The notes below the pieces were generated by a model. That model saw only the letters and a list, made by a program, of their open reading frames with translations, did not search any database and had not been told where the DNA came from. Made by a program: the position numbers and the translations under genes. Shown in pieces: positions 1-64,000 of a stretch of DNA of 64,000 nucleotides (position 1 is its first letter; every line of letters begins with the position of its first letter). The stretch comes from Azolla caroliniana. Taxonomy: Eukaryota; Plantae; Polypodiophyta. The stretch lies in NCBI GenBank assembly GCA_043228905.1, contig JBHGNT010000006.1, positions 992,001 through 1,056,000 on the forward strand, given 5' to 3'.

Positions 1-2045
1 GGTCCTAGCTATATTTTCTCTAATCCGGTTTTGCTCTGAAGTCAATACACCGGAAGATATTTGCCCTCCTGGAGGGACAATTTCAAGTTGTTGTTCATCG
101 TCTTCTTCTTCCTCGAACTCCAAGACGTCGAGGTCCTCGTCATTAGATATTTGTCGTTTTTGATATTTTTTATGTTTCGGTTTTGTTTTCCGAGACTTTT
201 TAGGCGGAATCTCTGCTTCTGTGCTCATCATCTCTCCGGTAACATAAGGCCGAAGAGCTACAATAAGATTATTCTTTGGTTGCATATCTTTTCGCAAAGA
301 TTTTGGGTGGCATACGTCAGGTACTAGGTTTCCTTCATCAACTTGCACTCGCCTTATACCACCGGAGCTCTCAACTTCGAGGAAGATAATGGACGAATCA
401 TTGTCTTCATATTCTAAATTACGAACTTTACCATAGGGGAAGGTCTTCCCTAATTCAAGCTTTCCTTTTCCTTCCGACGTGGCAAATATGAGGAGCAATA
501 CCCCATCTTCTTCAACATAAGTGAGACTCCATTTTACGTGTGAATAATTTTTTAGCTTATGCTCCGTGGACTTATCTTCTACGAGCATAATTTGTTTATT
601 TTTCGTATTCCCTACGGATGATTTCGAAGTCCCATCACCTCCGGACTCGAATAATGATCGTCGAGACTTTTCTTTTAAAAAACTCTCCGAGTCATGTTTT
701 GTCGGAGTCCGGAACTTCAACTTGAAAGACGGCACCTTCAGACGGGGCTCACTGGGGAAAAAAGCAAAATATTTTCGTGAAATAAATGTAAAATATACGT
801 GAATACACCAAAACACAACTAAATTCTCTTTAATACACCGTAGTACACGTAAAATACACATAAAACGCACCTAAATACACGTAAGTGCACCAAAATACCC
901 TTAACTACATGTAAAACACACCTAAATACACTAAACCCTAAACTGAATACTCTCCAATACACCTAAGTACACGTAAAATAAACATAAAACACACCTAAAT
1001 ACACGTAAGTAGACCTAAACACACCTAAACACTACTAAATACATATAAATACACCTAAGTACATGTAACAGACACGTAAATACGACGAAATACACCTAAA
1101 TATACATAAAATACATCTAAATATACCTGCATCGGATTTCAGAGGATTTCCTATCCACTCCTCCCTAATCCGATGCACTGCATCGGATTTCAGAGGTTTT
1201 CTTATCATCTCCTCCCTAATCCGATGCAGTGCATCGGATTAGAGAGGACATCCTCTGAAATTCGTTGCACTGTGTCGGATTTCAGAGGTTTTCTGATCAT
1301 CTCCTCCCTAATCCGATGCACTGCATCGGATTAGGGAGGAAATCCTCTGAAATCAGAGGTTTTCTCATCATCTCCTCCCTACTCCGATGCATTACATTGA
1401 ATTTGGGAGGATATGATACGACATCCTCTGAAATCCGATGCATTGCATCGGATTTCAGAGGATATAATACAACATCCTTTGAAATACGATGCGTTTCATC
1501 GTATTAGGGAGGATTTTCTTCCTAATCCGATGCAGTGCATCGGATTTCAGAGGTTTCCTGATCATCTTCTCCCTAATCTGATGCAATGCTCCCTAATCCG
1601 ATGCACTACATTGGATTAGGGAGGATATGTTACGACATCGTCTGAAATCCGATGCATTGTATCAGATTGGGGAGGATAACCTCTGAAATCCGATGCATTG
1701 CATCGGATTTCAGAGGATGTCGTATCATATCCTCCCTAATCCAATGTAGTGCATCGGATTAAGGACGATAACCTCTTATTCTTATGTATGTGTTGTCTTA
1801 ATGTCCTATCTACCCCCATGCAGTTCATCGAGTTAGCGAGGAAGTACTTTCTAATCCGATGCACTGCATCGAATTAGAGAGGACATTCTCTCAAGAAACC
1901 GAAGAAATTATACATACACCAAACTAATTATAATTAAAGTCACTCAATTTTATAGATAATAAAAAAGAATCTTTATGGTATCTTTAGGAATCTTTAAATT
2001 TGGGTAATAGAAGACTTACTTGCCAACTGTCTTGCTCGATTTCAT
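1..2045 (-). CDS. Unknown protein, spliced (exon 1 2045-2020, intron 2019-752, exon 2 751-<1), 3' end runs off the window
   Basis: Exon 1 reads ATG AAA TCG AGC AAG ACA GTT GGC AA|gtaagt. The acceptor is ttttttccccag|T GAG CCC and the phases match (AA+T = Asn). Exon 2 is open for about 250 codons to the window edge: MKSSKTVGNEPRLKVPSFKLKFRTP...KWSLTYVEEDGVLLLIFA...PPKKSRKTKPKHKKYQKR...EFEEEEDDEQQ. It is absent from the ORF track because no stop lies in the window. Confidence 0.75.
787..1127. repeat. Degenerate A/C-rich tandem repeat (about 11-12 nt units such as AAATACACCTA / AAGTACACGTA)
   Basis: Many recurrences of tacac/acacctaa/tacacgtaa. It lies in the 3' part of the minus-strand intron and is G/T-rich on the sense strand. 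Confidence 0.85.
1128..1885. repeat. Array of palindromic modules (AATCCGATGCA-N-TGCATCGGATT junctions with two arm types, TCAGAGG and AGGGAGG)
   Basis: About a dozen 40-70 nt units, each bounded by TGCATCGGATT...AATCCGATGCA, with short variable interiors in either orientation. Confidence 0.92.
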
Positions 2046-2153
2046 GTTAGACTAGTTGTTGACAATGTGTTGATGAACACAGAAAACGATGACTTTTTCT
2101 AAAGAGTGCTCTGAGCTCTTGAAACGTGTAAGAGATAATGAGCGGTAGATCTC

Positions 2154-2163
2154 TATTTATATA
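2154..2163 (-). promoter_or_regulatory. Candidate TATA box for the minus-strand gene, within an AT-rich divergent intergenic region (2046-2410)
   Basis: TATATAAATA on the minus strand, about 110 nt upstream of the ATG at 2045. Confidence 0.45.
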
Positions 2164-2410
2164 GTTAACTTAAATTGTTTTTTTGGAAAATAAAATAAAT
2201 TTTTTTTTTAAAAAAATCTCTTAAAAAAATACAATATTACACAATAAATTATTATAAAAAATTTACAAAATTAAATAATAATATGATGTCAATATACCTT
2301 ATCTTTTATCCCAAGATGTCTTCATATGGTTTATGTTCGTAGACTAGATCTTAAATTCCTAAACTTCTACTTAAACAAGAGAAAGGTGTTAATTTAAGTT
2401 AGGCTTCAAG

Positions 2411-5164
2411 ATGTCTTGTGCTTCGAGTAGATCATCCTTGTTTTCAGTGGACCCTTATGTTTTATCGAGTAACTCATATTTCTCAGTCGATGAGTACAAG
2501 GTCCCAAGTGTTTCAAAGGGTCCAGGTGAAAATGTTAGTTGTGATGTTGGTAATAACTCAAACTCACTTTTCTCAATTGACCCTTTCAAGAGGCCAGGAC
2601 AAAGTGGTATACAAGAAAGCAAAAGTTGTGCAAGCATTGACAAGGATGAAACCACATCTGGCGAAGCTTGCGTAACAAAGCCTCTCACATTCAAAAGAGT
2701 TCCTCGACAAGTTAGTGTAAAGAGATATAACTTTTTATGTTCTGATCGTCAAATTGTTTGTGATTCGAGCAAGACATGTTGTGGGAATCTATGTCTTAAT
2801 AAATTTGGAAAGTCAAACTTACGAATAATGCGGGAGAAGTATCTATCACTTAATGGTGAGGAACAAGATACTTTTCTTATTTCACATATGCAGCTTGTAA
2901 GAGATCACGCCACTGGGGCTAGTTCAACGCACGTTGAATATTACCTTGCATTGAGGACTAAGTGTTGTAGAGTTGCTTTCAAAATTGCTCATAGCATTCG
3001 GAACATGAGGCTTCAGAGAATACAACTAAGATTGGTGAAGGGATCGTTTATACCTTTTGATATGAATTCCTCTGGTAGTAAGGGTCTTATAGGGCGTCAT
3101 TCTATTAATTGGATGGAGATATATTTCTCAAAGCAATGTGATATTATGCCTACTACTGGGAGATTGCACTTGTCTGATAATTTCACTCGTCGTCAGGTGT
3201 ATCAAGAATATAAAGACGACATGTTGTCACAAGGTGTACCTTACATACAGTATCGACATTTCAATCGATTATGGAGGTTACAATTTAACAATGTGGTTAT
3301 ACCGCGTAAAGTTCGAATGGGTGTTTGTTCAATATGTGCAAGTTTAAAGAGTATGGCAAAGGGTGGGAAATCAGATGATGAAATAAAGAATTACAAGAAT
3401 CTATTGAAAGAACACCGTGAGAGTCAAGCATTGGAACATTCTAAAGCTATGCACCACCGACGAAAAGCTCTCCAATCACCTGAAAGGTATATGTGTATGA
3501 TTATTGATGGCATGGATCAGAAGAAGACTTGTTTGCCACACTTTCAAAGGTTGCCAAAGGATATTGGAGATGAATGCCTTGTACAAATGCATTTAGTAGG
3601 TTGCTTGTCATATTGTCAGACAATAAGGCCTCAAGTATTCTTAACTTATCCTAATATCCACAACAACCCTAATCTTACAGTTACAGTCATGCAAAGAGTG
3701 TTGCAGTCTTGGCCAGGTATACTCCCGCCTGTTCTATACGTGCAACTTGACAATACAGCCAGAGAAAACAAAAACTCAATTGTTTTCAGTTACTTAAGCA
3801 TGCTAGTAGAGAAGGGTTTATTTAAGAAGATTAAGGTTAACTTCTTACTAGTTGGTCATACTCATGATCATATAGATCAAATGTTTAGTAGGTTCTCAAA
3901 TAAATTAGCACGATGTGATGCTTTCACGCTTCCTACGCTAACAACGTTGATCAGTGAAGCTTATACCCCAAAGCCCGAAGTACATCAGTTGAATGAAGTG
4001 TATGATTTTAAACGCTTCTGCATGGATGGTGATGGGGCTCAAGGTAGGGTTCTTGCACCTCTGAATAATATAAGTTTTAACCATGTCTTCCTCATAAAAC
4101 GAAGTGATATGAGCCACAACACGACGATGTTGTATGCAAAACAATACTCATCTAGTTCACAATGGGAGCCACAAGAGGGTTGTAGGTTCTTACTTTATTT
4201 TCCAAATACAGAAATTCATGGTGCAGAACAAATGTCGTATGATGACCATAAAAAAATGGTTCATAGCAACTCAATTGATGAGAAAAAGATATATTGGATG
4301 CGATGCCTTGAAGAGAAACAAAGAAATATTGAGCGCACCAAGAAGTATGCTGGTGATCAAGATGTTCAATGGTGGGATACCTTCTTTAACCATCAACATA
4401 CAATTTTAAACAACTACATTGCCGGAGTATGGCCAATCCAAAATGCTTTCACATGGAACATTGGTATGTCGTCAATAGTTTCACCTGCTAACCATCAATT
4501 AATTGGTAATGCCGAACTCAATAATCTAGTTCGCCCACGACAGAGAGATATTTATGTGGGACCAAGAATATCGCGTACTGCAGAGGCAAGATGGCAAGGC
4601 AGTTTGCATGAACTACAAGTTGGGATGTTAGTTGCAACATTAGCTGGGGATGATGAGTTGGGCCATCCATTTTGGAGTGCTAAAATTTTGGATATAATGA
4701 AGGATGAATCAGGCAATCAAGTTAAGTCCATTGTGGTTCATTGGTATCACACCTCTTCACCAAATCCATTCACTGGAAAGTACTCTTTAGAGATTGTTAA
4801 GGATGTTGAAGGCACAAGTGGAAAGCGAAGAAGAAAGAATCTACCAAGCACGTATGTTCTTACATTGGATAATGTTGACATACTAGTGTATGACTTCTCC
4901 TTGACCAAAACAGGCCATCTAAGACAAACCACAATCAAGATATTAAAAGAGAAGATCCCAAATGCGGCTCCAACCACTACACAAAGACAAACAAGAAGCA
5001 TGTCTCATAACCATGGTGATGTTGGATTGCAATTGGATGAAGACAATGCATTGGTTGCCAGTGATGATGAGGATGATACCTCACAAAGCTCTTCTAGTTC
5101 ATCGGATGGGTCTGAAAATGATGGCATAGACTTGGAAAGCGATAGTTTGACACATGATCTGTAG
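2411..5164 (+). CDS. Sola-like/DUF7869-type DDD transposase, 917 aa, intronless, with a C-terminal SH3/BAH/Tudor-like beta domain and an acidic tail
   Basis: Cys-rich N-terminal motifs (CCGNLC, KCCRVAF, VCSIC). Putative catalytic motifs IIDGMDQ, YVQLDNTARENKN and FLLVGHTHDHIDQMFS resemble the Sola-type DN..NKN / FL..GH....D pattern. The C-terminus has LQVGMLVA...PFWSAKILD...IVVHWY. Confidence 0.8.
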   Translation: MSCASSRSSLFSVDPYVLSSNSYFSVDEYKVPSVSKGPGENVSCDVGNNSNSLFSIDPFKRPGQSGIQESKSCASIDKDETTSGEACVTKPLTFKRVPRQVSVKRYNFLCSDRQIVCDSSKTCCGNLCLNKFGKSNLRIMREKYLSLNGEEQDTFLISHMQLVRDHATGASSTHVEYYLALRTKCCRVAFKIAHSIRNMRLQRIQLRLVKGSFIPFDMNSSGSKGLIGRHSINWMEIYFSKQCDIMPTTGRLHLSDNFTRRQVYQEYKDDMLSQGVPYIQYRHFNRLWRLQFNNVVIPRKVRMGVCSICASLKSMAKGGKSDDEIKNYKNLLKEHRESQALEHSKAMHHRRKALQSPERYMCMIIDGMDQKKTCLPHFQRLPKDIGDECLVQMHLVGCLSYCQTIRPQVFLTYPNIHNNPNLTVTVMQRVLQSWPGILPPVLYVQLDNTARENKNSIVFSYLSMLVEKGLFKKIKVNFLLVGHTHDHIDQMFSRFSNKLARCDAFTLPTLTTLISEAYTPKPEVHQLNEVYDFKRFCMDGDGAQGRVLAPLNNISFNHVFLIKRSDMSHNTTMLYAKQYSSSSQWEPQEGCRFLLYFPNTEIHGAEQMSYDDHKKMVHSNSIDEKKIYWMRCLEEKQRNIERTKKYAGDQDVQWWDTFFNHQHTILNNYIAGVWPIQNAFTWNIGMSSIVSPANHQLIGNAELNNLVRPRQRDIYVGPRISRTAEARWQGSLHELQVGMLVATLAGDDELGHPFWSAKILDIMKDESGNQVKSIVVHWYHTSSPNPFTGKYSLEIVKDVEGTSGKRRRKNLPSTYVLTLDNVDILVYDFSLTKTGHLRQTTIKILKEKIPNAAPTTTQRQTRSMSHNHGDVGLQLDEDNALVASDDEDDTSQSSSSSSDGSENDGIDLESDSLTHDL

Positions 5165-5442
5165 ATATTGAATTGTACATCAAAATGTTAGTTAACGAAT
5201 ATGTATAAATATAGGTGGTAGTCATTTTGTACATTCTTTTGTAAGTTTGGCATGTCTATTATTTAGGCATTTTTTGAAAGACCTACAATTTTGGACATGC
5301 TTAAAATCAATATATTTTTGGGTCATTTTTTAAAATCCTTTATGCATGCAGCACCCCTTTTTGTCAATCGACCTATTTTGTGTCTTTTTTTGACGGATAG
5401 TTCTTAAAATGCGACATATTACCTGTTTCAAATGTCCCGGTG

Positions 5443-6724
5443 TTACTTGCATCCCTTGCTCAACCATTTGGCTGACCGAGACCAAATTCTTTGTGATGGT
5501 GGGAACATGCAAGACATTTTTAATGTATGTTTGCTTACCTCTTTCGCCGAACGGAACATTGCCGATGTGTTGAATCGGGTGCGTAGTGTCATCTCCGATT
5601 TCGACATAACCGGGTCGCTCCGGTTCTCGAAGTTCGAGAAACCATTCTTTATGGGATGTCATATGGTTTGAGGCTCCAGAGTCTACAAACCATACGTCCT
5701 CCGGATTGAGGGCACTAGTTGAGGTAGAGGCCGACATAGAGTTTGCTCTATGTTTCATCATGAACATTCCGCCACGATCTTCGTAGTCGGAGTTGTTCCC
5801 GTACATTCCGCTATACTCTTCGTAGTCAGAATTGTGTGCGTAATTCGTGAGTTGTCGACTTGTGGAAGCCGATTCACGCATCTTCTTTCGGCACTCTTCT
5901 TCGTGGTGGCCTAGCTTTCCGCAATATCTGCATTCGGTTGCGTTTTGACGGCTAGGGCTGGATTGGAAGCTCCCCCTTCTTGCGAAGGTTCCTCGTTGGC
6001 CTCCGTTTTGCGGCCGAAATTGGGAGTTGTTGTCGTAGGTCGGACCTCGTCCGCCTTGTCCTTGGCCGAATCGGCCTCTCGCTCGTCCGCGTCCTCTTCC
6101 TCCATTAGAGTGCGTGTAGAGCATGTGGCCTTCCGACTCATTGCTCCTTGTACGCGCGTGGTTTTCTTCGACCAATAGCATTGATTGGAGCTCGAAGAAG
6201 GAGGGAGATTTCTCCCGTGCTAGAACGGCGGTTCGCATCGCGCCGAACCGTGGTGCGAGGCCGCCGAGGCATATTTGCACCATCTCATCATCATCTATAC
6301 TTACGCTTATTGAGCCGAGCGAGTCGCAAAGCTCCTTGATCTTCAAGTTGTATGTCGTGATGGACATGTCCCTTTGTTGAATGTTGTTCAACTCTTGGCG
6401 GAGTTGAAGCTTCCTCGTGGTCGTGTTGGCGGCGAAAATCTTTCGCAGATTTTCCCACGCTTCCTTCGGCGTCTTGGCTTCTCGAATGTAACCGAGCATG
6501 TGGTCGTGAACACATGTCGCCAAACAATACATCACACGGCTTGCGGCTTGCTCCCATGTCGCGTATCCGGGAGCCGCTTCGGCGGGTCGGTCTTCATGCA
6601 CTCCTTTGATGTAGCTCCAATAGCCTTGTCCGACAAGGTATTGGTGCATATTGTACTCCCAAGATGCGAAGTTGTTTCGATCCAACTTCTCGGTAGGGAG
6701 AGCGCTCCCCATTTGAGTATTCAT
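5443..6724 (-). pseudogene. Copia gag-protease ORF, truncated by the insertion
   Basis: UBN2-type gag, zinc knuckle CRYCGKLGHHEEEC, protease WFVDSGASNHM, and NVLHVPTITKNLVSV. Confidence 0.9.
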
Positions 6725-7263
6725 TATATCGATTTTTCTTCTTCTTCTTCTCTCTTCGAATGCGAGCTATGTAGCGAAGCTACGATAGCTATGAGCCGGT
6801 TCTTGGTCGTCGGCATAGAGCACAACACACGATCACGATGAGGCGAATGGGCTAGATCGAGCTACCAAATCGCTCTGATACCATGTAAAGAATCAAGAGA
6901 TGGATTCTTGTGAAGCGGAATAGGTGTGAACTATGTGTGTATGTGTGTATGAGATAGAGAGAGAGAGAGACACAGAGTATACGCAAGGTTAAGTATATTA
7001 GCAAAGGAGAAAGACTCAACATTATACAAGATGGGAGGAGGGTGCTTTATGTAGTCACCCTCTCTCTTCATTAACTACAAGGCTCATGGAGCATGGGGAA
7101 TGTGAAAGCTCATAAGTTATGTGTCATGGAATATGATTCTATGACTCATACTAAATGCTAGAATACAAAGTGGTGACATAATGGTGACTCTTGACCGTTG
7201 AGGTGTCTCTTCACTCTCAAGGTGAGTTCACACACTAGACCAAGTTGAGCTTGATTCTCAACA
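5443..7263 (-). mobile_element. Ty1/Copia 5' portion (5' LTR 7263-6884, PBS 6883-6872, gag-protease), interrupted by the DNA transposon and inserted in Gypsy RT
   Basis: The LTR reads TGTTGAGAATCAAG...CTTGATTCTTTACA with terminal inverted repeats. It is followed by PBS TGGTATCAGAGC (initiator tRNA-Met). Confidence 0.92.
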
Positions 7264-9880
7264 TACAATTATGTCTTTTGGTCTCACAAATGCTCCTGCG
7301 ATTTTTCAGCATATGGCCAATGATATTTTGCGAGACTTCTTGGATATATTCACCATCATTTATTTAGACGATATCTTGATATTTTCCCAGACTCAAGAAG
7401 AGCATGATGAGCATGTACGCCAAGTTCTACGACGATTACAAGAATATGGTCTCAACCAAGTGGAATTCTTGGGGTACATAGTATCACCAAAAGGAATATC
7501 TATGGATCCAACAAAGGTGCAAACAATTCTAAAGTGGGAAACACCACAATCTGTGCATGATATCCAATGTTTCTTGGGATTTGCAAATTTTTACCGCAAA
7601 TTCATTAGGAACTACTCAAAGAAGGTTCTGCCTCTTACACAATTAACACATAAAAACCAACCATTCATATGGAATTCTAGTGCGGCGGAGGCCTTCAAAA
7701 GCTTAAAACATGTGTTCACATCAACTCCTATTTTGATCCATGCTGACCAAGACAAGCCTTTTATTTTGGAATCTGATGCATCAGTTTTTGCACTCAGGAT
7801 TGTCCTCTCACAACCCAAAGAAAACGGGCTATTATATCTAGTTACTTTTCATTCATAGAAAATTTGAAGCTACAGAAATTAATTATGAGATTCACGATGT
7901 CAAGGAGCTTTTGGCTATTGTAGACTCTTTTGAGCACTGGCGCCACTTTTTGGAAGGTTCTCCCCATCAAATCATTGTCTATAATGATCACAAGAACCTA
8001 ACATATTTCCAGAATGCTCGAGTCTTAAATTGTCGACAAGCTCGTTGGGCACAATTTCTTACATGCTTTGATTTCTTGATCGTGTATCACCTCACAATAC
8101 ACTAGGGAAAGGCAGATGCGCTATCTCGGCGTTCCTACATGGCACCCTGTTTAGGGGAACCTACTTTTGATCATCAGAAACAGATCCTCCTTGGTCCTAA
8201 CCCAGTCCTGATCGTTTATAAGTGATGCTCGCTAATGCTTTTAAGATGCCCACGGACTCGACACTTATTAGTATGATTCGTATTTATCTTGAATCAAATG
8301 AATTTGCACAAGATGCCTTGAATCATATCATTCCAGATCGTGCTTCTTGTTCAAAGTCCATGAATTCTCGTAAAGATTATAATCAGTTCAGTTGGCATGA
8401 TAATTTACTTTTTCGAAATAATTTACTTTATGTCCCTGATGGCCGTTCTCAACTCCCTACTTTACAACATTGCCATGACATGCCAATGGCTGGACATTTT
8501 GGAGTTCACAAAACTTTGGAATTAGTTTCTAGATATTATTGGTGGTTGCATCTTCATAATTATTTTGAGGACTACATTCGCAGTTGTGATGCATGTTGTT
8601 GGTCCAAGTGTCCTCGACATTGACCATATGGTTTACTCCAACCCTTACCAGTTCCTAATGGTCCATGGAAGTCTATATCTATGGATTTCATTACCGATCT
8701 TCCATCTTCCAAAGGTTTTGATTCCATCCTTAGTGTTGTAGATCGCTTCACTAAGATGACACATTTTCTACCATGCACAAAAACTATTAATAGTCAAGAG
8801 ACAGCATATTTGGTTATGCGTGAAGTGTTTCGGCATCATGGTCCACCTTATGATATCATTAGTGATTGAGGACCATAATTTATCTCAACATTTTGGAAAC
8901 ACTTGTTTGGGCTTGGGCTCCTCCAAATTCATTGTAAACTCTCTTCAAGCTATCATCCAGAGGCTGATGGTCAAACCGAACGTACCAATCAAACCTTGGA
9001 ACAATACTCATTGGGTAGATTATTTGCATTTTGAGAAGTTTTCTTACAATAATTCAATTCATTCTTCTACTAAACTTACTCCCTTCTTTGCAAACATGGG
9101 TGTTCATCCCTGTTGGACAATGCTTGAGCACCCAAAATCTTGAAAAACCCTGTTGTAGAGGATCGCTTATGTCATATCTAGGAAATTCATATTGCTCTTT
9201 CTTTTCTTTTCTTTTTTTCCAAAAACATATTGCTCTTTCTCATCATGCTCAAGCCACCCATAAGAAATTTACAAATCGCCATCGACTCAACTCATCACCG
9301 AAAAACCCCAAAATTCAAGTTGGAGATTGTGTATGGCTCTTACAACATAATGTGAAGACCACTAGGCCTTGTAACAAGTTGGATTATCAATGTCTTAGTT
9401 CATATTTAATCACTTAAAAAATCAATGAAGTTGATTTTCATCTTGATCTCCCTCCGCATATGCATCTTCATCCAGTGTTCCATGTCTCACTCTTGGAACC
9501 TTATGCTTCAAACTCTATTCCAGATCATGTTGTTCCCCCGCCACCTCCTATTGAGCTTGATCAAGGCGTGGAATATGAAGTGAAATCCATTTTGGACTCC
9601 AAAGTTGTGAAGAACAAATTGTATTATTTCGTTGATTGGTTGGGTTATACACCCGCGGATTGAACATGGGAGCGAGCTAAAAATCACAATAATACCAAAG
9701 AACTTGTAGCTAAATTTCATCAATGATATCTGAATAAGCCAACTCCTAGTTCGTGCATTGTGACTCATGGAACTCATCATCGAAGGAAGGGGATAATATA
9801 CCAAAACTCTAAGACTTGTAATGGAGGTTCAAACCCATGACCTCCTTTAAGATGATGTGAAGCTTCAACCACTAGGATAC

Positions 9881-9951
<71 letters not shown>

Positions 9952-10298
9952 ATAAATCCTTATATTAGATGAGGAAAAAACATATATAGTATTATGAAAT
10001 GTCGCCACCGCATAGACTAATGCATGATTACCAAGTGTCATGCATGCATGAATGCCAAATGGCGATCATGCATGCCTATGAGGTGGCGAGCATGCATGTA
10101 TCCAAATCATGCTATATAAACATGTAGTGAAGTATTGATGAACTATTCTTGTTCAATGCCAGTCTTCGGCATACTCTTGTAACCCTTGTTCTCATTACTA
10201 ATACATTGTCAACATCTTATTTCTCTCTCATTCCTCTCTTATTTGCTATTTCTCATCCTTTTCTTCATTTTAAACTTGTCTTTGGCTACGGCCTGACA
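7264..10298 (+). mobile_element. Degenerate Ty3/Gypsy chromovirus 3' portion (RT-RNaseH-integrase-chromodomain, PPT, 3' LTR about 9797-10298)
   Basis: Fragments MSFGLTNAPA, IYLDDILIFS, FLGFANFYRKFI, ESDAS, DHKNL, GHFG..KT and MDFITDLP are broken by stops and frameshifts. Chromodomain EYEVKSILDS...YFVDWLGY lies at about 9570-9670. PPT GAAGGAAGGGG is at 9782-9792. The LTR contains (AT)n at about 9884-9948. The LTR end at ...CCTGACA is tentative. Confidence 0.88.
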
Positions 10299-12431
10299 CC
10301 TTTACCTCACATGCCCTTGGCAACAAAATGATGTAACATTTTTTCAGCCATTATAAGACATGTTTATCTTCAAGGATTGTGTGCATTTGACATTTGGCAA
10401 TGATGCCTACAAATCTAATATTTTAAACCTCTAATGAATGTGCAAAAAGGGACATAATTTTATGGTAAAGGGCCAACTTGAAGGCCATTCATTAAGCTTG
10501 GCAATACATGCAACAACACACTGTATTAGCTAATGGTATGGACTTTCTATCCTTTGGAATATTCAATGAAGTAGTTGACATGAAATACATATGCAAATTT
10601 CAAATTAGTATTATTTCGATGTTGTAATTAATAAGTAAACGTTAATTATACATGATGTAATATTCTTAAATTCATATATTAGTGACAAGGGATGAAAGTC
10701 CTTGGGTTTGTAACTTTGTCATCCAACCCTGAGTTCTTTGTCCTTGTTTTGTTTTTAGTTTAGAAGAAATTGAAAGGTTTGGTAAGAATGCGGTGAATTC
10801 TCTAGAAGACTCTACATTACATTATGCTTTGACAACAAAATGTCTAGAACAACTATTATGATTGCTAATAGCTATATATTTGTGACTCAATCACCATTAA
10901 AAGTATTTTTAGAAAAAAAACTATAAAAAACTTATACACATCCAATTTTGAAAATTTTAAGAAACAATGGGAGAGAATACTTGGTAGATGCAGATATGCA
11001 TACTCGAGGTGTATGCTACAATAAAAAATGTTGTAAATCATTTGTTGTAGGATTTAATAGCTCATTTCTAAAAGGTTTCAAAAAAGAAGAAGATTTAAGT
11101 TGCACATTACAAATTATTCACTAGTCAAAAATCTTCGTAATGTCAAAATGACTAGTACTCCATTAAACTTACCCTTGATGTACAACATAACAATATTTGA
11201 AAGAATTAAATGTTTGTGAATATTGATCCTTAAAACAACAATTGAGACAAGAATCTGCACTTGAAAATTTCACAACACTATGATGCCAAATGTAGCAATA
11301 CGTGGAGGTAATAGCCATAACAGAGATAAATGAATTGTAATGTTAGATAGGCTCGCCGCTCAACATAACTCTACATTTATAAAAGGAAAGACTTCTTCAA
11401 TCCAAAATCTAGGTATAAGAGTTTGAATAATAGATATATTTTAGTTGTCCTAAATGCAAAAACATGAAAATCGTGGTTCAAAGACTTTCAGATGTTAATA
11501 TGAAAGCACAAGCATAAACATTTAAGAGGGAAACAATGCCTTACCATTTGGTAAAAACCAAAGCCAATAAATCAATTGTTGTGATGTGGCAGGTCCAAAG
11601 GTACCAAATAGAGAATAGTATGGAAAGAGAACAATCACAAAAGTACGTATAATGAAAACAATTATAATAAAAGGTTTAGAGGGAAATGGTAAAGCTATGG
11701 ATTGTGAGGAAGAGGGTTGAGAGTTTGATTTTTTTTTGGCATGTAAAATAACTACCCTTCTGATTTTCCAAGAGAAAAGGGGTAGGTGACCATTTCATGC
11801 AATAGAGAAAAAATGGGAAAAGAGGGCTTATTTCTGGTTGCTCATTTTGGGTTTAGGGTTAGGGTGAGAGTCCATGTGAGAGTGGAGTTTAAACCACCTC
11901 TCCTCCATCTCGGCAATTCAGACAGTTAACCCATTCAAGAATCCCCAGATTCATGCCTATTGTCAGCTCCCTAAAGTATTTCATCATTTACCACGCTCGT
12001 ATTTTCCGTGTTGGGACCTTCTTCTCCTTTGCAAGTCATCATGGCGTGTTGGGTGAGCATGGAGGAAAGAAATTGAAAGTCGGTAGGGTTCATTAGTCAA
12101 GGAAGGAAGCTCGAAGGGGCATGGGTTCCCCACATCAACAAGAGGTAGTATAGTCGTTGGTTGTATGTGGGCTCGTCGAAGACCATGAAATTAGGATCCT
12201 TACCGTTAGCTTAACTAGTGTACCTTCATTACCACCATTGCAAACACTTATCATAATCACTACTATAGTTATTTTGTAATTGCATTGAAAACCCAAGGGA
12301 ATTTCTTTTGTAAAAAACTAGTGTCGAGTGTTAACCTATGTTTATTGTATTAAACAAGTGGACTTAGCCCTAATCCTTGTTTTAATCACTTGAACGCTAC
12401 CATGGTGAGAGGGATAGACAATTAGATCTTC

Positions 12432-12715
12432 GTTGACTTTAAGGTTTCAGCAAGTCAAAGGCTTTCTTGAAGTCGAAGGCATTCCTTGAGTCTAATGTTT
12501 CCTTGAGTCGTAGCGCCGGCGAGAGAGGAAATAATGATTGACTTTAAGGTTTCATCAAGTCAAAGACTTTCTTGAAGTCGATGGCATTCCTCGAGTCTAA
12601 TGTTTCCTTGAATCCAAGCTTTCCTCGAGTCAAAGGCATTCCTTGACTTTGAGGTTTCCTCAAGTCGATGCCTTTCCTCAACTCTAAGATTTCCTCAAGG
12701 CAAAGAATTCCTTGA
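12432..12715. repeat. Degenerate tandem array of about 18-nt units containing a duplicated block of about 78 bp
   Basis: Units resemble TCAAAGGCATTCCTTGAG. The block TTGACTTTAAGGTTTCA...GTCTAATGTTTCCTTGA occurs at about 12433 and about 12538. Confidence 0.75.
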
Positions 12716-15700
12716 TCGAAAGCTAGTGTAACTCCGAAGAATGGCTAATTCTTGAAAAGGGCGGTTACTCAAGGGAAACCCACAAAGGGGTGTTAAGTCT
12801 TCTCGCACACCATCACGGCCTCCCTAGTTCAAATCCCCATATGGACCCACTTGACTAGCACACACAAACATGACGTAACACCGTATGGTTTACTTTCAAG
12901 AAATAACTTTATTGGTTTTTCAAGAACAACGTGTCATATTAATAAAATAGGCTTATATTAATAAAAAAGGCTAAATGGTTTCAAACCAGATTCTTTGTAT
13001 GGCACAAAGGGAGCTAAATTTTCCCCTCTACTAATAAAATCTAAAGATGGACAAAACAACTACATTTTGCATTATTATTTTGGTTGGTATGAAGTGATGT
13101 TTCTCAAACGACTAGGATCCCATTTCGATATTATTGGTATAATTGAAATTTTCCTATTTTTAAATTTAGTTGGTGAGTAGCATAAAAATTGTTATGGGTA
13201 ACATAATCTCCCTTATTTTTATAGGGGCATACTTCAAACAAACTTAATTATTAGATCCAAGGTATCCAAATACATCATTAAGCATGATATGCTTTAATGA
13301 GAGGAAACCGCTTTGATAATGCTTTCCTTTAATATGAAAGAATCAATTTTCTATTCATGTGGTGTTGTAAAGTACAAGGGAGCGTCATGGCTTTGTGGTT
13401 ATATATAACTTGAAGGTGTTACTAACATTTATTGTGATTGTTGGAGTTGTGTTTGTAACCACACCCACTAAGTGATCAAGCCGACATTCAAATAAGACGG
13501 CAACAAGCACACGTTGATGAACTTGTTACATGCATCCGACTGTGTATCAAGAATGCAAGTACACAATCTTATGTGTCCAAGCTTGATATATGCTTCACGA
13601 TAATGATAACAAATGTCATATTTAGTCTCTCTCATTGATTTACCTTATCTTGTGCATTGCTAATTCATTTTCACTTCATAACATACTTGAGTGTTTAGAC
13701 TCGTCATCATAATGCTTAGGCATGTACAATGAACTATACCATGTGTTAGAATTTTCTCAAATATATATCGAAATGGAACAAGTTTGATCATACAATACTT
13801 CAAAAATCTCACAAATGCTTATTATATACGACCCCTTTCATTTACACTCCAAACCCCTAACAAAAATTTGAGAACAAGAATATGATGATAAAATCCATCC
13901 TATTTTCATTAAGTGAATGAACTTATCATAATGTTTCGTTTTCTAGATATAGTGCCAGTTATTGTTTTGGGTTTGTTTGAAATAAGTCACGCCAAGAGAA
14001 AGAAGAAGCTCCTTCATTTATGGAAAAAGTTACCCCTATTCTCTAAGTCAACTCAAGGGCCTCAATGGAACTATCAACTTCCTTGGACCATTTGTTGATT
14101 AACAGTGAAGCACGGCAGAATGCAAAAAAAAAAAAAAAAACCTTTTACAAAGTTCTAGCTTTGGTCTTAGGATTATCGTATATCATTGTACATGAAAATT
14201 GTAAGCTTTTGGGCACATAAGCTTAAGCTAGCATTCACATGTTTTTCTTAATACTAATGAGGAAAATCTTTAAAGAAAAAAAAAACATACCTTGAGTTTC
14301 AAATACATTAATCTTTTCAGATCTATCTTTCGAGATAAATTAGAATTGCTCTTAGAATGTAAGAGGTTTATCCTTGACCAATATCTATATCTCTCCATTT
14401 TAGTTACACATCTTCTATTTCATATGTTGCATTTTTAGAATACCCATGGCGTTTGTAAATGAATGCAATATCCTTCTACGCTTCTATCTCTAAGTGATGT
14501 CAAAAAATTAGACTCCCCCAAACATCGGTAACAAATAGCTAATAAATAGTACTCAACTCAATGGTGTTGCTTGAGTCAAGGCATACCTTTTATCATGACA
14601 TGTTATTAGTATGGAAATTAAAGGAAAACATATTTCGACTTGTTTTCATGATTCACAAACATAAGAAACATTGTGCCATTCCAACAAAAGAATAAGCTCA
14701 TGGTTGGTGTTTACTAAATTGAGGCATATTTTGGGCTTTAACATAACCGACAAGAATATGCCATCAATTAGAGGTGGGTTTTGACCAATATAATGTTTTG
14801 GTTGTCACATTTTTCATGAATCCTTATATGAAACTTAAGTCGTATTTCATTTTGTTTCCTTCTGCCCTTCTTCCTCCTCAATCACACAACACCCCATATT
14901 ATATCACAAAAGGACCTTCTCAACAGAATGTGAACTCCCCCTAGGAGATGCCTTCTTACCCTCCACATCAAACTTTCAAGCATAACATATTGGTGACACA
15001 TCGTATCCCACAATTCTGATACTATATTATATTCACAAAATGCATCAAATGTTACATCCTTATTATAACAAAGGTCAAGCCCTTAAACGCTATGCATGCT
15101 TTGTTATTGTTCTAAGATACCTAAGTTTCTCTTTTGACATGCGTTTGGCCTCTCTTCTAAGTTCTACCCCTCCCTTTCTCTTTAGTCTTGATTTCCCTTT
15201 TCTAACTTCTCATGCAATGGCATTTCATGATTGAGATGATAGTCCAATTAGGCCACTTTGTCCTTTTGTGTTGGTTCTTGTGCATTAGAAAGTAAATGGC
15301 CTAATAATCGATTTACTATCCTCACCATGTATAAGGGGTGAAAAGTTCTAATCCTTGCTAGCATGAATAAACCTATTTCATTTTTTAATGTAAAGTGGGA
15401 ATAGTATGCATTTAATTCCAAATGAGGCGCCTCTCGAGTCTCTCCCATTATGTAAAAGGAAGGGAATAAGGCTCATTTAGGGATTCTTTTTGAGATTTTT
15501 GGAGCTCAACTTCCGGATTTTTGGCCCTAAGTATATTGTTATATTTTTTTACTTCTTCTTCTTTGCCTTCTCTTCCACTTTAGAGGCTTTTGTAGTCTTC
15601 ATCACCACCAAGCTCACCACGCTTTGACAACTTCGAGGAAGAGCTTGGCTTTGGCTCGGGAATAGCACAAGTTCGCTCGCACACTAGTCATTGAAGGGAG

Positions 15701-15964
15701 TACAAAGTGGCCCAGGAACACTACTCTAACTTTGAGGTGTCATCACCATCGACGGTCTCAACTATCCACTTGACTCACCTTCACCGGAAGATCAAGCTTC
15801 CTATCATTCTTCTTATTTTTAGGTCATTAATCCTTGTAAAAGCCATTGAACTCGTAGCATCATTCAATGAAATGTTTCGTTGTAAGAAAAGAAAATTTCT
15901 TCATCTAAACACTTATTTCGAGCACTAGTCAAGTACAATAGAGCTAATCTCAATTGATTGACAC

Positions 15965-16042
15965 TGTTACGGGCATGACTTTATCCATGTGTGTAGAATA
16001 CTACGATAAAACTTACGATGGGATATGGTCATGCCCGTAACA
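15965..16042. repeat. 78-bp fold-back element with a perfect 15-bp terminal inverted repeat
   Basis: TGTTACGGGCATGAC...GTCATGCCCGTAACA, flanked by GACAC and AACAC. Confidence 0.7.
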
Positions 16043-18724
16043 AACACTAATCAAGTATTACTTACCCTACGCCATTGTGTATGTGTGTAAGTAGTTGTCA
16101 ACGGGCAATTGTATGTTTGCCTCACGTGCTTCGTTCACCTCTTGAGTGCATGCCGCAATCTTTGAACACTAATTAGGTAAAGGGCGACATCTGTTTTACA
16201 AGCTTATTTGGTTTGCATAGTATAGTGCCTTGTGTTTATCAACCCTCGATTAGTTTTAGGGGGTTTTCTTGCCCTTAACAACTTCATCCCCTCAAATGTA
16301 TATTCTAGCCTCTTTGTTTTGAAATAATAGATGCTTTGGTATTAATACACTCGTAGTTTAGTAAAAGGAAGAATTTGGTTATTACATTTTTAGTACATGG
16401 TGTACGCTAGTATTGAGTTGGTTAAGGGAGAATAAATATGTGTGCTTAAATATGACATGCATTTTGGGCTTCAAGGAGCATTTTGAACTTCAAAGCATAG
16501 ATTTTAAAGATTTGAATGGTCACAAAATGGAACTCTCTTTAGATGTAGAAACTATATATAAAACATTTACGTATAAACAAATTTAGTAAATAGAACATTT
16601 TTCAAGTCCTATTCAAATTTGAAACTTTGTGACTTAACCGCTTGTTGCATAACTAGTAAGGGTGAGTTTGATATATTAAAATGTCAAAGGAGGCCCCTTT
16701 AATAATTCTCTTAAAAAAACAAATTTTAGTAAGCAAACCATGCACTCGAATCAACCATGACAATTCATTTGAAATTCGTCTTGTGTGTCTCACTAGCATG
16801 CTCGTGGTTCCGTTATCGTGCATCTTCTTAGAACAACTTGTTTGATTGTTGCATGCATGTTATCTAGGGTTTTAAGAATGCAATATTATAATCACACTTC
16901 CGATGACCAAAATGTTTATTCCATAAATGGATTAGTTCAAAGTAAATTTAGTGAAATATTACAGGAAAAAAGAATGTGTTACATAAAAAAGACAAGGAAG
17001 GATGAACAAATATGGCAAATTTTGAATCATTAGCATCGCAGAACTTCTCTCTTCAAAGATTATTTGGGAGTATTGCTTTTAGAATATCTTCCATTGTTGT
17101 GCCCATCGATGATGACACTGAACATCATCATCATCACTTAAATTTTTACGAGGTTATATGGTGTGATGGATGAGCTAGGTGTTACTTACATGAGGGATAT
17201 GTAGATCTCCACATAGGATAAGGCCCTCGTTATGACCTAATGTTTACTTACAAGTAGATTTGATCTCTCTTCGATTCCTCAATCCAAGCTCAAAAAAAGC
17301 ATATGGGCCTTGATCTTATAAAGAGGGTATTATCATCGCTACCCATGGTACTAATTGAGCAAATGCATGAGTTGTGTTACACAAAAGCAAGTATCAACGA
17401 GGTGGTTGAATGCTCAATGAGGTGGTTAAAATTTTAGCGTTACTAACACGGGAGATTTTAGGGGTTGTTTGTAGTTCAATAACCATTTTTCGAGTAGTTT
17501 GAAACATACTAACTAATGTTATGTATGACAAAGGTTTTTTTTCACATATTTGCCCAACTTAATAACAGAGTAAGGAAATACCAATAATATTCGCTACAAA
17601 ATAAGCTAAGATTAGATTGTTTGTGATGATTACTAGTTTCATAACTTATATGTTTGCCCAACCATATGTATATATAGTGACTTACCCAAAACGTCCCTTG
17701 TTTGGTCCACCATGCCCAATGGTTGTAGGGGCCTGGGGAGGGTTTTCCCGCATGAACTTGACTTGGACCTTTTTAGGGTTTGGCAGAGTTGAATGGCCTG
17801 GCCTGGCCTGGCTTGTGTGTGGTGCATATACGTACATATACGAATGACCTCCCTCCTCCCCCCCCAAAAAACAAAAACAAATGGATATTGGTCTGAAATC
17901 AACATTTATGGAGTAAAAAATATTTGGAGTTCTTCCCCCAAAAAAAAAACACAGCAAAAAACTCGCCACAATTATTTGTTCGTGATTTTGTTTCTGCTGC
18001 AGAGCAGCAGTCTCTGTTTCATCGCGATCTGCTTGCCCCCCTTCCCGGCGCCCGCCACGCCCGCACGCCCGCCTGCTTTAGGGTAAGCTTTTCCTTCTGT
18101 CTGTGTGAAGATCGATTTGTTAGGGTTTCGTCTCTGTTCTAAAACCAAATTTGTCTTTAGATCAACCGTAAAAAATAGAAAAAAAATCAGAAGCTCCGGA
18201 GAGATTTGAGAAAAGAAAATCTCAACCTTAGCGGAGCCAAAGAGAGAAGAACAGAGAAGAGCAATTCTAGTCCCTTGAAGACGTTCTTTGCTTCAAATTT
18301 AGCTTCACAGCTTTCCATGCAGACAGGTTTTGTACATTAAATTTGTTATTGAACAGTTTTTTCCCCTCAGAAAAAAGAACCTCCAGATTATACTCCCAAA
18401 TTTGCAGACTTATGTTTACTCATGCATCCAGGTTTTCCTCACAGATTCTGTCTTACAAATTAGTGTTAACGGATATCTGAAAGTGCTGTTGAATTCATTG
18501 GAAATGTTTTCTTCATTCATACTCATGAATTGAGTGCAAGCGCAAATATGTGTGATGTAAGGTAATAAATAGGTTTTACGCTGTACTAAGTGCCTGCTTA
18601 CAGTGAAAATTTCAGAGTTTTGAATGGGTTTTCTTTTCTGTCTAGGTAAATCATCAAGGATAAAACACATATATCCGGTGAGACTTTAAGATGTTTGAAG
18701 TCTGATCATTGTTGAAGTGAATGT

Positions 18725-21700
18725 ATGGATAAAGAAGCTATGTTGTCTTTTTTCTTTGGGAGCCTTGAGGATAAGAGTGTTGACGAATCAGTTGTTCCCC
18801 CAAGAAATGAGGATATGGTAGTTACGGAAGATGAGATTTCCCAGGGTAATTTTATTAACATGCACAAATCTACCGTCTTGGGTCTTAATAAGAGCTTTGA
18901 AATTTTGAGTAATGAAGAATCAGCTGTTTTTCCAAAAGCTGAGAATGTGATTCCACAGGATGATCGTAAGAACACTGAGAACTCCACAACCTCAACTGTT
19001 GATATGAGCTTTGAGAATATGAATGTTGAAGAATCTGCGATTTCTTCAAGAAACGATAATATGAGAATCACTGGAGTTGAGGTTCCACAGAATAATTGTA
19101 TGAACACTCACAAAGCGACAGCTTCGGTTGTTGATAAGAACCTTGAGAATGTGACTCATGAAGACCTGGCTGATTTTCCACGAAATGAGGATTTGATAAG
19201 TACTGACATTAGCCTTCCACAGGATAACTATATGAAAGCACACAAATCCATGGCATCAGTTGTTGGTATTGATTACACAAATAACTTGTCAAATGAAATT
19301 GCTGGGAAGAGAAAAATGCTTCAATTATCTAATATTCCCTCAAAAGATAATTCACAGTCTTCAAACGTGCTATGTGAACTTAGAAGTTACCAGCAAGAGA
19401 AAGGAGCACAGTGTGGTCAGATTATTAAAATGAACTTTGATGTAGAACTTGAAAATGTAAATGAGGATCCCAAGTCTTTAATTTGCATGGATGTATGCAC
19501 CCAGGAAACATCACATGCAACTATTCTGGATGCTTTTAGTAATGATACAGAATCCACAGAGAAACATTTTGCAGCTTTGAACAAGGAAACTCTTGAACCT
19601 AGTGGCAATGATACGCTTTTACCAACATTTGATGACGTTGTTCTTGGAAAACTGGCCACAGAACAAAGCCTAATATTTGAAGTTGGGATGGCTGATGATG
19701 ATGTTTCCTATGACATTAATATATCTTCTGTAGAGGATGAAAATCAATGTACTTTTGATTTCAAAAGCGAAAGCAGCATACATCGTGAAGCATGCAACGG
19801 TAAATTTAAGCCAAGGAAGCGTATTGGAGATAAGGTTGATTATGTGGCTTCTAGATTTAGTAGAGGTGATCTGGTGTGGGCCAAAGTTAAGTCTCATCCT
19901 TGGTGGCCAGGACAGATTTTCAATGCCTCAGATGCTTCAACGATTGCTAAAAAGACTCAGAAATCTGGAAGACTTTTAGTAGCCTTCTTTGGTGATGGCA
20001 CTTTTGGTTGGCTGAAGGATTCTCAACTCATAGCCTTCAAGCCAAATTTTGAACAGAAGGTAAAACAGACTAATATGAAAAGCTTTTCTAGGGCAGTTGC
20101 AGCAGCACTAGATGAAGTTTGCCGGAGGAGTGAGTTAGGTCTCACTCATTCACGCCATAATGTTCTCCTATATAGCAAGAATACATTTCCACATGCAAAT
20201 GCAGGAATACAGAATAGTGTGAAGATTGAACACCATCCAGATATCTCTCTGAGTCGAGTGATGTTTACTCCAAAAGCGGTATTGGAATTCATCCAAACTG
20301 CAGCATGCTGTTCTTTCCACCAACAGAACTTCAGTGTCGAATATTCAGAAATTTGTGGTCATGCGTATGGCACTCGTTCATTTTTAGTAAATTCTGACAA
20401 GTCAAATTTGCTCAATATTGAAATAGCAAATAATAAATCTAATGAAAAAGCCATAGAAGATACTCTGAAGAGGAGGTTTTCGTCTGTTGAAGCTGTTGAA
20501 GAGGCAGTATGTGCAGAAAGGAAGGAAGCAAAGAAGCCTTACTGGAGTGAAAAGGATAAATCTGTAAGTGATAAAGGAATGAAAGTGAAGAAGCCACAGC
20601 TGAGCGAAGATGCTCTAAAGAATTGTCAGGTTTGTCCAAAGTTGAGGATACAAGAAACCATTTTATCGACAGAAGAAGGTGATACACTAGTAGAAAACAA
20701 GGACAGGGTGTATGAAGGTCCTGACGGTCCTGTTAAGGAAGCAACTTCCAGTAGAAGCAACTGGCGACTTGCTTCGCAGGAGTATGAAGGAGGGAAAAGC
20801 TCAAAAAATTTAGCAAATCTAGGGGAAAGTGAGACAGCTCCTTTGGATATTGGTAGTGATGGAGAGGCATTTCTTGACATTACAGGTTATCCATCCAAAG
20901 TAATGAACAAGAAGCATGAGAAAATACTAAAACGAGAAAAGCAAGCAAAGCCCTTGTTTTCCCCTGCAGGATTTGTTCTTTCCACAGCAAAGCTGCCAAC
21001 TGCTGGCAAAACCTTCGAAGATCATTCTCAAGGGAGTAATAAATCTGTACCTGGTGTACTGCCAGAGTTCAAGGAATCAGAATATATCGAGGGCTTAAAA
21101 AAATATGATATTGATCTATCACCAGTTACAGTGATAGAACCATCAAGCGGCAAGGAAAGGAAAATACTTAAGGGAGAAAAGAGAACAAAACCGTTGTGTC
21201 CATCAGAAGGTGATAATCTTCGCAAAACCAAGAAGATGAGAACTGAAATAAGAGAAATCAATGGACAGGCAAACATCATGCATAGATTGAAGGAACGGGA
21301 CGAGAAAGTTGTTGCGAAAAATCTGAACAGGATTGAAAGCTGTAACATGAAGCTTCTTGAATGTCAAGCAACATACAGTTCAACTCCACAACAATGTGAT
21401 TCTGATGTCAGAAGTGAGGCCTCAATCTCTGGCAAATCAGGCACTAAGAAGTTTGGGCATTCTCTTATTCGAATTGTTCAGGGCCTACAGGTTCTCGCCA
21501 GAGATCCTTTGAGATATGCAAGTAGAAGAAGCTCCCTGCAAGAAGTAATATCTTCTATTTTAAAATTCCGCAATAATGTCTTTTTGAAGAGTTCAGGGTA
21601 TGGTATTACAGAGATCAGGGCTGTAGTGAACCGAAAAGCACTAGACAAGGCACAACTTGTAACTCACAGTGTGAAACATGTGAAACCAAAATTCAATGTT

Positions 21701-22783
21701 AAAGAATCTTCTTGTGAGCGAAATGAAGTACAGAAACAACCTTCATCTATGAGGGAAAAGCTGAATTTGAGGATTCCGTCCAGCACAGTAGACCTAGAGC
21801 AGAAATGTCCTATTGAGAATGTGGAACTTCAAAGTCACACATATGATTCGCAAACCAGTAAAGATTCTATTTTTCTAGAACGAGGAGTTACCACTCCATG
21901 CCTATCTCCTCAGAATTCAATACCTGGTCTACAAGAGCTAGCTGTAGCGGCAAGGAAAAAGAAATCAGAAGTCGAACAAGAGATAGCAACAACAAAAAGC
22001 ATAGAACAATCTTTTCGAGAAAAACTGAGCAAAAGAAAGTTCTCTGATTTGAGACATGGGTATAGGAATATGAAGCAACATCATTCTAACAAAGATCCAT
22101 CTGACTCATCATATATGAAAATGCCTATGCGCACAGCTGATGCTAAGGCCACAGAAACTTCACTTGGGCTTTTCATGCAGTTCCCAAAAGATTTCGTGAT
22201 GCCATCTGAAGCTCAGGTGAACAAAGCATTTAATCAATTTGGGATTCTAGAGAATGCAGGTATTAGACTGTACAAGAATACTTCAGCTGCACAGGTGATC
22301 TTTAAGCTTAATTCGGATGCTGAAGCTGCACTAAAGTATGCATTAGAAAACAGAATATTTGGAGCTGAGGTATCATATAAGCTTCGTCACTTCTCTCGGT
22401 CTCAAAAAAGTCCTGTATTTAGCAATACATCTGCCTCAAACCATACCATTTGTAGAAGGGATGATCGGGGAAAATCTCCATTCATTGAGAATCTAGAAGA
22501 AAATGTGAAAGAAATTGATTCAGTGATGACCACATGCATCCCAGCAGATCCTGTAATGTCACATCAGCAAATCAGCCATGACAAGTTGACAGCTAATAAA
22601 CTGACTGTCAACACTAAACCTCCTAATCTGACCTCGCCTTCCAATGTAAATGTACCATCTTGTGACATTAAGGATCAAATGATGAAACTTCTTCATGAAG
22701 TGAGTCTTATTGTTAACTCATGTTCATTGAATCCACAGCTACTTCACGAGTCGTTGATCTTGGATATTGATGACAAATATTGA
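18725..22783 (+). CDS. PWWP-domain chromatin protein (plant PDP/Tudor-PWWP-MBT type), 1352 aa, single coding exon
   Basis: PWWP domain FSRGDLVWAKVKSHPWWPGQIF...LLVAFFGDGTFGW. Also the conserved LARDP...ILKFRN motif and a C-terminal RRM-like LFMQFP..PSE...FG...AQVIF...DAEAALKYA domain. Likely 5' UTR exons start near 18000, with a donor AGG|GTAAGC near 18083. Confidence 0.93.
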   Translation: MDKEAMLSFFFGSLEDKSVDESVVPPRNEDMVVTEDEISQGNFINMHKSTVLGLNKSFEILSNEESAVFPKAENVIPQDDRKNTENSTTSTVDMSFENMNVEESAISSRNDNMRITGVEVPQNNCMNTHKATASVVDKNLENVTHEDLADFPRNEDLISTDISLPQDNYMKAHKSMASVVGIDYTNNLSNEIAGKRKMLQLSNIPSKDNSQSSNVLCELRSYQQEKGAQCGQIIKMNFDVELENVNEDPKSLICMDVCTQETSHATILDAFSNDTESTEKHFAALNKETLEPSGNDTLLPTFDDVVLGKLATEQSLIFEVGMADDDVSYDINISSVEDENQCTFDFKSESSIHREACNGKFKPRKRIGDKVDYVASRFSRGDLVWAKVKSHPWWPGQIFNASDASTIAKKTQKSGRLLVAFFGDGTFGWLKDSQLIAFKPNFEQKVKQTNMKSFSRAVAAALDEVCRRSELGLTHSRHNVLLYSKNTFPHANAGIQNSVKIEHHPDISLSRVMFTPKAVLEFIQTAACCSFHQQNFSVEYSEICGHAYGTRSFLVNSDKSNLLNIEIANNKSNEKAIEDTLKRRFSSVEAVEEAVCAERKEAKKPYWSEKDKSVSDKGMKVKKPQLSEDALKNCQVCPKLRIQETILSTEEGDTLVENKDRVYEGPDGPVKEATSSRSNWRLASQEYEGGKSSKNLANLGESETAPLDIGSDGEAFLDITGYPSKVMNKKHEKILKREKQAKPLFSPAGFVLSTAKLPTAGKTFEDHSQGSNKSVPGVLPEFKESEYIEGLKKYDIDLSPVTVIEPSSGKERKILKGEKRTKPLCPSEGDNLRKTKKMRTEIREINGQANIMHRLKERDEKVVAKNLNRIESCNMKLLECQATYSSTPQQCDSDVRSEASISGKSGTKKFGHSLIRIVQGLQVLARDPLRYASRRSSLQEVISSILKFRNNVFLKSSGYGITEIRAVVNRKALDKAQLVTHSVKHVKPKFNVKESSCERNEVQKQPSSMREKLNLRIPSSTVDLEQKCPIENVELQSHTYDSQTSKDSIFLERGVTTPCLSPQNSIPGLQELAVAARKKKSEVEQEIATTKSIEQSFREKLSKRKFSDLRHGYRNMKQHHSNKDPSDSSYMKMPMRTADAKATETSLGLFMQFPKDFVMPSEAQVNKAFNQFGILENAGIRLYKNTSAAQVIFKLNSDAEAALKYALENRIFGAEVSYKLRHFSRSQKSPVFSNTSASNHTICRRDDRGKSPFIENLEENVKEIDSVMTTCIPADPVMSHQQISHDKLTANKLTVNTKPPNLTSPSNVNVPSCDIKDQMMKLLHEVSLIVNSCSLNPQLLHESLILDIDDKY

Positions 22784-25385
22784 AGTTGGTTTGTCTGCAT
22801 TTTCCTGAGGTATGAGGGGGCTAGATGTGATGCATTAATGAAGAAATTCTTCAATATTTGGAATCAGAAATCCAGGCATTAATGAAAATGTAGCTGGGGC
22901 AACATGATTGATCTGTCATTACCTCATGATTGTATCTTAAGAATTTGATTTTTAGTTTTGGTTTGTGCATTTCCCAACATTGCTGGAATGATTTCTAAAA
23001 CTTTCACTGGCATTTAGAAGTTGTTTTACAAATGGATTTTCCTGTGACGAGCTTTGTGATTTATACTTGCATGGTTTTGTAAGGCAGATGGTTTAATTAT
23101 GAGCAATGCAAGTCAGTAAAGTCCATTCGTAATAGTGTAGTAGTTGATTGTAAGGTTTGGCATTCTGCAGCGTTTGCTCATATCATTTGTGGAAAATACC
23201 ATACCATGAAGCTACATTAGCAATTATATTTATAGTAGCTTATATTATTATTCTTTCATCTACTCGTTTAACTGGTGGACTCAAAAGTCCAGACAACGTG
23301 GTTCCATTAACAAATATAAGAAGAGATCCTCCTTCAATGGTGTTTAATCTATTCTGGATTTGTAGTGGTATTTATCTATTGTTGCATTTTGTTAGCTGTT
23401 TCCATCATTTCATGCTTTGCGAATGTTTGTTTTGAAGATTTGAATCCACATTCTGAAAATGCTGAGACCTCATTGGCGTTTATTGGTGAAACCCTTATAA
23501 TATGAGAGAACCCTAGTTACACTACGCCTTGGTCTAAGTTACTTTTGCTACCCTAGCTAGAGTAAGCGATCACTGTTTGTGGTGCTTTATTTTTGCCCAT
23601 TTTGGTTGACTACATCCATTGCTTATTTAGGATATCATCTCAAAGCATCTCCAATCTTTTTATTGTTGTCAAAAATGTCAAATATAGTCCTTGGCATGCT
23701 CTCTGGCTTGAACCCAAGCAGTGGATTACGTGTGGACAGTTAATACGTTCCTTTCGGAGTAGAAAAAATCATATCATATTGTTAAAAATGTTGTATAGTT
23801 CTCGGCATACTCTTTGGTTTGAATCCAAGCATTGAGTACAACATGTGTGGGCAAAATATAATGTTCCTTTAGGAGAATAGAACAAGAGCAAAAGAGTAGC
23901 GAGCTTCTTTTCCAAACTACACGTGCTTCAACAGTCACACTCATTTGTAGATAAGAAAAAACTTCTATCAGTTGATTTAGTGGGGATATGATTCGTATGC
24001 ATCTCCTATTGTATGTGAACAATTACATATTGGATCTTGCTTTTTAATTGCTGGGTAATTTTGCCATGTTTGTATCACTCAAGCTCAAAAAACATTGAAA
24101 TACTGTGGGGAAGATAGTGAGGGGCACAAAGAGATTAGAAAGATTATTCGTGGTGGATGTAGCAAGTGGTTCTCGAGCTTCACAAAATGGTGTGAAGTAT
24201 CACATGATTTAAGTTAGCAATACGGATGTAATTATCCTCTTGAACTCTTGAAAATGAAAAAAACCTATTGCTGTAAGTTTCATATGGTGCAGAAGAGAAA
24301 CTAGAAATACAGAATCTGAAATAAATAGAGCAATGACTTCTGCAAGTCATGTCGATAATTGCATCTTCTTGAATTAGCTCCATATCTTAACAATAACAAG
24401 CCATCAGCAATCATGATGGAATATTTATGATCATGTTATTTGGTACATTGTTTGCTATTCCTAGCTCCTAAATGGCAACCAAATAAAACTACTCGTTCCA
24501 ATTTCTCAGTGAAATTGAAGCTCTAATCCATTTTATTTTTAACTGAGATTCCAAGATTTCATTAAAAAATACATATATTTAAACCACAACGCACACCCAC
24601 CAAACAAAATCTACAAAACCTAATTTCATCCTGGAAAATGAATACATGATCATTTTGGTATACCATTCTAGAAGATAGATGCATGGTCATTTTTATACAC
24701 CATTCTGGAAGATAGCCACGTGATCATTTTGATATACCAATAGTACATTAGAATTTGTACACCAGTTATTTAGTGGTGCACAAATTTACAGCAGTGTGGA
24801 GAAACATTCTCATTATTTGTACAGGAAAACAATATGGACCAGAATCATCAGATGCTACATCCAATACAAAAAGGTCTTCGTACTAGCATACATTGTTTAT
24901 AACTATGCATAATCTGCAAAACATATACTACAATTTGTCACGATTTAAACAAAACAGCGAATAGCATATGTAGTAAAAGAAACATCACCACTAATTTAGA
25001 GGTCTAGACATCTAACCAAAAACTCGTTTTTAACATCTATTACATCATACATCATTTCCCACAAACCTATCTAACACTCCATTTAATGGTACTGCTGTTG
25101 CGCATTGAAAAAATGTATGTAGCAAAATAAAGTTCCACAACAGAAAAATAAGTTAGTTCAATCACTTCTTTGACTAGCAAGCCAAGAAGAAAGGGATCTC
25201 TGTCTACTAGCTGCTTTTCCTAAATGGCAACTGCTAACCCCCAACTTCATGCACTGAAAAACTGTTTCTTGACATAAACATTGAGCACCCCGGAGAAATA
25301 CAACTCCAGTCACAACAATATGCTCGTTTATGTATGAGCTTCTGCTTGCTAACAAGTTTTCAGATAACTTATTACCATGTACTTT

Positions 25386-28098
25386 TCACTTATCTTTCTC
25401 TTTCTCTGATTGACTGCCAGCATTCAGTTCTGCTGCATATGATACATAAAGTATTCACATCAGAAATGTGAGGGAATATTTACATAAACCTTTTTAAAAT
25501 CTATTTCACAAACCTTCATCATCTATGTCACGGTCTTCAGTATGGTCATGGTCATGGTCGTGATCGTGGTCGTGATCATGGTCGTGGTCATGGTCATCCA
25601 GTCCACCAGGTTGATTGAAGCCCTGAAAATAACAGTTGCATACAGATTCCATCAAAATAAATAAAGAAATACATTTGCATCACCAGTTATAGATTTGACC
25701 TCATGGTGCATGTAGGACACATTACTACATGAACACATCCTAGGCCCCAACCTTAAGCATTGTACAGCTAGGATTGCAACCTCTGATGCATTATATCTGT
25801 GCAATCATACTATATGATTGCAATCTCAATTCAACACTCAGAGCATAATGTAAACATTAGCTAAGATAAACTTACACAAAACAATAGAGATAGCAACTCA
25901 CCGAAAAGTCTCCAAGGTCTCCCATGCCTCCCATGCCTCCAAGGCCACCCATACCCCCAAGGCCACCCATACCCCCAAGGCCACCCATACCTCCAAGGCC
26001 ACCCATACCTCCAAGGCCACCCATACCTCCCATGGATCCAAGGTCAAAGTTGTCAACTGATATTGATGAAAAATAGAAAACAGTTTGGTCATTCTGAGGA
26101 AAAATAGGCACAGATACATATATTGTAAATTTACCAGTGTAGGCTTAGTGAAATCAGAGCAACATTTGAATTTTAAAATAATTGAGAAAGCAACACATAC
26201 TTTAATTTACAAATGTCTTACCATCATTTTTAGCCTCGTCTTCTTCATCTTCATCAACCCATTTATCCCAATCGACCTTGAGGTATGGGGGAGGCTTGCT
26301 TTCCCCTTTCAAAAGCCTCTTCCACCATCCCTTCTCACTCTTTACAAGAACACAGAACACATTTCTCAAGTTTGTGCTAATCTTACTGTCCTGCAAGCAC
26401 CAAAACATTGAATATATTCATGATGCATACAAGATATAATCCATCAATACGTGAATGATTGGCCCATCATGCACAGTTAAATAAGTGGCATTCCTATATG
26501 CTCAGAACTATATCAAGGACAGACGACATCAATTGTAGGAAAACAAATACAATTGAAAAACTTCCTCGAACATTCTGGTGTGCAAAACAACATGTAGCAA
26601 AAAGGTGAATCAGTTATATGTATTGGATGAACAGGTGCTGCAGGCAATGGTAATATTCCTGTATGCAAATACACATATCACTTCAAAAATTAGTAGCAAC
26701 GAGGGAAAGTAAAAGTAGTCATGTATGCTACTGAACAAAAAATATTACCATGTGGTGCAACATGTAACTTTCAAAGAGTATACCAATGTGGCAAAAAAGG
26801 CTAATCAACCTCAAAGGTCCCAAATGAAATAACATGTACCATTTTGAAAATCACATTTGATGCAAGAAAATGTAAATGACACTAGTTATGGCATCAATAT
26901 TAACTACAATACCAGAACATTAGCACATGCAATACCATATGTCATTTAAAAAAGAGCATTACGTGTGGAGATAGCAAAATGCTGCATTTACCTCAACATT
27001 AACCCCCTCGAAAAGGTCAAAATCAAGTTCATAACCAGAAGCCGTGAAGACAAACTTTCCATCGGGTTCAACCTTTACTTTAGGATCTTTCGCATCAGGT
27101 AGAATAACCGTGAGATATACCTTATCAGATCTCTGTGCCCACTTCACTTCAGGATGGCGACTACATTCAATCCAAAAAACAATTTTGCTTATTGTTCAAA
27201 TAAAAAACCAATGTCTGAGAGCATGTGAAACTTGCTATTTTCAAAAACCCATTGTTTTGTTTCGACAGAAAGAAACAAAATAACGTACATCTCTTGCTTA
27301 TAAATAGATAAAATAATCTGGCATGACAAATTTTCCCAGGCTGTACTCAAATTCTGATACCACGTACGTACCCACAAACAAATTCAGAAAGCATATGAAT
27401 GATATTCACAAACTCCAATAAATCCACAACTCTAAATGTGAAAGAAGAGTTCACTTAAAACTCTCATCTTCTTTTGGGCTTCTGGAAAGAGAGAGAATGT
27501 ACACTTGCAACCTTCAGATGTTCGTACGGTCAACAGAAACACATCATAATTAGTTTCAAATTTTACTATACTATGTAAGAGTATAAAGCATACGGCCAAC
27601 ATAAACATGTCATAATCAATTTCAAATTTTACTATATTATGTAAGAGTATGACGCCTAACTACTTAAATTAGGAAAAACCAGCTTACTATATGGCAAATA
27701 AATATCACTTGAAGGTGCTCTAACCTTAACCTGACCATTCACAAGCACAACATAAAATGCACCTGAAGTTGCTCACACCAATCGCTCGTTTTTCACGGAA
27801 AGAACATGAAGACGTACGCATTTTCTTGTTTAATAGTTTATACATATAGCGATCAGAAAGCGTTCAGTAGAGGTACATAACAGTCCGAACAGTATCGGAA
27901 CAAAGGAATGAATACAAAACAAATACTACCAGGAGAAACTCGAGCGGGAGGGGAAGGAAAGAGATCAAGGATAAAAAAGAAAACCCTAAGAAACACATCC
28001 GAATCTCAAAGTAAACTAAATGACAGAAAGAAAGTCACACAATTCAGCGAAAACAGATAGAACTGATGAGATGAGAAGACCAGAGTGGCGTACCTCAT
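25386..28098 (-). CDS. p23: p23 (HSP90 co-chaperone, CS domain, SBA1/PTGES3 family). Exons 28098-28094, 27160-26992, 26390-26222, 26056-25902, 25622-25514, 25432-25386
   Basis: Spliced translation: [20 protein letters not shown]...GWWKRLLK...[15 protein letters not shown], then GGMGGL repeats, a (DH)9 tract and ...EKEKDK*. All introns are GT-AG with matching phases. Confidence 0.93.
25915..26035 (-). repeat. 18-nt coding tandem repeat (GGMGGL) in p23 exon 4
   Basis: Repeated GGAGGTATGGGTGGCCTT on the minus strand. Gly/Met-rich tails are known in plant p23-1. Confidence 0.9.
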
Positions 28099-28289
28099 GT
28101 CTGCTCTGTTTCGCAGGAGTAGAGAAAATCTCCGGTGTGCTTCTCGTCTCGTTTCTTTTATGCTCTTTGCCTGTTCCTGCTGCGAGAAAGAGAGACAGAG
28201 AGACAGAGAGAAGCGGAGAGAAGTAGAGTTGAAGGCAGACAGACGAGACGGAAAGGAGCTATCGGATGCTTCTAGAAGAAGAAACCTTG

Positions 28290-28392
28290 TGGGGGGGGGG
28301 GGGGGGGGGGGGGGCGCTGTTCATACTCTTAGGGCCATGATCGGTTTCACACTTGAGATACTCTTCGGGCCATGATCGGTTTCACACTTGAG
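28290..28392. repeat. Poly-G tract plus a 35-bp tandem duplication upstream of p23
   Basis: G run at about 28290-28314. ATACTCTT(A/C)GGGCCATGATCGGTTTCACACTTGAG occurs at 28323-28357 and 28358-28392. Confidence 0.85.
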
Positions 28393-29590
28393 GGGAAAGG
28401 ACAGGACCATGGGCCCTTTGGAGAAGCCATCGGATTGTCATTTGGGGTCACCTGCTGGGCCTCCCTACGATGCTCCCGACTCCCTACCTTCCCTCGTGTC
28501 ATATGTTCATACCAAGAAAGAGACAAAGACAAAGATAGAGATTTCCGATATTTTTGTTCATTCAGCCAGCATTTGCCTCACTACACGGTTGACATGTTAA
28601 ACTCGTTGTTTAGGAACAAACCCGAGCTTGTATAGTTGTTAGAGTGACATTTCGTTGCTTCTACATAAGAGCTACGACGATCATCCTTGGGCTCAAGCAT
28701 CTTCAATTCCTTTGTTGGAGTGAGTGAGACTAAGCAGACAATCCTAGTCTAGTGGGTTATTAGTAAATGTGTTATCGAGAAGGTCGGCATGGGTTCTCAA
28801 TCGAGCATCAATCATGTCATCTAGCGAGTTGTTAAACACACAAATGAGTAGTAGTTGTCAAATGGTCCATGTTGCATTGAGCAAGTAATTTGCCTAACAC
28901 ATCCATGCCACATCAAACAAAGCAATTTGTTCAGTGGGTCCATGTTGTGTCAAGAAAATGGAACATCAAGTGGATATGTGTTGTGTTCATTGATGTTGTT
29001 TCAATCAAGTACTCAATGAGTTACCATGTGATCATTGGCTCATTGAACCCACCTTTCATGTTTGTGGTCTAACGGTATAGTTGGTGAGGTAATGTTTGTT
29101 TCAAAACATTTATCTTCTTCTTCCGAATGGGCAATTTTGTAGTAGTACAGACATTACGCCCACAAGTTCATCTTCTATTATATCCATCCCACTTCATTCC
29201 ACATTTTGTTGTCGATTTTTTGTGGTTTGCGTGCCATCAACTACTCTTTTTATTTTGCCTCAACCATCATTTTGAGTGGGGGTAGCGCATTTGGCAAAGA
29301 ATCTTCCTTGATTGTGACTGTTGTCTAAAAGGAAATAGAACAATTGGCTCAATTTTCTTTACTTATAGCATCAATTTAGGGTTACAAAACGATGAAATGG
29401 GAGTCGCTCGGTCTCTTTTGATTATGGAGGTTCTAAGGGAGCCGAATCATTGCAAAAGGTTGCCAAGATAGATATTGCACCATCTTGTACTTATTGACCT
29501 TCATATTGACGAGAGAATCATATAGGCTTTTAACGTTGACTGTGTAATTATTAATGGACATGCCCCATTGTTTCAAATGTCATTGAGCTC

Positions 29591-29758
29591 TGTCGAATAC
29601 AAGTGTATAATGGACATATTCACACTATCCCTTTGGGCCATTTGTGTAATTAGCATAAAGGGTAGTTGCCCTAAGTCGGTCTCTATATATAGTGACCTTG
29701 TACCCTTTTTGTAAGGTTGGGTGTTGTATTATTGCTTTGTTGAATAAGAAAGTCTTTT

Positions 29759-29795
<37 letters not shown>

Positions 29796-32700
29796 CAACG
29801 ACCTACAATCTGTCATACGCAGGTATACTCAACAGCAATCGAATGCTCCTTGATCTTCCGCACTGACGGCCCCTTGTCTCCCAACATCTGGTATCAGAGC
29901 CTGCACAGTAGTCGGTCCTTCAATCCGCTGTCGGCCGTCGTCTCAGCCTGCACAGCATTCGGTTTCCTGCGTCATTCGAAGAAGAGAGAAGAAGAAGAGA
30001 AACGAGGCTTGCATCTCATCGCGTTAGATCATCTTCGCTTGGAGTAAGCCAGCCGGTTGTACTCTGTTCCTTGTGATCGTAACCGCTCGAGGTGAAATCC
30101 CCTTGTGCAACATTGACACGATCGTGCTCCACTCGGTTAAACAGCATCCGAAAAGGTCATTAAACGTTGCTCGCCGCTCGTTGTAACCACTTGGTGCAGA
30201 TCGGTCTCAAGACAACAACCCCAATTCGCGCTTCATCCGGCTGATCGACATTCGGGAGGATCAGTTGGATCTGTCTCTCTCGTCGCTGCAGCCACCCGAA
30301 GCAGAATCGGTCCAGATAATCGGTTTCAATAATCGGTATTCGGCATATATATATCTGAAGCGAACCGGGCTCACTCCGACTCGGCAACATTCGGGAAGAC
30401 CAGTCGGTTCTGTCCCTCAAGCTACCGGAGTCAATTCGAGCAAGTTCCGAAGCCGAACCGACTCGGGTTCAAATCCGACTAGAACGATATCGGGTGAGCC
30501 AACCGGCTGCACTCCAACAAGGTTCGTAGTCAACTCCGAACCGAGCTTCGTCAACCGAAACCAAATTTGATGGCATCAACATCCGGCTCGTCAGAAATGA
30601 GTCTACGAAAGTTCGATGGATCGAACTTCAACTTTTGGAAGGAACAAATGCAGGACTATCTCATAGTCAAGGGGCAAATCGATCCCATCGAAAATGAAGA
30701 ACCTCCAGAAGGATACAAACCAATTGAGTGGCAGAAGCTGGACAGAATCGTCCGCGCCACGATTCGGATGCACCTATCGGAATCGGTATACTTTACGGTG
30801 CAATCGTGTACGACAACATTCGAACTGTGGAAAACACTGTCGGACACTTACGAAAAGAAGGTCGCCGCAACGAAGATGTTTTTGATCCGGCGCCTCTACG
30901 ACTTGCGGATGAAAGAATCCGATTCGGTTCAAGCACACCTCAATGAGTACGAAAGCATAAGCTCCCAAATCTCGTCATAGGGGACGGCAATCGAGGATGA
31001 ACTCAGAGCAATGATACTCATGAGTAGCCTTCCCTCATCATGGGAAACTTTCGTCACAACCGTGTGCAACGCGTCAACCACGGCTGTTAAGTACTCCGAA
31101 GTCACGAGCGCAATCCTGACCGAAGCAGCTCGGAGAAAGTCTTTCGCCAAAGACTCAACAGACGACGCTTATGTAGTACAAGGTTCGACAGACCGATCGA
31201 ACATACGAGGAAGAGATTCCTCACGACCGCCGAACAATCAACGAAGACGGAGCCAGTCACGGGATAACCGAATCTGCAACTATTGCAAGAAACCCGGACA
31301 CATCAAAGCCGACTGCCGCGCACTCAAGAACAAGAACAACAAGAAGAGTGGCCGGCATGAGGAGATCAATTACGTCAGCTTCTCAGCTGATGTGCTACCA
31401 GACGACCCGAATATACTATCAATCGAAAATCCAGTCGGATCAGAAGTCCTACTCACGACTGAAGAGTCGAGCACATGGCTCTTAGATTCGGGCGCGTCAT
31501 TTCACGTGACTCCTCATCGATCCCAATTTCGGCAATATACGATCCGTCACTCCGACTCAGTTCGGGTCGGCAACTCGCAACGCTGTGACATCATTGGAAT
31601 CGGCACAGTAGAGCTCAACCTTGCAGGTGGCTCTACACTTGTACTCCACAATGTCCGACATGTACCCGAGCTCTCAAGGCCATTGATCTCAGTCGGACAA
31701 CTAGATGAAGACGGCATTCGTGCCGGTTTTTCTTCGGGAGGGTGGACACTCCACAGGGGGAACCTCCTGCTTGCTAGAGGACCCAAGATACACTCACTGT
31801 ATCCGTTACATGTTACGCTCAGAGAGGGTAACCTGTTTTTGGTGGATATTCCTGTGTCATCACTATGGCACAGAAGATTAGGACACCTCAGCAAGGCCGG
31901 CATTACGCATCTATCTAGAGCCGGATACATCCCTAAACTCTCCTTCTCCGACCATCAATTCTGCGAGCATTGCCAGTATGGCAAACAAGCAGCCGCATCA
32001 CACCCGACATCAGCACCAAGAGAAACGAGACCTCTCGATTTGGTCCACTCGGACGTCTGTGGCCCAATGCCGCATCAGTCTCTCGGCGGTGCCTCTTACT
32101 TCGTCACTTTTATTGACGATTCGACTCGAAAGGTGTGGGCTTATCCGATTCGCACCAAAGATCGGGTCTTCTCGATCTTCTCAGATTGGCTCGCTATGGT
32201 AGAAAATCAAACCGACCGAAAACTGAAATGCTTTCGGACCGACAATGGGGGAGAGTTCAAATCCGATGAATTCGTCAAATTCTGCCGACAACGCGGCATC
32301 CGACGTGAATTTACGGCACCACACAGTCCGGAGCAAAACGGGATTGCAGAACGAATGAATCGGACAATCCAAGAAAGGATAGTTTCCATGCTCCAACACT
32401 CCGGACTGTCGGATGGCTTCTGGGCAGAGGCTCTACTCACGGCAGTACACATAATCAATATGTCGCCAAGTAGACCTCTAGGACTTCAAATTCCTCAGGA
32501 ACTATGGATCGGCAGTAAGCCGAATTACGACAAGCTGAGGATCTTCGGATGCGAGGCGTACGCCCTTATTCCGAAAGATGATCGCCGAAAACTTGCACCT
32601 CGGTCCAGGAAATGCATTTTCCTTGGATATGGATCGGACGGCGAAATGGGATACCGACTCTGGGATCCCGAACGCAGACAAATCGTCCGAAGTTCGGACG

Positions 32701-35058
32701 TTGTGTTCAACGAGTCGGCTATGAATCCATCAGTCGAAAAACCGATCGAAGTCCGACGGGTAACATTTTCCGATGTGCCGACCCTTCAAGAAGGCCCCGC
32801 TCTCAACACACGGTCAGCTTCACGGGTAGCTGAACCTTACACTACCGACTCGGACAACTCCGACTCGGCACAACAGAACAATCCGCTTTCGGACCATCCG
32901 ACCACGATACCCGATGCGACCAGTCCAATCATACCTCGACGATCCGAGAGACTGTCGCAACCTCCGGAGAGGTACTCTCCTGGAATTTTCTTCACCGACG
33001 CCGGCGAACCGACGTCTTACGAAGAAGCATCGACATCTGTCGATTCAGCCACCTGGCATCTGGCGATGGAGTCGGAAATGCACTCCATTCGGGCAAACAA
33101 GACTTGGGATCTGGTCGAATTACCTAAGAACCGACGTGCTCTTCCTTGCAAGTGGGTTTATCGACTAAAAGAGACGTCTGATTCGACCACCCCAAAGTAC
33201 AAGGCCAGATTAGTTGCGAAGGGCTTCCGACAAGAATATGGCGTCGACTTCGACGAGATTTTTTCACCAGTGGTGAAAATGACAACCCTTCGTTTTCTAC
33301 TCGGCGTAGTGGCAGCCGACAACTTGGAGCTGATTCAGCTAGATGTCAAAACAGCCTTCCTCCATGGTGATCTCGAGGAGGAAATTTATATGGAGCAGCC
33401 AAAAGGCTTCGTTGCTACTGGCCAAGAACATCTAGTCTGCCGACTCAGGAAGAGTCTATACGGCCTCAAACAGGCACCACGACAATGGTACAAGAAGTTC
33501 GACGACTTCATCCAATCGATCGGCTTCTCCAAAAGCGATGAGGACCATTGTCTCTTCACCAACACAGCTCAAGATGGATCACCCATCTTCCTCATCATTT
33601 ACGTGGACGACATGCTAATTTCTGGACGCCACGCGGGCGAACTTGCCGATCTCATTCGGCAACTGCGGTTGAAGTTTGCCATGAAGGACCTCGGTCCGGC
33701 ACGACACATACTCGGCATGAAGATTAGTCGGCATCGCGATAAACAACATCTTTTTTTGTCTCAGACCGACTATATCCGACGTGTCTTGGAACGCTTCAAC
33801 ATGCAATCAGCCAAATCTGCTTCAACCCCGCTCCCAATGAATCTTCGGCTCTCTCAGCGAGACTGCCCGACATCCGGCCCGGAGGGGGAAGATATGAAGT
33901 CGGTACCGTATGCACCGGCAGTCGGCTCCCTTATGTACCTGATGGTCGCGACACGGCCTGATATTTCTCATGCCGTAGGAGTCGTTAGCAGATTTATGCA
34001 CAATCCTGGCCGATCGCATTGGAACGCAGTCAAGCATGTGTTCAGATATCTGGCTGGCACAAAAGACCATGGCATTCTTTTCGGTCCGAACCGAACCTCA
34101 GGCGTAGTCGGTTACACCGACTCGGACTTCGCCGGCTGTACAGACAGTCGGAAATCAACAACCGGATACTGCTTTAAATTCGGCAATGGAGCAATCTCGT
34201 GGAAGTCGAAACTTCAGGAGTGCACAGCGACCTCAACGACCGAAGCAGAATATGTAGCTGCGTCCGACGCAGCAAAAGAAGCTTTGTGGCTCGGTCGGCT
34301 GGCGCACACGTTTCGACAAGTCGACCATGACTCGGCTCCAGTTGTCTACAGCGACAGTCAAGGTGTTGTTGCCTTGTCGAAAAATCCGGTTCACCACAAC
34401 GCCTCCAAACATATCGACGTTCGATATCACTTCGTTCGGGACTGCGTCATTTCAGGGAAAATCGGTCTAGAGAAAATATCCACAACCGACAATGTCGCAG
34501 ATGGAATGACCAAGTGTCTTTCGGCAGACCGCTTTCGGTTTCTTCGGCATCAGATGGGCGTAACGACAAACCAGTCCGGTTAGAGCTGGACACAGAGCAG
34601 GATGGTTCCCGACAACCGACATCAGTTCCTTAATGATCGGCTTCAACTGTTCCGACCCGACCAGTTCGGTCTTCTGCCTTCGGACCCTGCCGACTCGAAC
34701 AAAGCTGATATGTCCGAGAACCTAAGTCTATACCTGTAATCTTAGATAACCCATGTATACGCCCATTACGGGGGAGTGTCGAATACAAGTGTATAATGGA
34801 CATATTCACACTATCCCTTTGGGCCATTTGTGTAATTAGCATAAAGGGTAGTTGCCCTAAGTCGGTCTCTATATATAGTGACCTTGTAACCTTTTTGTAA
34901 GGTTGGGTGTTGTATTATTGCTTTGTTGAATAAGAAAGTCTTTTGTCTCTCTCTCTCTCTCTCTGTACAACGACCTACAATCTGTCATACGCAGGTATAC
35001 TCAACAGCAATCGAATGCTCCTTGATCTTCCGCACTGACGGCCCCTTGTCTCCCAACA
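29591..35058 (+). mobile_element. Full-length Ty1/Copia (LTRs 29591-29886 and 34777-35058, TSD AGCTC)
   Basis: TG...CA LTRs differ by one substitution and (CT)n length. PBS TGGTATCAGAGC at 29889, PPT ACGGGGGAG before 34777, and AGCTC on both flanks. Confidence 0.97.
30570..34583 (+). pseudogene. Copia gag-pol with one premature stop (TAG 30978-30980)
   Basis: Colinear with the intact copy at 54819-58850, which has CAG at this codon. Contains zinc knuckle, DSGAS protease, integrase, RT (YVDD) and RNase H. Confidence 0.93.
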
Positions 35059-37262
35059 AGCTCTTGTTTATGGCAATAACTTGCACTTGTTAGTGTGAAC
35101 ACCTTGGTCATGAATCAAGTTACTAAATTCTATATCATATGACTTGCCCAATACTTCCAACTTGGATAATTGATGTTGCCTCGTTGAGCATGTTCTCCTA
35201 ATGAACTTCCATGTAGCCCCAATAGTCTCCTCTGGTAGGTAGTAAGTGATTCCTAGAATACCAAGTGTTCATCGAGCTTCACTTGGGAGTCATAAACTTC
35301 TCATTTGTATATTTCATGTTTGTAGGGATTACTTGTTTAACTTTTCTTTTTTGACTTCTTTCAAGTTTCAACCTTAATTCTTCATGAATGGTCAACTATA
35401 GATGTTTCAAACCTCTTCCATGCACATGCTCTATAGACACTCTATGATATCAATGATCAACGACATCAACATCTATGAGCCAATTCTTCAATGAATAACA
35501 TATGAGAACAAATGGACTATGTTTCAGATGCTCAACCCTCATGTGATTATGTTATGTAATGAACAAAAAAGTAAAGCTATGTGCAACATAATAGATAAAC
35601 ATATGTGTGCATGTGTGTTGCACGTATGTGTTTGTGAGAGTGAAACAACATTTGGAATAGATCAAGAAATATATGTGTGTGTGTTATGCGCAAAACCTCA
35701 ATCTCTTGAAATCAATAATTCTTTGATAGGGCACATTCTTGTTGTGAACAACATGAATGGCATGACATATGTGTTGGAACTCTAACAACTTTGGAAAAAC
35801 CCATCCCATTCAATTTTGTGATGCTCCTTTATTTGTCAAATCATCTAGCACTCATGTTCTTATCAGGGGGATTGGGTGGTGAGGCTCAAGCATGACACTT
35901 GTGTTGAGAAAGTTGATTGCGACCCTTGTATAATCAAAGTCAAGTAAGAATTCTATTATAGAATCAATCCACCTATAAGCAATGTTCTCTTGAGAGCCAA
36001 GACAATGTAATCTTCGTTGTTCACAATTAAGGTTATATAGAATCAAGCTACATACATATTGCACACTATCAACGAGGTTTTATATGAGCATGTTAGAGTT
36101 TGTATTTTGAAAGGGGTTTCCTAGCATATTATATCAATAATATACATAATATCCCTAGTTTCATGTAAAAGAATGTTGAAAATGATAAAGTTTAGCTAAA
36201 ACTAATATTGCATATGCAACACAAAATGTAGTCTTAAAATTATGTTGATCTGACTCAAATAATCTTGAATTATTACTTGCCTTTCTTAGAAAATATACGT
36301 CTAAAGTACATCAAATTGTCTACATATTTACTTATTGGCCTACTCTAGCCAAAGTATAAATGATTGTTATAGATATCAAATAGTCTCATGCAATCTTTAT
36401 ATTAAGGTTAACTCATTCATGATCATCATTTACTAATTAAACAAAGCCAGGTTCTTCTATGGATTCATTTAGACATGACTGACTCCTGTTAATAAGATGT
36501 ACAAGATGTTTCCTCACTATTTTGATCAAATGCCTAACAACTCCTACTCGTTTGATTACTTTCTAAGATGGACACCATTAATTCCTAGTTCCCCTTATTG
36601 AGACGATCTAGTGTCTTTCGGATACGTTTTATCTTAAAAGGGAGTTTCTTCATCCATTTAAGCAATCCATCAAACTTTTTGCTCATTCCTTACTAGGGTA
36701 ATTCCCCCTTTTAAAGCACGTGGATTTTGATGTGAGAAAATAACAAGTCTTTATAATAACTGGAACAAGTTTTAGTATAACTTAAAAGTTTAAACCATTG
36801 AAGGTCTTCAAGTGATATCGACTCAACAAAGATATACCATCATGTTAACAAACAACACAATGTTTCCTTCCACACCTTATGAACCTCTTCTATAATCAAT
36901 AACAATATTTGTGATCCAGTTCCGATAAGCACCAAACGACCGCGTTTGTTTTGACGGGCCATTGAGATAATGCCACCATATCAACGTAAAAGACCACAAA
37001 TGCGTCCTACGAAGCCTTTATACCACATCATTCTACGATGGATCAATGAGACCATTCTAGTGAGAAGTACATATGTAGATAGAAGACAGTAAGTAGGAAC
37101 CATTCCCCCCTTTCCTCCAAAATGTATCTATCGTATTAAGTAAGTAGCCAAGGGAAGGGGGGGGGGGGGGGGGACTGACTGACTGACTTACTGTGCATAA
37201 AAAGCTCTGTTCTCTTCATGTAGACGATACTGTATAGTCAAGTTTTTTCCTTTTCCCATCCC

Positions 37263-40200
37263 ATGGAGGAGGCAACAGCTCCTGCTGCGACACCACCGCC
37301 GCCGCCGACTACTACTACTACTGCCAACACTGCTGTGCCTTCGAAGAGCTTGCAGGAATTGGCCATGGAAGGGCAAAAAGTGCTGGAAGGAACAGTAGAG
37401 GCGGCCCATGAGACCCTGGCCTCCATGAATGAAGTTCTCTGCAACCCGGCCCTATGGGTAACCTCTCAACCCAACCCGCCGGCAACGGTGGCGGCACCAT
37501 CGTCATCGTTGGGGCCGATGACGTCACCATCAGCCCTGACGTCGCCATCATCGGTGGCAAGTGCGGCGGTGACATCATCATTGTCTGCCGTCACATCATC
37601 TTCATCGCCGTTGGCTGAAACGGATGTTAATCGAACCAATCCAAGTGAGCAAGAGGCTGGATGGGCAGCCCTTGATGAATCTCGGTTACGTCTCCGATCT
37701 TCCACAACTTCTCTTCGGACAGTCATCACTGCCATTTTCAACTCTCCTGAGGTTACTTCTTGTTTCTACGCTGAATTTTAATTTCATGTTTTATTTACAC
37801 TGCTTTGCAAAAATTTGAGGTAAAAAATTCCATAGCCAGCTGCTGCATAGTATCCAGGATTTTTTGTATTACTAATAATCTGAGTTTCCATTTCTTAAAA
37901 AGATCGTTTTTGTAAAATTGAGGTCAGAATCAACATAGCTTGACTGCTTCATATTATTGTTTGGGATACATTTTCTTCACTAATAGTCCAACGTTCTTTT
38001 TTGTGCATAGGGATTTGGTAATTAAGAAAAAATAAATGGATTTAGAAAAATGTAGGTCGAAATCACCATAGCTAAGCTGCTGCTGCATAATGTTCTGGAA
38101 AGGATTCTTTGCTAATTGGTCTAGTTTCATCTTAATGATTTAGTTCAAAATCACACTGATACATTGTATCCTAGGTTTTTGTATCCATACTAATCCGTGG
38201 AATTCCCTTTTAGGCATAGGAAACCATGAGAAAACACATTGAATGGATAGGAATATATAATGTCCCTTTCTTGGTTTTCTTCCTTTTTGCAAAATTTGGT
38301 TGAAATCGCCACAGATACCTGGCTGGTACGTTTTTCTTGGAAATTAAATTTCTTTATGGATTGGCCAAGTTTCCTTTTGGTGCATAAAAAAACATGAGAA
38401 AACATACTGATTTTCAAAAACTAGATCAAAATCACCATTATTAGGCTGCTGAATTGGCGTTTGGGAAAAAAATATTGATTACAAACTGACGGGGTTCCTT
38501 TTCATAATTTATGTTGGACAGAATTGCCATATCTAGACTGATACCTATACCTATATTATATATATATTTATTATGACATTGAAGGTTCTATTTGAACATT
38601 GTAAATGTATATTCCTCGGGCATTTTCATCCCCCTTCTTATTATGACATTGAAGGTTCTATTTGAACATTGTAAATGTATATTCCTCGGGCATTTTCATC
38701 CCCCTTCTTATTATATGACATTGAAGGTTCTATTTGAACATTGTAAATGTAGATCCCTCGGGCATTTTCATCCCCCTTCTTTGCATCTCTTAATAATATG
38801 GCTGTGATTTGTCACTACGTGCGATTATCTATACCTTGGGATCCCTTGGCTCGTAGCTATTCAACCAACGAAAAAGGCATCCCATAAACATACTTCTGAT
38901 CTGAATGAGAGTTGTTGCAAGCTGTGGGGATAAGCTCTACCCCCTCCAGATTAACCCAAGTTTGAAAGAAGGGTAGCCTAAAGATCCCGTGTTTGGGAAA
39001 TTATATTGTTACTGTTTGGACGAGTTTCCATTTCATGCATAGGAATTTTGTGGAGTACGTAAATGCTGGATTTTAATCACTTTCCAAAACATCGATTGCC
39101 GATTTATTAGAAAAATTCCCATTGCTAGGTTTCTGCTGCAAATCCTTTGGGAAATATTTTGTCAGAAATTTTGGCCCCTTCATGAATAATTATTTAGCTG
39201 GATTGAGGGCACCCTTTTCCTGAACATTGGCCAAGGACGATGTCATGATCTGATGTTCTAATCATAATTCTGAGTAGTCAAGAGAGAAAATAAGCCAAAG
39301 GAAAAAATAAATAAGTTATTGATTAAATGTGTTTGGATTTTGGGTTTAAGACCTTGAATCCTGTTTTAGAAAGGAAAAACAAAGTGATGAGAATCAAACC
39401 TTTCCATGGAATTGCTCATGTTTCAATGGCAATTACCAAATCATATATTTGGAACTAACCATGCCTTTTAATTTTCCTGAGGTATTTGGCAGATAATAAT
39501 GGCCACAATGTTACCTTGCTTTTCTACCAGCTGAAACTATGATACTTTTTATCTCTTTGCATTAGAGGGATGCCAATGGCCATTCACAAAATTATTGGAC
39601 AAGATGAGATGAATTACATTGGGTTCCGAATATATCAGGAATTGAAAAGTCTTAATAGACAAAATTGAGTGAAGGAAAGTACTACCCAGTCTAGATTTTA
39701 AAAGTCCGACTTTGTGTATCCTTGATAGGGACAACGACAAATATCCCATGTCCATGTTCCCAATAGCATTGCTTTTTAGCCAGTCTTTCGATGGATACTG
39801 TGTCTTGGCACTAGCGAGATATTGCTAAAGTTGATGTATAACATGTTAATAACTAAAAGAAATTAAGGAAAAAGCATCTCTGTATTAACATGTTATACAT
39901 CAACTTTAATTGATGTATAACATGTTCATAACCAAAAAGAAATTAAGAAAAAAGCATCTCTGTATGAAAACTAAAGAAACAACAGGAAAGGAAACTCATT
40001 AAAGAGTTGTTGCTTTTCAGAACCAAAACTACAAGTCAATTTAAATAGACCAAAGAAAATGGTTTCTGATCTTTGTTTTCAGTTGCTGCTGGTATTCTTT
40101 TCCCAGAAATTAGGTATTTTGGTGATATGCTGAAATTAGGGGATCTGCTACCTACAACAATTAGGGTTTTATGATTTTTGGTTCTGTCTTACAAGCAAAG

Positions 40201-41561
40201 CTTCATGAGAACGTGGAAGATGGATGTATTTTATTAATGTAGAGAGATATTTTTTCCGTCTATGGTTGACCTATTGTGGATCTAGAGAGAGAAAGAAAGA
40301 AAGAAAGAAAGAAAGAAATATTAACGTCTTTTAAAAGGCCAAAATGGCCTATAAGACCAAATAAGAGATTACATCTTGAGTGTTTTCTCGTCTTTGAGAA
40401 CAAATCAAAATAAAATAAATATTACACAGTAAATATAAAAGTAAATAAGATGAAAAGAGAAGAAACGAGGGAATGTGGTTGTTGGCACATGTGAGATTCT
40501 CAAGTTAGGTATATTGTAGCTTTTGTCTTCGAAAGATCTCTAGCATAGGTCAATCCAGAATGGAAATGTCTCTGAAGCGAGGGAAGCACCTACGATGATA
40601 CAAAATCTGATGCTCACCTCCATATGACTGAGCCTACTCTAGTCTTACGGAATTGATAGCATATTTGTGCATATGCATATAAAAGATGACTCAACACCAC
40701 ACATCCTTATGGAACAACGATATACACACGTCTATCTTAAACTACACTACTCGATGATCCACTTGTATGAAAAACTTCCAAACATGCAAAACACACAACC
40801 AACGGCATGGCTATGATGTCATATACTCGAGCTGTAAATCCTTTGCTCCTGTGTGATTGATCCCTGTCATTTTTCTGCTCTCCAAACATTGTCTTCCAGC
40901 AACCACAAATATGATTTTAATAATACTGGCCATTTTATTCATATGCAATCCATGGTTGTTATGAATTAGCATTTATGGGTTTATCAGTCTAGGATTCATG
41001 ACCGACCATTGTGTGGAGACCGGTAATAGCTTAAATATCACCAAGGACCCAAAAAAGTTAAGCCTACTTAATTATTGTCTCGGGATATAATGTCATGGTC
41101 AAAGTTGGGATGTGACCATTCCTCTTCTCATATCTTTCACAAAAATTGCAACAAAGAGGTAGAAGAGTTTATTCAATTTAGGCTTGGACCAAATCACTAT
41201 TGTTTTAAGACATTTGTCATACACTTCGAATGAACAATCACTTTTCTGGAGTTTGAATCGACGTTTGGGTTTGCAGATTAGAGACCAAGAGGATCCTTCA
41301 AATGGTCTCATTGACCAATCTGATCCTGATGAGTTAGAGAAGCTGGAAAAGCGGGTTGCCGAGTTGAGAGAGGTATTTATATCTTATTCCATGTACTCTA
41401 TCTCAAATATGATTCATGCGGTACATGCTTATGTGAACATTTTTTTGTTCTGGATTAAAAAACAGGAAGTTATGAACAAAAATAAAGTTGTGAAGGTTCT
41501 CATTGATGAGCTCCGGGATTTTATTAGTGACATATCGATGTGGCAAAGTTCTAGTCTCTAG
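37263..41561 (+). CDS. MED30: Mediator of RNA polymerase II transcription subunit 30. Exons 37263-37751, 41277-41372, 41466-41561 (226 aa)
   Basis: [17 protein letters not shown]...[19 protein letters not shown]...TSLR.V, ELEKLE.R...LR and [19 protein letters not shown] match plant MED30 as I recall it. Both introns are phase-0 GT-AG. Confidence 0.9.
38568..38780. repeat. Three tandem copies of a unit of about 70 bp in MED30 intron 1
   Basis: TTATTATGACATTGAAGGTTCTATTTGAACATTGTAAATGTATATTCCTCGGGCATTTTCATCCCCCTTC x3, nearly identical. Confidence 0.95.
39826..39965. repeat. Direct-inverted-direct micro-rearrangement in MED30 intron 1
   Basis: A perfect 26-bp inverted repeat (39826-39851 / 39883-39908) is followed by a second direct copy of TTGATGTATAACATG...GCATCTCTGTAT. 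Confidence 0.88.
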
Positions 41562-42020
41562 CAAATATAGCATAAATCAGATGATGTCTAGTTTCACACT
41601 AATGTGTACATTGCATCCAAAGCTGTTGTAACACTTGTGATAAATATAACCTTTGCGTGAAGTTTGTGGTTTCATTTTTGGGAGCCAAATCCTTTCTTCA
41701 CCTTTGAGTAGAATTAGTATAACAATGTGGTTAATTACAAATCAAGTTACGAGATGTGAATACAAACTGATAGAAATTGTTAGTGTATTGCATGTTGGTG
41801 TGTAATTTATAAGGTGCTCTTCTTGATAACTCATATTTGATGATGCTACTTATATTTGTTCATGATGATGGATCTCTTTTGGCATTTTACTCGTATTTTG
41901 AGTGCAACAAATTATTCATGATTTCAATTGGAATGAACAAAGCAATACCGTCTACTTTGATGGCATGTTGAAATGATAGCTATATCAAACTGATTTACTC
42001 CTTTAAACATGGAGCCTAAA

Positions 42021-42074
<54 letters not shown>

Positions 42075-43572
42075 ATTGAGGTCATTTTGATAGTGGCACC
42101 ATCTATTAATGTTGGCAAAGATATGGTACATAGCCATGTGTTAGAAGCAACTAGCTATTTGAAGCATCAAAGTAATAGTCTTATCAAAATCCATTGAAAC
42201 GAAATAATAAATGATTGGACCTCTCACATTGCAGCATGCTTTATTTGTAAAAGCATTTCTACCCAGATAATTCTCTAAAGGGGAGAATTAATGACAAAAT
42301 ACAGCCACTTCAAGTACATGAGCTTTCTTGACCACAATTCATGAAAGTTTTTTGGAAAATGTAGTTCCAAATAAGTGTACTTTCATTTGAGGAACATGTG
42401 ACATAGAATGTAAATATCTAACGAAATGTGTGCACCTATATGGGAAATTGGAGTTGTTCTTGTATAGGATCATGCTCCTCAAATTTGAATTTCTAAGGTG
42501 ATAGAATGAAATGGTAAGGGTCACGTTCATAATTACGTTTCCCGATTCCATAGTGGGGACTCTGGAGTAAGCAATAGGGATAGAAGGTGAAGTCCAAATT
42601 TCAAATTTTGTTTGCTAAATTTGGAACATTTTTGCTAGAATAGGTAGGATGTTTTTCTAGAGAGCAAGGAAAATTCACATAAGAACCATGCATACATGTG
42701 GGCTATGAACTTTGGTACTTTGAATTATGTCTCGTTGAGTCCCATAGGCTTTCAACCACGTGGGCTTCAAATCACTTGTACTTTGGATCACATTTGGTTA
42801 GAGCACGTGTGCTTTTGAGACGTGTACCTCATACCAACACTCACCAAGTTTCCACAAAGTTATGCTAGTTGCACGTGTTGTTACATAGGCCAACACGATC
42901 ATCTTCCTCTTCTTGGTTGATCAAAACACTCTTTATTTTTTAGTTGAGCTTCCCTGAAACGCTTTGATACTCATGTTGTGGGATTATAGTCCATGCCATT
43001 ATTGCGTGTTCTATGAGCATAATATGCTTTCACCTATAAATTAGCTTCGCATGCATCTATCCTGCCACCTTGTTATGCCTAATTTCGTGTATCCACAAAA
43101 AGTAATGCAACAAACATGGCCACTTTCTCAACTTGCCATTACATTCCTTACAAAGTGTTTTTACAATGGGGCAATGACCATGCCCTATCTTCCCATTAAC
43201 CTTAGGGTTGTCTTTGTAGGAGACAAGTTGATCCCCAATTGTGAAAAGTGCTCTTTTTCTTTAATCACATCCAACTCACTCCTACCATGATCCTTTCCAT
43301 ATTCGTATTTGCAGAGGACATCTTTAAAGGAGTTTGTGGAAATGGAGAGCAATCATGTTGCTCAACACAATATATAAGATATTTGTGAATATACTGGCCA
43401 AGAGGGTAAAACCCTACTTGCATGAACTAATCCATGTTGGACAAGTAGGGTTCATGGAAAACAAATACATAATTGATAATGTGTCTCATGCTAGACTTTG
43501 AGAAGGCATATGATAGAGTTCGATGGCCTTTTTTAGAAAAAGTCATGGTGGGGTTGGGATTACCCTTAAAAT

Positions 43573-46500
43573 TGATAGAAATTGACGCTTTCAAAACCTT
43601 CACAATGGCGAGCTGCAAGGCGACGACCTTGATCTCGCTGTCCTCGCCACAAGCGGCGGTATTACACAGAGGCGTCGACCTCTTCCTTTCTCTCTCTCTC
43701 ACTCTCTCTCTCTCTCGGCTGCTCTCACTTCGCTCCCTCTCAGTGGAAAACAGAAAAATGAGCAACAACTACAAAACTGTTTGCCCTAAGTCATATTTAT
43801 ACACATATGACTTTCGGGCTATTTACAAATATAGCCTCAAGGTCCCTTGGCAAACATATTCACAAATATGTCCCCGCATCCGGATCTCTCTCCGGGTACA
43901 TTCGTCATCCGGCTCCGTAGCCGGGGTCTTCATCATCCGGATCCTGAACCGGGTCTTCATCATCCGGCTCCGATACCGGGTACTCCTCATTCGGGTCTTC
44001 ATTCCCGATTCCCGGACATCCGACCATCCCATCCGGAGGGACCGTAATCCCAACAAACTCCCCCTTCACTTCGGCATGGGATGTCTTTCCAGTCCGACCC
44101 TCTTCCGGCACGCTTCCAGCTTGTCGGGTGTGAGCACTTTGGTCAGCATGTCTGACCCGTTCTCGTTCGTGTGGATCTTCGTCAGCACGAACTCCTGGTC
44201 TTCTATCCTTTCCCGGATCCAGTGATATCTTCGCTGGATGTGCTTCGTCCGGGAGTGATAGGCCGCATTCTTCGCAAGGTGGATGGCACTCTGACTGTCG
44301 TAGTAGAGTCGGTACTCCTCCTGCCGGATACCGAGCTCTCTAATGAAGTCCTTCATCCATATTATTTCCTTGCCGGCTTCAACAGCCGCCATGTACTCCG
44401 CCTCCGTGGTTGACAACGCAACCGTCTTCTGCAGCCTCGACTGCCACGAAACAGCTCCCCCTGCATACGTCATCACATACCCTGATGTGGACCGGCTGGT
44501 ATCTGCATCAGCCGACATATCCGAATCGGTAAAGCCGTCGAGTTCGGGCTTACCGGAGCCGAATCGGAGGCACACGTTTGCCGTGCCCTTCAGGTATCGG
44601 AGTATCCACTTGGCCGCGTTCCAGTGCTCTTTGCCGGGATTGCTCATGTACCGGCTCACCACTCCGACTGCATATCCTATGTCCGGTCTTGTACACACCA
44701 TTGCGTACATCAAGCTTCCGACGGCAGAGGCATATGGTACTTTCATCATGTCCTCCTTCTTAGCCTTTGTCTTGGGGCTTTGCTTGCTGGACAACTTGCA
44801 GTTTGCCGGGAGGGTTGACCCAACCGGTCTTGCTTCCGACATGTTGAACCGGTGAAGCACCTTTGTCACGTACTTCTCCTGTGACAGCCACAACTGCTTC
44901 TTCTTCCGGTCCCGGATGATGTGCATCCCTAGTATTTGCCTCGCCGGACCCAGGTCCTTCATTGAGAAGGTTCGGTGAAGCGCTTTCTTCAGCATCCGTA
45001 TCTTGACCTGGTCCCGTCCGACGATCAATATGTCGTCCACGTACAGGAGGAGTATTAGAAAGTCTCCTCCTTCGAACTTCTTCACAAACACGCAGTGATC
45101 GGACTGCGTTTTGTGGTACCCTTCGTCGGTCATGAAAGAGTCGAACTTCCGGTACCATTGCCGGGGAGCCTGCTTTAGTCCGTAAAGGCTCTTCTTCAAC
45201 CGGCATACCAGGTGCTCCTTCCCTTTCTTCTCGAATCCTTCCGGTTGCTGCATGTAGATCTCTTCTTCGAGGTCACCGTGAAGGAATGCCGTCTTCACGT
45301 CCATCTGTTCTACCTCGAGGTCCATGCTTGCCGCTATGCTCAGCACCGTCCGGATGGAGGTCATCTTCACTACCGGGGCAAATATCTCGTCGAAGTCGAC
45401 GCCCTTCTTCTGCTGGAACCCCTTCACCACGATCCTGGCTTTGTATCTCGGGGGGTTTCCGGCATCTCCCGGTTTCAGCTTGAACACCCACTTGTTTCGA
45501 AGTGCCCGCTTTCCTTTCGGCAACTCCACAAGTTCATATGTGTGGTTCTCATGCAGGGAATCCATCTCCTCCTGCATGGCACTTAGCCACCTGCGGCTAT
45601 GGGTGTCAAGCTTTGCTTCTTCAAAACTCTCCGGCTCCCCCTCGTCAGTTAGCAGCACGTGCTCTGGTTCCGGAAATCTCCGGGGGGCCCTTCTCTCTCT
45701 TAGAGGATATCTCCGTTTCGGAGCTTCGGTAACCGGCTCCTTCGTTTCCTCTTCATCCGAATCCATTTCGGGATCGGGGCCGGTTCCGGTATCAGTTTCA
45801 TCTTCCTCGGCCGGTTCTGTTTCTTCACCGTCTTCGGCCGGATCCTCGAGTGCTAACCGGTCCCTTGCCGGTCGGGACTGCTCCTCGTAGAGTTGATCCT
45901 CACCGGTCGACTTGGAGCTCTTCATCTTCTTATCCGACTCCCAGTCGGCGAGTGTCTTGTCCTCCATGAAGATGATATCACGACTCCGGAATATCTTTTT
46001 GTCGACCGGGTCCCATACTCGGTAGCCGAACTCGTCATCGTCGTAACCGAGGAATATGCATGGCCGGGTCTTTGGATCTAGCTTTCCTCTCCGGTCCTTT
46101 GCCACATGCACATATGCGAGACACCCGAACACCTTCAGATGCCGGTAGGATACTTCCCTACCGGTCCACACTCTCTGCGGCGTGTCTCCGTCCAAAGGTA
46201 CTGAGGGTGATCTGTTTATCACGTATGTCGCCGTCGACATTGCCTCAGCCCAAAACCCCTTGGGTAATTTCGCATGCGCCAGCAATACTCCGGACCCTCT
46301 CCATTATGGTCCGGTTCATCCTCTCGGCCAGCCTGTTCAGTTCCGGCATCTTCGGCACAGTAAACTCGAGCCGGATTCCCTTCGAGCGACAGTACTCCTC
46401 GAATTGCCCCCGGTATTCCCCTCCGTTATCCGCTCGTATCGCTTTCAGCTTCTTGCCGGATTCCCTTTCCACTCTCGCGTGGAGTTCTTTGAAGACGCAC

Positions 46501-48680
46501 AACACTTGGTCCTTTGTCTTCAACGGTGCCGTCCACAGCTTCCGGCTGTGGTCATCAATGAATGTTACGAAGTACTGGGCTCCGCCATGTGACTTCGTTT
46601 CTACTTGACACACGTCAGAGTGCACCAACTCCAATGGTGCGCTACGTCTCGTCGGTGGCCTTGAGTGGAAGGAGGTTCGGTTCTGCTTACCGGCCAGGCA
46701 ATCAATGCACTTCTCCAGGTGCACATGCTTCACTGGAATAAGGTTGTCTTCTGCAAGCCTCTTCATCCCCTTCTCACTCATGTGGCACAGTCTCTTGTGC
46801 CATAGCTCACCGGCAGTGTCGGCTGCCACGTTCAACTCCTCCGGACACAACCAAGCATTCATAAGGTACAATGTGTTGACTTTCCGGGCCCGAGCCACTA
46901 TCAGGCTCCCCTTGCTGAACTTCATTACGCAGTTCCGGATGCTACCTGTGTAGCCTTCATCGTCTAGCCTCCCGGCCGAAATCAGGTTCAATCGAACCTC
47001 CGGAACGTGTCAGACATCCTTCAACAACATTTTGCATCCGGTCGAGGTTGTCAACCACACGTCTCCTATGCCGGCAATCCGGCACGTACCTTCATTTCCC
47101 ATCCGAACACAGCTATGCTCACCGGCTGTGTAGGATGAGAAGTATCTTCTTTCCGGGGTCAGGTGGAACGACGCTCCGGAATCGACCACCCAGGTAGTCT
47201 CATCGCCGGCAATGTTTAGTTCACCTTCTTCGGTGATGAGCATGATCTCCTCTTCACTTGCCGCGAGTGCCGTCGTTCCTTTCCGGTCCTGCCCTCGCCG
47301 ATCCGAACCATTCCGGTCCGTGGCTCCCCGGTAAGCACCGTTCCGTTCCGAAGACTTCTTCGAATCGGTGTCGTCGGCTCCGTTGTCTTTTCGGTAATGC
47401 CGACAATTCTTTCGGAAGTGCCCCGGCTTCCCACAGTGGAAGCATGTGGGCCTTCCTCTTGACTGCGACCGGGTCCCCGACTTCTCCCGTCTTTGCGGAC
47501 TCCGGTTCCGTTGTCTTCCCCGATCCGATTCGGTAAGCAGCATCTTCGGATCGGAGGCCGGTTCTTTATCTGTCCGACGCGCTTCTTCGTTCAAAATGCT
47601 TGTCTTTACCGTTTGTAGGGACAAGTTATCTTCGGTGCAGGAGGTGCTGAGAGTCACCACCAAGTTCTCCCAGCTTTCCGGCAATGTACACATCAGCATG
47701 ATGGCTTGCATTGCATCCTCCAACGGGAACTTGATCGCCGCAAGCTGGTTCACGAATCCCATGAACGTGCTTACGTGTTCCACCATACTCTCGCCGTCCC
47801 GGTACTTGAGGTTCACTATCTTCCTCATCAGGGAGGTCCGGTTCAACGCATTCTTCCTCTCGTAGAGGCCCGACAGCTTCTGCCACATCTCATATGCGTT
47901 GGTGTCGTTCGCCACATGTTGTAGAACGCTCACGTCGACGTATTGCCGAATGGTTGCAACGGCTTTCCAGTTCAGAAGCCTCCATTCCGTCTCAAGTACC
48001 CCCTTGGGTATTTCCGACCTGTCGATCGGTTCATATAGGTCCCGAACAATGAGCAGATCCTCCATCTTTATCTTCCAGTCGGCGTAGTTCTGCGCATTCA
48101 GCACCATCATCCCCGGCTGCCCGCTGCTGCCGCCTTCCATTTTCTGCACTGCAGTCGCTCTGATACCAGATTGATAGAAATTGACGCTTTCAAAACCTTC
48201 ACAATGGCGAGCTGCAAGGCGACGACCTTGATCTCGCTGTCCTCGCCACAGGCGGCGGTATTACACAGAGGCGTCGACCTCTTCCTTTCTCTCTCTCTCA
48301 CTCTCTCTCTCTCGGCTGCTCTCACTTCGCTCCCTCTCAGTGGAAAACAGAAAAATGAGCAACAACTACAAAACTGTTTGCCCTAAGTCATATTTATACA
48401 CATATGACTTTCGGGCTATTTACAAATATAGCCTCAAGGTCCCTTGGCAAACATATTCACAAATATGTCCCCGCATCCGGATCTCTCTCCGGGTACATTC
48501 GTCATCCGGCTCCGTAGCCGGGGTCTTCATCATCCGGCTTCGTAGTCGGGGTCTTCATCATCCGGATCCGGAACCGGGTCTTCATCATCCGGCTCCGATA
48601 CCGGGTACTCCTCATTCGGGTCTTCATTCCCGATTCCCGGACATCCGACCATCCCATCCGGAGGGACCGTAATCCCAACA
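43573..48680 (-). mobile_element. Full-length Ty1/Copia (5' LTR 48680-48172, 3' LTR 44055-43573, TSD AAAAT)
   Basis: Near-identical LTRs, PBS TGGTATCAGAGC at 48168-48157, PPT GAAGGGGGAG adjacent to 44058, and AAAAT on both flanks. Confidence 0.96.
44066..48140 (-). pseudogene. Tnt1-like Copia gag-pol with a premature stop (47012-47010) and a frameshift (about 46285)
   Basis: Three consecutive ORF pieces: gag/CFHCGKPGH/VVDSGAS, then GAG-pre-integrase and integrase, then RT (LLYVDD) and RNase H. Confidence 0.92.
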
Positions 48681-49657
48681 AAAATGGAGATCGTTTGCTC
48701 TGGCCCTTTACAAAGGAAGCTCGAATAGGGTGTTGTTGACGGGGCATCAGGGCCCATCGATTATATTAAGCAAGTCTGTTAGGTAGGGGTGCCCATTGGC
48801 CCCCTACATTTATTTATTTATTACAGAGGCATTCTCTTTCTTTTTGAACAGACTAGATGCGGGAATAAAGGGTTTAGTTGTTCCACATGAGAGCAAGGAT
48901 TTGCTTGACTCTGAGGATGCAAATGATACTATGCTTTACTTGCAAGGCAATGACGCTAATTTACAAAAGGGTGAAGGACGGATTGAGTTGTTTTGCAAAG
49001 CGTCAGGGGGAAAATTAACTGGAACAAAAGTAGAGGATTTTGGGTAAGTTCAAACCCACGACCACTTTGGTGTCCTAATGTTGATTTTCAATGGGTCCCC
49101 AATGGAATGGATGTTAAGTATTTGGGCTTTTTGGTGGGAGTCGAGACACCTAAAAATCAGCAACTCAAGCAGGTGAAAGACAAAATTAGAAAAAAACTTC
49201 GGTTGTGGGCATCAGTAAAGCTTTCCCTTGCCGGTAGGATGGATGTGGTGAACCATATTTTGCTAGCCACCATGTGGCACTCAGTGGCATGTTGGATGTT
49301 AGAAAAAGCCCGCATAAAAATATTAAGGCAATGGTGAGAGGGTTCCTTTGGGCGGGTAGAGACAATGAGATGGCGTTAGCTAAAGTGGCGTGGGTTGGTT
49401 AATTAAGGCGAAGAATAAGGGAGGACCTGGATTGGTGGATCCGGTTCACCAAAGTAAGGCTCTACTTGGTAAGCTTCTAGTGCGAAGTCTGTAACCTAGA
49501 CAAAAATTGTAAAAGGTGCTCCTTAGGAATAGAGCTGACCTATGGTGTCCTAGGAATGGTGGTCCTTGGTAGCAAATACGTGGTGGTTGTTCAGTCCAAC
49601 TCTAAAGTTGAAAGAACCGACTAACACGAAGGATAAGGTGGTTCGCGCCATAATGAA

Positions 49658-49912
49658 TGATGAGGATACTATTGGCCACAACTAGTTAACACATGTGTAT
49701 ATGAGGGGTGTAGAGATAGAAATGATAGAAAACTGAAGACGAAACAAAAGTACAGAGACACAAGAATTTTATGTGGAAAACCCGGAAAGGGAAAAAACCA
49801 CGGGAGTCCGCAAACTCCAAGAAATGACTATATGTGTGTAAGGTATACAACAAGAAAACTACAAGGCAACAAACTTGAGTTCCTCTTTGTCGGACTGACG
49901 GTTACAGAGGAG

Positions 49913-49967
<55 letters not shown>

Positions 49968-50288
49968 CTCTCTCTCTCTCTCTAGTTACAGAGGCAACTA
50001 CTAGCTATAACTTTTACAGTAGTCAACAACTCCATCCAAAATGGTCTTCCCTAGTTGTATTTATACTAACACAACTTTTACGACTATTTACAAGTATGAC
50101 CTGAAAAGGCGCAACAAAACCTATTTACAAATATGGCCTTTTCTAGATGCCTCTCCGGATCCGGTCTCGCTTCTTCATCGGATTCATATGATCCGACTCT
50201 CGAACTTTTTTCCTTTCCAATGTTGGTTCCTTGGACTCCAATCCGGCTCGTGCTCTCCTTCCCATTCGGATGGACTTGTTTCCTAACA
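49658..50288 (-). mobile_element. Solo LTR (631 bp) inserted in the LINE, TSD ATGAA
   Basis: TGATGAGGA...TCCTAACA termini with ATGAA on both sides (49653-49657, 50289-50293). It has internal (CA)n/(CT)n and a GTGGAAAACCC...GGGAAAAAACCACGGG motif like those of plant Copia LTRs, which is the basis for the orientation. Confidence 0.85.
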
Positions 50289-53200
50289 ATGAAGACCTAG
50301 TCAAGTTTAAGAGAAGGGTTGGTCTTAATGCAACCGAAAACATTGATTGAATGGCTACGACAACAACTGTTTTGGAACCCTAGGATTAGAAGTGAACACG
50401 ATATGATGCTTGAACAGAAAAAATACTTGCCTTGAGGAGGATGCTAGGTTACAAGATTAGGTCGACACACAATTGGGAGGTCTTCAACATGAAGAGGTGG
50501 GAGGGTCAAGCTGTTAGTTGTAGGTTTATTATTGGAAGACTAGTGAAGGTGACCCAACTGATAAATAAGGTTGTTGATGGATTAGGTAAGTTGAACGTGG
50601 AAGAGGCAGTTTGGTTAGGTTGGTTTGTAAGTGAGGGTGATGCACAACTTATTCGTGGTAGGTGCTCAACTAACGAGGAGCGTTTGTGGGGTAACCTAAG
50701 TTCATTGACGGATGATGGCACGTGGTTGGCAGTTCACATGACAATGTTGGAAGGTAGGAGGTGACAATTGAACCCGGACCCTAAGACACTTGATTAGGAC
50801 TGTAAAATATGGCTTTTCGGCAACAAGCCCTTATATGATTTGGAGTGGGATCCATTGGCGGTATGGTGGCAGCCACCGAGAACAAACAACTTGAAAAAGT
50901 TTTTTGAGTACAATACTAAGCTAGGATGACAAATCATTGGCTCCAAAACGGTCGGTGTTGTGTTGATTTGCAATAGTTGGAAGGATAACGACATATCAGA
51001 TGACGATCGGAAGTCGTTTTGGAGGAGACTATGGGCATTGGATACGTCATAGAACATAAAGGCTTGGTTGTGGCTTCGTAGCCGCAAGACGGTACCTGTA
51101 GGGGAGTGGTTGAGTTCCCATGGTGGCGACGCTATATGTAAGTGATGTGGACATGCTTTGGAATCAATCTCTCATTGTTTCTAGAATTGTACATAGGTGA
51201 TTAGCATTTGGAGTAGAAGCCTTCAAATCGTGGCAACTTGTGCAGTAAATGGGAACGTTGTGTAGGGCTCCATACAAGGACTGTCCCTAAAAGAGGAAAG
51301 TTGGGCGGAAGAGTTAAATCCACAGGGACATGTATTTATAGTGCAGGGTGGTAGCTTGTTCCAATGTGATGGGGGTGAGAGTTGGCACAAAATTTGAATT
51401 TTTTGAGTAGATTTGGCTTATGGTGGCGTGCTCATAAGTTTGGCACATTTGAACCAGGCGCATCAAGTTTTTTTTTCAGCAACAAAAGCTCTCATGCGGG
51501 GAGATGATGTTAAATATCTGGTTTGACCTTGTGGCTTGGTTGTGCAGACGGTATGAATCGATTTAGGGGGAATCAGATGAAGCAAAAAGGGCAAGGTCAA
51601 AGTTCTTGCTGAAATGGGGTGGTTCTCCCATGATGGTCAAATCTTCGACGAGGCCTAAGTGGAATTAACAAGTGCCTAGGTGGTTGTTTCCGCCGATGGC
51701 TCCCAATATTGTACATGGGATGTAATTATGTATGTATAACTGAAGCACAAGTGGGTTAGCATAGTCGTGTTACCCGGATAACATTGTTATAAAAGAGTTC
51801 ATTGGGAGAAGTAGAGTCAGAGTAAAATGGGGTTTATTTCAGTTTTGTAGGAGTTAAGGGTCATGTGAGTTTTTAGTGTTTTTATTATACTTTTGGAGTT
51901 GTTCCTTCGAGTTGTATATGTTGATCCCACTGTGGATTCGGGTAAACTTAGTTGTATTCTATTTGCTAACTAATGCGAAGTAGTGTTTTTTTTGGAAAAA
52001 AAAAGGAGTTTGCACACTTATGTGGTTGTTTTATTCCTTAATGCTCAATCTTCCACTTGGTTTGCTATGTCTTCACTTGCTAATACAAGGAATTTGATTC
52101 ACATACAACATTGTCGAGGCATATAATGTCGTCTCTCTTATGGAACATTCTTACTTGCGTAAATGCATGTGGGTGTGCTACTTGAGTAGGTCCCCGGGCT
52201 CCTAAACTAGAGAGGATGTGAGGCCATGAGAAAAGACTTAGAACCCTTTGTGGGTAGTCCTTGCATAATCCCCCTTTCTTTTGAGAATGATCTCTTTTGA
52301 GGAATTTACTAGTTCGAGGAAACCTTGGCTTGAAGAAACATGGTTCAAGGAATTGTGGTTCGAGGAATGGTCTTCTAGACTCCATGTAGCCCTGGACCAT
52401 AGAAACCTCAAAGGTTTCTTAAGTTAAACTAAAATTAATATACACATAATCATTGCATCAATTACGAATATATTTGTCGTAATTAAATAGATTATTACTA
52501 AATAAAAAACATATGAAGTATCTTAGTTAAATAGATCTTGCATATATAGCCTTAGGGCATTTTTTAATACTAATGTGGTATCTTTTTAATACTAATGTAG
52601 TATCTCTCAATTAATTAGTGGGAAAAAGTTGCACGGAGGAAATTGACTCTTAACAAAGGCAAAGCCTAGATAATGTTAGTGGGACTAAAGATAGGCCAAT
52701 CAAAGGCCCTAATGTTTTAAAAAGGCATATCAGATACAAAATACAAAGGCCCTAATGTTTTATGTGGGAGCTCTTGCCATTTTCTAAATTGGAAACCGTA
52801 AGGGTTCACGTTACAGGCCATTTAGGCATTAGCCATTGCTACCTAATAAAGGGTAGCATCCCACAATTTACAATATGACCATGTCTTTGGCTTGCATTTG
52901 GCCTATGAACAAAATTCTAGACTGGAAATATTTAGCCCTATAATGTTATTAGAAGTAAAGAATATGGCATTATTTCCTTTTAATATAATGTCAAAGCGAA
53001 AGACAATTGTTAAGTTGAACAATGTTGGTGGATTTCATGTCTAGAACAATGGAACCACGTGTTGGACCATCAACCAATATCATTTGAACCAAATCTCACC
53101 ACTCTTGCTCTTGATTAGTTATAGTCACCTTCTTGAAAAACTCTAAGTGGAAACACTCATATTGGAGTCAATGAAGGCCCATTACATATGAAGAAGTAAA

Positions 53201-53971
53201 TCTATAGAACTCCAAGTAAGATCTATGTCATATTGAGCCATAAGAAACATTAATGGGGAATTCACATAAGGCTAATGATTGTTCACAATAAGATACTAAA
53301 TGTTCCATTAGACAAAATCCATCCCTTATTAGATGAAGCCCTACAAAGTGACGAAACAAGGAATACAAATATTCAAGTGGAAATTGGTGTAATGGTGAAG
53401 AATAACAAATTGACTTAATTGCCTAACCTAAGGTTAAAGGTATTATTTCTTGTAAATGAGTACTTACTGTAGAAAGTAGCGTGCGGAAACAAGTATGAAG
53501 ACAGAACAGAGGAAGGAAACTCAGGTTCAATGGAGAGCTTAGGCTTACACGGTATACGCGGGAGAGACAGAGAGAGAAACACAAAAAACTATATTCAACA
53601 ATAATACTCAATCTTTGTACATAAGACGTGCTCAGTGAACACTTTTATACAAGCCCTAGAAGGACTGACCGAAGTATTGACAATACTTCAATGCTCATCA
53701 AGAAACCTACACTAACTCCCAAATATATTCCTCACGGAATATCTTTCATAACGACCTCCTGGTTTATGTACTCGGCCTAACCGATCGGTCCCAACCGATC
53801 CGATCCTCGGCTTCTTCAGCCGATCCGGCCGATGTTGAGCTTGTCTCTCAACACTCCCCCTCAAGCTCAACTTGAGGCTCTTCGGGATCTTCACAGCACT
53901 GGTTCCTCTTGGCTTCTCGCCTCGCTCGCGCTCCTCGACCTGTTCGACTCCGCGCGCTTCGACCCTTCCGC

Positions 53972-56900
53972 TGTCGAATACAAGTGTATAATGGACGTAT
54001 TCACACTATCCCTTTGTATAGCTCAAGTTTGGGCCATTTGTGTAATTAGCATAAATGGTAGTTGCCCTAAGTTTGTCACTATATAAAGTGACCTAGTAAC
54101 CTTTTTGTAAGGTTGGGTTGTATTATTGTTTCTATTGAATAGAAAGAGTCTTTTGTGCCTCCTCTCTCTCTCTCTCTCTCTCTATCTCTGTGCACGATCT
54201 TGGAAACTGTCATACGCAGGTACTCAACCCCAATCGAATGCTACTTGATCTTCCGCATTGACGGCCTTGTCTTCAACATTTGGTATCAGAGCAAGGTCCC
54301 TCAACCCGCTGTCGGCCGTCATCACAGCCTGCACAGTATTCGGCCTTTCGCTTCATCCTAGTCTGCAAAGCATTCGGTTTCTTGCGTCACTCGAAGAAAC
54401 AGAGAAGAAAGTAGGCAAACACAAGCTTGAATCTCGCTGCGTTAGATCATCACTCGGAGTAAACCAGTCGGCTGTACTCTACTTCCTTGATCGTAACTGC
54501 TTGAGGTGGGCTTCCTGCACAACGACGACTTCAAGGACAACCCAGTTCGCGTTTCATTCGATTGGACAATAATCGGAAGGACCAGTCGGTTCCATTGCTC
54601 TCACCGTTGCAGTCAACCGAAACCGAATCGGCTTGAAGGACTGTCGGATCGTTAAATCTAGGTTCAACTCGACTAAGACAGTTGTCGGTAGTCAATCCGA
54701 ACCAAATCCCCGATTCTCCGTAATCAACATCACTTGTGTCCAACTTCGGCTAGAACGACACTGAGTGGGCCAAACCGCTGCACTTCACCAAAGTTCGTAG
54801 CCGACTTAGGGCAGAGTCATGACATCAACATCCGGCTCGTCAGAAATGAGTCTACGAAAGTTCGATGGATCGAACTTCAACTTCTGGAAGGAGCAAATGC
54901 AGGACTATCTCATAGTCAAGGGGCAAATCGATCCCATCGAAAATGAAGTACCTCCAGAAGGATACAAACCAATTGAGTGGCAGAAGCTGGACAGAATCGT
55001 CCGCGCCACGATTCGGATGCACCTATCGGAATCAGTATACTTTACGGTGCAATCGTGTACGACAGCATTCGAACTGTGGAAAACACTGTCGGACACCTAC
55101 GAAAAGAAGGTCGCTGCAACGAAGATGTTTCTGATCCGGCGCCTCTACAACTTGCGGATGAAAGAATCAGATTCGGTTCAAGCACATCTCAATGAGTACG
55201 AAAGCATAAGCTCCCAAATCTCATCTCAGGGGACGGCAATCGAGGATGAACTCAGAGCAATGATACTCATGAGCAGCCTTCCCTCATCATGGGAAACTTT
55301 CGTCACAACCGTGTGCAACGCGTCAACCACGGCTGTTAAATACTCCGAAGTCACGAGCGCAATCCTGACCGAAGCAGCTCGGAGAAAGTCTTTCGCCAAA
55401 GACTCAACAGAAGACGCTTATGTAGTACAAGGTTCGACAGAACGATCGAACATACGAGGAAGAGATTCCTCACGGCAGCCGAACAATCAGCGAAGACGGA
55501 GCCAGTCACGGGATAATCGAATCTGCAACTATTGCAAGAAACCCGGACACATCAAAGCCGACTGCCGCGCACTCAAGAACAAGAACGACAAGTCTCAGAA
55601 ATCAGACAAGAAGAGTGGCCGGCATGAGGAGATCAATTACGTCAGCTTCTCAGCTGATGTGCTACCAAACGACCCGAATATACTATCAATCGAAAATCCA
55701 GTCGGATCAGAAGTTCTGCTCACGACTGAAGAATCGAGCACATGGCTCTTAGATTCGGGCGCGTCATTTCACGTGACTCCTCATCGATCCCAATTTCGGC
55801 AATATACGATCCGTCACTCCGACTCAGTTCGAGTCGGCAACTCGCAACACTGTGACATCATTGGAATCGGCACAGTAGAGCTCAACCTTGCAGGTGGCTC
55901 TACACTTGTACTTCACAATGTCCGACATGTACCCGAGCTCTCAAGGCCATTGATCTCAGTCGGACAACTAGATGAAGACGGCATTCGTGCCGGTTTTTCT
56001 TCGGGAGGGTGGACACTCCACAGGGGGAACCTCCTGCTTGCTAGAGGACCCAAGATACACTCACTATATCCGTTACATGTTACGCTCAGAGAGGGTAACC
56101 TGTTTTTGGTGGATATTCTTGTGTCATCACTATGGCACAGAAGATTAGGACACCTCAGCAAGGCCGGCATTACGCACCTATCTAGAGCCGGATACATCCC
56201 TAAACTCTCCTTCTCGGACCATCAATTCTGCGAACATTGCCAGTATGGCAAACAAGCAGCCGCATCACACCCGACATCAGCACCAAGAGAAACGAGACCT
56301 CTCGATTTAGTCCACTCGGACGTCTGTGGCCCAATGCCGCATCAGTCTCTCGGCGGTGCCTCTTACTTCGTCAGTTTTATTGACGATTCGACTCGAAAGG
56401 TGTGGGCTTATCCAATTCGCACCAAAGATCGTGTCTTCTCGATCTTCTCCGATTGGCTCGCTATGGTAGAAAATCAAACTGACCGAAAACTGAAATGCTT
56501 TCGGACCGACAATGGGGGAGAGTTCAAATCAGAAGAATTCGTCAAATTCTGCCGACAATGCGGCATCCGACGTGAATTTACGGCACCACACAGTCCGGAG
56601 CAAAACGGGATTGCAGAACGCATGAATCAGACAATCCAAGAACGGATAGTTTCCATGCTCCAACACTCCGGACTGTCGGATGGCTTCTGGGCAGAGGTTC
56701 TACTCACGGCAGTACACATAATCAATATGTCGCCAAGCAGACCTCTAGGACTTCAAATTCCTCAGGAACTATGGATCGGCAGTAAGCCGAATTACGACAA
56801 GCTGAGGATCTTCGGATGCGAGGCGTACGCCCTTATTCTGAAAGATGATCGCCGAAAACTTGCACCTCGGTCCAGGAAATGCATTTTCCTTGGATATGGA

Positions 56901-59348
56901 TCAGACGGCGAAATGGGATACCGACTCTGGGACCCCGAACGCAGACAAATCGTTCGAAGTTCGGACGTTGTGTTCAACGAGTCGGCTATGAATCCATCAG
57001 TCGAAACACCGATCGAAGTCCGAAGGGTAACATTTTCCGATGTGCCGACCCTTCAAGAAGGCCCCGCTCTTAACACACGGTCAGCTTCACGGGTAGCTGA
57101 ACCTTACACTACCGACTCGGACAACTCTGACTCGGCACAGCAGAATAATTCGCTTTCGGACCATCCGACCTCGATACCCGATACGACCAGTCCAATCATA
57201 CCTCGACGATCCGAGAGACGGTCGCAACCTCCAGAGAGGTATTCTCCTGGAATTTTCTTCACCGACGCCGGCGAACCGACGTCTTATGAAGAAGCATCGA
57301 CATCTGTCGATTCAGCCACCTGGCATCTGGCGATGGAGTCGGAAATGCACTCCACTCGGGCAAACAAGACTTGGGATCTGGTCGAATTACCTAAGAATCG
57401 ACGTGCTCTTCCTTGCAAGTGGGTTTATCGACTAAAAGAGACGTCTGATTCGACCACCCCAAAGTACAAGGCCAGATTAGTTGCGAAGGGCTTCCGACAA
57501 GAATATGGCGTCGACTTCGACGAGATTTTTTCACCAGTGGTGAAAATGACAACCCTTCGTTTTCTACTCGGCGTAGTGGCAGCCGACAACTTGGAGCTGA
57601 TTCAGCTAGATGTCAAAACAGCCTTCCTCCATGGTGATCTTGAAGAGGAAATTTATATGGAGCAGCCAAAAGGCTTCGTGGCAACTGGCCAAGAACATCT
57701 AGTCTGCCGACTCAGGAAGAGTCTATACGGCCTCAAACAGGCACCGCGACAATGGTACAAGAAGTTCGACGACTTCATCCAATCGATCGGCTTCTCAAAA
57801 AGCGATGAGGACCATTGTCTTTTTACCAACACAGCTCAAGATGGATCACCCATCTTCCTCATCATTTACGTGGACGACATGCTAATTTCTGGACGCCACG
57901 CGGGCGAACTTGCCGATCTCATTCGGCAATTGCGGTTGAAGTTTGCCATGAAGGACCTCGGTCCGGCACGACACATACTTGGCATGAAGATTAGTCGGCA
58001 TCGCGATAAACGACATCTTTTTTTGTCTCAGACCGACTATATCGGACGTGTCTTGGAACGCTTCAACATGCAATCAGCCAAATCTGCTTCAACCCCGCTC
58101 CCCATGAATCTTCGGCTCTCTCAACGAGACTGCCCGACGTCCGGTCCGGAGGGGGAAGATATGAAGTCGGTACCGTATGCACCGGCAGTCGGCTCCCTTA
58201 TGTACCTGATGGTCGCGACACGGCCTGATATTTCTCATGCCGTAGGAGTCGTTAGCAGATTTATGCACAATCCTGGCCGATCGCATTGGAACGCAGTCAA
58301 GCATGTGTTCAAATATCTTGCTGGCACAAAAGACCACGACATTCTTTTCGGTCCGAACTCAACCTCAGGCGTAGTCGGTTACACCGACTCGGACTTCGCC
58401 GGCTGTATAGACAGTCGGAAATCAACAACTGGATACTGCTTCAAATTCGGCAATGGAGCAATTTCGTGGAAGTCGAAACTTCAGGAGTGCACAGCGACCT
58501 CAACGACCGAAGCAGAATATGTAGCTGCGTCCGACGCTGCAAAAGAAGCTTTGTGGCTCGGCCGGCTGGCGCACACGTTTCGACAAGTCGACCATGACTC
58601 GGCCCCAGTTGTCTATAGCGACAGTCAAGGTGCTGTTGCCTTGTCGAAAAATCCGGTTCACCACAACGCCTCCAAACATATCGACGTTCGATATCACTTC
58701 GTTCGGGACTACGTCATTTCAGGGAAAATCGGTCTAGAGAAAATATCCACAACCGACAATGTCGCAGATGGAATGACCAAGTGTCTTTCGGCAGACCGCT
58801 TTCGGTCCCTTCGGCATCAGATGGGCGTAACGACAAACCAGTCCGGTTAGAGCCGGACACAGCGCAGGATGGTTTCAGACAACCGACATCAGTTCCTTAA
58901 TGATCGGCTTCAACTCTTCCGACCCGACCAGTCCGGCCTTCTGCCTTCGGACCCTGCCGACTCGAACAAAACTGATATGTCCGAGAACCTAGGTTTATAC
59001 CTGTAATCTTAGATAACCCATGTATACGCCCATTACGGGGGAGTGTCGAATACAAGTGTATAATGGACGTATTCACACTATCCCTTTGTATAGCTCAAGT
59101 TTGGGCCATTTGTGTAATTAGCATAAATGGTAGTTGCCCTAAGTTTGTCACTATATAAAGTGACCTAGTAACCTTTTTGTAAGGTTGGGTTGTATTATTG
59201 TTTCTATTGAATAGAAAGAGTCTTTTGTGCCTCCTCTCTCTCTCTCTCTCTCTATCTCTGTGCACGATCTGGGAAACTGTCATACGCAGGTACTCAACCC
59301 CAATCGAATGCTACTTGATCTTCCGCATTGACGGCCTTGTCTTCAACA
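53972..59348 (+). mobile_element. Full-length, apparently intact Ty1/Copia (LTRs 53972-54278 and 59044-59348, TSD TCCGC)
   Basis: LTRs differ by one substitution and one CT unit. PBS at 54281, PPT ACGGGGGAG, and TCCGC on both flanks. Confidence 0.97.
54819..58850 (+). CDS. Copia gag-pol polyprotein, 1343 aa, uninterrupted
   Basis: Gag, CNYCKKPGHIKADC, LLDSGAS protease, HHCC and DDE integrase, RT (QLDVKTAFL, YVDD) and RNase H (TDSD, EAEY). Confidence 0.96.
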   Translation: MTSTSGSSEMSLRKFDGSNFNFWKEQMQDYLIVKGQIDPIENEVPPEGYKPIEWQKLDRIVRATIRMHLSESVYFTVQSCTTAFELWKTLSDTYEKKVAATKMFLIRRLYNLRMKESDSVQAHLNEYESISSQISSQGTAIEDELRAMILMSSLPSSWETFVTTVCNASTTAVKYSEVTSAILTEAARRKSFAKDSTEDAYVVQGSTERSNIRGRDSSRQPNNQRRRSQSRDNRICNYCKKPGHIKADCRALKNKNDKSQKSDKKSGRHEEINYVSFSADVLPNDPNILSIENPVGSEVLLTTEESSTWLLDSGASFHVTPHRSQFRQYTIRHSDSVRVGNSQHCDIIGIGTVELNLAGGSTLVLHNVRHVPELSRPLISVGQLDEDGIRAGFSSGGWTLHRGNLLLARGPKIHSLYPLHVTLREGNLFLVDILVSSLWHRRLGHLSKAGITHLSRAGYIPKLSFSDHQFCEHCQYGKQAAASHPTSAPRETRPLDLVHSDVCGPMPHQSLGGASYFVSFIDDSTRKVWAYPIRTKDRVFSIFSDWLAMVENQTDRKLKCFRTDNGGEFKSEEFVKFCRQCGIRREFTAPHSPEQNGIAERMNQTIQERIVSMLQHSGLSDGFWAEVLLTAVHIINMSPSRPLGLQIPQELWIGSKPNYDKLRIFGCEAYALILKDDRRKLAPRSRKCIFLGYGSDGEMGYRLWDPERRQIVRSSDVVFNESAMNPSVETPIEVRRVTFSDVPTLQEGPALNTRSASRVAEPYTTDSDNSDSAQQNNSLSDHPTSIPDTTSPIIPRRSERRSQPPERYSPGIFFTDAGEPTSYEEASTSVDSATWHLAMESEMHSTRANKTWDLVELPKNRRALPCKWVYRLKETSDSTTPKYKARLVAKGFRQEYGVDFDEIFSPVVKMTTLRFLLGVVAADNLELIQLDVKTAFLHGDLEEEIYMEQPKGFVATGQEHLVCRLRKSLYGLKQAPRQWYKKFDDFIQSIGFSKSDEDHCLFTNTAQDGSPIFLIIYVDDMLISGRHAGELADLIRQLRLKFAMKDLGPARHILGMKISRHRDKRHLFLSQTDYIGRVLERFNMQSAKSASTPLPMNLRLSQRDCPTSGPEGEDMKSVPYAPAVGSLMYLMVATRPDISHAVGVVSRFMHNPGRSHWNAVKHVFKYLAGTKDHDILFGPNSTSGVVGYTDSDFAGCIDSRKSTTGYCFKFGNGAISWKSKLQECTATSTTEAEYVAASDAAKEALWLGRLAHTFRQVDHDSAPVVYSDSQGAVALSKNPVHHNASKHIDVRYHFVRDYVISGKIGLEKISTTDNVADGMTKCLSADRFRSLRHQMGVTTNQSG

Positions 59349-60491
59349 TCCGCTTGGGCCTCGGTTGATTCAGCGTATCTGAATCAAACATCCGAACCGA
59401 CTCGGCTATCTCCGATCGGTTTTCGCTCTCGTCCGAGTTGGCTGTCTCCAACTCGTCTTCGGTCTTCTCGCCCTCGATGCCGTCATCTTCCCCATACGTG
59501 GTTGGCTTCGGCTCTCTCCTTTGGTTGCTCCCCTTCTGTCCTATTCCGAACTTTTCCGCGGGTCCGCCCTCGGCTTCTTCAGTCGATCCGAAGTCGCCCT
59601 CAGCTTCTTCAACCGAGTCAACAAACGAGTCAACCGACTCGGTGTCATGGTCACCGCTCCTTTCCTACTGCCTTGCTTGGTCGTTCGGGACTGTTCTCCC
59701 CCTCAAGTTCGGCACGTCGAGGTGACGCAACCCGAGCGCACCTGAGAATTGCCGCAACTTGTCCAGACCAAGAGGCTTTGTGAAGATGTCGGCAGTCTGC
59801 CGATTCGTCGGAACGTACTGAAGTTCGACTTCACCGGAAAGGACACACTCACGGACGAAATGGTAATGCACCTCAATGTGCTTGGTCCGTGCGTGAAAGA
59901 CGGGGTTCTTCGCGAGTTGGATGCTGCTGAGGTTGTCGCAGTAGATCGTCGTGGGATCAGACACCTCCTCTTGCAGGTCCTTAAGTAGCCGCTTCAACCA
60001 TATGGCTTCGCATGTCGCAACAACCGCTCCTCGGTACTCAGCTTCGGTGCTTGACAGAGCAACTGTCGGTTGCTTCTTACTGCACCACGCGATCGCGGCA
60101 CTCCCGAGGGAGAACCTGTATCCAGACGTGGATCGGCGATCGGCGGCGTTGCCAGCCCAATCAACATCGGTGTAGCCGACTAACTGCGCAGCTGCACCGG
60201 TCCGATGTAGCAGTCCCCGGTCCTTAGTGTTGTTGACATACCGAAGTATGCGTTGTGCACACTGAAGGTGCTCCTCGGTAGGTCGCGCCATGAACTGACT
60301 AATCACTCTGACCGGATAACTGAGGTCGGGTCGGGTGATGGTCAAGTATATGAGGCTACCGACAATTTGTCGGAACCTCGTCGGGTCGCATACCTTTCTC
60401 GTATCGGGACGAAGCTTGACGGTTCTGTCCAGAGGAGTCGAGATGGACTTACAGTCGGCCATCCCGAGTTTGAAGAGCATACTCAGCACGT

Positions 60492-61245
60492 TGTCGTGAA
60501 GGATTTGCTTCACGATATAAAAATAAACTTGAATATTGTATTAAGTAACATTTGAGAGACTTGAACCCATAACCTCACACACCAAGGACAAAGCATATAC
60601 CATTAGGATAAGTTATTTTCTATAGTTATATTTTTATCATACTTATGACATGTTTCTTCATACATTAGAGCTTAGATGAGCATGATGGCTATCATGCATC
60701 ACATGTAAAGCATGTGCGCCAAATGGCGATCATGCATCACATGCATCACATGCATTACATGCATGCCATGCACCCCCATATCATCATATGCATGAGAGAA
60801 CCTATAAAGAGAGGCAAGGAATTAAGGGATGAAGGGAGGGAAAACAAAGTAATCAATCAAACAAGAGAGAGTGAGAAAATAATATAATCAAGTAAAGAAG
60901 ATTAGCTCATTGGGTGGAGAACCTCTCGTTTCAAAGTTAAGGTCGTGGGTTCAAATCAAGGGTCGATAGAGAATGTGTTCAGTTTGCGATCAAGGATTGT
61001 AAAGTTGGTAAAATATTGTCTTTTTAATATACATCATGTTTATATCAAATACTCTTGCTTCTTGATTCATACTTTGTCTCAATCTTCCTTATTAAATCAT
61101 ATTTTGTCTCTATCTTGCTTCTTGAATCATATATTGTCTCTATCTTCTATCTATTCTCATCTCTCTCTCACACACACATTACTCGTAACTCTTCTTCTTG
61201 CTACTCTTAACCTTTCTAACATCACCATACAAGCCTTATTAAAAT
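60492..61245 (+). mobile_element. Gypsy-type LTR-like insertion replacing part of the host Copia RT
   Basis: It starts with TGTC exactly where the Copia frame breaks. It shares GCCAAATGGCGATCATGCAT, AACCCAT.ACCTC and CCA.TAGGATA with the chromovirus LTR at 9797-10298. There is no TSD and no clean CA end. Confidence 0.72.
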
Positions 61246-64000
61246 TTGCACCATGTACACTTGTTCCTCAAGGTCACCTTGCAGGAACGCATTCTTTACA
61301 TCCATTTGATGTAAGTGCCACCCCTTGGCCGCGGCTACTCCGAGCAAAACACGAACGGTCGTCATTTTTGCGACCGGCGCAAACGTCTCATCGTAGTCGA
61401 TGCCGTGTTTCTCGGTGTAGCCCTTTGCCACTAGCCGAGCCTTGTATCGGTTGACCGAGCCATCGGTGTTGTACTTGACTTTGTACACCCATCTACACCC
61501 GATCGGCTTCACACCCTTCGGTGCGTCAACCAGGTCCCAGGTCTCGTTCTCCGCCAATGCGTGCATCTCTTCCTCCATCGCGGCGCGCCAATTCGCGTCT
61601 TTAGCCGCTTCTGCGTAACTCTTCGGCTCACGCACTTCCGCTACACGAGTCATGTACGCATAATGATGCGCCATGTACTCGTTGTATCCGAACCGCACAA
61701 CTGGGTTCTTCTGGCGAGTAGATCGGCGTAATCTCACATTAGCCGATGTCGAGTCCTTCTCGGTCGACGCGGTCTTCACCTTTAAAGACCCGTCACCGAT
61801 TCCCTCGGAGTCGGACTCGCGTCGGTCTGACTCGTTCCTTTCTGTGCCGGAATCCGACACTTTCTTCTTCCCTTTCTCTTTGCGTGTAAGCCGTCTCCTC
61901 GGATTCCTACGCGGGGAATGCACGGCCGAGTCTCCACTACTCGCCGGCTCTTCATCGGACTGGTCGTACCGACTCAGTCGTCCAATCGGTCCACTTAACC
62001 GGAGTGAAATCGGACTCTCTTCGCGGGTCTCGATTTCGGGCTCATCCGGAGGCATCTCGGCCTCGCTGACCGCATCGTCAGAGCTCGGATTGGAGTTGAG
62101 GTTCGTAGTCGGGGGCAGGTACCAGGACGCGGTCTCGTCAAACACAACGTCGCGGTTGACACACGCTTGTTTGGTGCGAGGGTTATAGCACTTATAACCC
62201 TTCTGCTCGTCTGAGTAACCGACCAAGATGCATTTCTCGGCCTTTGCGTCCAGCTTCCTCCTTTTCTCCTTCGGTACATGCACATACGCAATGCTACCGA
62301 ACACCCTCAAGTGTCGCAAGTTCGGCTTCGTTCCGAAATATAGCTCGTGCGCCGACACTTTGTCTCCGATCCGGTTCTGGATGTATACCGCGGTCCTTAC
62401 CGCCTCGGCCTAGTAGAACTTGGGCAAGCTCTTCTCCTCCAGCATTGCCCGTGCCGCTTCCACAATCGATCGATTCTTTCTCTCGGCCACGCTGTTCTGC
62501 TCCGATGTGTATCTACAACTGAATTCGCGCCGAATTCCCATTTGTTTCAGGTAACCGTTGAATTGACCGGAAAAGTACTCTTTCCCGCCATCCGACCGCA
62601 GACACTTGACCTTTCGTCCCGTTTCGGCTTCCACGAACCCTTTGAGGTCCCGGAAACAGTCGAAGACTTCGCTCTTCCTCTCAATGAGGTAGATCCATCT
62701 GTGCCGCGTGTGGTCGTCGATGAAGGAGACGAAATATCGGCTCCCGCCAAGACTAACATTTTGTGTCGAGCTTGTTCCGGCTCCGGTTTCGCTCGTTGGG
62801 GAAAGGAAGTCGGTGTTGCTTCCTGAGCTGGCAGGCTTCACAAATTTGTGCCTTTCGGCTACTAAACTTGGGCAATCCGAACACTACCTGTTTCGATTGC
62901 AAATCTTGAAGCCGCTGGTGGTTGACGAGGCCTATCCGCTTGTACCACAAGTCGATGTCCGACTCGGTCTTTTGTCCCTTCGCAAACATTGCGGTGCCGC
63001 CGTCAGTGGAGTCGAGGATGAACATCCTCCCGTATCTGCGCCCTTGCGCAATCACACAACCTTCTTCCTCAATGAAGCACCCAAGGTGTGTAAACCGAAC
63101 CTCCATCCCTTGGTCGACGATCTGTCTGACCGAGACCAAGTTCTTCGTGATTGTCGGAACGTGCAACTCGTTCTTGAGTTTCCCTTTCTGCCCGACATGG
63201 CTAAGGGGAACTTCTCCGACATTCGCGATCGGATGTGGAGTGTCGTCTCCTGTTGCGACTACTCCAGGTTGTATCAGTTTTTCAAGGTACGAGAACCACT
63301 CCTTATGGCTCGTCATGTGGTTTGACGCGCCGGAGTCTACGTACCACACCTCGTCCGATCTCGGGGTGCTCTGTTTCATTGAGTTTGCTTCGTGTCTCGT
63401 CACGAAGACAGACCCTTCTCCGGCTCTCCCGGAGTCTTCAGCGTAGTGCGATCGCTGCGGATTTCCCTTGTCGGTATGTCTAGAGCCGTTCCCGAAACCA
63501 GTTCTCTCTGAATCGGCGCGCTTCTTCCAGCACTCACTTTCCCTGTGGCCTTTCTTGCCACAGTACCAGCACTCCGTGATGGACTTCCCTTGCCGGTTCT
63601 CATCGCTTCGACTCCCCCTGTTTCCGGAGGGTCCGGAGTTGTTGTCGGCATCACTTCGGTGCCTTCTTCCTTGATCACGTCGGCTGCCTCCATTGCGCGC
63701 CGACTCGCCTCGTCCGCCACGACCACGGGGCCTTTCTCCCTTCGTGTACAACATCTTGCTGTCGGTGTGTGTGCTCGTCGACGCACCCGCGTGGTTCTCC
63801 TCTACCAGGAGCATCGACTGTAAGTCGAAAAAGGACGGCGTATTCTCCCGGGTACACACAGCCGTTCGGAACGCCCCGAACTTCGACGCCAAACCTCCGA
63901 GATAAATCTGGACCATCTCGCTCTCCTCGATGTTCACCTCTATGGAGGCGAGGGAGTCGTAGATATCCTTGATCTTCGAGGTATAGTCCACCACCGACAA

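Follow-up and report, generated by a model that had tools for sequence, protein, structure and literature searches.

The left edge of the 64,000-nucleotide stretch of Azolla caroliniana DNA analysed here (the window) carries a transposase gene on the forward strand and, head-to-head with it, a spliced gene on the reverse strand. This arrangement raises the question of what kind of element the two genes belong to and what the second gene does for it. A preliminary description took the pair for a Sola-like transposon that was young, possibly autonomous and undescribed, with an accessory gene of unknown function. The balance of the evidence tips slightly towards a joint reading in which the 5.4 kb at the left edge of the window are the right-hand part of a Sola1-like transposon of the cut-and-paste type, present as an ageing copy, whose accessory protein binds an array of palindromes and methylates DNA near the promoter shared by both genes, favouring their expression. 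The features located in the window are collected in Table 1.

Table 1. Predicted and observed features of the element and its insertion site in the window
Feature	Position	Strand	Remark
Exon 2, 5' part of accessory gene	1..751	-	Reaches window edge just before ParB-like domain
Predicted intron 1 of accessory gene, 1268 nt, GT-AG, phase 2	752..2019	-
AT-rich degenerate repeats inside intron 1	814..1126	.	Also present in L003 and L002
13 palindromes, TCCGATGCA-N-TGCATCGGA, at most 4 mismatches	1169..1873	.	Candidate parS-like sites
Predicted coding exon 1 of accessory gene, 26 nt	2020..2045	-
TATA-like box in 365-bp spacer between start codons	2157..2163	-	Consensus match
DDD transposase, 917 aa	2411..5164	+	DUF7869, E 4e-51
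Right TIR, 37 bp, AACAC terminus	5408..5444	-	36/37 identical to far-end TIR of L003
Predicted 4-bp target duplication	5445-5448		Length taken from TSD of L035
Copia gag-protease ORF	5445..6766	-	Disrupted by insertion of element

Boundaries, transposase and gene linkage

Relatives of the element were obtained from a metagenome scan in which 146 stretches were confirmed and the best 80 analysed as L-numbered loci. Most of the contigs are short and the assemblies are partly collapsed, so families are described here and not single copies. The element splits a Copia ORF (5330–6766, reverse strand), as first described. Its right boundary had been placed at 5442; the terminus is set at 5444 because 20 contigs with unlike flanks diverge from the window behind this position (one run) and because the TIR pairs of relatives (L005, L035 and L065) open with AACAC or AACAT. 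Both TIRs are present in four contigs of 7594, 7805, 7724 and 6044 bp, the last of which is internally deleted. One of these, L035, has TGTT on each side of the element. When the two flanks are joined, they align to two Ty3 sites that carry no insertion, leaving a gap of 4 nt, and a target site duplication (TSD) of 4 bp is assigned from this. No direct repeat flanks the element in the other three of the four complete contigs, which are probably collapsed assemblies. CAC as the terminus (CACTA- or Transib-like), insertion at AA|TT without a TSD and a TTAA TSD were each dropped after the empty-site comparisons and L035. Scans with the TIR pattern returned no match in the viral collection and none in the prokaryotic collection. 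At the left, locus L003, which is 94% identical in DNA to window positions 1–1320, runs on to a matching TIR; the window copy is therefore predicted to be ~8.6 kb long in full, with ~3.2 kb lying beyond the window edge.

Family members are also inserted in each other's methylase and transposase genes (L030:3280–5883, L044:4040). Two different families (L002:4290 and L037 near 3938) appear to be inserted at almost one and the same site of an LTR resembling window positions 43771–43814, and long direct and inverted repeat arrays lie beside an element end at L034:10960–15300. The remainder of the window contains Copia copies and degraded Ty3 sequence (7226–9417, 29591–34964, 43571–48682, 53972–59349 and 59665–64000), with LTR pairs that are 97–99% identical in some of the Copia copies, and an exon of 1355 codons that belongs to a host gene and encodes a PWWP domain (18716–22783). 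Two open stretches (37224–37781 and 41163–41561) gave no significant Pfam match and may be similar to a subunit of the plant Mediator complex. A 9-bp unit is tandemly repeated at 25903–26055, and a 70-bp unit occurs in three copies at 38568–38779.

The transposase ORF is uninterrupted, as previously noted, and its product matches only DUF7869 in Pfam. The structural model contains an RNase H core resembling Mos1 and integrases (Z 8.4–8.7; for Mos1, Z 8.4, rmsd 3.6, 176 aligned), and a Foldseek search with this model returned no match at E<=0.001. The model also features a winged-helix region at residues 220–301 and a BAH-like C-terminal domain at about 725–842 (Z about 6). The latter fold, encoded at window positions 4583–4936, resembles the BAH domains of DNMT1, EBS and ORC1b (Z about 6) and, going by the model, is a possible chromatin reader. 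The catalytic triad is conserved among aligned homologues at D366 (57/59), D447 (59/59) and D489 (59/59), and the closest named transposase is that of Ceratopteris (61%). The earlier label of an intact transposase holds for the reading frame and for these three aspartates but not for residues 262, 343, 460 and 795, at which all 18 close homologues compared agree and the window copy has private substitutions. These four are among 21 residues that distinguish the product from its nearest homologue. Exon 2 of the accessory gene differs between the window and L003 at 16 of 250 codons, half of them non-synonymous. With about 2% divergence from its nearest relatives and altered conserved transposase residues, the window copy is doubtful as a young and possibly autonomous element. 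Judged by these substitutions it is ageing, with open frames, and probably no longer fully functional.

The accessory gene begins with an ATG at 2045, 365 bp from the transposase ATG and head-to-head with it, in agreement with the preliminary description. A second TATA-like box, on the forward strand, lies at 2253 in the same spacer (consensus match). Among the best 80 of the 146 loci, 73 match the window exon, 48 the methylase described below (behind the ParB exon) and 15 the transposase. Where 1.5 kb or more of sequence precedes exon 2, a divergent transposase is present in 11 of 14 loci; where 2 kb or more does, the two genes are head-to-head in 10 of 11. Co-occurrence in relatives bears out the view of a Sola-like TIR element with two genes, the accessory one being stably linked to the transposase. 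Independently of these loci, the Riccia genes R1sor_010795 (DUF7869) and R1sor_010796 (PF01555) have consecutive locus tags. The accessory relatives that bear a name, 19 of the 30 looked up, are numerous paralogues from Adiantum, Chara and Riccia. A single-copy host gene was ruled out by the multiple homologues and the transposase-linked loci. Across 11 elements, pairwise distances in one gene are correlated with those in the other (Mantel rho 0.80, p 1e-4), with L003 standing in as the accessory row for the window in this and in the tree comparison. The trees of both genes part the same three clades and agree in their deep splits, differing at weak nodes.

The accessory protein and its relatives

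The earlier gene model of a 26-nt first exon, a 1268-nt GT-AG intron, a TATA-like box and 250 open codons stands. Intron 1 has the donor GTAAGT and a polypyrimidine-CAG acceptor, and the splice model is supported by L005 and L006, in which an exon 1 of equal length and phase precedes the same exon 2 behind a shorter intron. The 2020/751 junction did not turn up in four sequencing runs guessed to be RNA, one of which is flagged as probably DNA, and this counts neither for nor against the model. Exon 2 encodes the beta-rich domain, basic run and acidic run already recognised, together with a disordered N-terminus. The beta-rich domain shows weak PH-like and SANTA-like matches (Z 4–5.5). Pfam gave no significant match to the minus-strand ORF of the window, and Atlas gave no usable match with the N-terminal domain. 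A resemblance of the beta domain to TnpA found no support from Pfam or structure comparison.

A homologue search with the 250 codons yielded 34 homologues among 344 candidates. One of these, P0032, overlaps the last quarter of the 250 codons and runs on for about 300 aa. Its longer relatives are Ginkgo proteins (2 of 892 candidates) with a C-terminal PF01555 N6/N4 DNA methylase, one of which aligns additionally over the beta-rich domain of the window. The Ginkgo entries P0035 and P0036 are near-identical annotated genes with the N-terminal domain, the ParB-like region and the methylase, and P0036 reads DIPH. L003 continues through four GT-AG introns as an open model of 960 aa that ends before the 36/37 TIR. 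From these sequence comparisons, the minus-strand gene of the window is predicted to encode the first quarter of a spliced protein of ~970 aa. The accessory gene is no longer of unknown type, its relatives showing a fusion of a ParB-like region with an amino-DNA-methyltransferase.

In the model of L003 exon 2 (mean pLDDT 61), a ParB/Srx nucleotide-binding fold lies just past the window-encoded part. Foldseek identified this as a ParB/Noc fold (Noc and ParB, E 1e-4), and comparison with PadC gave VIA Z 9.8, rmsd 2.8 and 96 aligned. The ParB motif reads GGSHSxE in 25 of 27 aligned rows, with DGSHS and GGCHS in one each. CTP-binding ParBs carry an arginine patch, GxxRxxA. Inspection of the 27 aligned rows showed that an arginine-rich CTP-binding patch is absent from the ParB motif, and for this reason no CTP-driven sliding clamp is claimed. 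Among phages, ParB-like proteins that activate DNA-modifying enzymes are described as acting without the CTP residues (PMC13229309). A helical region (390–545) of low to moderate model confidence follows the ParB fold. No DNA-binding helix-turn-helix was identified in the L003 exon 2 model, in which pLDDT is 43–65 at 390–480, and a homodimer prediction of the ParB region, with a score of 0.02, was set aside. In the Atlas, the ParB-like region of P0032 comes closest in its features to DUF3723 proteins of fungi (score 0.95, with 172 features shared). DUF3723 is described as a conserved Starship cargo gene in a Starship preprint and, as a lead only, may be an accessory domain of transposons that resembles ParB.

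PF01555 is detected in exon 5 of L003 with 34.8 bits (cut-off 26.7) and in the Ginkgo homologues with 66–69 bits; exon 4 of L003 alone gave no PF01555 match. The motif order DIPY...QKP...DLFSGTG places motif IV before motif I, which is the beta-class arrangement, and NPYQKPQR and an LDLFSGT-type motif are present in the rows where these were retrieved. The best PDB sequence matches of a Ginkgo homologue are M.RsrI, M.MboIIA and CcrM (E 2e-6 to 5e-6). The catalytic motif of amino-methyltransferases has the consensus (D/N/S)PP(Y/F/W), as in DPPY and SPPY. Motif IV is DIPY here, off this consensus. It is found in 45 of the 47 loci showing motif IV (52 have an exon-4 match), the two exceptions carrying stops, and in every one of the 31 models free of stops. 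The 48 remoter relatives read DIPY (11), DAPY (7), DFPY (6), DPPY (4), DLPR (3), DFPC (3) and others, and a search found no methyltransferase literature using DIPY as the motif. The dN/dS of the methyltransferase exons is 0.018–0.136 in 8 of 10 pairs (2 saturated), against 0.05–0.20 for exon 2 in 6 of 10 pairs (the rest saturated). By these ratios purifying selection acts on the methyltransferase exons, and no other part of the gene is as strongly constrained.

An off-consensus motif IV that drifts to DLPR, DFPC and DIPS in relatives would fit a protein that counters silencing by binding only. Such a protein would sit on the palindrome array as a VANC-like shield against 5mC, and its methyltransferase would be a weak or dead domain used for SAM binding or as a base-flipping grip on DNA. 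The adenine methylase domains borne by DIRS1 elements are likewise called likely inactive (PMC4738411). This reading is considered unlikely, given the strong constraint on the methyltransferase exons relative to exon 2, the retention of the motif IV aspartate and aromatic residue and of the SAM-binding motif, and the four relatives that read DPPY.

The palindrome array and its proposed role

The preliminary description of intron 1 was right about the gene model and overlooked the array of palindromes within it. With up to 4 mismatches allowed, 13 palindromes are found in intron 1, spaced by 41, 51, 71 or 115 bp, and none in positions 5501–64000 (58.5 kb). The core CGATRC-N3-GYATCG occurs at the same place in relatives and is kept in all three clades. 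The palindrome variants follow these clades, with one subclade mixing two; the palindrome type thus follows the tree and gives no sign of co-evolution with the protein. The number of sites in the array differs between families, with a range of 1 to 15. Only a single palindrome is present in each of L005 and L006, and no exact palindrome was found in the 700–1000 bp upstream that were examined in L028 and L060; these four loci count against the array being general.

Three or more exact cores are present in 19 sequences, and their 123 spacings of 25–130 bp cluster at 30–33, 39–41, 50–52, 63 and 71–74 bp. They have a periodicity of about 10.3 bp (R 0.78 at 10.4 bp; 0.40–0.62 at off-periods), or 3 to 7 helical turns, and since the 123 spacings are not independent, significance is given as p 5e-5 on 39 distinct clade-spacing values and 0.035 on 11 merged classes. 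The several in-phase spacing classes suggest sites for a protein that would act on one face of the helix.

The array is located mid-element, at least 3.5 kb from either end, and adjoins the accessory promoter; it is not subterminal. This location bears on a role as transposition cofactor, in which the accessory protein, or else the transposase itself, would assemble the transpososome on the array or regulate excision, and methylation would mark donor ends or time transposition instead of countering silencing. The tight linkage of the two genes and the matching deep splits of their trees are consistent with such a role, as is a transposase with its own winged helix. The Myb protein of Harbinger offers a parallel, an interaction of MURA with MURB is documented (PMC12973397), and the phage ParB-like proteins are described as activating a DNA-modifying enzyme without CTP residues (PMC13229309). 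The position of the array beside the accessory promoter and far from the ends argues against a cofactor, and a similar pairing of ParB and array accompanies an unrelated transposase in red algae (bioRxiv 10.1101/2025.02.11.637652), so this explanation is given only a small chance. The palindromes also lie inside the protein's own transcription unit and vary in number from 1 to 15 across families, as might be expected of an autorepressor or copy-number sensor that binds and marks the intron and promoter of its own gene and lowers the expression of both genes. An autorepressor would have no need of a conserved methyltransferase, and target immunity is unlikely with members nested in each other (L030, L044); self-restraint of this kind is held to be quite improbable.

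The preferred reading is that of a methylating protein addressed to the array. A dimer of the ParB-fold methylase would load onto the phased palindromes along one face of the helix, and the methyltransferase would deposit 6mA, or less likely 4mC, near the shared promoter. An aspartate in motif IV favours 6mA over 4mC, which is a weak rule. The two promoters would thereby stay out of reach of 5mC silencing by the host. Excision of the element at its AACAC ends and its insertion with a 4-bp duplication would fall to the transposase, which has the winged helix, the DDD core and the BAH-like domain. In this scheme the spliced protein, its dimeric binding on one helical face, the mark and the anti-silencing benefit are all putative.

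A wider proposal is that a widespread transposon lineage of land plants, found in ferns and with relatives also in Ginkgo, Riccia and Chara, has an active, site-addressed writer of bacterial type, whose private 6mA or 4mC mark sustains expression against host 5mC silencing. It is put forward tentatively, with the chances somewhat against it. If true, a non-5mC DNA mark written by a transposon would have been shown in plants for the first time, a ready-made targetable methylation module would be available, and methyl-writing would join the known routes of transposon anti-silencing. Fern genomes are predicted to contain a local source of 6mA or 4mC supplied by transposons, which bears on the reality of such marks in plants. 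The compact, abundant and selected family, with a defined candidate site in three natural variants, makes the self-binding proposal made for algae directly testable.

Comparison with known systems

Like bacterial ParB/Noc-parS systems, the accessory protein has a ParB/Srx fold followed by a helical region, and the palindromes are clustered. Unlike them, it is fused to a methyltransferase, spliced and devoid of the arginine patch, and the site has an odd centre of 3 bp. The second gene of PIF/Harbinger elements is of the Myb/SANT type, and CACTA/EnSpm elements have CACTA/G termini with a short TSD. CACTA/EnSpm, including Plavaka, was rejected on the basis of the termini, which are AACAC and not CAC. 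PIF/Harbinger elements have a 3-bp TSD of TNA/ANT (PMC12477816); the 4-bp TSD, the ParB-methylase second gene and the DUF7869-only transposase speak against this assignment. Sola elements are described with a DDD transposase, a 4-bp TSD, TIRs of 11–1124 bp and lengths of mostly 2–9 kb (PMC10741241), which is matched here by the DDD triad, the 4-bp TSD of L035, the 37-bp TIR and relatives of 6044–7805 bp.

The methyltransferase shares the order of motif IV before motif I with M.RsrI, M.MboIIA, CcrM and, as described, Marchantia DN4MT1, and differs by reading DIPY versus DPPY. DN4MT1 is reported to read TSPPY (bioRxiv 10.1101/2021.02.12.428880) and is described as having no extra domains (PMC8885841). 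The Plavaka (EnSpm) elements of Bostrychia encode a PF01555 methylase, PAG2, and a ParB-like protein, PAG3 (bioRxiv 10.1101/2025.02.11.637652). As in the present element, a transposon-borne methylase and a ParB-like protein are described there beside inverted-repeat arrays proposed as binding sites; the Bostrychia elements differ in belonging to another transposase superfamily, in their length of 17–19 kb and in having separate genes (ParB-2OG oxygenase and methylase-SET).

The layout is not undescribed, as had been supposed, since Sola1-1_Ec32 of Ectocarpus carries an opposite-strand gene of the same kind (PMC12477816). Its product is described as a ParB-like and N4/N6 DNA methyltransferase protein of 1104 aa and is proposed to bind and modify the element's own sequence (PMC12477816). 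Literature searches, whose scope did not extend to Repbase, subscription papers or supplements, found no land-plant report of a ParB-methylase transposon. The two elements share the Sola type, the 4-bp TSD, termini starting with AAC and the opposite-strand ParB-methylase gene. Against this one reference, with its AACCG ends, the AACAC/AACAT termini share the first three bases. Sola1-1_Ec32 is 21.5 kb long with 282-bp TIRs, whereas the complete relatives here are 7.6–7.8 kb (8.6 kb predicted for the window copy) with 37-bp TIRs. The present element also differs in its land-plant host, in an extra N-terminal beta domain and in a phased palindrome array within the intron, to which the description of Sola1-1_Ec32 used for this comparison makes no reference. 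The element in the window, well supported as a two-gene Sola-like element, is a land-plant example of a design that was published for algae in 2025.

Follow-up and report, generated by a model that had tools for sequence, protein, structure and literature searches.

The stretch of Azolla caroliniana DNA analysed here (the window: 64,000 nucleotides, positions 992,001 to 1,056,000 of contig JBHGNT010000006.1) raises the question why a transposon should carry a long row of palindromes within an intron of one of its own genes. An earlier note, made from the sequence alone, had described about 12 such units and offered three explanations: a binding platform for a protein of the element, a source of intronic hairpins or small RNAs, or a product of repeated inversion or template switching.

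The palindrome array

The array and a second repeat in the same intron are located as follows.

1128..1885, no strand assigned: palindrome array, 14 x 23 bp plus half-sites at 1128 and 1575, with 18/28-bp linkers; the palindromes are predicted to dock the accessory protein
791..1123, no strand assigned: degenerate 10/20/41-bp simple repeat, seen in the sequence

The repeated unit is the 23-bp palindrome AATCCGATGCA-N-TGCATCGGATT. With up to three mismatches, ten copies (six of them exact) are found, all in 1167-1875 and none elsewhere in the window, and a copy at this threshold occurred in 0 of 100 shuffled sequences. With up to six mismatches there are 14 non-overlapping palindromes in 1167-1875; the array described earlier is thus real, with a count of 14 and not about 12. 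The half-sites come on top of these, the one at 1128 being due to a deletion in the window copy relative to copy C14a. Successive spacings are 51, 41, 51, 71, 51, 51, 41, 71, 51, 41, 51, 74 and 41 bp. The two types of arm do combine in four ways (B-A 2, B-B 7, A-A 3 and A-B 2 junctions). Unlike unique spacers, the linkers fall into a few related 18- or 28-bp classes that occur in both orientations. The likeness to a repeat-spacer array is therefore superficial, as had been supposed, and a CRISPR-like array is ruled out. The degenerate simple repeat was not seen in the intron of family B.

The host transposon

The element that carries the array occupies the left end of the window.

1..5444, no strand assigned: right two-thirds of a transposon with terminal inverted repeats (TIRs); the whole element is 8,622 bp (G000:C6:988823-997444) and starts 3,178 bp left of the window
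5408..5444, minus strand: right TIR, 37 bp, starting AACAC
5445..5448, plus strand: target site duplication (TSD) ACTT, 4 bp; the identical four bases precede the left end
2411..5164, plus strand: transposase open reading frame, 917 aa, DUF7869 (E 3.7e-51), RNase H-like core, Sola1-like

The TIR is 37 bp long and most gene-bearing copies measure 7.2-9.0 kb. Among 31 delimited elements the TSD is 4 bp in 27 (one of them in a poly-C run) and 5 bp in two, while two have none. Across 58 transposase sequences D447 and D489 are invariant and D366/D369 nearly so; the predicted fold gives weak Foldseek matches to Mos1, RNase H and integrases (best E 2.6e-3). Sola elements, in the definition used for comparison, have a 4-bp TSD, TIRs, a length of 2-9 kb and a DDD transposase (PMC10741241). 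The TSD, size and apparent DDD residues fit Sola and the element can be called Sola1-like, its likeness to reference sequences being confined to termini that resemble those of Sola1-1_Ec32. The array lies mid-element, at 0.54 of the length of the window copy and at 0.51-0.55 in most copies; its description as internal and not subterminal is thereby upheld.

The transposase has one further feature: at residues ~735-850 (window ~4600-4960) a C-terminal beta domain is similar to BAH, a chromatin-reader fold (Foldseek match to DNMT1 BAH1 with E 0.024 and prob 1.0).

The accessory gene

Head-to-head with the transposase gene lies a predicted accessory gene, part of which is in the window.

2154..2163, minus strand: TATA-like box upstream of exon 1, seen in the sequence and inferred to be the accessory-gene promoter
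2020..2045, minus strand: predicted exon 1 of the ParB-methyltransferase accessory gene, 26 nt; like the short exon followed by a phase-2 intron in families B and E
752..2019, minus strand: predicted intron 1, GT-AG, 1,268 nt, containing the array
1..751, minus strand: start of predicted exon 2 (1,638 nt, extending beyond the window), whose later part encodes the ParB-like domain

The whole minus-strand gene has six predicted exons, GT-AG introns and a 969-aa frame, with an N6/N4 methyltransferase encoded in exons 4-6 outside the window. The placement of the array in an intron of this gene agrees with the prediction of a GT-AG intron at 752-2019; across the copies compared, the array starts ~50-140 bp into intron 1, near the inferred promoter between the two genes. 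Families B and E have a similar TATA and AGAGCAC motif upstream of exon 1, and the exon 2/3 and 3/4 joints resemble those of an annotated Ceratopteris homolog. The closest named homologs are from a fern (72% and 66% over the regions searched). The 969-aa frame is open in five of 14 subfamily-A copies, one of the five with a mutated acceptor; exon 4 of the window copy is frameshifted by 1 nt. Two RNA-like contig sets compared with window 1-5444 matched the transposase in two short pieces and the intron not at all, which is uninformative.

The predicted accessory protein

A 325-aa part of the accessory protein was modelled with a pLDDT of 87.5, and its ten best Foldseek matches are ParB, Noc and KorB (E 4.5e-5 to 9e-4). 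The N-domain aligns well with the ParB/Noc fold (7bm8_A, VIA; Z 11.0, rmsd 2.1, 99 residues aligned); the likeness of the helical (helix-turn-helix) region, residues 168-325, to ParB DNA-binding domains is weak (Z 3.8-5.7, rmsd 4.4-4.6). Exon 5 matches PF01555 (E 2.2e-8, 34.8 bits vs a cut-off of 26.7), and the catalytic motif IV, DIPY (exon 4), precedes the SAM-binding motif I, DLFSGTG (exon 5/6), which is the beta-class N6A/N4C layout. The gene is thus predicted, from these models and motifs, to encode a ParB/Noc-like fold with a helix-turn-helix region fused to a beta-class N6/N4 DNA methyltransferase. The mark would be 6mA or 4mC; DIPY departs from DPPY/SPPY.

Both motifs are intact in the five of 14 A copies that have the 969-aa frame. 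For the accessory gene, pN is 0.10-0.15 vs a pS of 0.56-0.79 between subfamilies A and B, and 0.28-0.31 vs 0.79-0.89 between A and E. The methyltransferase motifs are conserved and, judged from these values, purifying selection is apparent in A, B and E. The fusion to PF01555 recurs in eight of 27 long distant homologs scanned.

These observations bear on a first alternative, that the accessory protein acts as an operator-bound repressor or looping factor, like KorB or Noc, on two divergent promoters or in end pairing, with methylation secondary. It draws on the presence of KorB and Noc among the fold matches and on the location of the array near the inferred promoter and close to the middle of most copies. 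A conserved methyltransferase under purifying selection, its fusion in distant homologs and the retention of sites by M elements, which have no detectable homology to the promoter, all speak against it, and we hold it to be unlikely.

In bacterial ParB, the helix-turn-helix binds palindromic parS and the CTPase motif reads GxxRxxA (PMC13495010). The accessory protein departs from this motif: of the 36 homologs aligned, 26 have Ser in place of the Arg, and clamp-like spreading is therefore doubtful. A profile search of PDB sequences gave no matches, and no relatives of the ParB exon were found in the viral or prokaryotic genome contigs searched. The language-model neighbours of the ParB part (L049:7476-8450) are fungal DUF3723 clusters (score 0.96); this suggests a wider eukaryotic ParB-like family, as a lead only.

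Linkage of the palindrome to the element

The earlier note had named two observations that would speak against a role in the element, namely absence of the array from other copies, or its occurrence throughout the genome as an independent MITE or satellite. The array is present in all 14 subfamily-A copies. Genome-wide there are 637 exact palindrome sites, against 0 for the control. Forty-four loci were examined (31 from a DNA search, the rest of the 14 C1 loci, and one C2 locus from the pattern listing); they are a sample of the 637 sites that takes in each of the 14 C1 loci which the search for the exact pattern listed. Element homology lies within 700 bp of the array at 42 of the 44, and the remaining two have transposase/accessory remnants or exon 1. 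All 44 being element-derived, there is no free MITE or satellite within that sample, and this explanation was rejected.

Viral contigs gave 0 palindrome matches. Eighteen of 22 metagenome matches belong to element families; the other four (L096, L097, L100 and L116) show no element homology, each being a lone hairpin in an A/T run, and were set aside as terminator-like chance matches. Locus L098 was considered as an A-type array in a distant family and dropped, since the locus proved to hold a non-autonomous element next to one that is E-like. A search for further distant families in the genome showed, in its best 115 places, none but the A and E types.

How the modular pattern arises

Unit number and orientation were compared among copies, as had been suggested. 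The 14 A copies have 10-21 palindromes in 14 different unit strings, and the 13 that were compared differ by only 0.08-2.47%. The 18-bp linker is inverted in two of the 14 and symmetrised in two more. The C/G centre is polymorphic at three of four anchored perfect sites vs a background of 1.3%, and the arms drift symmetrically within each family. T centres outnumber A centres by 63 to 1 in subfamily A; exchange between units therefore contributes alongside inversion, and flipping in place is ruled out as the only cause of the changed centres. To judge from these patterns, the array is built and shuffled by slippage and hairpin-driven template switching, of which the A/B pattern is a by-product; the conserved core is explained by neither.

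The same findings form the case for regarding the array as a neutral, self-perpetuating product of these processes: rapid change of unit number between nearly identical copies, reversed or symmetrised linkers, exchanged centres and symmetric drift are all to be expected from it. Self-repair, though, preserves symmetry and not sequence, and these processes would leave the core free to drift like the arms; yet the core is fixed where arms and synonymous sites turn over. Furthermore, family E retains both a core with a CpG and the period of 51 bp. The neutral reading was already disfavoured and seems improbable. Inversion and template switching, as proposed at the outset, account for how the array is built and not for why it is kept.

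Conservation of core, period and place

The 23-bp core is identical in A, B, the metagenome subfamily C (L112) and the non-autonomous elements M and N, and the adjoining arms differ in each. Between A and B synonymous sites differ at 0.56-0.79, which is near saturation, with the core unchanged and the linkers dissimilar. The number of sites varies: 9 and 13 A-type sites in N (2.3 kb), 14-15 in M (4 kb; homologous to A/B at the ends only), and 1-5 in 11 elements of the high-copy family B; one family-B copy has lost them.

Family E is more distant, with 52% identity to A in the transposase and 57% in the ParB exon, and has no A-type site. In the same phase-2 first intron it has a palindrome of its own, AACTCGATACG-S-CGTATCGAGTT, of which there are 2,273 exact sites genome-wide. 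The E-type array is found in 13 of 14 elements fetched, with 3-15 sites; the fourteenth is interrupted at that place. The half-sites of A and E differ at 4 of 11 bases, all by transitions; ATCG stays the same although it contains a CpG. Between A and E there is little change in the presumed recognition helix, though these four bases differ. A non-coding element with E-type ends carries a variant of the E-type site. One non-coding E-type element ends in a 162-bp inverted duplication (L137 5864-6025), within which two E-type TIRs point towards each other.

Spacing is conserved as well. It is 41, 51 or 71 in 198 of 222 cases in subfamily A and 51-52 bp in 91 of 97 in family E, and a spacing of 41 beside one of 51 recurs with three dissimilar linkers (A, N and C). 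In a periodicity test on 78 family-spacing values, which are not independent, 0 of 2000 jittered nulls were as good; for the long-linker families alone 122 of 2000 were, which is not significant. As an indirect measure of 5mC, CpG decay is not significantly lower in the arrays than in other parts (E 9/832 vs 31/1642, p = 0.18; A 2.5% vs 3.3%), and therefore gives no sign of 5mC protection. Taken as a sequence feature, the palindrome array is a conserved cis-element of the ParB-methylase transposon, kept in sequence, geometry and position across families.

A different possibility is that the array acts as RNA: its intronic hairpins are long and might give rise to small RNAs by which the element is tuned. 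The intron strand is indeed predicted to fold strongly into long stems (-434 kcal/mol, z = -35), as any palindrome array would. A comparison with Rfam gave no family at the gathering score, only 20 weak matches of miRNA shape; the spacing follows DNA helical steps; and M elements have no detectable homology to the promoter or exon 1 of the gene. Of the earlier suggestion, the hairpin itself stands as a strong predicted fold, and the small-RNA role, possible in principle and unsupported, is very improbable.

The array as a probable docking row

With modest confidence, we regard the array as probably a docking row for the element's predicted ParB-like/amino-methyltransferase, which would methylate the element (6mA or 4mC) and so favour its activity. 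In its favour are the conservation of the site and its arrangement across families, the confinement of the palindrome to these elements at the loci examined, its retention in non-autonomous families, and its place in a gene for a predicted ParB-like methyltransferase under purifying selection. Among the options of the earlier note, the one best supported, as a prediction, is that of a platform bound by a protein of the element itself, since the host gene encodes a ParB-like fold and this fold belongs to a palindrome-binding family. By analogy with ParB, a dimer of the accessory protein may bind each palindrome through its helix-turn-helix region. The spacing, with steps of ~10 bp, would put neighbouring dimers on one face of the DNA and could thus allow cooperative binding. 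The tethered enzyme, if its fused and conserved methyltransferase is a guide, would then methylate the element, and non-autonomous elements may keep their sites in order to borrow the protein in trans. The effect of the mark could be anti-silencing, licensing or repression. Several observations weigh against this reading: the weak likeness of the helix-turn-helix region to ParB DNA-binding domains, the Ser that replaces the CTPase arginine, the small change in the presumed recognition helix between A and E, CpG decay that is not significantly lowered in the arrays, the few sites of the abundant family B, and the dependence among the spacings in the periodicity test.

The sites might also be bound by the transposase, as an internal enhancer, or by a host factor. 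Their retention in non-autonomous elements would be expected of anything that transposition needs. Between A and E both the sites and the TIRs differ, and co-divergence therefore singles out no one protein. On the other side, the palindrome is absent from TIRs and subterminal regions, the element itself encodes a ParB-type protein, and a like pairing is reported with an unrelated transposase superfamily (bioRxiv 10.1101/2025.02.11.637652). We therefore rate binding by the transposase or a host factor as having little probability.

The docking row could be imagined in a bolder form, as a eukaryotic parS: a phased, family-specific array in land-plant transposons that loads the ParB-methylase, which would spread from the centre of the element and write a non-host 6mA or 4mC that licenses the copy to be expressed or to transpose, with non-autonomous families parasitising the system by amplifying sites. 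This extension is tentative, and we think it rather unlikely in full.

Relation to known systems

Self-marking by ParB-type transposon proteins has been proposed before, in brown and in red algae, with no target defined. In the red alga Bostrychia, Plavaka elements have inverted-repeat arrays beside PAG3 (ParB-2OG), proposed as binding sites (bioRxiv 10.1101/2025.02.11.637652). As in Azolla, a ParB-like accessory gene adjoins tandem inverted repeats and is proposed to bind and modify its own element. As described there, PAG3 joins ParB to a 2OG oxygenase, a separate gene (PAG2) encodes the methylase, and the transposase is of the EnSpm/Plavaka type; the Azolla element, by contrast, is predicted to combine ParB and methyltransferase in a single protein, has its array in an intron, and has a defined site sequence, phase and set of family variants.

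In the brown alga Ectocarpus, Sola1-1_Ec32 has a ParB-like plus N4C/N6A methyltransferase gene of ~1,000-1,100 aa, whose product is proposed to mark the sequence of the element itself (PMC12477816). Compared by its description, it shares with the Azolla element the Sola1 type, a 4-bp TSD, AAC- termini and an opposite-strand ParB-methyltransferase gene, and differs in its length of 21.5 kb and its 282-bp TIRs. The main text of that paper mentions no palindrome or tandem array.

The analogy with VANC of VANDAL elements, drawn in the earlier note, holds in its logic and fails for the protein, which is unrelated. In both cases there is an element-encoded protein and a set of family-specific short targets amplified as tandem repeats, in introns or other non-coding parts (PMC5735166). 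VANC, however, has 8-9-bp non-palindromic targets, removes 5mC and is proven to bind, as reported there. The Azolla element has 23-bp palindromes and a predicted ParB-like protein with a writer enzyme, and its CpG decay is not significantly reduced. Membership in VANDAL (Mutator-type, 9-bp TSD class, VANC) is excluded by the 4-bp TSD, the DUF7869 transposase and the ParB-methyltransferase gene.

The bacterial systems ParB-parS, Noc-NBS and KorB likewise combine a ParB-type N-domain, followed by a helical DNA-binding region, with clustered palindromes (PMC13495010). Set against the parS described there, the Azolla site is an odd palindrome of 23 bp instead of 16 bp; the Arg of GxxRxxA is replaced, a methyltransferase appears fused, and the element has no ParA. 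DAM-carrying retrotransposons encode prokaryote-like amino-methyltransferases and show raised 6mA and transcription (bioRxiv 10.64898/2026.05.21.726589); they differ in being retroelements with a DAM-type enzyme, and the text of that report leaves ParB and palindromes unmentioned. Related literature includes PMC4738411, bioRxiv 2021.02.12.428880 and PMC8885841. A literature search, with most subscription journals outside its reach, found nothing on this plant transposon family or its site.

What this family adds is a defined 23-bp site, a second natural site and protein variant in one genome, intact young copies, and non-autonomous carriers. Together these make the idea of self-marking directly testable. 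If it is true, VANC would be joined by a second known means through which a transposon sets its epigenetic state, here with a bacterial-type mark, and the system would offer a compact programmable site-plus-writer pair.

Insertion site and tandem copies

The element is inserted in a copia-type gag-pol frame (window 5330-6766, minus strand; Retrotran_gag_2, Pol_BBD), with the junction at 5445, and gypsy-like pol fragments follow the copia frame at 7226-9663. Other tandem repeats of the window lie at 12429-12715 (nested, 17/35/52/105 bp), 38568-38781 (70 bp, three times), and 43877-43994 and 48498-48605 (27-28 bp). Elsewhere in the genome, at G000:C2:19298701-19318700 (L053-L054), a subfamily-A copy has its left 963 bp, together with flank, repeated in tandem at least five times with a period of 1,083 bp. 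At G000:C14:17409071-17433442 a diverged copy lies in a tandem array, with four identical transposase matches at 7,924-bp intervals.
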